Counted from the stretch's first letter, positions 1 to 64,000 are shown. The stretch: DNA of 64,000 nt from Escherichia coli (GCF_024298765.1 NZ_CP101210.1), one strand, 5' to 3'. Numbers and translations: made by a program. Notes: generated by a model from the letters alone, not told the origin.

Positions 1-119
1 ACGTGAACCAGAGTTTTACTCATCCAGCCCACCACCAGCAGCGCCACTACCAGTAAATGCAACATAATCTGCCAGCAACTTAGGCCAGTTGCGACACGAA
101 CACGTTGTTGCCACTTCAT
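1..119 (-). CDS. ybhQ: inner membrane protein YbhQ, N-terminal part (gene runs off the window start)
   Basis: Minus-strand ATG at 117-119; translation MKWQQRVRVATGLSCWQIMLHLLVVALLVVGWMSKTLVH matches YbhQ N-terminus; divergent to ybhP as in E. coli. Confidence 0.7.
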   Translation of the reverse strand, partial: MKWQQRVRVATGLSCWQIMLHLLVVALLVVGWMSKTLVH

Positions 120-251
120 GGCTTCTCTCCTGAAGAATTTATCTCTACTTATTCAGAGTACCGAACTTTACGGAAAATTCCGTAAGACCGCACCTTTTTG
201 TGACGCCGACTACACTATTTCAATGAGATAAGAGGCAAAGACAGGAAAATT

Positions 252-1013
252 ATGCCCGATCAAACACAACAATTTTCGTTCAAGGTGCTCACCATCAATA
301 TTCACAAAGGCTTTACCGCGTTTAACCGACGCTTCATTTTGCCGGAACTTCGCGACGCCGTGCGTACCGTCAGCGCCGATATTGTTTGCCTGCAGGAAGT
401 GATGGGCGCGCACGAAGTTCATCCGCTGCATGTGGAAAACTGGCCCGATACCTCGCACTACGAGTTTCTCGCCGACACTATGTGGAGCGATTTTGCCTAC
501 GGTCGCAATGCCGTATACCCGGAAGGACATCACGGTAACGCCGTTCTTTCACGTTATCCCATTGAACATTATGAGAATCGTGATGTTTCGGTCGATGGTG
601 CGGAAAAGCGCGGCGTGCTCTACTGCCGCATTGTGCCGCCGATGACCGGGAAAGCGATTCATGTGATGTGCGTACATCTGGGCCTGCGTGAGGCACACCG
701 TCAGGCGCAGCTTGCGATGCTCGCCGAATGGGTGAATGAGCTACCGGACGGCGAACCGGTATTGGTAGCGGGTGATTTCAACGACTGGCGGCAAAAAGCT
801 AATCATCCGTTAAAAGTGCAGGCCGGGCTGGATGAGATTTTTACCCGCGCCCACGGACGCCCGGCGCGCACGTTTCCGGTGCAATTTCCTCTACTACAAC
901 TGGACAGGATCTACGTCAAAAATGCCAGCGCCAGCGCGCCAACCGCGTTGCCGCTGCGGACATGGCGACACCTTTCTGATCATGCCCCTTTAAGTGCGGA
1001 GATTCATTTATGA
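252..1013 (+). CDS. ybhP: endonuclease/exonuclease/phosphatase family protein YbhP
   Basis: 253-aa ORF; recognised YbhP sequence; stop overlaps clsB start (ATGA). Confidence 0.9.
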
Positions 1014-2251
1014 AATGTAGCTGGCGCGAAGGCAATAAGATCCAGTTGCTGGAAAACGGCGAGCAATATTATCCCGCGGTGTTTAAGGCGATTGGAGAGG
1101 CACAAGAACGCATCATTCTTGAAACGTTTATCTGGTTTGAGGATGACGTCGGCAAACAGCTGCATGCGGCGCTATTGGCAGCAGCGCAACGCGGGGTAAA
1201 AGCGGAAGTCTTGCTGGATGGCTACGGTTCGCCGGATCTCAGCGATGAGTTTGTCAATGAACTGACGGCAGCTGGCGTGGTGTTCCGCTACTACGATCCC
1301 CGCCCTCGCCTTTTTGGTATGCGCACCAATGTGTTTCGCCGGATGCATCGCAAAATTGTGGTGATCGACGCGCGTATTGCCTTTATTGGCGGGCTGAACT
1401 ACTCCGCCGAGCATATGTCCAGCTACGGTCCAGAGGCTAAACAGGATTACGCAGTACGCCTTGAAGGGCCGATTGTCGAAGATATTCTCCAGTTTGAGCT
1501 GGAAAACCTGCCTGGACAGAGCGCGGCACGACGCTGGTGGCGACGTCATCACAAAGCGGAAGAGAACCGCCAGCCGGGAGAAGCGCAGGTATTGCTGGTC
1601 TGGCGCGATAACGAAGAACATCGCGATGATATTGAACGTCACTATCTGAAAATGCTCACTCAGGCGCGGCGAGAAGTCATTATCGCCAACGCCTACTTCT
1701 TCCCCGGCTATCGATTTTTACACGCCTTGCGTAAAGCGGCACGGCGCGGGGTGCGGATCAAACTGATCATTCAGGGCGAACCGGATATGCCGATTGTCAG
1801 AGTCGGTGCGCGCTTGCTGTATAACTATCTGGTTAAAGGCGGCGTTCAGGTATTTGAGTACCGCCGCCGCCCGCTCCACGGCAAAGTGGCATTGATGGAC
1901 GATCACTGGGCGACAGTAGGGTCCAGTAATCTCGATCCGCTCAGTTTGTCACTGAATCTCGAAGCAAATGTCATCATCCACGATCGTAATTTTAACCAGA
2001 CGCTGCGCGATAATCTGAACGGCATTATTGCCGCAGATTGTCAGCAGGTCGATGAGACCATGCTGCCGAGACGCACCTGGTGGAACCTGACTAAAAGCGT
2101 GCTGGCGTTCCACTTTTTACGCCACTTCCCGGCGCTGGTCGGCTGGCTTCCGGCACACACACCACGTCTGGCGCAGGTTGACCCGCCCGCTCAGCCGACA
2201 ATGGAAACGCAGGATCGGGTAGAAACTGAAAACACGGGGGTAAAACCCTGA
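1010..2251 (+). CDS. clsB: cardiolipin synthase B (phospholipase D family)
   Basis: 413-aa ORF with two HKD motifs ([16 protein letters not shown]); operon position ybhP-clsB-ybhN. Confidence 0.93.
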
Positions 2252-3207
2252 TGAGTAAATCACACCCGCGCTGGCGCTTAGCAAAGAAGATCCTCACCTG
2301 GCTGTTTTTTATCGCGGTGATTGTGTTGCTGGTGGTCTACGCCAAAAAGGTGGACTGGGAAGAGGTCTGGAAGGTCATCCGCGACTACAATCGCGTTGCG
2401 TTGCTCAGTGCGGTCGGGCTGGTGGTCGTCAGTTATCTGATTTACGGCTGCTATGATCTGCTCGCCCGCTTTTACTGCGGTCACAAACTGGCGAAGCGCC
2501 AGGTGATGCTGGTGTCGTTTATCTGCTACGCCTTCAACCTGACGCTTAGTACCTGGGTCGGCGGCATAGGTATGCGCTATCGTTTGTACTCGCGGCTAGG
2601 GTTATCGGGCAGCACTATTACGCGGATTTTCTCGCTCAGTATTACCACCAACTGGCTGGGCTATATTTTGCTGGCCGGGATTATCTTTACCGCAGGCGTG
2701 GTGGAGCTGCCGGATCACTGGTATGTCGATCAAACCACGCTGCGTATTCTCGGCATTGGCTTATTGATGATTATCGCGGTTTATTTGTGGTTTTGCGCTT
2801 TCGCGAAGCACCGCCATATGACCATCAAAGGGCAAAAGCTGGTGCTGCCTTCATGGAAATTCGCCCTCGCCCAGATGCTGATTTCCAGCGTTAACTGGAT
2901 GGTCATGGGAGCGATAATCTGGCTGTTACTTGGTCAAAGCGTGAACTATTTCTTTGTACTGGGCGTGTTGCTGGTTAGTAGTATTGCCGGGGTGATTGTG
3001 CATATTCCGGCGGGGATTGGTGTGCTGGAAGCGGTGTTTATCGCACTACTGGCTGGGGAGCATACCTCCAAAGGTAGCATTATCGCCGCCCTACTCGCTT
3101 ACCGTGTGCTGTATTACTTTATCCCACTGCTGCTGGCGCTGATCTGTTACCTGCTACTGGAAAGCCAGGCGAAGAAGCTACGAGCGAAAAATGAAGCGGC
3201 GATGTGA
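2251..3207 (+). CDS. ybhN: inner membrane protein YbhN
   Basis: 318-aa polytopic membrane ORF immediately after clsB (overlapping stop/start). Confidence 0.88.
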   Translation: MSKSHPRWRLAKKILTWLFFIAVIVLLVVYAKKVDWEEVWKVIRDYNRVALLSAVGLVVVSYLIYGCYDLLARFYCGHKLAKRQVMLVSFICYAFNLTLSTWVGGIGMRYRLYSRLGLSGSTITRIFSLSITTNWLGYILLAGIIFTAGVVELPDHWYVDQTTLRILGIGLLMIIAVYLWFCAFAKHRHMTIKGQKLVLPSWKFALAQMLISSVNWMVMGAIIWLLLGQSVNYFFVLGVLLVSSIAGVIVHIPAGIGVLEAVFIALLAGEHTSKGSIIAALLAYRVLYYFIPLLLALICYLLLESQAKKLRAKNEAAM

Positions 3208-3242
3208 AGTTCGGTTAAGTTCTTTAGTATGTGCATTTACGA

Positions 3243-3632
3243 CTAATGAAAAAACCGCGTATGCCTTTGCCAGACAAGCGTTATAGCTATCGCGGCAAGT
3301 ATCCCAAAGAAGCCGATAAAATAGTAATAGAGTGTTAATGCACCTGTAAAAGCGCAACTAACCGGACTCCACAACTCTTCGCTATGGCATTTTCCTGCCA
3401 GTTCAAGGAGCTTATTTCGTCCATGCGAGATAATGCCTGACCATAAAACAATCATTAAGCAACTTATTACCCAAATGGGCCGTTCACTCATTAATGCGGC
3501 ATTCCTGATGATCACCAGGGCCAGTCCTGCGGTTGTCACCAAACCCAAAGCGGTAATGAGCCATATGCCGTTTAATATCCTGGCTTCGTGCTGAAAATCT
3601 AATTTATTGCTGCTTTGCGAGTATGATTCCAT
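3243..3632 (-). CDS. small predicted inner membrane protein (occupies the ybhM position)
   Basis: 129-aa hydrophobic ORF between ybhN and ybhL; identity not verified from memory. Confidence 0.5.
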   Translation of the reverse strand: MESYSQSSNKLDFQHEARILNGIWLITALGLVTTAGLALVIIRNAALMSERPIWVISCLMIVLWSGIISHGRNKLLELAGKCHSEELWSPVSCAFTGALTLYYYFIGFFGILAAIAITLVWQRHTRFFH

Positions 3633-3789
3633 TCTTTTAGTTATCCTTAGAAAAAATATTAATATTCACCATCAATAAATTTAAAGCCACGCATACAAAA
3701 TACTTTTGTATTTATGGATACGGAAAACACTTCCGCTCGGCCATAAGGCATATTTTATACCTGGTACTTGTTAAGTGTCGTTTTTTCGT

Positions 3790-3822
3790 AAGAAAAAAAT
3801 CCCGACACATGGCCGGGATATT
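3790..3822 (-). terminator. rho-independent terminator downstream of ybhL
   Basis: GC hairpin (tcccggccatgtgtcggga on minus strand) followed by T7 run. Confidence 0.5.
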
Positions 3823-3837
3823 GATGGTGAAAAAGAA

Positions 3838-4542
3838 TTAACGGCGGTTGCCGAAGATCCGCAACAACATCAGGAACAAGTTGATGAAGTCCAGATACAA
3901 GGTTAACGCGCCAAGAATGGAATATTTGCGCAGGTTCGACGTGTCGCGGGTATCAATCTGCTCACCCATATTTTTCAATTTCTGCGTGTCATACGCCGTC
4001 AATCCGACAAAGACAATCACGCCAATGTAGGTAACTGCCCACATCAATGCTTCGCTTTTCAGCCAGAAGTTGACCAGCGATGCCAGCACAATGCCGATTA
4101 ACGCCATAAACAGCATATTGCCAAAGCCGCTTAGATCGCGCTTCGTGGTGTAACCGTACAGGCTCATTGCGCCAAACATTCCGGCAGTAACGACGAAAGT
4201 ACTGGCGATAGAAGCAGCGGTATAAACAATGAAAATACTGGAAAGCGTAAGACCCGTCAGCGCCGAATAAAGCATAAAGAGCATCGTCGTCACACCTGCG
4301 CTCAGCTTTTGAATCATCGCTGATAACACAATAACCAATGCTAATTGCGCGATGATCAGACCGATTAAAAAGACACGGTTAGTGAACAACAGCTCCATCA
4401 CGGCCGCGGAATTAGCCGCATACCAGGCAACAAATGCGGTCAGCAACAAGCCAACGGTCATCCAGCCATAGACTTGCGCCATATAAGTTTGCAAGCCAGC
4501 CCGGGGTTGTACAATTGAATCAGAACGTGGGAATCTGTCCAT
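3838..4542 (-). CDS. ybhL: BAX inhibitor-1/YccA family inner membrane protein YbhL
   Basis: 234 aa from internal ATG (MDRFPRSDS...) preceded by AGGAG; the 339-aa ORF-track start is an upstream extension. Confidence 0.9.
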   Translation of the reverse strand: MDRFPRSDSIVQPRAGLQTYMAQVYGWMTVGLLLTAFVAWYAANSAAVMELLFTNRVFLIGLIIAQLALVIVLSAMIQKLSAGVTTMLFMLYSALTGLTLSSIFIVYTAASIASTFVVTAGMFGAMSLYGYTTKRDLSGFGNMLFMALIGIVLASLVNFWLKSEALMWAVTYIGVIVFVGLTAYDTQKLKNMGEQIDTRDTSNLRKYSILGALTLYLDFINLFLMLLRIFGNRR

Positions 4543-4678
4543 GACTTTCTCCTGAAGATATAAGGAATATCTTAAGGATACTGCAAAATGATGAGGCTGT
4601 GCATCGACGCAGCGTAAACGCATGTACTGAGCGGTGAAATTGCCGGACGCAGCGGTGCCTGATCCGGCTAACAAAAAA

Positions 4679-5131
4679 CTACCAGCGTTTTGCCGCCTGC
4701 TGATCGCTCTCCCGAGCTTCAACCCAGCGGTCGCCTTCCGGCGTGGCCTCACGCTTCCAGAACGGTGCGCGGGTTTTGAGATAATCCATAATAAACTGCC
4801 CGGCTTCAAACGCACTGCTGCGATGCGCACTGGTGACACCGACAAAAACGATTTCATCGCCCGGCCATAATTCCCCGATGCGGTGAATCACCGTGACGCG
4901 CCCCAGCGGCCAGCGGTTACGCGCTTCATCGACAATTTCTGCCAGTGCTTTTTCAGTCATCCCCGGATAGTGTTCGAGGGTTAATGCTTTGACGCTGTCG
5001 CCAAGGTTATGGTTGCGCACCTTACCGGTAAAGGTGACTACCGCACCGTCTTCATCACGCTCCGCCAGCCACGGATACTCTTCTCCTACGCTGAATGGCT
5101 GCGGGCCGACAACAATTTTGGTTTCTGCCAT
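4679..5131 (-). CDS. moaE: molybdopterin synthase catalytic subunit MoaE
   Basis: 150-aa ORF, recognised MoaE sequence; last gene of moaABCDE. Confidence 0.95.
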   Translation of the reverse strand: MAETKIVVGPQPFSVGEEYPWLAERDEDGAVVTFTGKVRNHNLGDSVKALTLEHYPGMTEKALAEIVDEARNRWPLGRVTVIHRIGELWPGDEIVFVGVTSAHRSSAFEAGQFIMDYLKTRAPFWKREATPEGDRWVEARESDQQAAKRW

Positions 5132-5132
5132 C

Positions 5133-5378
5133 TTAACCTCCAGTTACCGGCGGGAAGAAAGCCACTTCGTCGCCGTCAGTCAGCGGATGGTCAAAACTCA
5201 CCAGCGTCTTGTTGACGGCAGCCAGCAATTTGCCATCTTCCAGCGCCAGCGCCCAGCGATCGCTCTGCGCAGCCAGGTGCTGGCGTAACGCTTCAACGGT
5301 TGGGAAATCCGCAGCTACTTCGGTTGCATCTGTTCCTACCAACTCGCGCACCTGGGCGAAAAAAAGAACGTTAATCAT
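5133..5378 (-). CDS. moaD: molybdopterin synthase sulfur-carrier subunit MoaD
   Basis: 81 aa from MINVLFFAQ... ending in GG; ORF-track 102-aa version is an upstream extension. Confidence 0.93.
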
Positions 5379-5856
5379 CCGCTTCCACCTTAAAGTCACC
5401 TGATTTGCCGCCGCTCTTTGCCAGCAAACGTACCGGACCAATCACCATATCTTTTTGCACCGCTTTGCACATGTCATAAATGGTCAGCGCCGCCACGGAG
5501 GCCGCGGTTAACGCTTCCATTTCGACACCGGTTTTCCCGGTCAGGCGGCATAAGGTTTCTATACGTACCCGATTGTGCTCCGGCTCGGCCTGTAAATTGA
5601 CTTCAACTTTGCTGAGCATCAGCGGGTGACACAGCGGGATCAGATCCCAGGTGCGTTTTGCCGCCTGAATACCGGCGATACGCGCAGTGGCAAATACGTC
5701 GCCTTTGTGGTGGCGACCATCAATAATCATCGCCAGCGTCTCGCTGCGCATGGTGACAAAGGCTTCCGCCCGCGCTTCACGCACGGTTTCCGCTTTGGCG
5801 GAGACATCCACCATGTGTGCTTCGCCAGCGGCGTTGATATGGGTCAGTTGCGACAT
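5371..5856 (-). CDS. moaC: cyclic pyranopterin monophosphate synthase MoaC
   Basis: 161 aa from [19 protein letters not shown]...; overlaps moaD start by 8 nt. Confidence 0.95.
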
Positions 5857-5858
5857 AC

Positions 5859-6371
5859 TTATTTCTTCAAATGTGGATGGAAATTGCATGGACGTGTACG
5901 GGCATCGAGCTGCGGCGCGATGATATTTTCCCACGCGGTGCGGCACGCTTTGGTCGAACCCGGCATGGCGAAAATCAGCGTTTTGTTAGCGACGCCCGCT
6001 ACCGCACGAGATTGCAACGTTGAGGTGCCAATCTCTTCAAACGACAACATCCGGAACACTTCACCAAAACCTTCAACTTCACGGTCGAACAACGGCAGCA
6101 GCGCTTCGGGAGCCTGATCACCTTCCGTCAGGCCAGTACCACCCGTAATCAATACCACTTGTACATCGTCGCTGGCGATCCACGCAGATACCTGAGCGCG
6201 AATAGCGTAGCGGTTTTCTTTCACAATGGCTTTATCGACAACGTGATGGCCCGCTTCCTGCGCCGAATCGCGCAGATAGTGACCGGAGGTATCGTCTTCT
6301 TCACCACGACGATTAGAAACCGTAAGAATAGCAATACGGGTCGGGATAAATTCAGTGCTTACCTGACTCAT
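5859..6371 (-). CDS. moaB: molybdenum cofactor biosynthesis protein MoaB
   Basis: 170-aa ORF, MoaB/MogA fold signature (GGTGLTEGD). Confidence 0.95.
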
Positions 6372-6392
6372 CTGATCTCTCCTTTTGACGTT

Positions 6393-7382
6393 TTAGCCGC
6401 CAATGTACGATAAGTTTTGCGTAATACCGGTGTTGTTTTGATGCAGGAAATGGGTCTGTTTCTTCTCCCGCAGCGCCGCTGAAATACGCGCTTCCAGCGC
6501 CTGTTGCTGGGTATCGTCTTCCAGCAGATCGCGCAGGTTAACGCCGCCTTCACCAAACAGGCAGAGATGGAGTTTACCAATGGAGGAAACGCGCAGGCGG
6601 TTGCAAGTGGCGCAGAAGTCTTTTTCATACGGCATGATAAGGCCAATCTCTCCGGCGTAATCCGGATGACAAAAGACTTGCGCGGGACCGTCGCTGCGTT
6701 GACGTAATTGGTGGATCCAGCCGCGACGCAGTAGCTCGTCACGCAGAACCTGACCAGAGATGTGATGCTTACGGAAGAGCTCGCTGCCCTCACCCGTTTC
6801 CATCAATTCGATGAAACGCAGCTGGATAGGGCGATGCTGGATCCAGTTCAGAAAGGTGTCGAGCTGATGATGATTAACATCACGCATCAGCACGGTATTG
6901 ACTTTGACCTTCTCAAAACCGGCCTCAAATGCAGCATCGATCCCTGCCATGACCTGGTTGAATTTATCCTGCCCGGTAATGGCATGAAACTGGCGAGCGT
7001 CAAGGCTATCAACGCTGACGTTGATGCCAGTAAGTCCCGCATCGCGCCAGTTCGCCACATCGCGTTCCAGACGGTAACCATTGGTGGTGACCGCAATCTG
7101 GCGGATAGCGTCGTTTTCCCGCACAGCGGCGATGATATCGGTAAAGTCGCGGCGTAAAGACGGCTCACCGCCTGTCAGGCGCACTTTTTCGGTGCCCAGA
7201 CTGGCAAAGGCGCGCGCAACCCGGCGAATTTCATCGACGGTAAGAAAGCCTTTATTGGTGACGCCGCTCGGTTTGTAGCCATCCGGCAGGCAGTAGGTGC
7301 AACGAAAGTTACACACATCAGTAATCGACAGGCGCAAGTAGTAAAACTTACGCGCAAATGCATCAGTCAGTTGTGAAGCCAT
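6393..7382 (-). CDS. moaA: GTP 3',8-cyclase MoaA (radical SAM)
   Basis: 329 aa from [31 protein letters not shown] (CxxxCxxC radical-SAM motif); ORF-track start is an upstream extension. Confidence 0.95.
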
Positions 7383-7384
7383 GT

Positions 7385-7530
7385 ACACCTTTCCAGATAC
7401 GGGAGGCGAAGTCATTTCTTCCTTCGCCCTGGTGGCAATCTTTACGAGCATTGTCACGGCCAAAGCACCGTATCAGTTGACCCAGGTGCAGAGGCTAGAG
7501 TGTTTAGTGGTTAAGCCGATACTAGCGTGT
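7385..7530 (-). promoter_or_regulatory. moaA leader; expected location of the molybdenum-cofactor (Moco) riboswitch
   Basis: Placed from known E. coli moaA leader organisation; RNA structure not verified here. Confidence 0.4.
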
Positions 7531-7718
7531 AAATGAGATTTTTACCATCCACACTTTCGCTATGTAATCATGTATATAGCGTCATGATCGTGCTATTTCG
7601 CTACAGAATAAGGGAAAATGGCGGTTTTACTTTGATATACATCATCAGGAAGGCATAGCGTACATCGTCCTTTAGAGGTAGAAGAAAATAGTTTGTATCC
7701 TCAATATTGGCAGGTTAA

Positions 7719-8687
<969 letters not shown>

Positions 8688-8739
8688 CGGAAAGCCGAAG
8701 GAAAATTCCGGCTTCCTATTGAAGACAAAGTGCGCGTTG

Positions 8740-8845
8740 TTTATGCCGGATGCGGCGTGAAAGCCTTATCCGGCCTACAAACCGCGCTAATTCAATGTAT
8801 TGCAGAGATCATGTAGGCCTGATAAGCCTAGCACATCAGGCAATT
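8740..8845. repeat. REP/BIME elements between convergent ybhK and uvrB
   Basis: gccggatgcggcgtgaaagccttatccggcctaca and atgtaggcctgataagcctagcacatcaggc REP-type palindromes. Confidence 0.8.
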
Positions 8846-8878
8846 TTGCTTTTGTCATCTGTCTTCTTCGTTATCCTG

Positions 8879-10900
8879 TCACGAAGCCGCAATGAACAAC
8901 TCACGCAGCTGATGCAACTGGTCACGAATTTGTGCCGCTTCTTCGAACTCCAGATTCTGCGCGTGTTGCATCATCAACCCTTCCAGTTCATGGATTTTCT
9001 GCTGCAACGCTTTAGGCGACATATCCATCGGCACATTATCCGGCTCAACAATCGGTCGCGATTTTCCTCTGCCCTTCGCTTTGGTTTTGGCAATGTTCTG
9101 CCCCAGCGCCAGGATATCGACCACTTTCTTGTTCAAGCCTTGCGGCGTAATGCCGTGTTCCTCGTTGTACTTCTGCTGTTTCTCGCGGCGACGTTCGGTT
9201 TCGCCAATCGCTTTCGCCATTGATGGGGTGATCTTATCACCGTAGAGAATCGCTTTACCGTTAACGTTACGTGCCGCACGACCAATGGTCTGGATCAACG
9301 AACGTTCGGAACGCAGGAAGCCTTCTTTGTCAGCGTCGAGGATCGCCACCAGCGAAACTTCCGGCATATCCAGACCTTCGCGCAGTAAGTTGATCCCTAC
9401 CAATACGTCGAACTCACCCAGACGCAAGTCGCGGATAATCTCCATACGTTCGACGGTGTCGATATCTGAGTGAAGATAACGCACGCGCTCACCGTGTTCT
9501 TCGAGATATTCAGTGAGATCTTCCGCCATCCGCTTGGTCAGAGTTGTAACCAGTACGCGTTCGTTAATTGCCGCTCGCTGACGAATCTCCGATAGAAGAT
9601 CATCGACCTGTGTCGCCACTGGCCGCACTTCGATAATCGGATCAAGCAATCCGGTTGGACGCACCACCTGATCCACCACATCGCCGCCGGATTTTTCCAG
9701 CTCGTAATTACCCGGCGTCGCCGAAACATAGATGGTTTGCGGCGCTAATGCTTCGAACTCTTCAAATTTCAGCGGACGGTTATCCAGCGCTGATGGCAGG
9801 CGGAAACCGTACTCCACCAGCGTCTCTTTACGCGCCCGGTCACCGCGATACATGCCGCCAATTTGCGGAATGGTAACGTGAGATTCATCGACCACCAGCA
9901 GCCCATCAGCAGGCAGGTAATCAAACAGCGTCGGCGGTGGCTCACCCGGTCCACGACCGGAGAGGAAGCGCGAGTAGTTCTCAATTCCGGAACAGTAGCC
10001 CAGCTCGTTCATCATCTCCAGATCAAACTGGGTACGCTGGGTCAGCCGCTGCTCTTCCAGCAGTTTGTTGTTTTCCAATAGCACTTTACGTCTGGCAGCC
10101 AGCTCTTCTTTGATCTCCTCCATCGCCTGGACGATGCGCTCGCGTGGCGTGACGTAGTGCGTTTTCGGGTAGATGGTAAAACGTGGAATAGTGGAAACAA
10201 TCTGCCCGGTGAGCGGGTCAAATAACGACAATCGTTCCACTTCCTCGTCAAACAGCTCCACGCGAAGTGCAATGTCATCCGATTCTGCTGGGAAGATATC
10301 AATCACCTCACCACGAACGCGGAAAGTACCACGCTGGAATGCCTGATCATTACGAGCGTATTGCAGCTCCGCCAGTCGGCGCAGGATCGCGCGCTGATCG
10401 ATAATCATGCCGACCGTGAGATGGAGCATCATCTTGAGATATAAATCAGGATCGCCCAGACCATAAATCGCGGAAACAGACGCCACCACAACCACATCAC
10501 GCCGCTCCAGCATCGCTTTGGTGGCGGACAAACGCATCTGTTCAATATGTTCGTTAACCGAGGCATCTTTCTCAATGAAGGTGTCGGAACTCGGTACATA
10601 GGCTTCCGGCTGATAGTAGTCGTAGTAGGAGACGAAATATTCCACCGCGTTTTCCGGGAAGAACTCTTTCATTTCGCCATACAACTGGGCCGCCAGCGTT
10701 TTGTTGGGCGCAAGTACCATGGTAGGGCGCTGAAGGTCAGCAATGACATTGGCAATGGTGAAGGTTTTCCCGGAGCCAGTCACGCCAAGTAACGTCTGGT
10801 GCGCCAGGCCATCTTCCAGCCCCTCTTCGAGACGTCGAATCGCCTCTGGCTGATCGCCAGAAGGTTTAAAAGCGGAATTCAGTTTGAACGGTTTACTCAT
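8879..10900 (-). CDS. uvrB: excinuclease ABC subunit B
   Basis: 673-aa ORF, recognised UvrB (Walker A GVTGSGKT, helicase motifs). Confidence 0.97.
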
Positions 10901-10973
10901 GAGTCGCTACCTGAAGGAGTTGGGCGGGCAGGTATGTAATTTTACTCGTCGTACTTAATTATGCCAACAAATT

Positions 10974-10994
10974 ATACTGGATAAAAAAACAGTT
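10974..10994. promoter_or_regulatory. LexA box in uvrB promoter
   Basis: atACTGgataaaaaaaCAGtt, CTG-N10-CAG SOS-box geometry ~75 bp upstream of uvrB start. Confidence 0.8.
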
Positions 10995-11478
10995 CCTCAC
11001 CATAATATTTCTGTTACAGCGTAAACTCCGCTGTCAATCATGAGCAAAATTTACTCTGTGACGAGATAAAACTCCGGCCTTACCGGGTTATCCCCAAAGC
11101 AACGGCTTTTTTAACATTTGTCAAGATGAGTGATGACAGTTTTATGGCAAGAGATGCCTCTTCAGTGACTGCCATTGCAATTATCTAACCAGTTAAAAAA
11201 TAAAAGATATTTCTTTGAGCCGTCTTTAACGCCAATTCGCGTGCAAGCCGCGTATTCTCTCGCTTGCCTCGTGTTTTCTAACTCTAATACACATGGTTAT
11301 CCACAGGAATAGTGGATAACTGTCTGCAGCCCCTATCCCCCGCCGCCTGGGCAATTCCCACATACATCGCATGATGCGGAAGTAAAATTTTTTTCGTGAT
11401 TATTTTAGAATTTAATTGGTTAAATTGCAGTCAATCGAAGACGCGATCTCGCTCGCAATTTAACCAAATACAGGATGG

Positions 11479-12156
11479 CTACAACAAGGCAAGGTTTATG
11501 TACTTTCCGGTTGCCGCATTTTCTGGATTTTCTGCAAGCCAGGGGATCTCTCCCAGCAGCGGCGCGGGAATCATGCGGGTGAGCGTGGTCATATATTCAG
11601 CGTGACGTTTTCCCGGAGGCGTGACATCATTCGCCACCCAACCCGCCAGAGTCAGCCCGGCGTGTTGTATTGCCTGTGCCGTCAACATCGCGTGATTAAT
11701 ACAGCCGAGTTTCACACCAACTACCAGTATCACCGGCAGTTGTTCCTGTGTTACCCAATCCGCAAAAGTGAAAGTGTCAGAAAGCGGCGTAAACCAGCCG
11801 CCAGCACCTTCCACTAACACCCAGTCAGCCTGTTGTTCAAGCGCGCGTAATCCGGCGCTCATTACCAATGATTCTATCGGCCTGCCCTCTTGTGCGCTGA
11901 TGATGTGCGGCGAAGTGGGTTCTGCGAAGGTGTAAGGATTTACCGTTGCGTAATCCAGCTGCAGGCTGCTGTTGTGCTGTAACGCCAGCGCGTCACTATT
12001 ACGTAAGCCTTCCGGGGTCTTTTCGCTGCCAGAGGCGACCGGTTTATAACCTGCCGTCCGATAACCTGCTGCCTTCGCGGCTTGTAAAAGTGCACAACTG
12101 GCGACAGTTTTCCCCACTTCGGTATCCGTTCCGGTGACAAAATAACGTTTACTCAC
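11479..12156 (-). CDS. bioD: dethiobiotin synthetase
   Basis: 225 aa from GTG ([17 protein letters not shown]-loop); overlaps bioC end. Confidence 0.93.
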
Positions 12157-12904
12157 GAGCAATTACTCCCAAAAAAAGATGATACGTCAGAGGATATCGC
12201 CCCTGTTGCTGCGGCCAGGACAGTTGCAATCGCTGCAACTGCGAACGCGTTAATATTCGTGGGTAGCGCCCTTCATGAAGATGCGTGGCACCGATGCCTT
12301 TCAGCGAACGCATAGCACTGAGCGCATCATCAAACCACAGCGTGATGGGCTGAATATGATGTTGATAATGCACGCCGTTCAGCGACAGTTCGATTTCATC
12401 TGGCGGTAAAAAGCGATTAGCATGCGGGCGCTCGTCCACCGCCTGCCACGCCTGATGTAATTCAGGGAGCGATCCCTGCACCAGCGTGGTAAACGCGACC
12501 ACGCCTCCGGGGCGCACCACCCGATACAGCTCGCGAAGTGCCGTGGATAAATTACCGCACCACTGCACCGCGAGATTGCTCCATGCAAGATCGAAGGTTG
12601 CAGTCGCTAACGGCAGGGATTCGATATCTCCCGCCAGATAATGGTCTGCGGCATCCTTCTGGCGTGCCTGAACAAGCATTGGCGGCGAGAGATCTAACGC
12701 CGTCACCTGCGCGTGACGTTTCCGCCAGTGGCGGCTCATCCAGCCAGGTCCACAACCCGCGTCCAGTACGTGGGTGTATTTACGCTGTGGAAGCATTGCC
12801 AGTAAGACGTCAGCACTCTGGCGCTGTAACTCTGCGTGTTGCTCATAGTGCGCGGCTGCCCGTCCAAATGCCGCAGCAATGGCTTGTTTATTAACCGTTG
12901 CCAT
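12149..12904 (-). CDS. bioC: malonyl-ACP O-methyltransferase
   Basis: 251 aa from [17 protein letters not shown]...; SAM-MTase motif VLDAGCGPG. Confidence 0.93.
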
Positions 12905-24609: not shown

Positions 24610-25209
24610 TCAGAACTTATAACCGACACCCACGATGAAACCATCAGTGCGCCAGTCACCACTGCCGGAACCTTCATAAGCAATATCAATGGCCACGGAT
24701 TCGGTCGGGTTAAACTGCACGCCAGCCCACCACGCCAGAGACGTGTTGCTGTGGCGACCGTCATCACTTCCGGTCAGCACATCATGCGTTTTCCCCTTGT
24801 TGTCAGTTACGCGGAGATAATCCCCGGAAAAAGTCGACACACGGCTGTAAGCCACGCCCGCCATCGCATACGCACTGAACCATTCATTCACGCGCACAGA
24901 GGGCCCCGCCATCACGCTGAACCAGCGGTTACGCACAGAATCTTCATGCCAGCGGGTATCGCTGTAACGGGTCAGCTGGCGATTCTTGTCTCCTGCATAG
25001 CTGAATGACGTCACCATCCCCAGCGTATCCGTAAACTCATAACGGTATTTCACGTTAATCCCGTTCAGATCATCGCTGCCGGGAACGTTGGTCGAGGCAT
25101 GAAGATACCCCGCGCTCAGCGTGGACTGATGTTCAGATGCCCATGCAGGCGCACCGGATACGGCCAGACAAATGGCTGCGGACAAAATTGCTGCACAAAC
25201 TTTACGCAT
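24610..25209 (-). CDS. lom: outer membrane protein Lom (Ail/Lom family)
   Basis: 199-aa ORF with signal peptide, matches lambda Lom. Confidence 0.93.
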   Translation of the reverse strand: MRKVCAAILSAAICLAVSGAPAWASEHQSTLSAGYLHASTNVPGSDDLNGINVKYRYEFTDTLGMVTSFSYAGDKNRQLTRYSDTRWHEDSVRNRWFSVMAGPSVRVNEWFSAYAMAGVAYSRVSTFSGDYLRVTDNKGKTHDVLTGSDDGRHSNTSLAWWAGVQFNPTESVAIDIAYEGSGSGDWRTDGFIVGVGYKF

Positions 25210-25229
25210 AATTACCTCTCGCTTTTCTG

Positions 25230-25262
25230 CAATAAAAAAGGCACCATTTCTGGTGCCCTTAT
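25230..25262 (-). terminator. tJ-like rho-independent terminator after J
   Basis: aagggcaccagaaatggtgcctt hairpin followed by TTTTTTATT on the minus strand. Confidence 0.6.
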
Positions 25263-25278
25263 ATGGGTTATAACAATT

Positions 25279-28200
25279 TCAACGAATACTGATGCCGGAA
25301 GCGGCTTTTTTGGTCACAATCACCGTACAGTCGGTGATATTACCTGCCCACTGATTGCCTTTATGGAAAACCTTAAACTCCAGAGTGACGCTTCCCCTGC
25401 CACTCGGCATATCAATAACCGCACTGTAGCTACCGGGAATGGCCCCTTTAGTTTCTCTGGATGCGATTAATACACCGTTTTTGCGAACTTCAAAACCATA
25501 ACCCGTGTATCTTGTACCTCCCGGGTTATTACCACTTCCCGGATCGCTATACGCTATTCCGTTAAAGATAATGGGCGGAATAATGATTTGACGGTCAAAG
25601 TTATGATCATCGCTGATGGTGACTGTAACCGTCCCGTTTGGTGTTTCCGTATTACCCCACGTACCAGCCTGTTTCGGGAATGATTTGGATACAGCTTTAA
25701 CGAAGTCACCTCTGACCTGAGTCGCCTCCAGCATGCCCTTAATCGTACAGTTTTCATTTACCGTGACATTGTTGAGCGTCCCGGCGTTCGCATTCACACT
25801 GCCACTGATATCCGCATTTTTAGCGGTCAGCTTTCCGTCCGGTGTCAGGGAAAATGCCGGTGGATTTCCACCGCTGGTAATGGTGGGGGCCGTCAGGCGT
25901 TTCAGGAACACGTCGTTCATGAATATCTGATCGCCCTGACCAACAAACATCGGTTTTGTGTTGCCATTCGCAGGATTAACCATCGCAATCCTGTCCGCCG
26001 CCAGCAGCACCTGACTCTGCATGCCGTCAGGGGTGTTCTCAATACCGGCACCAATACCCGCGATATAAAGGCGTCCGTCCTGCATCTGCTGCAGCTTCAC
26101 AGCCCACATGCTGTTCAGGTTATTATTTGTATCAACCTGAACTTTCTGTATCTGCTGGATTGCCGCACTCTGGTCTTCCAGTTTTTTATTGACGGTCTGC
26201 GTGATTTCATTGCTGACATTCGTAATGGACGTCCTGATTTCAGCCAGGTCCGGCGCAAGCTGACCGTTATCAATCTGCGTCCACAGCTCCTGGGCCAGAT
26301 GTGTTTTCCCGATTTCTCCTTTGAAAAAATCCAGGTAACCTTCCGCATCATCGCTCGCCCGACCGACAGCCTCCACGAATGCCGATTTGCCAACAGTGTT
26401 CACACTGCGAACGTAAAAATAATAATCATGACCCGGCTTGATATTGATACTGGCAGCTATCCAGTACAGCGCCGTGCCAAGATAGCGGGCTGTAGTTTCA
26501 ACCTGCCTGATATCGGTAATCCGCTTTTCCGAGAACCAGAACTCAAACTGTACCGTCGGGTCATAAACGGCAAGATGCGGCGTTGCGGTTATCTGAAAAT
26601 AGCCCGGCGTCAGTTCAATCCGCGACGGCGTCGCCGGTGCGGCAATCCGGAACAATACCGACGCCGGATCGCCCTGCTGTCCCCACGCATTTACCGCCCG
26701 GACTGTCAGCCTGTAGTTTCCCAGCGCCAGCTGCCTGAAGCGGTATGTGGTTTCCGTCGTCCGGGCTGTGCTGACCAGCCGCTCACTGCCATCGTCCGCT
26801 GTCACGGTCAGGCGAAGCATAAAGCTCACCCCCTTCACCACCTTCGGTGTGTCCCAGCGCGCCAGCACCTGATATTCCCCGCTGTCTGCGGAGACTTCGG
26901 CTGTCAGGTGCTGTACCGCTGGCGGCGTGACACCATTCACCGTGCCGCTCAAATCGCCGTCAAAGTGCGCCCCGTTATCCACGATGGCCTCTTTTTCCGG
27001 TACATGCTGCACGGCAGTGATGGCATACGTGCCGTCATCGTTCTCACGGATACTCACACAGCGGAACAGGCGCTGGCGCAACGTCGGCAACTTCAGCCCC
27101 CATACGCTGTATCCGGCAACGCCGTCAGGAACACGGCTCACTTTTACCTTCACGCCGTCGGTGACGGACTGGACCTCCACGCTGACCGGATTGCCACTTC
27201 CGTCAACCAGGCTTATCAGCGTGGTGCCGGAAGATGGCAGCGTGATTTCACGGTCGAGCGTCAGCGTCCGGGTCTGGCTGTTCACCGCCAGCACGCGCCC
27301 GCCGGTGCTGATACCGGCATAGTCATCATCGCAGATTTCAATGACATCGCCCGGTACATGGCGAAGCCCTTCAGCACCCACGCTGAAGTCCACGGTCTGC
27401 GTTTCCAGCAGCTCCGTTTTAATCAGCCACAGCCCGGCTCGGTGTGCCTGCCCCCGGCTGGTACAGCCAAAGGCATCCATCTTCGTGACGTTACGACCAT
27501 AACGGGCAATGGCCTGCGTGTCCTCCACAAGCTCTGTCGCCGTCTCCCAGCCGTTATCCGGGTCAATCCAGTTCACCTCAACGGCATTATGGCGGTCCTT
27601 GAGGGCGCTGAAGCTGTAGCGGAACGGCGCGCCATCATCCGGCATCACCACATTACTGCGGTTATAGGTCCACACCTTATCCGACGGTCGGTCCTGCACG
27701 AACGTCAGCGTCTGCCCGTTCCATACCGGCATACAGCGCATCGCCGAGCAGAAATCACTGAGCACATCCCACGCCTTGCGCTGTGTGGTCAGGTACGCAT
27801 TACAGGTGATGCGCGGCTCCGTGCCGCCAAAGCCGTCCGGCACTGACTGGTCGCAGTACTGGCCGATGACATACAGCGCCCATTTGTCCACATCCGCCGC
27901 ACCAAGACGTTTCCCCATGCCGTAGCGTGGGTGGGTCAGCATATCCCACAGACACCAGGCCATGTTATTGCTGTATGCTGGCTTAAACGTTCCGTCCCAG
28001 ATACCGCTGTATTGCCGCGTCTGCGGGTTATAATTCGACGGCACCTGCAGAATACGCCCGCGCAGATGATAATTACGGCTCACCTGCTGGCTGCCGAACT
28101 GCTCCGAGTCCACCTGCACACCGACCAGTGCCGTGTTCGGGTAGCACTGTTTCACATCGATGATTTCGGTGTATGACGACCAGAGCGTTTTGTTCTGCAG

Positions 28201-28776
28201 CTGGTCTGTGGTGCTGTCCGGCGTCATCCTGCGCATCCGTATACTGAACGGGCGCGGCGGCAGGTTATCCACCACCACCGAGGCCAGATACTGCGAGGTG
28301 GTTTTGCCCTTAATGGTGATGTCTTTTTCCGTCACCCAGCCACCGTTACGCTGTATCTGAACCAGCAGGCGGACTTCCGACGGATTCCTGTCACCCTTTG
28401 AGGTGGTTTCCACCAGTGCCTGTACACCGAAGGTAAAGCGCAGACGGTCGATGTTTGCCGACGTGATGGTCCGGGTGATCGGCGTGTCATATTTCACTTC
28501 CGTACCCAGCACCGTCTCGGAGCCGGAGGATTCAAATCCCTCCGGCGGTGACTGCTCCTGCTCACCGGCCCGGAACACCACCGTGACGCCGGATATATTG
28601 GTATTCCCCTCACTGTCCAGCACCGGCGTACTGTTCAGCAGCACGCTTTTTAATCCATCCACCGGACCTTCAACCGGCCCTTCGCTGATGGCATCGATCA
28701 CACTCAGCAGCTGCGTGGACTTCAGGTTGTCCTTCGCTTCGCGCGGGGTATGCCCCTTACTGCTGCCTTTACCCAT
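25279..28776 (-). CDS. J: tail tip / host specificity protein J
   Basis: 1165-aa ORF, N-terminus and fibronectin-like middle match lambda gpJ. Confidence 0.95.
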
Positions 28777-28836
28777 TCGTCATGCTCCATAAACGATAAA
28801 ACCGCCCGGAGGCGGTTTCACATAAAACGTTTTTCA

Positions 28837-29478
28837 TCAGCGACCAATCACCACAACCTGACCACCATCACCTTCATCTGCTGTGCTGATCTCCTGAGAT
28901 ACCACACGTGATCCCACGCGCATTTCACCGTACAGAACGGGCAGAACATTGCCCTGGGCAACCATATTATCCAGTGAAGAAAAATAGGTGTTCTGTTTGC
29001 CGTTATCCGTTGTCTGTGTGCTGGGGGTTTTGGGTTTAGGGGCCAGCATCTGTGCAACACCGCCAAGCGTCATACTGGCACCGAGAGAAAACAGCAGATT
29101 ACTCGCCATAATTCCTACCCCCGGCATCCATATAGCAACCGCCATAACAGCCGCCCCCAGCACAGCCTGAAACACACCGCCACTTTTGGCTCCTGCCAGA
29201 CGCGGCACGATATGGATCACAGCACCATTTGCCAGCGGTTCATTAAGACGGGCTGATAATTCCGTTTCACCTGTATCACGCCCGGCAATCCGTACCTGAT
29301 ACCAGCCGTCGCTCAGTTTCTGACGAAACGCCGGGAGCTGTGTGGCCAGCGCCCGGATGGCTTCAGCCCCCGTTTTCACACGAAGGTCGATGCGGCGACC
29401 AAATCGTTGTAAATCCCCGTAAAGGCAGATGCGCGCCATGCCCGGTGACGCCAGAGGGAGTGTGTGCGTCGCTGCCAT
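28837..29478 (-). CDS. I: tail assembly protein I
   Basis: 213-aa ORF, MAATHTLPLASPGMARICLYGDLQRFG... as in lambda gpI. Confidence 0.9.
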   Translation of the reverse strand: MAATHTLPLASPGMARICLYGDLQRFGRRIDLRVKTGAEAIRALATQLPAFRQKLSDGWYQVRIAGRDTGETELSARLNEPLANGAVIHIVPRLAGAKSGGVFQAVLGAAVMAVAIWMPGVGIMASNLLFSLGASMTLGGVAQMLAPKPKTPSTQTTDNGKQNTYFSSLDNMVAQGNVLPVLYGEMRVGSRVVSQEISTADEGDGGQVVVIGR

Positions 29479-30119
29479 TTGTCGGTATACCTCTCTCGTT
29501 TGCTCAGTTGTTCAGGAATATGGTGCAGCAGCTCGCCATCACCACAGTAAATGGCGGCATGATTCGGCACCGATGAACCAAAACAGCACAGCAGCACATC
29601 GCCCGGTTGTGCTGATGACAACGGCACCTGATACAACCCTGTGGCCTCCAGATTATCCAGATAGAGATTCTGACCGTGACGCCACCAGTCATCCTCGCGA
29701 TGAAAATCCGGCATCTCAATCCCCGCCAGATGATAAGCATCCCGGAACAGCGTGTAACAGTCCGTCACCCCGTGCTCAAAGCGCCGCCCGGTGAGATGCG
29801 GCACACAGCGGAACTTATGAATCGTCCCCCGGCAGACCAGCCACCACGGCAAATCACTCTGCACCTGCAGCCGCCGGTCGGCCTCACTCAGCCAGGGCAG
29901 ACCACCGGGGTGGCTGTGGACCAGCGCCACAATCTCACCCTGCATTTCTGCCTGCAGCCAGTCTTCCGGCGACATACGGAAATACGCCTCCGGCTCACCG
30001 GAGATATTCACGCAGGGGAAATATCTTTCCCCCTCCGGCGTGCTTACCACGAAGCCGCACGACTCCGCTGGCGCACATCGCCGGGCGTGCGCCAGAATCG
30101 CTGATTCTGTCTGTGTCAT
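29376..30119 (-). CDS. K: tail assembly protein K (NlpC/P60 + JAB/MPN domains)
   Basis: 247-aa ORF; HSHP and Cys-His peptidase motifs; exact start uncertain. Confidence 0.85.
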   Translation of the reverse strand: MTQTESAILAHARRCAPAESCGFVVSTPEGERYFPCVNISGEPEAYFRMSPEDWLQAEMQGEIVALVHSHPGGLPWLSEADRRLQVQSDLPWWLVCRGTIHKFRCVPHLTGRRFEHGVTDCYTLFRDAYHLAGIEMPDFHREDDWWRHGQNLYLDNLEATGLYQVPLSSAQPGDVLLCCFGSSVPNHAAIYCGDGELLHHIPEQLSKRERYTDKWQRRTHSLWRHRAWRASAFTGIYNDLVAASTFV

Positions 30120-30124
30120 GGGAT

Positions 30125-30823
30125 TTACTGCGAAAGTTTGTTAATGGAAAGGAAGCCGCCAAAGTTGCCGACGTTATTGCGAAACTTACAGCCACTCAGG
30201 CATTTGCTGCACTTATCCTTCGTGATATCGGACGTTGGCTGGTCATATTCATCCGCGACCGCCGGACCGTGATAACCGCACTCATCGCCGCGATAGGTCC
30301 AGGTGCAGGTGTTGGCCAGCATGATACGTCCCGGAAAAACAGCGCCATCCGTTTCCGTCGGCGTGGACAGTACAAAGGAGGCACTGACCGCGCTCAGTTC
30401 GCTGCACTGCTCGATGCGCCAGCGGCTGATCACCTCCTGCTCCGGATCGGCGTCGCTGTTTCCGTTGACGAAGTTCACCGCATCCAGAAAACGGGCGTAA
30501 ACCTTACGCCGGACCACCGTTCCGCCGACCAGACTCTGCATATCTTCCGCCATCCCGGTGACCATACCGTACAGGTTAGAAACCGTCAGCGTGGGGCGTG
30601 TACTGGTGCCTTTGCCATTCAGTTCAAAACCGCTCCCCTGAATGGGATACGGCTGATACTGTCGCCCCTGCCAGGTGACCGGCTCACCTTTTTCGTTCTG
30701 CTCATTACAGAAAAAATAACGTTCTCCACCGACCTCTGTCAGGTCGATTTCCCAGAGCACCACGCTGGCCGACTGCTCCGCACGGGTGCATTCATTCAGT
30801 GTTTCCTGCCGGATATCCTGCAT
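30125..30823 (-). CDS. L: minor tail protein L
   Basis: 232-aa ORF matching lambda gpL. Confidence 0.95.
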   Translation of the reverse strand: MQDIRQETLNECTRAEQSASVVLWEIDLTEVGGERYFFCNEQNEKGEPVTWQGRQYQPYPIQGSGFELNGKGTSTRPTLTVSNLYGMVTGMAEDMQSLVGGTVVRRKVYARFLDAVNFVNGNSDADPEQEVISRWRIEQCSELSAVSASFVLSTPTETDGAVFPGRIMLANTCTWTYRGDECGYHGPAVADEYDQPTSDITKDKCSKCLSGCKFRNNVGNFGGFLSINKLSQ

Positions 30824-31152
30824 CAGTTCACCACCTGTTCAAACTCTGCGCTGAACTCAACACGCAGCATACTGACCCGCGACGACCATTTTGCGCAGGT
30901 CACCTTTATCTGCCGCCACTCATAAGGCGGCGTCCACAGAAAGGCTTTCCAGCCCCCGTGCTCTTCCAGAAACGACTCCAGTACCGTGGCCTCCTCACGG
31001 GGGACAGAAAGCGTCACGCTGTACGTTTTCAGGTTGGCATTCAGCCCGGCAGGCGCTCGCTGGGAATAGCCATCACCAAAGCGCACCTTTCTTACAGAAG
31101 GGGCCGAAGCCACATCCATACCGGGTTTCACTTTCCAGCGGAAGGTTTTCAT
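30823..31152 (-). CDS. M: minor tail protein M
   Basis: 109-aa ORF matching lambda gpM. Confidence 0.95.
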   Translation of the reverse strand: MKTFRWKVKPGMDVASAPSVRKVRFGDGYSQRAPAGLNANLKTYSVTLSVPREEATVLESFLEEHGGWKAFLWTPPYEWRQIKVTCAKWSSRVSMLRVEFSAEFEQVVN

Positions 31153-33710
31153 CGTCCACCTCCGGAGAACAGGCCACCATCACGCATCTGTGTCTGAATT
31201 TCATCACGGGCACCCTTGCGGGCCATGTCATACACTGCCTTCATCATCTGTGGACCTGGCAGACCATTCGTACCGTCGTTCTGAATCACCACGTGATTGT
31301 TCTGATTAAAATTAATGCCTTCAGCCCGCCGCATCTGCGCCGGACTTCCGGCACCGCCCACATAACCACCTTCCGCATAGCCCCGCATCAGGCGGTACAG
31401 GTTGCCGACACCAATCCGGCTGGTTGCCTCCTTCGTGAAGACAAATTCACCACGGTGAACAATCCCCGCTGGCTCATATTTGCCGCCGGTTCCCGTAAAT
31501 CCCCCGGTCGCAAAATGGAATTTCGCCGCAGCTGCCTGAATGGCTGTACCGCCTGACGCGGATGCGCCGCCACCAACAGCCCCGCCAATGGCGCTGCCGA
31601 TACTCCCGACAATCCCCACCATTGCCTGCTTAAGCAGAATTTCTGTCATCATGGACAGCACGGAACGGGTGAAGCTGCGCCAGTTCTGCTCACTGCCGGT
31701 CAGCATCGCCGCCATATTCTGTGCAATACCATCAAAGGTCTGCGTGGCAGCACTTTTAACCTGCGACATACTGTCCGTGGCGCTCTCTTCCCACTCACTC
31801 CAGCCGGACTTCAGGCCTGCCATCCAGCTCCCGCGAAGCTGGTCTTCAGCCGCCCAGGTCTTTTTCTGCTCTGACATGACGTTATTCAGCGCCAGCGGAT
31901 TATCGCCATACTGTTCCTTCAGGCGCTGTTCCGTGGCTTCCCGTTCTGCCTGCCGGTCAGTCAGCCCCCGGCTTTTCGCATCAATGGCGGCCCGTTTTGC
32001 CCGTTGCTGCTGTGCGAATTTATCCGCCTGCTGCGCCAGCGCGTTCAGGCGCTCCTGATACGTAACCTTGTCGCCAAGTGCAGCCAGCTGGCGTTTGTAC
32101 TCCAGCGTCTCATCTTTATGCGCCAGCAGGGATTTCTCCTGTGCAGACAGCTGGCGACGTTGCGCCGCCTCCTCCAGTACCGCGAACTGACTCTCCGCCT
32201 TCCACAAATCCCGGCGCTGCTGGCTGATTTTCTCATTTGCTCCGGCATGCCTCTCCAGCGTCCGGAGTTCAGCCTGAAGCGTCAGCAGGGCAGCATGAGC
32301 ACTGTCTTCCTGACGATCGCCCGCAGACACCTTCACGCCGGACTGTTTCGGCTTTTTCAGCGTCGCTTCATAGTCCTTTTTCGCCGCCGCCATCAGCGTG
32401 TTGTAATCTGCCTGCAGAATTTTCCCGTCCTTCAGTGCCTTGTTCAGTTCTTCCTGACGGGCGGTATATTTCTCCAGCGGCGTCTGCAGCCGTTCGTAAG
32501 CCTTCTGCGCCTCTTCGGTATATTTCAGCCGTGACGCTTCAGTATCGCTCTGCTGCTGCGCATTTGTGTCCTGTTGACTCTGCTGTTCAGCCTTCTTTCT
32601 CGCGGCTTCAAGCGCAAGACGGGCCTTTTCACGATCATCCCAGTAACGCGCCCGCGCTTCATCGTTAACAAAATAATCATCCTTGCGCAGACTCCAGATG
32701 TCGTCCGCTTTCTTAAACGCAGCCTCTGCCTTAATCAGCATCTCCTGCGCGGTATCAGGACGACCAATATCCAGCACCGCATCCCACATGGATTTGAATG
32801 CCCGCGCTGTCCTGTCTGCCCAGGTCTCCAGCGTACCCATGTTCTCTTTCAGGCGGCGGGTCTGGTCATCAAACCCTTTCGTCGCGGCCTCGTTCGCCGC
32901 CTGCAATGCCCCGGCTTCATCGCCGGAACGCTGCAACTGAGCAACATACGCAATCTGCTCCGCCGTCACGTTATGGAACTGGCGTGCCATCGCCGTCAAC
33001 CCCGACGTCGGGTCTGTGGTCAGCTTCCCGAAGGCTTCAGCGACCTTGTCCACCTCCACACCGGATGCAGAGGAGAAACGCGCCACACTCTGGCTGATGG
33101 ACGCAATCTGAGCCTCACCGCTTACTCCCGCCTTAACCAGTGCGCTGAGTGACTCGCTGGTCTGGTTAAACGTCAGCCCTGCCACCTGCCCGGCTCTGGA
33201 CAGGACCAGCATGCGATCTGCCGTCAGACCCGACTGATTGCCGGAAAGGACCAGCGTTTTGTTGAAATCGGACAGGGTTGAGTTGCCCTGATACCAGGCA
33301 TACGCCAGCGCACCGGTCGCCACCGCCAGCGAGGTGGCCCCCACCATCGGCAGGTTGATCGCACCGGCAAGCCCCCTGAACATGGGGATCATCCCGCCGA
33401 AGGAGTCCTTAACCTGCCCCCCCTGTTGCAGCAGGATCAGCCACGGACTTTGCCCGCCTGCAAGCTGCGTGGCCACGTCGGTGAACTGTGCAGGCAGCAT
33501 ACGCATGGCGGCTTTATACTGTCCGACGGAAATCCCCGCTTTCTGTGCAGCCAGCGCCTGCCGGTTCATTGACTGTTCAACGACTGCCGCTGTTTTTTTC
33601 GCATCACTTTCCGTACCGGAAAAATGACGCCTGACTCTGGCCATCTGCTCGTCAAATCTGGCCGCATCCAGACTTAAATCAACGACCAGATCGCCTACCG
33701 GTTCAGCCAT
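31149..33710 (-). CDS. H: tail tape measure protein H
   Basis: 853-aa ORF matching lambda gpH. Confidence 0.95.
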   Translation of the reverse strand: MAEPVGDLVVDLSLDAARFDEQMARVRRHFSGTESDAKKTAAVVEQSMNRQALAAQKAGISVGQYKAAMRMLPAQFTDVATQLAGGQSPWLILLQQGGQVKDSFGGMIPMFRGLAGAINLPMVGATSLAVATGALAYAWYQGNSTLSDFNKTLVLSGNQSGLTADRMLVLSRAGQVAGLTFNQTSESLSALVKAGVSGEAQIASISQSVARFSSASGVEVDKVAEAFGKLTTDPTSGLTAMARQFHNVTAEQIAYVAQLQRSGDEAGALQAANEAATKGFDDQTRRLKENMGTLETWADRTARAFKSMWDAVLDIGRPDTAQEMLIKAEAAFKKADDIWSLRKDDYFVNDEARARYWDDREKARLALEAARKKAEQQSQQDTNAQQQSDTEASRLKYTEEAQKAYERLQTPLEKYTARQEELNKALKDGKILQADYNTLMAAAKKDYEATLKKPKQSGVKVSAGDRQEDSAHAALLTLQAELRTLERHAGANEKISQQRRDLWKAESQFAVLEEAAQRRQLSAQEKSLLAHKDETLEYKRQLAALGDKVTYQERLNALAQQADKFAQQQRAKRAAIDAKSRGLTDRQAEREATEQRLKEQYGDNPLALNNVMSEQKKTWAAEDQLRGSWMAGLKSGWSEWEESATDSMSQVKSAATQTFDGIAQNMAAMLTGSEQNWRSFTRSVLSMMTEILLKQAMVGIVGSIGSAIGGAVGGGASASGGTAIQAAAAKFHFATGGFTGTGGKYEPAGIVHRGEFVFTKEATSRIGVGNLYRLMRGYAEGGYVGGAGSPAQMRRAEGINFNQNNHVVIQNDGTNGLPGPQMMKAVYDMARKGARDEIQTQMRDGGLFSGGGR

Positions 33711-34137
33711 ACCGGACTCCTCCTGCGATCCCTTCTGATACTGTCATCAGCATTACGTCATCCTCCGTCATGTCCGCCACATCCGGGGAAGCGGGGATAA
33801 CTTCATTCCCGTCCGGGCCAAAACGAACGCCTCCGGCAAGCCCTGCCGCTTTCTGCATCAGCACATCATCTTCAGGCTCTTCGTCAGCCTCGCGCCGGTT
33901 CAGCAGACTGAAATCCAGCGGATGCATCTCCGGATCGCTGAAAAACAGGCTGAGCACGGTGTACGTCAGCCCGGAAAAGTGCATATCCAGCAGAACATCA
34001 TGAAAATAATGGGTACTGTAAAAGCGGTGCCAGTCGGCATACTCCGTGGATGACATCCCGGCAAGCATGGCGCGCCAGTCGGGTCGCCCCATCTCACGCG
34101 CCAGTTTCAGGGCAAAACTCAGCTCACCGTCGAACAC
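33703..34137 (-). CDS. T: tail assembly chaperone T frame (expressed as G-T fusion by -1 frameshift)
   Basis: 144-aa ORF overlapping G 3' end; slippery GGGAAAG at the overlap. Confidence 0.85.
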   Translation of the reverse strand: MFDGELSFALKLAREMGRPDWRAMLAGMSSTEYADWHRFYSTHYFHDVLLDMHFSGLTYTVLSLFFSDPEMHPLDFSLLNRREADEEPEDDVLMQKAAGLAGGVRFGPDGNEVIPASPDVADMTEDDVMLMTVSEGIAGGVRYG

Positions 34138-34541
34138 TTTCCCGCAGAAACAGGCACTGCAGGCCCGGCGTCCTCTGCCTGTTCAGGAGCATCATTCACC
34201 ACAAACTCATACATACCGGACAGCCGGTACACCACGTTTTCAGCATGAGAAATTGCCTCTGTGGGCCAGGTGGTAAGCACTTCCTGCTCAATCTGTTTAA
34301 CGGCTTCATTCATGGAAGGCAGCTTTGTCTTCTGCGGATGGTTATGCCACAGGGACATCGCTACCACAAAAGCACCGGTTCTGATGGCGTCTTCCACAGT
34401 AAACTTCCGGTTGCTGTCTGACTCCGCCTGTTCTGCCTGCCGTTTCATCAGGTCGAGATGCTCAATACGCTGCAGGGCTGACAGTTCAGAAAGCGTGACG
34501 GTCACACCGTTATGTTCAAATGATTCGGTTTTCAGGAACAT
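34119..34541 (-). CDS. G: tail assembly chaperone G
   Basis: 140-aa ORF matching lambda gpG. Confidence 0.92.
   Translation of the reverse strand: MFLKTESFEHNGVTVTLSELSALQRIEHLDLMKRQAEQAESDSNRKFTVEDAIRTGAFVVAMSLWHNHPQKTKLPSMNEAVKQIEQEVLTTWPTEAISHAENVVYRLSGMYEFVVNDAPEQAEDAGPAVPVSAGKCSTVS
34137..34143 (-). other. programmed -1 ribosomal frameshift slippery site (G GGA AAG) for G-T
   Basis: ctttccc on + strand = GGGAAAG on minus strand at the G/T overlap. Confidence 0.75.
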
Positions 34542-34556
34542 CGCTGACTCTCCGGA

Positions 34557-35297
34557 TTAACTGGCGGTGACGTTGATTTCTGCAACCGCAGCAAACTCAC
34601 CATTACCAGATACGACCGGAATGTTGACCTTGCCTGCAGCAACACCTTTCACGGTGATGGTCATACCACTGACCGACACGGTGGCTTTTGTTTTATCCGC
34701 AGACACCGCACGGAAGCTCTTGTCGGTTGCGCCATCCGGCTGGAATGCCACGGTCAGCGTGGTGCTCTGCCCTTTCACTACGGAAGCACTGGCGGGTGTC
34801 ACCGTCATGCCGGTCGTCGCCGTCACCGTGCTGCGATCTTCTGCCATCGACGGACGGCCCACATTGGTGACCTTCACCGTGCGGGTAATCACTTCCTTCG
34901 CCGTCACCGCCTTACCGATACTGCTGACCCAGCCACGGAACACATCGACCGTGCCGTTCGGGAAGCGGATTTTATAGGCACGGGTATCACCTTCATTAAA
35001 CCACGCCAGCAGCGCCTGCTGCCCCTGCTCTCCGGGCATCCACGCCAGCGTGAAGCTGGTATCTCCGGCAGATTTCTGCCCCTGCCCGGTCGCAGTCCAG
35101 TCTGCATCTTCATCATCGAGATAGCTGTCGTCATAGGACTCAGCGGTCAGTTCGCCGGGCGTCAGGTCTTTAACTTTTGCCAGACGCGACCAGTCAACGT
35201 CTGAAAGCGGGTTCGCATAAGGGTCACCGCTCCCCTTATAAACCCACAGGGTGGTTCCGGCACCTTTCACCGGTATTGCTGGATTTGGTACAGGCAT
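34557..35297 (-). CDS. V: major tail protein V
   Basis: 246 aa from [16 protein letters not shown]...; C-terminal Ig-like domain. Confidence 0.95.
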
Positions 35298-35304
35298 ATC
35301 GTCC

Positions 35305-35700
35305 TCACATTTCATAGGTAATGACATACGTCAGATCGGCAGAACTCCACAAGCCCGCATCATCGTCGCGCCGGTAGTCATAGCCACTGGCCACCATACT
35401 GGTGATCAAATCTGACAGTGCCGGGATATCGCTCATCACCGGATAAATCCGGGACTCCATCCACGCATCCAGCTCTGAATCCGGCACCTGAGCAGGCAGG
35501 AAAACTTCAATATGCAGCTCCGCCTGCCAGGTATCGCTGTCCAGCTCTTCGCCCGTGTATTCAGCGCCGGTGAGATAAACGGCAATTGCCGGAAAATCTT
35601 CCTCATCAAAAACAGCAGGGCGACCATCAAAAAACGTCGCCCCGGTGTCATGCTTCTCCAGTGCATCCAGTACGGCTGCACGGAGTTCAGTATGTTTCAT
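35305..35700 (-). CDS. U: tail terminator protein U
   Basis: 131-aa ORF matching lambda gpU. Confidence 0.95.
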
Positions 35701-36275
35701 CGCTTTATTACCATCCTCAGTTGATGCTGCAGCGCATAGCCCAGCTCTTTCGGAAGACGCTCACGCCGTATCCGCTCAATATTCTGTTTAAACGCCGTGG
35801 TCAGCGGCACCGCCATCGGGATTTTCACCACATCAATGGGGTAACGGTTTTTCCCGGCCACACGCTGCATGACATGCCAGCGGCCATTTTTCAGTTGCTG
35901 AATAAACGCGCCGGGAATACGACGGTTTCCCACCACAAGCACGCTGCCGCCACCTTTCAGGGCTGAACGCTGCCCCTTTTTACGACGCCTGCGTCGGGAC
36001 AGGACAATCCGCGCGTTACCCAGCTTTATTACGGGCAAATCCCCCCGGTTAACCTTGATTCTGGCCTGCGGATTTTTGACCGTGGCCCTTTTCAGCCAGG
36101 CCCTTTCCTTTACCAGTTTCCGGCGTACCTTTGTCTCACGGGCAACCTGTGACGCCGACTGCGATATCGCGGATGAAGCAACGCGGTTAATGGCCATTGC
36201 GGCGGCACCGGGCACCGCCGTTCTGCTGATACGGCTGAGGTTTTCAACGGCCTGCTCAAGACCTTTTATGGCCAT
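35697..36275 (-). CDS. Z: tail completion protein Z
   Basis: 192-aa ORF matching lambda gpZ. Confidence 0.93.
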   Translation of the reverse strand: MAIKGLEQAVENLSRISRTAVPGAAAMAINRVASSAISQSASQVARETKVRRKLVKERAWLKRATVKNPQARIKVNRGDLPVIKLGNARIVLSRRRRRKKGQRSALKGGGSVLVVGNRRIPGAFIQQLKNGRWHVMQRVAGKNRYPIDVVKIPMAVPLTTAFKQNIERIRRERLPKELGYALQHQLRMVIKR

Positions 36276-36286
36276 ACATCCCCCTT

Positions 36287-36640
36287 TCAGCGGCGACGGT
36301 TAACGGCAGGCGGTACGCCCCGCCCAAGCCAGAGATGACAGCTTCCGCCATCATCCGGCGAAATCCGGTCTATCCAGAAGTTTTCCTCACCGATGGTCAG
36401 CGTGTCGCCGCGCCGCAGCTGCCGCACATCATCAGTCCGGACAAACAGGGACGGGCTGGAGCCTTCAACGCGTACGCCCTGTCCGGCATAGCTGATATTT
36501 TCAGGGTCATCAAAAACACCACGTATTACTGCGCCGGACTGCTCACCGGATGTCATGGTGGCTGACGTTCCCATGTACCCGCGTATCGTTTCATCGGCGC
36601 GGGCAATGGCAGCATCGAACAGGTTATCGAAATCAGCCAC
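36287..36640 (-). CDS. FII: head-tail connector protein FII
   Basis: 117-aa ORF matching lambda gpFII. Confidence 0.93.
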   Translation of the reverse strand: MADFDNLFDAAIARADETIRGYMGTSATMTSGEQSGAVIRGVFDDPENISYAGQGVRVEGSSPSLFVRTDDVRQLRRGDTLTIGEENFWIDRISPDDGGSCHLWLGRGVPPAVNRRR

Positions 36641-36651
36641 AGCGCCTCCCG

Positions 36652-37047
36652 TTATTGCATTCTGGCCAGGCCGCGCTCTGTCATTTCAGCTGCCACACCG
36701 GCAGAGACACGGAACGCCGTTCCCGGCAGCACAAATGCCACAGCCTCATCCCGCGTGGCGTGAAGTGCATCAGTATGCAGCGTCACCAGTGCCACAACCG
36801 TGACCAGATCAGCCGTATCAGTCACGGTATCCGGCTGCGCTGATACCACCTCATTTTCATGTCCGGTCAGCGCATTTTCCGGGCTGACAGATGTGTCCTG
36901 ACCGGCAGCGTCATCCGTGTCATCAAGCTCCTCTTCCAGCTCTGCCACACGGAGCGCCAGTTCTTCTTTCGTCCCCGTCAGGCTGACATCACGGTTCAGT
37001 TGTTCACCCAGCGAGCGGAGACGGGCAATCAGTTCATCTTTCGTCAT
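36652..37047 (-). CDS. FI: DNA packaging protein FI
   Basis: 132 aa from MTKDELIARLRSLGEQLN... Confidence 0.9.
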   Translation of the reverse strand: MTKDELIARLRSLGEQLNRDVSLTGTKEELALRVAELEEELDDTDDAAGQDTSVSPENALTGHENEVVSAQPDTVTDTADLVTVVALVTLHTDALHATRDEAVAFVLPGTAFRVSAGVAAEMTERGLARMQ

Positions 37048-37088
37048 GGACTCCTCCACAGAGAAACAATGGCCCCGAAGGGCCATGA

Positions 37089-37877
37089 TTACGCCAGTTG
37101 TACGGACACGAACTCATCAGGGTCAGCCAGCAGCATCAGCGGTGCTGACTGAATCATGGTGAACTCACGCGCCGGATCGCCGGTGGTCACCCAGTTTTTC
37201 GGGTAACGGGCAGAGGCGTTAATGCCTTCGCGCTGTGCGTCCGCATCCTGAATGCAGCCATAGGTGCGCAGACCGCGTGCATGAGTGTTACCCAGCACCA
37301 TCGTGTTGTCCGGCAGGAAGTTCTTTTTGACGCCGTTTTCCACGTACTGTCCGGAATACACGACGATGGCCACATCGCCATACATCCCCTTATAGGACAC
37401 CGCTTTACCCAGGTCTTTCACCGCTGTCTCCAGCTCGGAATGAGAGCCGCGACGGGTATCCAGCTTCTCCTTGACGGCGTTGAAGGAACGGAACAGCGCC
37501 CAGCCTTTCGGATCAAACACGATGATATTCACCACGCCGCTGGCGTTCAGCGCGTAGGCTTCGATATCGTCGGTCGGGTCATACGTGGACTTGTCACGCT
37601 TGCTCCACTCCGTGCCGCCGGACTGCGTGATGTTGTTCGCCGCACTGCGGCCCATATCCACCTCAACCGGATCGAAGGCTTCACCGGTCATGGTGTATTT
37701 GCCCTTGAGCACGGCAGAAACTGCCTGCATCTCTTCGACCTGAGCAATGGCCAGCTCTTCGTCACGCATGTTCTGCAGGATGATGCGACGGCGGCGGTAA
37801 GCCGGGTCCGCCAGATTCTGCGGATCTTCATCCGGCAGGCGACGCAGGGTCATCTGCGGATTCACTTCATGCTTGGG
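37089..37877 (-). pseudogene. E: major capsid protein E, C-terminal portion (gene split by island insertion)
   Basis: Encodes ...PKHEVNPQMTLRRLPDEDPQ... to the E C-terminus; upstream in-frame sequence is island DNA with an immediate stop. Confidence 0.9.
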
Positions 37878-37879
37878 TT
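37870..37879. repeat. island left junction direct repeat (att core) tgcttgggtt
   Basis: Identical 10-mer recurs at 48754-48763 at the other E junction. Confidence 0.8.
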
Positions 37880-38013
37880 ACATGAGTCAAATATGAAAGG
37901 ATGTGAATGATTTGATTACGTTTTAGCTATAGAATTGAAATGGAAAATCCTTGAATGCAATACAACGTGCAATACATGGATGAAAACCATCACTCATTTA
38001 ACAAGAGGAATCT

Positions 38014-38919
38014 ATGCGCTCACCCAACAGAATGCATGAACGCTCAACATTTTATAAGTATATGTCGTTGAATACCGCGAAGATTGTTCTTGATTCATGC
38101 AGCCTTAGATGGAGTTCTCCGGTCCTATTTAATGACCCTTTTGATGTTCCAAGAGAAGTTATGCCTGGTATTAACGAAATTAATATTGGCAAAGCTTTAG
38201 CCCGCAAGTTAATAGCGGAGTTGATTACCCCCAGAGAAGACATACAAAATTTAAACCCTAGAATTAGAACAATGCTAAGTGATTTCCAAAAGTCATTTCC
38301 TTTAGGCATACCCGCAGGATTAATTGAAAGATTTCAAGAAATGGTAAACATTCCACCAGTTGGGATTGGCGCTCCTGCGGCAATACAAGAAATGAAAGAT
38401 ATCTGGCGAGGAATGCTTAATAACAGAAGGATTTTGTGTTTATCTGAGAGCCCTATAATCACTCCTATGTGGAATCACTATGCCGATAAATATAAAGGTA
38501 TAGTTATCGAATTTGATTGTGTAGACTTTCTGGATAGCGCTTGGTTAATAGCCAAACCTATGAAATACACAGATGAAATGCCTCTAACTCACACTGCTGA
38601 AGGGATGGCCGAGTTGCTTTTCATGCCAGACAATAAGTCAATTGAATATATCAATAATGAGATAATATTCATAAAAACAGAAGAATGGGCATATGAAAGA
38701 GAGTGGAGAATTTCAACCTACGCTAGGCCAAATAGCACTGGTCAATATAGCGACTTAAAATTTCACCCTTTTGAGTTAAAATCTGTAATACTTGGTCCTC
38801 TTTTTGATGCCAGCGAGTTCGATGAAGTCGCATCACTAGTTAAAATGTATCCAAGAGCGAAATTATTTAAAAGTTCATTTGGGAACGACAGAAAAATATC
38901 CATAGTACCACTACCTTAA
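38014..38919 (+). CDS. hypothetical protein, DUF2971-like (low-GC cargo gene)
   Basis: 301-aa ORF with GAGGA RBS; motifs FYKY...LRWSSPVLFNDPFD, MWNHYADKYKGIVIEFD, EREWRI recalled as DUF2971-like; family assignment from memory only. Confidence 0.6.
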   Translation: MRSPNRMHERSTFYKYMSLNTAKIVLDSCSLRWSSPVLFNDPFDVPREVMPGINEINIGKALARKLIAELITPREDIQNLNPRIRTMLSDFQKSFPLGIPAGLIERFQEMVNIPPVGIGAPAAIQEMKDIWRGMLNNRRILCLSESPIITPMWNHYADKYKGIVIEFDCVDFLDSAWLIAKPMKYTDEMPLTHTAEGMAELLFMPDNKSIEYINNEIIFIKTEEWAYEREWRISTYARPNSTGQYSDLKFHPFELKSVILGPLFDASEFDEVASLVKMYPRAKLFKSSFGNDRKISIVPLP

Positions 38920-38949
38920 AAGGTCAAATGCTTTTGACAAATAAAATCT

Positions 38950-38976
38950 ATCGCCAGTTTTACTGGCGACTTTTAA
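38950..38976 (+). terminator. hairpin terminator between convergent DUF2971-like gene and Nu1-like gene
   Basis: cgccagttttactggcg stem-loop followed by cTTTTaa. Confidence 0.35.
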
Positions 38977-39025
38977 GCAACAAAGAACCACCTAAGCACT
39001 CTTCCTACCTATGGTTTCATTTGTT

Positions 39026-39577
39026 TTAACTTCGCTGATTATCCTTGATATACCTTTCAGCCATATCTGGAATGTTATCTGAGATCTGGTAAGCTCGAAT
39101 AAATGCTTTACTGACCTCCATCTTAATGAAGTCCTGATACCGTTTTTCCATGCCAGGAAACTGTCGACAGATCGCAAGTGGAAGACTATCAATGATTGCT
39201 CCAACTTCCCCAGTTAATTTCGACAAGGCATAAGTCGCAAATGCAGTGTCAATTACCTCACCTGTTTCGCTGGCATTCTTCAGTTCCTGTGCGTCGGCCT
39301 GCGCACGCGTAAGTCGATGGCGTTCGTACTCAATAGTCCCTGGCTGGAGATCTGTCTCGCTGGCCTGCCGCAGTTCTTCAACTTCCCGGCGCAGCTTTTC
39401 GTTCTCAATTTCAGCATCCCTTTCGGCATACCATTTTATGACGGCGGCAGAGTCATAAAGCACCTCATTACCCTTGCCACCGCCTCGCAGAACGGGCATT
39501 CCCTGTTCCTGCCAGTTCTGAATGGTACGGATACTCGCACCGAAAATGTCAGCCAGCTGCTTTTTGTTGACTTCCAT
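39026..39577 (-). CDS. terminase small subunit homolog (Nu1-like chimera)
   Basis: 183 aa; residues 1-~103 essentially identical to the prophage Nu1 at 54397-54942 (winged-HTH cosB-binding domain), C-terminal ~80 aa diverged. Confidence 0.88.
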   Translation of the reverse strand: MEVNKKQLADIFGASIRTIQNWQEQGMPVLRGGGKGNEVLYDSAAVIKWYAERDAEIENEKLRREVEELRQASETDLQPGTIEYERHRLTRAQADAQELKNASETGEVIDTAFATYALSKLTGEVGAIIDSLPLAICRQFPGMEKRYQDFIKMEVSKAFIRAYQISDNIPDMAERYIKDNQRS

Positions 39578-39739
39578 TGTTCATTCCACGGACAAAAACA
39601 GAGAAAGGAAACGACAGAGGCCAAAAAGCTCGCTTTCAGCACCTGTCGTTTCCTTTCTTTTCAGGGGGTATTTTAAATAAAAACATTAAGTTACGACGAA
39701 GAAGAACGGAAACGCCTTAAACCGGAAAATTTTCATAAA

Positions 39740-39800
39740 TAGCGAAAATCCGCGCGCCTGACGCCCCGTAGCCTGTCAGATCGCCGGAAAGGACCCGCCA
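39740..39800. other. cos-like site of the island (variant cosN)
   Basis: Aligns to prophage cos at 55100-55165; the 12-mer equivalent to the cohesive end (39755-39766, cgcctgacgccc) differs at 5/12 positions from aggtcgccgccc. Confidence 0.7.
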
Positions 39801-39822
39801 GCCAGAGCGGGCCCTAATTTCA

Positions 39823-40206
39823 TCAACCAATCAGCTTATAGCGACCATCCCGTGCATTGCGGCGTACACGCTCAATCTTGAGGCATAGCGCCGCATCTGG
39901 CTTTTTTGGGACAGGTACGCGGCAATATTCAGAAGCGCGAGGAATATTATTTATCCAGTCGATCACTTCACTTAAATACCAGGCCTTACGCCCTTCCGTA
40001 ACCTGCACACGCTCCGGGAACTCTCCACTAGCCTCAAGGTTTAGCAGTGTACGCCGACTCAGGGTTGTAATTTCCATCACCTGATTCATATCAACAAGGC
40101 GCTCGCTTAAACACATTTTGTCAGCGATAGCTTTTAATTCCTCTACAGCTGGATTCGGGTACATCATTTCGGCAATTGGCTTAAGGTCATTGTAATCATT
40201 CTGCAT
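39823..40206 (-). CDS. AlpA/MerR-like HTH protein
   Basis: 127-aa ORF; central motif ITTLSRRTLLNLEASGEFPERVQVTEGRKAWYLSEVIDWIN resembles AlpA-family HTH. Confidence 0.6.
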   Translation of the reverse strand: MQNDYNDLKPIAEMMYPNPAVEELKAIADKMCLSERLVDMNQVMEITTLSRRTLLNLEASGEFPERVQVTEGRKAWYLSEVIDWINNIPRASEYCRVPVPKKPDAALCLKIERVRRNARDGRYKLIG

Positions 40207-40217
40207 TGTATCCCCCT

Positions 40218-40559
40218 TTACACACGAGCCAGCGGCTGAACAGAAATACCTGAGCCAACAAACGCTGCAATCTTTACTGACAGTTCTTTTACAGACTCAG
40301 GCCAGTTCAGAGCATCAACATTTAAGACACCTGTCTTATAGACCTGAGCCTGTGTTTTTTTCGCGGTGTCGATTTGTACAGCGGAAACATAAACCGCTTT
40401 ACCTACGCTCGAACCATCCCATACCACCAGTGCACCTGTTGCATCTTCCTGCATCAGTGGCGTAAATGCAGGAATTACCCCTTTATTAGCTGAAAATATC
40501 CCCAGCGTAGTCACCAGTGCTTCAGTGCCAGCCATGAGTTCAGTGTAATGAGTAGCCAT
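40218..40559 (-). CDS. head decoration protein, gpD-like (divergent)
   Basis: 113 aa; shared pattern with lambda D (TPLM...WDG...YK.G...WPE...AF.G..IS) at ~30% identity. Confidence 0.7.
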   Translation of the reverse strand: MATHYTELMAGTEALVTTLGIFSANKGVIPAFTPLMQEDATGALVVWDGSSVGKAVYVSAVQIDTAKKTQAQVYKTGVLNVDALNWPESVKELSVKIAAFVGSGISVQPLARV

Positions 40560-40568
40560 TGCTCCCCC

Positions 40569-41615
40569 TTAGCCAATGCGAACGGTAACAAAACGATTGA
40601 TGCGGGCCGGTATTGGCTGTGGTGCTGAATGTGTCTGCACATATTCAATAGCCGGATCACCAGGCACAATATAGTTTTTCGGTGCAAGTTCGGCTTTAGT
40701 CAGCCCCATTCGGATTAGCTCCGGATCCTGAATACCGCCATAGGCGACAATCCCCTGAAGAGCCGTATTGCCAAGCACCATCAAATCAGGATCAAGGAAA
40801 TGTTTTTCAGTTCCGTCCTCGTCGGTATAACGCCCGCTGTATACAACAATCGCAACATCGCCCATATACCCTTTAAAACTCACCGAATCACCAAGGTCTT
40901 TAAGGGCCGTTTCCAGTTCGGAATTAGAGCCACGACGGGTATCCAGAGCCTCTTTTATCGCTCTGAATGAACGGTATTTCTTCCATACATTACCGCCCAT
41001 AATGATGATATTAGTGACGCCCTCACTAAATTCTGCGTAGCTCTCAATATCATCATTTGGATCAAAAGTTTCTTTATCCTTACCTGACCACTCAGCACCG
41101 CCAGACTGAGTGATGATATTTTGTGGTTTAATATTCCAGTCCAGCTCATAACGTTCAATACCATCGCCCTCAATGATATTTTTCCCCGTTGTGATTGCCT
41201 GAACGGCAAGCCATTCAATACGTGCACGAATAGATTTAGCCTGATTTACAATCGCCTGTTTAACTTTAATATTACGCGCTCCAAAAGCATTGTATTGCTC
41301 AGGTGATACACCAGCAGGGCGCACAGCTAACTTATTTGGATCAATGCTGCTTTTCGGCTTCATATAGCCTGGACGAATTGTTTTTGATTCGTACCCTTCG
41401 TCACGTGAAACTTTACTACCCACCATAGGAGAACAAAACGCTGCAATTGGGATATTTGGATCGTCGATTGTATCAAGAATAATATCGCGCGATTCAAACA
41501 TTACCGAGCGAGTAAAAAACAAACTGGTAAACAACGCATTTAGTTGTTTTTGTACATCTACAGCATTAACCACCTGTACAAGCTGGGTAGGCGAATATAA
41601 ATCAACCATACGCAT
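40569..41615 (-). CDS. major capsid protein, gpE-like (divergent)
   Basis: 348 aa from MRMVDLYSPTQL (RBS AAAGAGG); ~50% identity to prophage E over ITQSGG...DTRRGS.SELETA...GDVAIVVYSG...MVLGNT. Confidence 0.85.
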   Translation of the reverse strand: MRMVDLYSPTQLVQVVNAVDVQKQLNALFTSLFFTRSVMFESRDIILDTIDDPNIPIAAFCSPMVGSKVSRDEGYESKTIRPGYMKPKSSIDPNKLAVRPAGVSPEQYNAFGARNIKVKQAIVNQAKSIRARIEWLAVQAITTGKNIIEGDGIERYELDWNIKPQNIITQSGGAEWSGKDKETFDPNDDIESYAEFSEGVTNIIIMGGNVWKKYRSFRAIKEALDTRRGSNSELETALKDLGDSVSFKGYMGDVAIVVYSGRYTDEDGTEKHFLDPDLMVLGNTALQGIVAYGGIQDPELIRMGLTKAELAPKNYIVPGDPAIEYVQTHSAPQPIPARINRFVTVRIG

Positions 41616-41826
41616 CCTCTTTGCATTCATTAAAAATAATTGTGGATATATGCTATCACCGATATTTGTCATGCGAATACATGCAACCGAGTGCAATGTT
41701 GTATAAAGTTTTGGGATAACAACTTCAGCGCGGATAATTAGTGTTAATATCTTAACTCCCTTTGGTCGGGATTTATGTAGCATGCCGGAAAATTTATTTT
41801 TTTCCGGCCTTTTTTATTGGCAATAT

Positions 41827-42276
41827 TTAAAACGGAATATCATCTCCCCATTGCTCATTATCTCCCACTGGTGGATGGCTTCCTTGCTGATCTGCCTGTT
41901 GTTTTGCTCTGTTCAGTGCGTCAGTAGCCTGACCCTGTTGACCTTTTTTGCCGCCCGGTCGCACCGTTCGCGCACTGATTACGCTGTCTGCGATAACCTG
42001 CCAGCCCTGCCGCGTTTCACCGTTCTGTCCAGTCCACTGGCTCACCTGCATATTACCCGCCACGCTCAGGAGTTCGCCTTTGTGATGCTTTGCCAGCGCG
42101 TCGGCTTGTCTGCCAAACGCCAGGACAGATAACCACATCGTCGCCGTTCCGTCATCTGCCTGGCTGCATGGCAAAGATACCGCCATCCGTGCCAGTGTCA
42201 TGGGTGTTCCCTTGCTGGTATGTTTTACCTGTGGGTCGTCCACCAGCCGCCCGTAAGCTGCTATTTGCGCCGTCAT
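41827..42276 (-). CDS. ssb: single-stranded DNA-binding protein
   Basis: 149-aa ORF with OB-fold pattern, Gly/Gln-rich linker and acidic C-terminal tail ...GDDIPF. Confidence 0.8.
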   Translation of the reverse strand: MTAQIAAYGRLVDDPQVKHTSKGTPMTLARMAVSLPCSQADDGTATMWLSVLAFGRQADALAKHHKGELLSVAGNMQVSQWTGQNGETRQGWQVIADSVISARTVRPGGKKGQQGQATDALNRAKQQADQQGSHPPVGDNEQWGDDIPF

Positions 42277-42287
42277 GCTGCCTGCTC

Positions 42288-42530
42288 TCAGGACTTAATA
42301 TTGATGGTTGTCACTTCCTCCGCTTCGGCAATCTCCCGTTCGGTCAGCGTGGCAAAGTTTGCAGCCGCCGTTGTCATGAATGCGCTTATCAGTTCGGGAT
42401 GTGCTTTCGCGTATCCTTCCCCGGCGTTGCGGTCTATTGCCTTAATCGCCACCCTTAGCCAGTGTTCAGCCATATCAAGGGCGCGGTAATGTGGCTTTAT
42501 ATGTTTGTTCAGTTTTCCTGATGTGTGCAT
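42288..42530 (-). CDS. hypothetical protein
   Basis: 80-aa ORF in operon between origin and ssb. Confidence 0.5.
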   Translation of the reverse strand: MHTSGKLNKHIKPHYRALDMAEHWLRVAIKAIDRNAGEGYAKAHPELISAFMTTAAANFATLTEREIAEAEEVTTINIKS

Positions 42531-42559
42531 TTTTATTTTTACCCCCTCGTTTAAAAAGT

Positions 42560-42810
42560 TTTTTGTGCACCACCACCTTGTCTACCTTGTCTACCTGATT
42601 AGTTATCAGGCCAGTAATGGCGCGGGTTTCAGGGAGGTAGACAGCCCCAAATAGCTGTCTACCTCATCTCTACCCGTCTCCTTACCTGTCTACAAAAATG
42701 GGTAGATAAGGTAGATAACAGGTAGACAGTGAAAAATAGTTATCTACCTGCATTAATGCATTGAAATAAAAGTATTTTATTTCAGTCAGGTAGACAAGGT
42801 AGATAACCAT
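42560..42810. repeat. iteron cluster, putative island origin of replication
   Basis: >12 copies of GGTAGAYA / TRTCTACC in both orientations immediately downstream of the primase gene. Confidence 0.8.
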
Positions 42811-42819
42811 TGCCATTTT

Positions 42820-44571
42820 TTATAAAAACGCATCGCAATCATCAGTAGTCGTTGCGTTGGTCTGCGTGACTCCCTTAACTTTTCGCGTAATATATTCATA
42901 TCCGTAAACTTTCGCCGCTGACCTCATAGCCTTTCCGAACTCATTCACGCTCAAACATTTCCCCTTTCCTGTATATGCCATGAAGGCCATATAGACACGG
43001 TAAAGGCTGTTTCTGGTCGTGTACTTCACGGTGTCACCACCACCGCCCATCATTAGCCCACGAGCTTCCTCCAGAAACTCCAGCGCCGCGCAAAGCTCAA
43101 CAACCGGATCCGTTTGCTGCTTTATTGCCAGAGCTTCATCACCGTCACGCTGTTCCAGTAATAAAGCCCGTGCCTTTTCAGGGTCAGCAAAATTAGCCAG
43201 CAAGCGGCGGATAATTACGGGGATTTCTGCCGCTATCTTTTCCGGTAATTCCTTGTCTTTTTCGTCCTCCCTTACAATGTTGTCGAACCGGAAAATCACC
43301 CGACGGCGTGACACACCTCCGGCCCGTTCGGTAAAGATCATCGGGTCGTTATTGGTTGCCAGTACCACCGCCCTTATTATCGTCGTGAATCGCTTCTCAT
43401 ATTTCGGGTTAATTTCAACGGGATCGCCTCCCGTGATTTTCTTGATGCCCGTGCCTTCCCCCGTATATTTCGGCTGATCGGCAAGGACGATAAGACGACT
43501 CCCGACAACCTGCGCACGCCCTCCTGCATCATCGAGTGATGTCATCTCTGCGCTTACGGTGTTCTGTTTGCCAGCAAGCAGGGTGGCAATATGGGTAAAT
43601 GTACTCTTACCGCTTCCCCCGTCTCCGGTGGCCTCAATGAACATCTGCCAGTCGTACCGGTTCGCCATAATCATGTACAGCGCGGCACATATACGCATCA
43701 TCTTGCGCGGGTCTTTTCCGGCTGCGTGCTCAAGCCATTTATGAAAGTTTGGCGCGTTATCGCGGATGTTCTCCCCTGGTGCTGGTGGCGTGTACTCAAT
43801 GCCGTTGTGCGTGGTGATCCAGTTCTCCGGCGTGTGCGGGGAAAATTCCCCCGTTTTCAGGTCAAGCGCACCATTGGCGAACGGCAGCAAATCGCCGGAC
43901 GGCTCGCCCATTGGTTCGGCAATAACTTTTAACGCTTCAACGGCGTTATTGATCACGCGTTTGCTGAAAGTGGCCCTGTGCTCTGAATAGATCGCCACCA
44001 TTTCGCGGCTCAGCTCCATTGTGCTGATCGGACACCATACCCCGCCGCGCCATACGTGAACGATTTCACTTTCCGGATGCACACAAACGCCATCAAAGCG
44101 CTCGGCAAGCAGCTGCGCGCGCTCACTGTCTGCCATCTGTGAAAGTTGCGCCTTTTGCTTCGTCGGAAGATTAAGCACCAGGCTTTCCCCACGCTCGCAT
44201 TCCTCTTTGAGTCGCGGCAACTGGTCGGATAAATCCACTGGGCTGATGTCAGTAATCCCCGCGTATTCGTGTACGGTCTTCACTCCAGCCACAGCCAGTA
44301 ACGTAACAATCTGCGTCATGCTGTGCTCTGTGATATGTCCTGCGCGGTAAACACGCACACACTGACGATCTTCATCAATGATCCGGTAATCGGTGATGTT
44401 TTTCAGTTGCTCATCAGCCAACACGACAGGCGGCACATCGTCGGCGGCAATATGTTTACCCGCCCATTCCTGCCACTCTTTCGCATGGCTCCACGCATCA
44501 CTACCTGCAAAGATGATTATCTCTGTCAGTCTGTCGCGTGGCTGTTTTTTTAAGTTCGGTGCCAGTTTCAT
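42820..44571 (-). CDS. primase/helicase-like replication protein (P-loop NTPase, D5/P4-alpha-like)
   Basis: 583-aa ORF with Walker A GDGGSGKST and primase C-terminal-like region. Confidence 0.8.
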   Translation of the reverse strand: MKLAPNLKKQPRDRLTEIIIFAGSDAWSHAKEWQEWAGKHIAADDVPPVVLADEQLKNITDYRIIDEDRQCVRVYRAGHITEHSMTQIVTLLAVAGVKTVHEYAGITDISPVDLSDQLPRLKEECERGESLVLNLPTKQKAQLSQMADSERAQLLAERFDGVCVHPESEIVHVWRGGVWCPISTMELSREMVAIYSEHRATFSKRVINNAVEALKVIAEPMGEPSGDLLPFANGALDLKTGEFSPHTPENWITTHNGIEYTPPAPGENIRDNAPNFHKWLEHAAGKDPRKMMRICAALYMIMANRYDWQMFIEATGDGGSGKSTFTHIATLLAGKQNTVSAEMTSLDDAGGRAQVVGSRLIVLADQPKYTGEGTGIKKITGGDPVEINPKYEKRFTTIIRAVVLATNNDPMIFTERAGGVSRRRVIFRFDNIVREDEKDKELPEKIAAEIPVIIRRLLANFADPEKARALLLEQRDGDEALAIKQQTDPVVELCAALEFLEEARGLMMGGGGDTVKYTTRNSLYRVYMAFMAYTGKGKCLSVNEFGKAMRSAAKVYGYEYITRKVKGVTQTNATTTDDCDAFL

Positions 44572-44867
44572 TTTTTGCCCCTGAATGCGTTAATCATGCT
44601 TTTCATTTTCTGGATGTTTCCCCGCGCTTTTTCCCTGCTGATGGGCTTACTGCGGGGTGCGGCATATACCAGGGAAAAATCACGCCGGAACTGATAAACA
44701 GGCATCACGCAGTCATAGCTATACCCCTCACGACGGTAAGTGATGCGCCGTTCTGCCACGCCTTTAATCGTTACCGTGCCGCCGTATTTATCGCGGTAAA
44801 TATCGCCGTTCATAAATTCAGGCCGAGCGGGGCCGCTGGCAATAAAGCCAGAATTTTTCATTTCCAT
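44568..44867 (-). CDS. hypothetical protein
   Basis: 99-aa ORF overlapping primase start by 4 nt. Confidence 0.55.
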   Translation of the reverse strand: MEMKNSGFIASGPARPEFMNGDIYRDKYGGTVTIKGVAERRITYRREGYSYDCVMPVYQFRRDFSLVYAAPRSKPISREKARGNIQKMKSMINAFRGKK

Positions 44868-44884
44868 ATTATTTATTCCTCGAC

Positions 44885-45106
44885 TTAACTCGACTTATTT
44901 GATAGCTGGGCACTATTTATTGCGTCATTGAGTTTTTCTGCTGCTTCATCAATAAGTGACAACAGGCCATAAGCAATATTTGCATCTTCATTGTCATTTA
45001 TGCAATCAAGCCACATATTTAATATTGCTTTTGCTGAATTATTTAAAGTTAATGAACTTTCTGCACATGCTAACAATTTAAAAAAGACTTCCCGTTCTGT
45101 ATTCAT
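44885..45106 (-). CDS. hypothetical protein
   Basis: 73-aa low-GC ORF in the island leftward operon. Confidence 0.5.
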   Translation of the reverse strand: MNTEREVFFKLLACAESSLTLNNSAKAILNMWLDCINDNEDANIAYGLLSLIDEAAEKLNDAINSAQLSNKSS

Positions 45107-45298
45107 TTAATCCCCCACCAGCTTACTTTCTTCCTCAATCAAAAAACTAGCGACACTTCCCGAAAGACGCGCCAGTAGGCTCGCCAGTGCGGATATATCA
45201 GCATCTGTAATTTTGTTCGGGTATACCTCAAGAAGGCGGCAAATAATTTCTGTCTGGTGCGCACGTTCAGCGGCTTCGTGTAATGTGATTTCCTGCAT
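45107..45298 (-). CDS. hypothetical protein
   Basis: 63-aa ORF, start/stop abutting neighbours. Confidence 0.5.
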   Translation of the reverse strand: MQEITLHEAAERAHQTEIICRLLEVYPNKITDADISALASLLARLSGSVASFLIEEESKLVGD

Positions 45299-45483
45299 TA
45301 ATGCACCTCTTTTAATTCATACACTGCTGAAATAATGACTTGTGATAAGCCATATTCTGATGATTCGCTTCTCACCGCAGCAATAGCCGTCTGAACATTA
45401 ACAGCCTTCACATTCTGAGCGATACCAATTGTGTGGCCTATTGGGTTAACAGCTCGGGCAAATACACGGAAGGTTTTAAGCAT
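45298..45483 (-). CDS. hypothetical protein
   Basis: 61-aa ORF in operon. Confidence 0.5.
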   Translation of the reverse strand: MLKTFRVFARAVNPIGHTIGIAQNVKAVNVQTAIAAVRSESSEYGLSQVIISAVYELKEVH

Positions 45484-45673
45484 GACTCACTCCCTGGCGG
45501 ATTTTTGCAGCGAATACAGCAACACAACCGGACGGGCAACGGCTACGCGCTTCGCGTTCCGTCCAGGCGGTTACGTGGATGATTTGAGATTCTCCGGCAC
45601 TCAGTGCCAGAAAACGCCACACAAAGGCCGTTTGTGTGTGTACAAGGTGTGGTATATGATTTACAGCAACCAT
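45476..45673 (-). CDS. hypothetical small protein (first gene of leftward operon)
   Basis: 65 codons from internal ATG preceded by AGGAG at -7; rest of the 243-aa ORF-track call rejected. Confidence 0.35.
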   Translation of the reverse strand: MVAVNHIPHLVHTQTAFVWRFLALSAGESQIIHVTAWTEREARSRCPSGCVAVFAAKIRQGVSHA

Positions 45674-45764
45674 AACGGCTCCTAGTTTACGTTGTTGGTT
45701 AGACGCCCCGTATGTGTTCCCAGCACTGCGGGGCGTTGCTCTTTGTATTTCAACAATCCTTTCG

Positions 45765-45797
45765 GTGTGTTTCATGTTATGAGCGCATGAAACACAC
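45765..45797. promoter_or_regulatory. operator-like inverted repeat in divergent promoter region
   Basis: tgtgtttcatg-N9-catgaaacaca perfect 11-bp arms; third half-site tgaaacacac at 45832-45841. Confidence 0.6.
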
Positions 45798-45863
45798 GTC
45801 AAGGCTTTTTGTATTTCTTTTTTTGTGTATACTGAAACACACCGATGATTAGGAGTTTCAGAA

Positions 45864-46169
45864 ATGGCAACGGCTAACAAAAACGCAAAATCACAACTGA
45901 CAACTGTCAGAGTCCCACTAGATGTTATGCAAGGGATGGAATCCGTTAAGCTGGACGGTGAAAGCAATGCCGGATTTATCGTAACCGCCATGCGCGGTGA
46001 AATCGCCCGCCGCCAGGCAGAAGGAAGCGGAGAAAATCCCCTCGTGTCTTCACTGGATGCCTTAGCTAAGGTCGAACAAATCGGCATCAAGGCAGCGGAG
46101 GAAATCGGGCAACTCGTAGCCGTCGCTCGTGAAGAACTCCAGCGGCGTAAAGCCAAAGAATCTGAATAA
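45864..46169 (+). CDS. small DNA-binding protein, ribbon-helix-helix-like, putative island regulator
   Basis: 101-aa ORF with AGGAG RBS, divergent from the replication/packaging operon; N-terminus LTTVRVPLDVMQGMESV resembles RHH. Confidence 0.55.
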   Translation: MATANKNAKSQLTTVRVPLDVMQGMESVKLDGESNAGFIVTAMRGEIARRQAEGSGENPLVSSLDALAKVEQIGIKAAEEIGQLVAVAREELQRRKAKESE

Positions 46170-46519
46170 TTAGTATCAGCGCCGTGATGTGAGTAACTAC
46201 GGCGCATTGCTATGTAAATACTGGCAATAAACAGAAAAGGTAGTTCTACTCCGAATAATTTTATCTGACACTACTCCTGAACTAACATGCGCTTATCTTA
46301 CAGGATATAAATATAAATCCATAAAATCACGATTAAATAAAGTCGCTCCAAACATAAACCACACCCAACGCTTAACAAGATAGCAACAAACAGGTAAATA
46401 ACTTGCAGAAATATTTATCGCAAGGATTATCATTATTAATGACAAATCACTTTACCAAGTCATTCCCCTCTCTTATCATAAAGAGAAAGTAATAAATAAG
46501 TTAAGGGAGTTAGAATGCT

Positions 46520-47056
46520 ATGAATCTAAAAAAAATAGCCACAAACACAAAAAACAAGATAACAGAAACATTTAATAAACTTATATTAGAGGCATCTAAA
46601 ACCCCCACACAAGATGAAATTAAAATACTTGAGAGAAGGAGTAAGAAGTTTAATTACTCCTTTTTCTCATACGCAGTCACAGGAGCTATAATAGTTTTTT
46701 GCTCTCAACCATTAATTAAATACGCAAACCCAATACTTATTTTATTGAGTGGTCTGTTACTGTCTATCATCATTATCATTCTCAGAATGATTTATATTTC
46801 ACAAGCGAATGCATCATGGACAACCAAAAAACGCTCACATGTACTAGTTCATTTTCTTTCTGCATGTTTCATAGCATCAACATTGACGTTGCTATATCAG
46901 GCTTACGATAATAACATCACACACAAATTGTACTGTAAAAATATACAACAACTTATTGAAAAAAGGATAAAAACAGAAAAAAACATCAGCATATTCAGTG
47001 GGATGCAATGCACCCCGGTATATGATTACTCTTTATTTGGATTTAATCTCTTATAA
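46520..47056 (+). CDS. hypothetical membrane protein (very low GC cargo)
   Basis: 178-aa ORF with ~3 predicted TM helices; RBS GGGAG; AT-rich. Confidence 0.6.
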   Translation: MNLKKIATNTKNKITETFNKLILEASKTPTQDEIKILERRSKKFNYSFFSYAVTGAIIVFCSQPLIKYANPILILLSGLLLSIIIIILRMIYISQANASWTTKKRSHVLVHFLSACFIASTLTLLYQAYDNNITHKLYCKNIQQLIEKRIKTEKNISIFSGMQCTPVYDYSLFGFNLL

Positions 47057-47125
47057 AGAATGTTATTACTGATTTGAGTACAAATTCTCAAATCAGTAAT
47101 TCATAATATTTTATTCTGAGATAAT

Positions 47126-47362
47126 TTAAACTACCCACTCACCTCGAATCCATGCCTGCACTTCTGAAAGACGATATGCAACAGCAGTGGAACCAATCTT
47201 GATCCGCTTAGGAAATTTTCCTTCCTTCTCCAGCTTCCAGCGTGTGCTGTTCGCAAGAGTGGTTAGCTCCCGACATTCTTTCTCACGGATCATTCGGTCA
47301 ATGTTAGGAATGTACTCCAGACCCTTTTTATCAACAATTGCCATTTTTTTCATGTTAACCAA
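47126..47362 (-). CDS. alpA: AlpA-family transcriptional regulator/excisionase
   Basis: 78-aa ORF; motif ELTTLANSTRWKLEKEGKFPKRIKIGSTAVAYRLSEVQAWI; immediately downstream of int. Confidence 0.8.
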   Translation of the reverse strand: MVNMKKMAIVDKKGLEYIPNIDRMIREKECRELTTLANSTRWKLEKEGKFPKRIKIGSTAVAYRLSEVQAWIRGEWVV

Positions 47363-48590
47363 CCTTTTGTTTGAGGATTGTCACTTTTGAATCAGCACCT
47401 GCGATGCTATTGAGATATGTAGTCCAGAGTTCCAGAGCATCCAGTTTTTTAGCCATAAACTTACTCCGGTTGTAAACACCTGCCACGCCAGGTAGCGCAT
47501 GGCCTAACAGTTGTTCTACTACATAAAATTCAACACCGAGATCACTTAGATGAGTAGATAGCGTTCTTCTAAGGTCGTGTAGTGACCATTGTTTTTCATG
47601 GCCCAAACGTTTACCGATTTTCCCCCCAATCTTGCTTACGCTTTCTCTAATTCGCAGACTTCCCAGCACATAACCAGTATGTTTTGTCTCTTCGTGAACA
47701 TCCGTTACCCACTGTCGTAGAATTTCAGGTACTGGTCTGACGATTTCAACACCAGTTTTTGAGTGATCTTTTGGTACAGTCCAAACCCAACTTTCGAGAT
47801 CCCATTCGCTCCATTCTGATAATCGGGCTTCACTCATTCGACATCCAAATACTGTACAAAGCACAAACATTTTTCGCGTGTATTCAGACATTAGTTTTAA
47901 ATCAGGCTCGACAAAAATTGCCTTCCAGAGCTGGCCGAGTTCGGCTTCATCCAGAACCCGATCCCGCTTACCTGCAATCTGCCCCACATCACTCATGCGC
48001 AAATCCTTTAAAGCATCACACGTCGCGTACTGGCGTACCCGACAAAAACGAAGAGCTAATTTAGTGTCAGAAAAAACATACGCCGCCATAACTGGTGCAT
48101 TACGTTTAATTCGGTCAAAACAGTCCAGCCATTCATATAGGTGAGTGTCATTTACGGGCAAATGACCGATATAGGGAAAGATATGCTTTCGAAATCTGCC
48201 AAGCGTTACAGCATGAGTTTTACGACGCACCTTACAGTAATTTTCATACCAGTAATTTAGTGCATCCTCCACTGTAACTGGCTTTAAGCGTTCTTCAGCC
48301 TGAATCTTAATCTGGATACGCGGATCACGTTTGTCAGCCAACCAACCACGGCACTCGTCGCGCTTTTCCCTTGCCTGTTTGAGTGACATATCAGGATATT
48401 TACCCAACGTTAGCCAGACCGGAGCAGCCCGGCCACCTGCTAACCTGTAGAAGAAAACAAAGCTCACAGCCCCTTTAGTACTCACACGAATAGAAAGCCC
48501 CTTTCCATCAGCAATGGTGATCTGCTTTTCTCTGGGTTTCCCCAGATATCCTTTAAGCGCTTTGTCGCTCAGTTTGTTCTCGCCAGCCAT
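47355..48590 (-). CDS. int: tyrosine site-specific integrase (P4-type)
   Basis: 411 aa from MAGENKLSDKALKGY; catalytic R...HDLRRT...LLGH...Y motifs; adjacent to right island junction. Confidence 0.9.
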   Translation of the reverse strand: MAGENKLSDKALKGYLGKPREKQITIADGKGLSIRVSTKGAVSFVFFYRLAGGRAAPVWLTLGKYPDMSLKQAREKRDECRGWLADKRDPRIQIKIQAEERLKPVTVEDALNYWYENYCKVRRKTHAVTLGRFRKHIFPYIGHLPVNDTHLYEWLDCFDRIKRNAPVMAAYVFSDTKLALRFCRVRQYATCDALKDLRMSDVGQIAGKRDRVLDEAELGQLWKAIFVEPDLKLMSEYTRKMFVLCTVFGCRMSEARLSEWSEWDLESWVWTVPKDHSKTGVEIVRPVPEILRQWVTDVHEETKHTGYVLGSLRIRESVSKIGGKIGKRLGHEKQWSLHDLRRTLSTHLSDLGVEFYVVEQLLGHALPGVAGVYNRSKFMAKKLDALELWTTYLNSIAGADSKVTILKQKVG

Positions 48591-48752
48591 TTTTAGCCCC
48601 AAAAAGCAATACAAGCTGCAATACAGAGATGATTGCAACACACAGATAACGAGGAAAATTCAGTGAAAGCACCAGATAAACTTATTCTTTATTATCAAAA
48701 GATTAAGTGTAAAAACCAGCAACTACACGAAAGCCTCAGAAAGCCATGCTAA

Positions 48753-48998
48753 GTGCTTGGGTTTGACATATCCCGGCGTAAATTCAGAGGTGGAGCCGCC
48801 ACGGGAACGGATAACCTCACCGGAAACAATCGGCGAAACGTACAGCGCCATGTTTACCAGTCCCGGAATTTGTGAGAGATAGACTTTCTCCGTAGTGAAG
48901 GGATAGCTCTCACGGAAAAAGAGACGCAGAAACAGCGGATCAAACTTAAATTTCTGCTCATTTGCCGCCAGCAGCTGGGCGGTTGTGTACATCGACAT
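48753..48998 (-). pseudogene. E: major capsid protein E, N-terminal portion (82 codons) truncated by island
   Basis: MSMYTTAQLLAANEQKFKFDPLFLRL...GYVKPKH then island-derived LAWLSEAFV and stop. Confidence 0.9.
48754..48763. repeat. island right junction direct repeat (att core) tgcttgggtt
   Basis: Identical to 37870-37879. Confidence 0.8.
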
Positions 48999-49053
48999 AA
49001 AAAAATCCCGTAAAAAAAGCCGCACAGGCGGCCTTTAGTGATGAAGGGTAAAG

Positions 49054-49386
49054 TTAAACGATGCTGATTGCCGTTCCGGCAAACGCGGTCCGTTTTTTCG
49101 TCTCGTCGCTGGCAGCCTCCGGCCAGAGCACATCCTCATAACGGAACGTGCCGGACTTGTAGAACGTCAGCGTGGTGCTGGTCTGGTCAGCATCAACCGC
49201 CAGAATGCCAACGGCAGCACCGTCGGTGGTGCCATCCCACGCAACCAGCTTACGGGTGGAGGTATCCAGCATCAGCGGGGTCATTGCAGGCGCTTTCGCA
49301 CTCAATCCGCCGGGCGCGGTTGCCGTATGTGCCGGGTCACTGTTGCCCAGCGGCTGGTAATGGGTAAAGGTTTCTTTGCTCGTCAT
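49054..49386 (-). CDS. D: head decoration protein D
   Basis: 110 aa from [12 protein letters not shown], matches lambda gpD. Confidence 0.95.
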
Positions 49387-49395
49387 AAACATCCC

Positions 49396-50695
49396 TTACA
49401 CTGGTGTGTTCAGCAAATCGTTAACGGCATCAGATGCCGGGTTACCTGCAGCCAGCGGTGCCGGTGCCCCCTGCATCAGACGATCCAGCGCAGTGTCACT
49501 GCGCGCCTGTGCACTCTGTGGTGCAGCTGCCAGAATGCGGCGGGCCGTTTCCACGGTCATACCGGGGGTTTCGGCCAGCACGCGTGCCTGTTCTTCGCGT
49601 CCGTGAGCCTCCTCACAGTTGAGGATCCCCATAATGCGACTGTTTTCTGCCGCAACCGCTGCGGTGATCTGCGCGTTCACGTCCGGCTGCGCCGCGCTGG
49701 CGTTCTCGCCCTCCGTCGCTTGCACCACGCCAGTAACGTCAGCCTGCGAAGCAGTGGCTGAAACAGTTGTTGATTGAGTCTCTTTGGTCATTCGCCCTCC
49801 TGAGAGACGGGATTTACGTGCATCCAGTGCATCACGCATGACGGTGATCGCATCGGTACTGTTAACAAGTTCATCAGCCAGTCCGGCATCAATGGCCTCC
49901 TGACCGCTGTACACTGCAGCCTCGGTATCCAGCACAGCCTGCACGGACAGGCCGGTATATGCCGACACCTTCTGTGCAAACATCTGGCGGGTTGCGTCCA
50001 TCCGGGACTGCAGTGTCTCCCGGACGTCATCCGGAAGATGGCTGTAGGGATTGCCATCCACCTTATGGCTGCCGCTGTAAATCAGCGTGATTTCCACACC
50101 CTGTTTCTCCAGGGCAGCACCGTAATTACTGTGAGCCATCATGACGCCGATGGAGCCTGTCCGGGCGGTCTGCGTGACCAGACGCCGGGAGGCGGCACTG
50201 GCAAGCAGCTGACCTGCACTGCAGTTCATGTCGTTGGCCAGCGCCCATACCGGTTTTATGTCACGCACACGGGCGATGATGTCAGCGCAGTCAAATGCCC
50301 CCGCCACCATTCCGCCTGGCGTGTCCATATCGAGCAGAATGCCGTCCACCATCGGGTCGCTGGCAGCCTGTTGCAGACGGGCGATAATGCCGTTGTAACC
50401 GGTCATCCCCGAGTACGGCTGCAGCGCCCGCGTCCGGCTGACCAGCGTGCCGGACACCGGCAGCACGGCGATGCCGTTCATGACCTGATAACTGCGGGCC
50501 TGTCGTGGTCCGTCATCATCACCGGATAATGCCAGCGTCGCGAGTGCCTCCTGGGCAGTCAGGCTGTCGCCGGACACCGCATCCGTCAGGCGGCTGATCC
50601 CAAGCTGGCCTGCAAGCGCACAAAAGAAAACCCGCGCATAGGCGGGTTCAAGCATCAGCGGCTCATTAAAGGCCATGCTGGCAATATGCGGGAGA

Positions 50696-50715
<20 letters not shown>
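49396..50715 (-). CDS. C: capsid assembly protease C (with nested scaffold Nu3 frame)
   Basis: Matches lambda gpC from (GTG)TAELRNLPHIASMAF; the 484-aa ORF-track start is an extension; exact start uncertain. Confidence 0.85.
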
Positions 50716-54396
<3,681 letters not shown>

Positions 54397-54422
<26 letters not shown>

Positions 54423-54942
54423 TCAGCAACCCCGGTATCAGTTCATCCAGCGCGGCTGCTTTGTTCATAGCTTTGATGATATCCCGTTTCAGGAAATCAA
54501 CATGTCGGTTTTCCAGTTCCGGAAAACGCCGCTGCACCGACAGGGGGATCCCGTCGAGAATACTGGCAATTTCACCTGCGATCCGCGACAGCACGAAAGT
54601 ACAGAATGCGGTTTCCACCACTTCAGCTGAGTCTCTGGCATTCTTCAGTTCCTGTGCGTCGGCCTGCGCACGCGTAAGTCGATGGCGTTCGTACTCAATA
54701 GTCCCTGGCTGCAGATCTGTCTCGCTGGCCTGCCGCAGTTCTTCAACTTCCCGGCGCAGCTTTTCGTTCTCAATTTCAGCATCCCTTTCGGCATACCATT
54801 TTATAACGGCGGCAGAGTCATAAAGCACCTCATTACCCTTGCCACCGCCTCGCAGAACGGGCATTCCCTGTTCCTGCCAGTTCTGAATGGTACGGATACT
54901 CGCACCGAAAATGTCAGCCAGCTGCTTTTTGTTGACTTCCAT
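54397..54942 (-). CDS. Nu1: terminase small subunit Nu1
   Basis: 181-aa ORF matching lambda Nu1 end to end. Confidence 0.95.
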
Positions 54943-55099
54943 TGTTCATTCCACGGCCAAAAACAGAGAAAGGAAACGACAAAGGCCCAAAAGTTCGTTT
55001 TCAGCACCTGTCGTTTCCTTTCTTTTCAGGGGTTATTTTAAATAAAAACATTAAGTTACGACGAAGAAGAACGGAAACACCTTAAACCGGAAAATTTTC

Positions 55100-55165
55100 A
55101 TAAATAGCAAAAACCCGCGAGGTCGCCGCCCCGTAACCTGTCGGATCGCCGGAAAGGACCCGTAA
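55100..55165. other. prophage cos site (cosN cohesive-end 12-mer at 55120-55131)
   Basis: aggtcgccgccc = reverse complement of lambda cohesive end GGGCGGCGACCT; flanking sequence matches lambda left/right ends. Confidence 0.9.
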
Positions 55166-55330
55166 AGTGATAATGATTATCATCTACATATCACAACGTG
55201 CGTGGAGGCCATCAAACCACGTCAAATAATCAATTATGACGCAGGTATCGTATTAATTGATCTGCATCAACTTAACGTAAAAACAACTTCAGACAATACA
55301 AATCAGCGACACTGAATACGGGGCAACCTC

Positions 55331-55525
55331 ATGTCAACGAAGAACAGAACCCGCAGAACAACAACCCGCAACATCCGCTTTCCTAACCAAATGATTGAAC
55401 AAATTAACATCGCTCTTGAGCAAAAAGGGTCCGGGAATTTCTCAGCCTGGGTCATTGAAGCCTGCCGTCGGAGACTAACGTCAGAAAAGAGAGCATATAC
55501 ATCAATCCAGAGTGATGATGAATAA
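55331..55525 (+). CDS. hypothetical protein of lambda right end
   Basis: 64-aa ORF in sequence matching the lambda genome right end. Confidence 0.7.
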   Translation: MSTKNRTRRTTTRNIRFPNQMIEQINIALEQKGSGNFSAWVIEACRRRLTSEKRAYTSIQSDDE

Positions 55526-55886
55526 ACATCCCGGTTTCTTCCACCATCGCACCGGAAAAGCGACTATGAGGGTAACCCTGCGTCTGTCAGCACAGTAAAA
55601 CCCGGTGTGCATCGTTTTTGATTATTCCCGCACACTCACGCAGAAGGAATTCCCCGTCGGGCTACGGTCATGGTTAATGCGGGAATACGGCGACGATACA
55701 GCGCAGCTAAAAGGGTAATGGACAGAAAGAGCGGTTTATTTCATTCCACAGGATTCTGAGTGCCCCCCCCTCCTCCAATAGGCTGAGCATCCACCTATAT
55801 AGTTTTAATTTTCATCAATCCATTTAACTATCGTTTAATTGTTGTCACATAGGATTCTGCCGTTTTTAACAATGCAGGATAATAAG

Positions 55887-56180
55887 ATGAAAAAAATGTT
55901 GTTTTCTGCCGCTCTGGCAATGCTTATTACAGGATGTGCTCAACAGACGTTTACTGTTGGAAACAAACCGACAGCAGTAACACCAAAGGAAACCATCACC
56001 CATCATTTCTTCGTTTCGGGAATTGGACAGGAGAAAACTGTTGATGCAGCCAAAATTTGTGGCGGCGCAGAAAATGTTGTTAAAACAGAAACCCAGCAAA
56101 CATTCGTAAATGGATTTCTCGGTTTTATTACTTTAGGCATTTATACTCCGCTGGAAGCGCGTGTGTATTGCTCACAATAA
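55887..56180 (+). CDS. bor: Bor lipoprotein (serum-resistance, Iss-like)
   Basis: 97 aa from MKKMLFSAALAMLITGCAQ (lipobox); matches lambda Bor. Confidence 0.92.
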   Translation: MKKMLFSAALAMLITGCAQQTFTVGNKPTAVTPKETITHHFFVSGIGQEKTVDAAKICGGAENVVKTETQQTFVNGFLGFITLGIYTPLEARVYCSQ

Positions 56181-56211
56181 TTGCATGAGTTGCCCATAGA
56201 TATGGGCAGCT

Positions 56212-56673
56212 CTATCTGCACTGCTCATTAATATACTTCTGGGTTCCTTCCAGTTGTTTTTGCATAGTAATCAGCCTCTCTCTGAGGGTGAAATAATCCC
56301 GTTCAGCGGTGTCTGCCAGTCGGGGGGAGGCTGCATTATCCACGCCGGAGGCGGTGGTGGCTTCACGCACTGACTGACAGACTGCTTTGATGTGCAACCG
56401 ACGACGACCAGCGGCAACATCATCACGCAGAGCATCATTTTCAGCTTTCGCATCAGCTAACTCCTTCGTGTATTTTGCATCGAGCGCAGCAACATCACGC
56501 TGACGCATCTGCATGTCAGTAATTGCCGCGTTCGCCAGCTTCAGTTCTCTGGCATTTTTGTCGCGCTGGGCTTTGTAGGTAATGGCGTTATCACGGTAAT
56601 GATTAACAGCCCATGACAGGCCGACGATGATGCAGATAACCAGAGCGGAGATAATCGCGGTTACTCTGTTCAT
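56212..56673 (-). CDS. Rz: i-spanin Rz
   Basis: 153 aa from [17 protein letters not shown], matches lambda Rz. Confidence 0.93.
56271..56453 (-). CDS. Rz1: o-spanin Rz1 (embedded in Rz, +1 frame)
   Basis: 60-aa lipoprotein ORF ...[23 protein letters not shown]... inside Rz. Confidence 0.9.
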
Positions 56674-57167
56674 TGCTGACCCCACAAACAGATTTCACGC
56701 TCAATCTCACGACGAGTCATGAGACCTTTCCATTGCTTACCGCCAGCATATGTCCAGCGACGTAGCTGATCACATGCGCCTTTAATATCACCCTGGTTTA
56801 TTTTGCGAAGAAGCGTCGATGTTCTGAAATTGCCAGCACCCACGTTGTAGACGAACGAGTAAAGAGCGCCGCGCGTTGTTTCCGGTATATCGACTTTGAT
56901 GTACGGGTTAATTTGTCTGGCGACAGTGGCAAGGTCTTTATTCAGGAGGGCTTTGCACTCTGCTTCGGTATACGTTTTACCGGGAATGATGTCTTTTCCT
57001 GTATGCCCGTGACATACAGTCCATACACCAACTATGTCTTTGTAAGGATTATGTCTCACACCTTCCAGACCATCGTTACCACTTGGGCCAGTGATTAATA
57101 CAGATGCTATAGCAATAGCCCCGCCACCAATAGCAGCAGCAACAGCTTTTCGTAATGATGGAGGCAT
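56670..57167 (-). CDS. R: SAR endolysin (phage 21 R-type lysozyme)
   Basis: 165-aa ORF with N-terminal signal-anchor-release domain and T4-lysozyme-like catalytic region. Confidence 0.92.
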
Positions 57168-57382
57168 TATCCACCTCTCGCAGCCTTGCGCTTATCTTCT
57201 TTAATCTTGAAATAAAGGTTTGTCAGGTACGTCAGCAGGCCAAATACCAGGCTACCCAGCACTCCAATTGCCGCCCACTGTGAGGGCGTGACTTTATCTA
57301 GCAGCTGTAAAAACCAGTACCCGGCACTACCTGCTGAGGTGCCATAGGCGACACCCGTTGTTAACTTATCCATGGATTTCAT
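57167..57382 (-). CDS. S: pinholin S (phage 21 type)
   Basis: 71-aa two-[31 protein letters not shown]... Confidence 0.9.
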
Positions 57383-57493
57383 AACCCCACCTCGCAGACA
57401 AAGCGGGTGTAAATTGAGGGAATACTACGAAACGTAACAGACTCGGAGTCAGTGAATAACTCAGGTATTGGGTTATCAGCTAATATCGAGACT

Positions 57494-57526
57494 CAAAAAA
57501 TGGAAAAACCCGCTCGACGGCGGGTT
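57494..57526 (-). terminator. rho-independent terminator upstream of S (tR'-like position)
   Basis: cccgccgtcgagcggg hairpin followed by TTTTTCCATTTTTT on the minus strand. Confidence 0.5.
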
Positions 57527-57954
57527 TAAGCTGTGTGACGAAGTAACCACTCTTAACAGCATAACCAATTTTTTACGTACGTAAACCACTAAATGATATT
57601 TGCGAGAATGCTACCGAGTATTGAAAACACCACTACAAATACATAAGCAAATCTCAACAAATAACCAACAAATAATTTCCAGTGTTATTTTTAGCTGGTT
57701 TAAATTGAACCTTCAAATTATAGAGCACTTATAAATAACAGCCGTTAATATAAATTGGCTAACAGATTTATTTTTATTCAGCCAAGAGCCATGAATAGGA
57801 TTCGATAGAAAAAAGTTCAGATAAAAATAGAGATCTACTTCACAAATCAAACGAGAAACCAAAACTTACATCTTGAAATAATCACATTGATTAGATGAAT
57901 ATTTATCGCGCAGTGACATCATTTTTTAATAATAGTTCAAAAAAAGGGCTCACG

Positions 57955-59052
57955 ATGAAAAAATTAACAGTGGCAATTTCTGCTGTAGCTGCATCAGTAC
58001 TGATGGCGATGTCTGCTCAGGCAGCTGAAATTTATAATAAAGACAGTAACAAGCTGGATCTGTACGGGAAAGTTAATGCTAAGCACTACTTCTCCTCTAA
58101 TGATGCAGATGATGGTGATACTACTTATGCCCGTCTTGGCTTCAAAGGTGAAACCCAAATCAACGATCAACTGACTGGTTTCGGTCAGTGGGAATATGAA
58201 TTCAAAGGCAACCGCGCTGAATCTCAAGGTTCCTCCAAAGATAAAACCCGTCTTGCCTTCGCTGGCCTGAAATTCGGTGACTACGGCTCCATCGATTACG
58301 GCCGTAACTACGGTGTAGCATACGACATCGGTGCGTGGACTGACGTCCTGCCAGAATTCGGTGGTGACACTTGGACTCAAACCGACGTGTTCATGACTCA
58401 ACGTGCAACTGGTGTTGCAACCTATCGTAACAACGACTTCTTTGGTCTGGTTGATGGTCTGAATTTTGCTGCTCAGTACCAAGGCAAAAACGATCGTAGC
58501 GATTTCGATAACTACACTGAAGGTAACGGTGATGGCTTCGGTTTCTCTGCTACCTATGAATACGAAGGATTCGGTATCGGTGCAACTTATGCGAAATCTG
58601 ATCGTACCGACACTCAAGTTAATGCAGGGAAAGTTCTTCCTGAAGTATTTGCTTCCGGTAAAAATGCAGAAGTTTGGGCCGCAGGTCTGAAATATGACGC
58701 TAACAACATTTACCTGGCCACTACCTATTCTGAAACCCAGAATATGACTGTATTTGCTGATCACTTCGTTGCTAATAAAGCCCAAAACTTCGAAGCTGTT
58801 GCACAATATCAGTTCGATTTCGGTCTGCGTCCGTCCGTTGCTTACCTGCAATCTAAAGGTAAGGATCTTGGAGTATGGGGCGATCAGGACTTAGTCAAAT
58901 ATGTTGATGTAGGTGCAACCTATTACTTCAACAAAAATATGTCTACTTTCGTTGATTACAAAATCAACCTGCTTGACAAAAATGACTTCACTAAAGCACT
59001 CGGTGTAAGCACTGATGACATCGTTGCTGTAGGTCTGGTTTACCAGTTCTAA
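57955..59052 (+). CDS. nmpC: OmpC-family outer membrane porin (NmpC/Lc-type phage moron)
   Basis: 365 aa from [23 protein letters not shown] signal peptide; porin ending in VYQF; inserted between Q and lysis genes on the opposite strand. Confidence 0.92.
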
Positions 59053-59189
59053 TCTGATTACGAAAAAGATATGTTGCGGGAGGCGTTGCCTCCCCAACAT
59101 ATAAGTGGCTCCCTCAAGCCACTTCCTTTAGAAGCACAACCTTGCTTCTAACTATATAAACCTTCTGTTATATATTACCCTTTATTTTT

Positions 59190-59216
59190 GGGGGCGTCTC
59201 AACGCCCCATTTTTAA
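59190..59216 (+). terminator. rho-independent terminator downstream of porin gene
   Basis: gggggcgtctcaacgcccc hairpin followed by ATTTTT. Confidence 0.6.
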
Positions 59217-59241
59217 TAATTTTTAGTAAACAATTGGCATA

Positions 59242-64000: not shown

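Follow-up and report, generated by a model that had tools for sequence, protein, structure and literature searches.

An intact NmpC porin gene and bor/iss in the DLP12-type late region of a lambda-like Escherichia coli prophage

The window analysed here is a 64,000-nucleotide stretch of Escherichia coli DNA (NZ_CP101210.1). Positions 55887-59216 hold an ordinary late and lysis region of a lambda-like E. coli prophage, with lysis genes of the phage 21 type, an intact NmpC porin gene and bor/iss. The region begins with the bor start codon (ATG at 55887), as placed by open reading frame calls and by the PGAP annotation of a genome identical to the window over 55000-60300. It ends at 59216 with the T-run that follows a plus-strand terminator hairpin (59191-59208) 3' of the porin gene. 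Both limits coincide exactly with those of a preliminary description of this DNA, and every gene named there is an intact open reading frame. The phage genes Q, S, R and Rz/Rz1 lie on the minus strand, the porin gene and bor/iss on the plus strand:

55887-56180, plus strand: bor/iss, outer-membrane lipoprotein (serum resistance), on the strand opposite the late genes (Pfam Lambda_Bor, 3.7e-30)
56212-56673, minus strand: Rz, inner-membrane spanin subunit (Pfam Phage_lysis, 2.8e-54)
56271-56453, minus strand: Rz1, outer-membrane lipoprotein spanin subunit, inside Rz in another frame (Pfam Rz1, 2.9e-20)
56670-57167, minus strand: R, signal-anchor-release (SAR) endolysin of the phage 21/RrrD type (Pfam Phage_lysozyme, 4.1e-47)
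57167-57382, minus strand: S, class II pinholin/antiholin of the S21 family, EssD subtype, with dual start Met1/Met4
57955-59052, plus strand: nmpC, intact porin gene
59053-59216, plus strand: porin 3'UTR with intrinsic terminator (hairpin 59191-59208), probable equivalent of the IpeX sRNA
59242-59625, minus strand: Q, late antiterminator of the QuuD type, convergent with the porin gene (Pfam Phage_antitermQ, 4e-53)

A search of NCBIfam returned zero families for bor, Rz, Rz1, S and Q.

S matches the Pfam family 'Bacteriophage P21 holin S' (PF04971; 2e-35, 63/64 profile positions). The protein is identical at 70/71 positions to EssD of the K-12 cryptic prophage DLP12 and at 60/71 to S21 of phage 21 (reference: complete genome OL657228); at 22% identity, it gives no meaningful alignment with lambda S. 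Its N-terminus, MKSMDK, is the same as in S21 and keeps the MKSM dual-start motif with Met1 and Met4. The phage 21 record annotates both dual-start products, the antiholin (S71) and the holin (S68). S is thus placed in the phage 21 class of pinholins, for which pinhole formation and membrane depolarisation are predicted by homology. R was compared with the PDB by phmmer, which returned RrrD (4ZPU, 2.2e-107) and 3HDE (8.5e-107), both aligned over residues 1-165. Residues 1-37 are identical to these solved structures, including the Gly/Ala-rich SAR segment. Residues E35, D44 and T50, which we take to be the catalytic Glu-Asp-Thr triad in R21 numbering, are unchanged in the alignment with 3HDE. 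Identity is 158/165 to both R21 and RrrD and 23% to lambda R; in a 150-bp identity map, part of the gene is slightly nearer phage 21 than DLP12. Pfam, PDB matches and identities agree with the earlier assignment of S to the phage 21 pinholins and of R to the SAR endolysins. That assignment would have fallen with an alignment placing both proteins with lambda, and the 22-23% identity that we found excludes the lambda type.

Rz1 lies wholly inside Rz in another frame and both proteins carry their family signatures, an organization that defines a two-component embedded spanin. The pair is lambda-like, as previously described: Rz is 151/153 identical to lambda Rz, and Rz1, which has the lipobox VVGC in its translation, is identical to lambda Rz1 at 59/60 positions and to that of phage 21 at 60/60.

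Sequence identity assigns Q to neither lambda nor phage 21 but to the QuuD family. The protein is 127/127 identical to DLP12 QuuD and 78% identical to Q of the Stx phage 933W; identity to Q21 and lambda Q is 23.5% and 13%. In the spacer between porin and S, only positions 57586-57504 match Stx phages. This block aligns with the pR' (TTTACG-N16-TATCAT), qut and terminator annotated in 933W, and a terminator hairpin was predicted independently at the same 57495-57527 site. We infer by homology that 57585-57537 is pR'/qut. The 933W pR' features used for this assignment are themselves annotated as 'putative'. A scan for the sigma-70 consensus gave 4 matches against a shuffled mean of 9.4 and missed both pR' and the porin promoter PnmpC, so that promoters were placed by homology. 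The regulatory elements between the porin gene and S are as follows:

57495-57527, minus strand: tR'-like intrinsic terminator upstream of S, from a terminator scan, with hairpin AAACCCGC...GCGGGTTT and T-run
57537-57585, minus strand: putative Q-dependent late promoter pR'/qut, with -35 TTTACG at 57585-57580, -10 TATGCT at 57563-57558 and qut equivalent at 57544-57537
57745-57954, plus strand: PnmpC, putative porin promoter region by homology, 98-99% identical to DLP12
57906-57938, minus strand: candidate sigma-E-type promoter of the lysis cassette, GAACTA-N16-TCACT, with +1 near 57906

The -35 hexamer, initial transcribed region and terminator hairpin align between this unit and that of the Stx phages. 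In 933W, however, the 3' end of Q and the promoter overlap, whereas here the two are 1.65 kb apart, with the opposite-strand porin cassette in between. The late promoters of lambda, phage 21 and 933W directly follow Q or overlap its end, which raises the possibility that pR' lies directly downstream of Q here as well and that the late transcript runs antisense through the porin gene to S. The hairpin at 59191-59208, which has its T-run on the plus strand only, would not stop such minus-strand transcription. We consider this arrangement very improbable. On the minus strand, a scan of the 189 bp that separate Q from the porin gene found no promoter-like site, and the published regulatory fragment of the DLP12 lysis operon begins in the 5' end of nmpC and extends toward S. 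The arrangement was rejected on the 933W-homologous pR'/qut/terminator block, which lies at 57586-57504, between porin and S.

With the putative late promoter placed between the porin gene and S, the lysis cassette may still be fed by more than one promoter. The published DLP12 primer Pdlp12Fw, with a stated start of -121, maps to 58027-58008 on the minus strand, which puts the cited DLP12 '+1' near 57906, farther upstream. The reverse primer of that promoter fragment has no match in the window at up to 2 mismatches. A tRNA scan of 54000-61000 found no genes; phage 21 and 933W have tRNAs between tR' and S.

The porin gene encodes a complete 365-residue precursor with a signal peptide, a 16-strand general porin domain and a C-terminal Phe, belonging to the NmpC/OmpD/Lc subgroup of general diffusion porins. 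It covers the Pfam family Porin_1 at 337/337 profile positions (4.7e-157) and scores 529.8 bits against a cutoff of 484 for the NCBIfam OmpC subfamily. Residues 24-365 align end to end with OmpC crystal structures, ending in YQF, and the protein is 365/365 identical to K-12 NmpC rebuilt without its IS5. These two comparisons exclude a pseudogene. Inactivating mutations, named in the preliminary description as the observation that would overturn its view of the porin, were sought and none was found: the gene has no frameshift, stop or insertion sequence. The same description had the porin gene complete, followed by a terminator of its own and inserted between Q and S in the opposite orientation, as in DLP12; this is borne out.

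In K-12, an experimentally demonstrated sigma-70 promoter lies in the 199-210 bp 5' of the nmpC start codon, together with sites for Crp, OmpR, IHF and MprA (PMC11677980). Downstream, the 164-nt 3'UTR lies in a stretch (58951-59250) that is 100% identical to DLP12. It folds at -62.9 kcal/mol (z = -9.5), with 0/200 shuffled sequences folding equally well, and a terminator scan detects the hairpin at 59191-59208. IpeX has been described as a DLP12 RNA of 167 nt that arises by processing of the porin transcript (PMC12197685) and is reported to lower OmpC; the 3'UTR found here is probably its equivalent. IpeX is without an Rfam model, and when 54900-60400 was scanned against Rfam with E values of up to 1 allowed, no sRNA family was found. 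Its sole match, a plant miRNA at 18.4 bits against a gathering score of 60 bits, was dismissed as chance.

The porin gene is predicted to sit between Q and the putative late promoter, and by this placement it would be outside the late transcript. The porin, bor and lom may be expressed in the lysogen. Alternatively, the porin gene may be intact yet transcriptionally quiescent, a passenger and no active conversion gene. For E. coli BE, the title of one paper describes the porin gene nmpC as 'quiescent', and no strong sigma-70 consensus was found upstream of it here. OmpR, IHF and MprA are also reported to repress the promoter, although in K-12 PnmpC drives a detectable nmpC-IS5 fusion mRNA and controls IS5 transposition (PMC11677980). 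Set against the 98-99% identity of the promoter region to K-12 and the fully conserved coding sequence, quiescence seems to us possible but doubtful.

A more elaborate reading of an expressed porin is that nmpC and its 3'UTR act as a regulated porin swap. OmpC and OmpF of the lysogen would be replaced by NmpC through the IpeX-like 3'UTR, which would bar phages and colicins that depend on OmpC or OmpF; upon induction, early rightward transcription from Q, antisense to the cassette, would shut it off. If true, this would make the position of the cassette functionally meaningful and not accidental. We regard it as speculative and unlikely to hold as a whole. Published work on the porin transcript of DLP12 and on IpeX has already put forward the swap half, and only the antisense coupling would be new.

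The genes toward and beyond cos, and the Lom-family gene of the tail region, complete the set under discussion:

24610-25209, minus strand: Lom-family outer-membrane protein, in the tail region (Pfam Ail_Lom, 3.9e-121)
54397-54942, minus strand: Nu1, terminase small subunit, first gene of the late operon after cos
55331-55525, plus strand: ylcI-like DUF3950 gene between cos and bor (Pfam DUF3950, 2e-20)

The cos junction (lambda 1/48502) falls at window positions 55131/55132. Nu1 is close to lambda, as claimed before (179/181), and is 180/181 identical to NohD of DLP12; the ylcI-like gene (NCBIfam YlcI_YnfO_N, 1.6e-09) is 62/64 identical to DLP12 YlcI. The bor product belongs to the Bor/Iss lipoproteins, with serum resistance assigned by homology and the lipobox LITGC present in its translation. 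PGAP names the identical protein, from the genome that matches the window here, iss. The claimed match of bor to lambda stands insofar as 88/97 residues agree with lambda Bor, but the allele is nearer that of phage 21 (95/97); identity to BorD is 87/97. The gene and its upstream DNA are likewise 98-100% phage-21/434-like, with 77-84% identity to lambda in 55501-55950. Equivalence of the allele to the plasmid ColV-type iss was rejected, as 582/675 matching plasmid records are only 80-90% identical. The best-matching of these records seem to be prophage copies from chromosomes that were deposited as plasmids. The Lom-family protein shares only 45% of its residues with the lambda counterpart. Lom, Bor and the porin had been proposed as three envelope genes in one prophage, and all three are present as intact genes; together they would constitute the outer-membrane conversion genes of the prophage.

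Nucleotide alignments with lambda, phage 21 and DLP12 confirm that the late region is a mosaic. Homology to lambda ends exactly at 56673 (lambda 45966), the first base of Rz and thus the R/Rz border. Homology to phage 21 spans 55597-57383 at 94.5% identity and ends at the start codon of S. Homology to DLP12 spans 55833-60296 at 96.7-99.3% and is continuous except for the K-12 IS5; in the 150-bp map, the stretch from S through the porin to Q, ylcG and rusA (57151-60300) is 97-100% identical to DLP12, rising to 98-100% beyond 57450. An account of the region as lambda plus phage 21 is incomplete, because the block from S to Q, ylcG and rusA is that of DLP12. The region would have arisen by ordinary lambdoid module exchange, with cos and the right end lambda-like, bor to R phage-21-like, and S to Q and rusA DLP12-like. 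The head and right end, previously termed lambda-identical, are lambda-like, but nucleotide identity is 98.1% in the head and 95.4% in the tail genes.

Lambda shares with this prophage cos, Nu1, Rz, Rz1 and the rightmost 411 bp (94.6-98.9% identical), and the logic of Q-dependent late transcription followed by holin-endolysin-spanin lysis. Its Q, S and R, however, are of other families (13-23% identity), it is without a porin gene, and its ~1.28 kb from bor to the right end (46810-48091) are replaced here by ~290 bp. Phage 21 has the near-identical R with its SAR domain and catalytic residues, Rz1, bor and the dual-start class of S. It differs in its unrelated Q21, in the other specificity of its Nu1 and cos (51.6%) and upstream of S, where Q21, pR', a terminator and two tRNA genes are found and no porin. 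DLP12 has the same gene order and orientation, rusA-ylcG-quuD-nmpC-essD-rrrD-rzpD/rzoD-borD, with nmpC interrupted by IS5 in K-12. From bor to nmpC the DNA is 96.7% identical to DLP12; for the nmpC 3' end together with quuD, ylcG and rusA the figure is 99.3%, and YlcG is unchanged (46/46), as are QuuD and NmpC. In contrast to DLP12, nmpC here is without IS5, and ybcV and ybcW, which lie between bor and cos in DLP12, are absent. The module is also joined to a near-complete lambda-like prophage, while DLP12 is a decayed remnant.

The surrounding element occupies the lambda attachment site, with ybhC on one side and the bio operon on the other, and is a lambda-family prophage that has stayed largely intact. 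In the replication, nin, head and tail genes it shares 95-99% identity with lambda, and int/xis lie at the lambda att site in the genome identical over 55000-60300. Gene E is split by a 10.9-kb insert at lambda 6372-6379, flanked by a 10-bp repeat. Novelty of this insert was excluded, as it is of the published helper-embedded PICI type of satellite. Owing to the satellite, the prophage is unable to make its own major capsid protein. For phage production, either the satellite would have to excise or its own homologue of E would have to serve; the site-specific insertion with its flanking repeat indicates that the interruption is reversible by excision.

The interrupted capsid gene and the 97-100% identity of the S-to-Q block to a cryptic prophage are features expected if the module were itself a domesticated or cryptic remnant like DLP12, with its lysis cassette used by the host under sigma-E, Hha or Q in envelope turnover, vesicle formation or biofilm. 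RpoE and Hha are reported to regulate the DLP12 lysis module, and the module to affect outer-membrane vesicle production (PMC7918800), and a sigma-E-like promoter sequence is kept near 57938-57906. We nevertheless judge this explanation unlikely, since the surrounding prophage is essentially full length, the insertion in E is a reversible satellite and the sequenced phage mEp332 has the 5.3-kb module at 98.6% identity. We are highly confident that the region is the late-regulation and lysis end of a lambda-family prophage carrying a DLP12 (qsr')-type late module.

A course of events after induction can be proposed, each step by homology to studied systems. Q of the QuuD type would be made from the early rightward transcript and would load on RNA polymerase at pR'/qut (~57585-57537, minus strand). 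Transcription would then no longer stop at the tR' hairpin (57527-57495) but continue into the lysis genes S, R and Rz/Rz1 and, past cos, into the head and tail genes. On triggering, the S pinholin with its dual-start antiholin would depolarise the inner membrane, freeing the membrane-tethered SAR endolysin R to take up its active fold and degrade the wall, after which the Rz/Rz1 spanin would disrupt the outer membrane. The nmpC gene, with its CRP/OmpR-regulated promoter, structured 3'UTR and own terminator, would be lodged between Q and pR', and bor/iss, downstream of Rz, would also lie outside the late transcript, which would allow both to be expressed in the lysogen.

The arrangement is already known from DLP12, several sequenced phages and more than one-third of complete E. 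coli genomes. Phages mEp332, Turner, PhiR34_1, ev243 and 434B carry the whole 5.3-kb cos-to-rusA block at 94-98.6% identity, and the genes annotated in it are the same (porin/OmpD/NmpC, RrrD-type lysozyme, holin S, Rz and Q). In contrast to the module here, 434B has the K-12 copy with its IS5 interruption; its record describes the block as non-homologous to 434, with ylcG as the crossover point. The other phages compared differ from our module by point differences only. At least 80% of the module is found in one place in 2034 of 5426 complete E. coli genomes (~37%), and 63 records are at least 99% identical. The module is thus a textbook DLP12/qsr' late region on a lambda-like prophage and carries little weight as a discovery. 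As an example of lambdoid mosaic junctions that fall at gene borders, here R/Rz and the S start codon, it is a clean one. Its bor allele, annotated as iss, is a serum-survival marker in the typing of avian and extraintestinal E. coli, which prophage copies can confuse. Its nmpC-ipeX cassette is naturally free of IS5 and lies in a prophage that is probably inducible, which would suit a test of host porin remodelling by a phage porin and its 3'UTR.

The phage genes are transcribed along the window minus strand, and the late-region genes are each placed in the expected family with strong Pfam scores. The limits 55887-59216 given in the preliminary description are exact: the bor ATG begins at 55887, and the T-run after the porin-terminating hairpin (59191-59208) ends at 59216. 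The same hairpin agrees with the proposal of a porin with its own terminator on the opposite strand between Q and S, here a plus-strand gene.

Genes and sites of the late region (Q, S, R, Rz, Rz1, bor and Nu1 from open reading frames and Pfam)
59242-59625, minus strand, Q, a QuuD-type late antiterminator
57955-59052, plus strand, porin, inside the 1.65-kb spacer between Q and S
57167-57382, minus strand, S, a phage-21-class pinholin
56670-57167, minus strand, R, a signal-anchor-release (SAR) endolysin
56212-56673, minus strand, Rz, spanin
56271-56453, Rz1, spanin, embedded within Rz
55887-56180, plus strand, bor
55331-55525, small ylcI-like gene
55131/55132, cos
54397-54942, Nu1, after which the head genes come next

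As had been proposed, S and R are not of the lambda type; global alignment gives 22% identity to lambda S and 23% to lambda R. S shares 70 of 71 residues with EssD of DLP12, the cryptic K-12 prophage, and 60 of 71 with S21, and keeps the MKSM dual start. R agrees at 158 of 165 positions with the phage 21 endolysin of known structure (3HDE, 8.5e-107), and equally with RrrD (4ZPU). Its N-terminal 37 residues, the signal-anchor-release segment, are identical, and residues E35, D44 and T50 are unchanged.

The mosaic was mapped by blastn against lambda, phage 21, DLP12, 434B and mEp332. The right end with cos (54901-55500) is 95-100% identical to lambda, while the 5′ part of bor and its upstream sequence (55501-55950) match phage 21 at 93-100% and 434B at 99-100% but lambda at only 78-84%. 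The remainder of bor and Rz/Rz1 (94-99%) are common to all compared phages. The nearest relative of the R DNA is phage 21 (94-98%); the S DNA is 97-100% identical to DLP12 and only 75-81% to phage 21, and from upstream of S through rusA (57451-60300) the sequence is 98-100% DLP12. Homology to lambda extends precisely to the initial base of Rz (56673, lambda 45966), and homology to phage 21 to the start codon of S (57383). Each junction thus coincides with a gene border, as those of lambdoid phages usually do. Missing here are the 1.28 kb that separate bor from the right end in lambda, and ybcV and ybcW of DLP12. Q is identical to DLP12 QuuD and 78% identical to 933W Q, but unrelated to lambda Q and Q21.

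Phage mEp332 shares the 5.3-kb block 55000-60300 at 98.6% identity; for Turner, PhiR34_1, ev243 and others the figure is 94-97%. The 434B mutant has the same block, but with the K-12 IS5; its record labels this stretch non-homologous to 434, with ylcG given as the crossover point, and our reading is that 434B acquired it by recombination with DLP12. At least 80% of the block occurs in one place in 2034 of 5426 complete E. coli genomes; 63 records are at least 99% identical to it, many among those listed being avian or human isolates. The sequenced phages and genome counts thus show an arrangement that is widespread and not new: an ordinary, previously described lambdoid late module. The initial observation is confirmed, and its interpretation is supported with corrections.

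One correction concerns the head. The prophage occupies the lambda attachment site, with ybhC on one side and the bio operon on the other. Its head, first described as lambda-identical, is 98.1% identical to lambda and its tail 95.4%, and a 10.9-kb insert (37880-48753) interrupts the major capsid gene E at lambda 6372-6379. Separately, the lambda b region is replaced at ~17000-20500, between the right attachment site and the tail-fibre genes; 17081-17296 matches lambda 27741-27528, attP core included, at 85.7%. According to the annotation of E. coli strain 104, the replacement contains transposase fragments, an AraC-family regulator and IS1, at approximate positions (strain 104 is offset by 433 bp and was aligned from window 35433 onward).

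The insert in gene E is a low-GC satellite in the same orientation as the late genes; a copy of the 10-bp att repeat AACCCAAGCA borders it on each side (37870-37879 and 48754-48763).

Principal genes of the satellite
47355-48641, integrase
42820-44571, D5-type primase
40569-41783, E-like capsid gene of its own
40218-40559, D-like decoration gene

Further genes encode an SSB, an AlpA-like regulator, one cargo protein and a complete Nu1 homologue, the last accompanied by a cos region of lambda type. By sequence, the satellite is identifiable as the published helper-embedded PICI type 11capE, whose site is E:Phage_cap_E:80 (gene E codon 80) with a 10-bp identity block (PMC10111431). Of the 5426 genomes, 50 contain it together with its flanks. 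A sister PICI (NZ_OZ547155.1 1697393-1707223) is chromosomal, between clpS and cspD, and has a different integrase but the same order of int, HTH, Icd-like, DUF4222, primase, SSB, capsid, decoration, HTH and small terminase genes, which suggests that the integrase redirects this family into prophage gene E. The prophage regains an intact capsid gene of its own only when the satellite excises; the reading of the lysis module is unchanged by it.

The cargo slot (37890-39540), next to the cos/Nu1 end of the satellite, is variable. Its plus-strand ORF at 38014-38919 encodes a DUF2971 protein matching the PADLOC candidate defence family PDC-S31 (1.8e-32). Strain 104 is almost identical across 35433-64000, with this slot as the sole difference, occupied there by DUF262 and HEPN-domain genes; the slot has the look of a hotspot for defence genes. 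The lambda cos/Nu1 region is present a second time within the satellite, at 39026-39797, with 39240-39754 matching lambda 13-528 at 96.5%. The Nu1-family ORF there is full-length (183 aa), with no detectable nucleotide similarity to lambda in the C-terminal third, and may thereby give the satellite a small terminase subunit of its own that recognises lambda-type cos. Clustered direct and inverted repeats containing AGGTAGA (42635-42810), just downstream of the primase, are probably the satellite replication origin.

The suggestion that Lom, Bor and the porin bring three envelope genes together in one prophage is right as to gene content. Bor has a lipobox and is identical to phage 21 Bor at 95 of 97 residues and to lambda Bor at 88 of 97; PGAP names the identical protein Iss. 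Among plasmid records matching bor, 582 of 675 are only 80-90% identical at the DNA level. The Lom-family gene (24610-25209, minus strand; Ail_Lom, 3.9e-121) shares only 45% identity with lambda Lom, has a conserved C-terminal beta-barrel end and is best described as a divergent allele, not lambda's lom.

A search for inactivating mutations in the porin found none in its complete 365-codon ORF. The protein matches all 337 Porin_1 profile positions (Pfam), mature OmpC crystal structures align end to end with residues 24-365, and the C-terminus is YQF. It is identical at 365 of 365 residues to K-12 NmpC with IS5 removed in silico. Identity to K-12 is 98-99% over the 210 bp preceding the ATG, where in K-12 a sigma-70 promoter with Crp, OmpR, IHF and MprA sites has been mapped and shown to be active (PMC11677980). 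From the porin stop codon to the terminator end, 164 nt fold as three hairpins plus the terminator (-62.9 kcal/mol, z = -9.5) and are 100% identical to DLP12. By length and position, this stretch would be the equivalent of IpeX, a 167-nt DLP12 RNA that arises by processing of the porin transcript and is reported to regulate OmpC (PMC12197685); Rfam has no IpeX model.

In a sensitive search of the 572-bp spacer between porin and S, only 57586-57504 was conserved beyond the DLP12 group, matching hundreds of Stx phages. In 933W, the corresponding segment carries annotations for pR′, qut and a terminator and overlaps the end of Q. In the alignment, the -35 hexamer TTTACG is common to both, the -10 hexamer is TATGCT here versus TATCAT in 933W, the initial transcribed region is conserved and the terminator hairpin is aligned; a terminator scan independently found the hairpin at 57527-57506. 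On these grounds, pR′/qut can be placed by homology at ~57585-57537 and tR′ at 57527-57495. A second candidate start comes from a published DLP12 reporter fragment, said to cover positions "-121 to +650" relative to the lysis operon. The forward primer used for it matches 58027-58008, so the cited +1 would fall near 57906. As both candidate starts lie in the porin-S spacer, the late transcript would exclude the coding region of the porin. The alternative of a pR′ adjoining Q, with antisense transcription through the porin, is not supported; the 933W-like pR′ block maps between porin and S.

Coinciding with the +1 implied by the reporter fragment is a sigma-E-promoter-like sequence, GAACTA-N16-TCACT (~57906-57938, minus strand), divergent from the porin gene and ~520 nt upstream of S. 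This fits the RpoE control of the DLP12 lysis cassette reported in PMC7918800. Such a promoter would put the lysis genes under host envelope-stress control.
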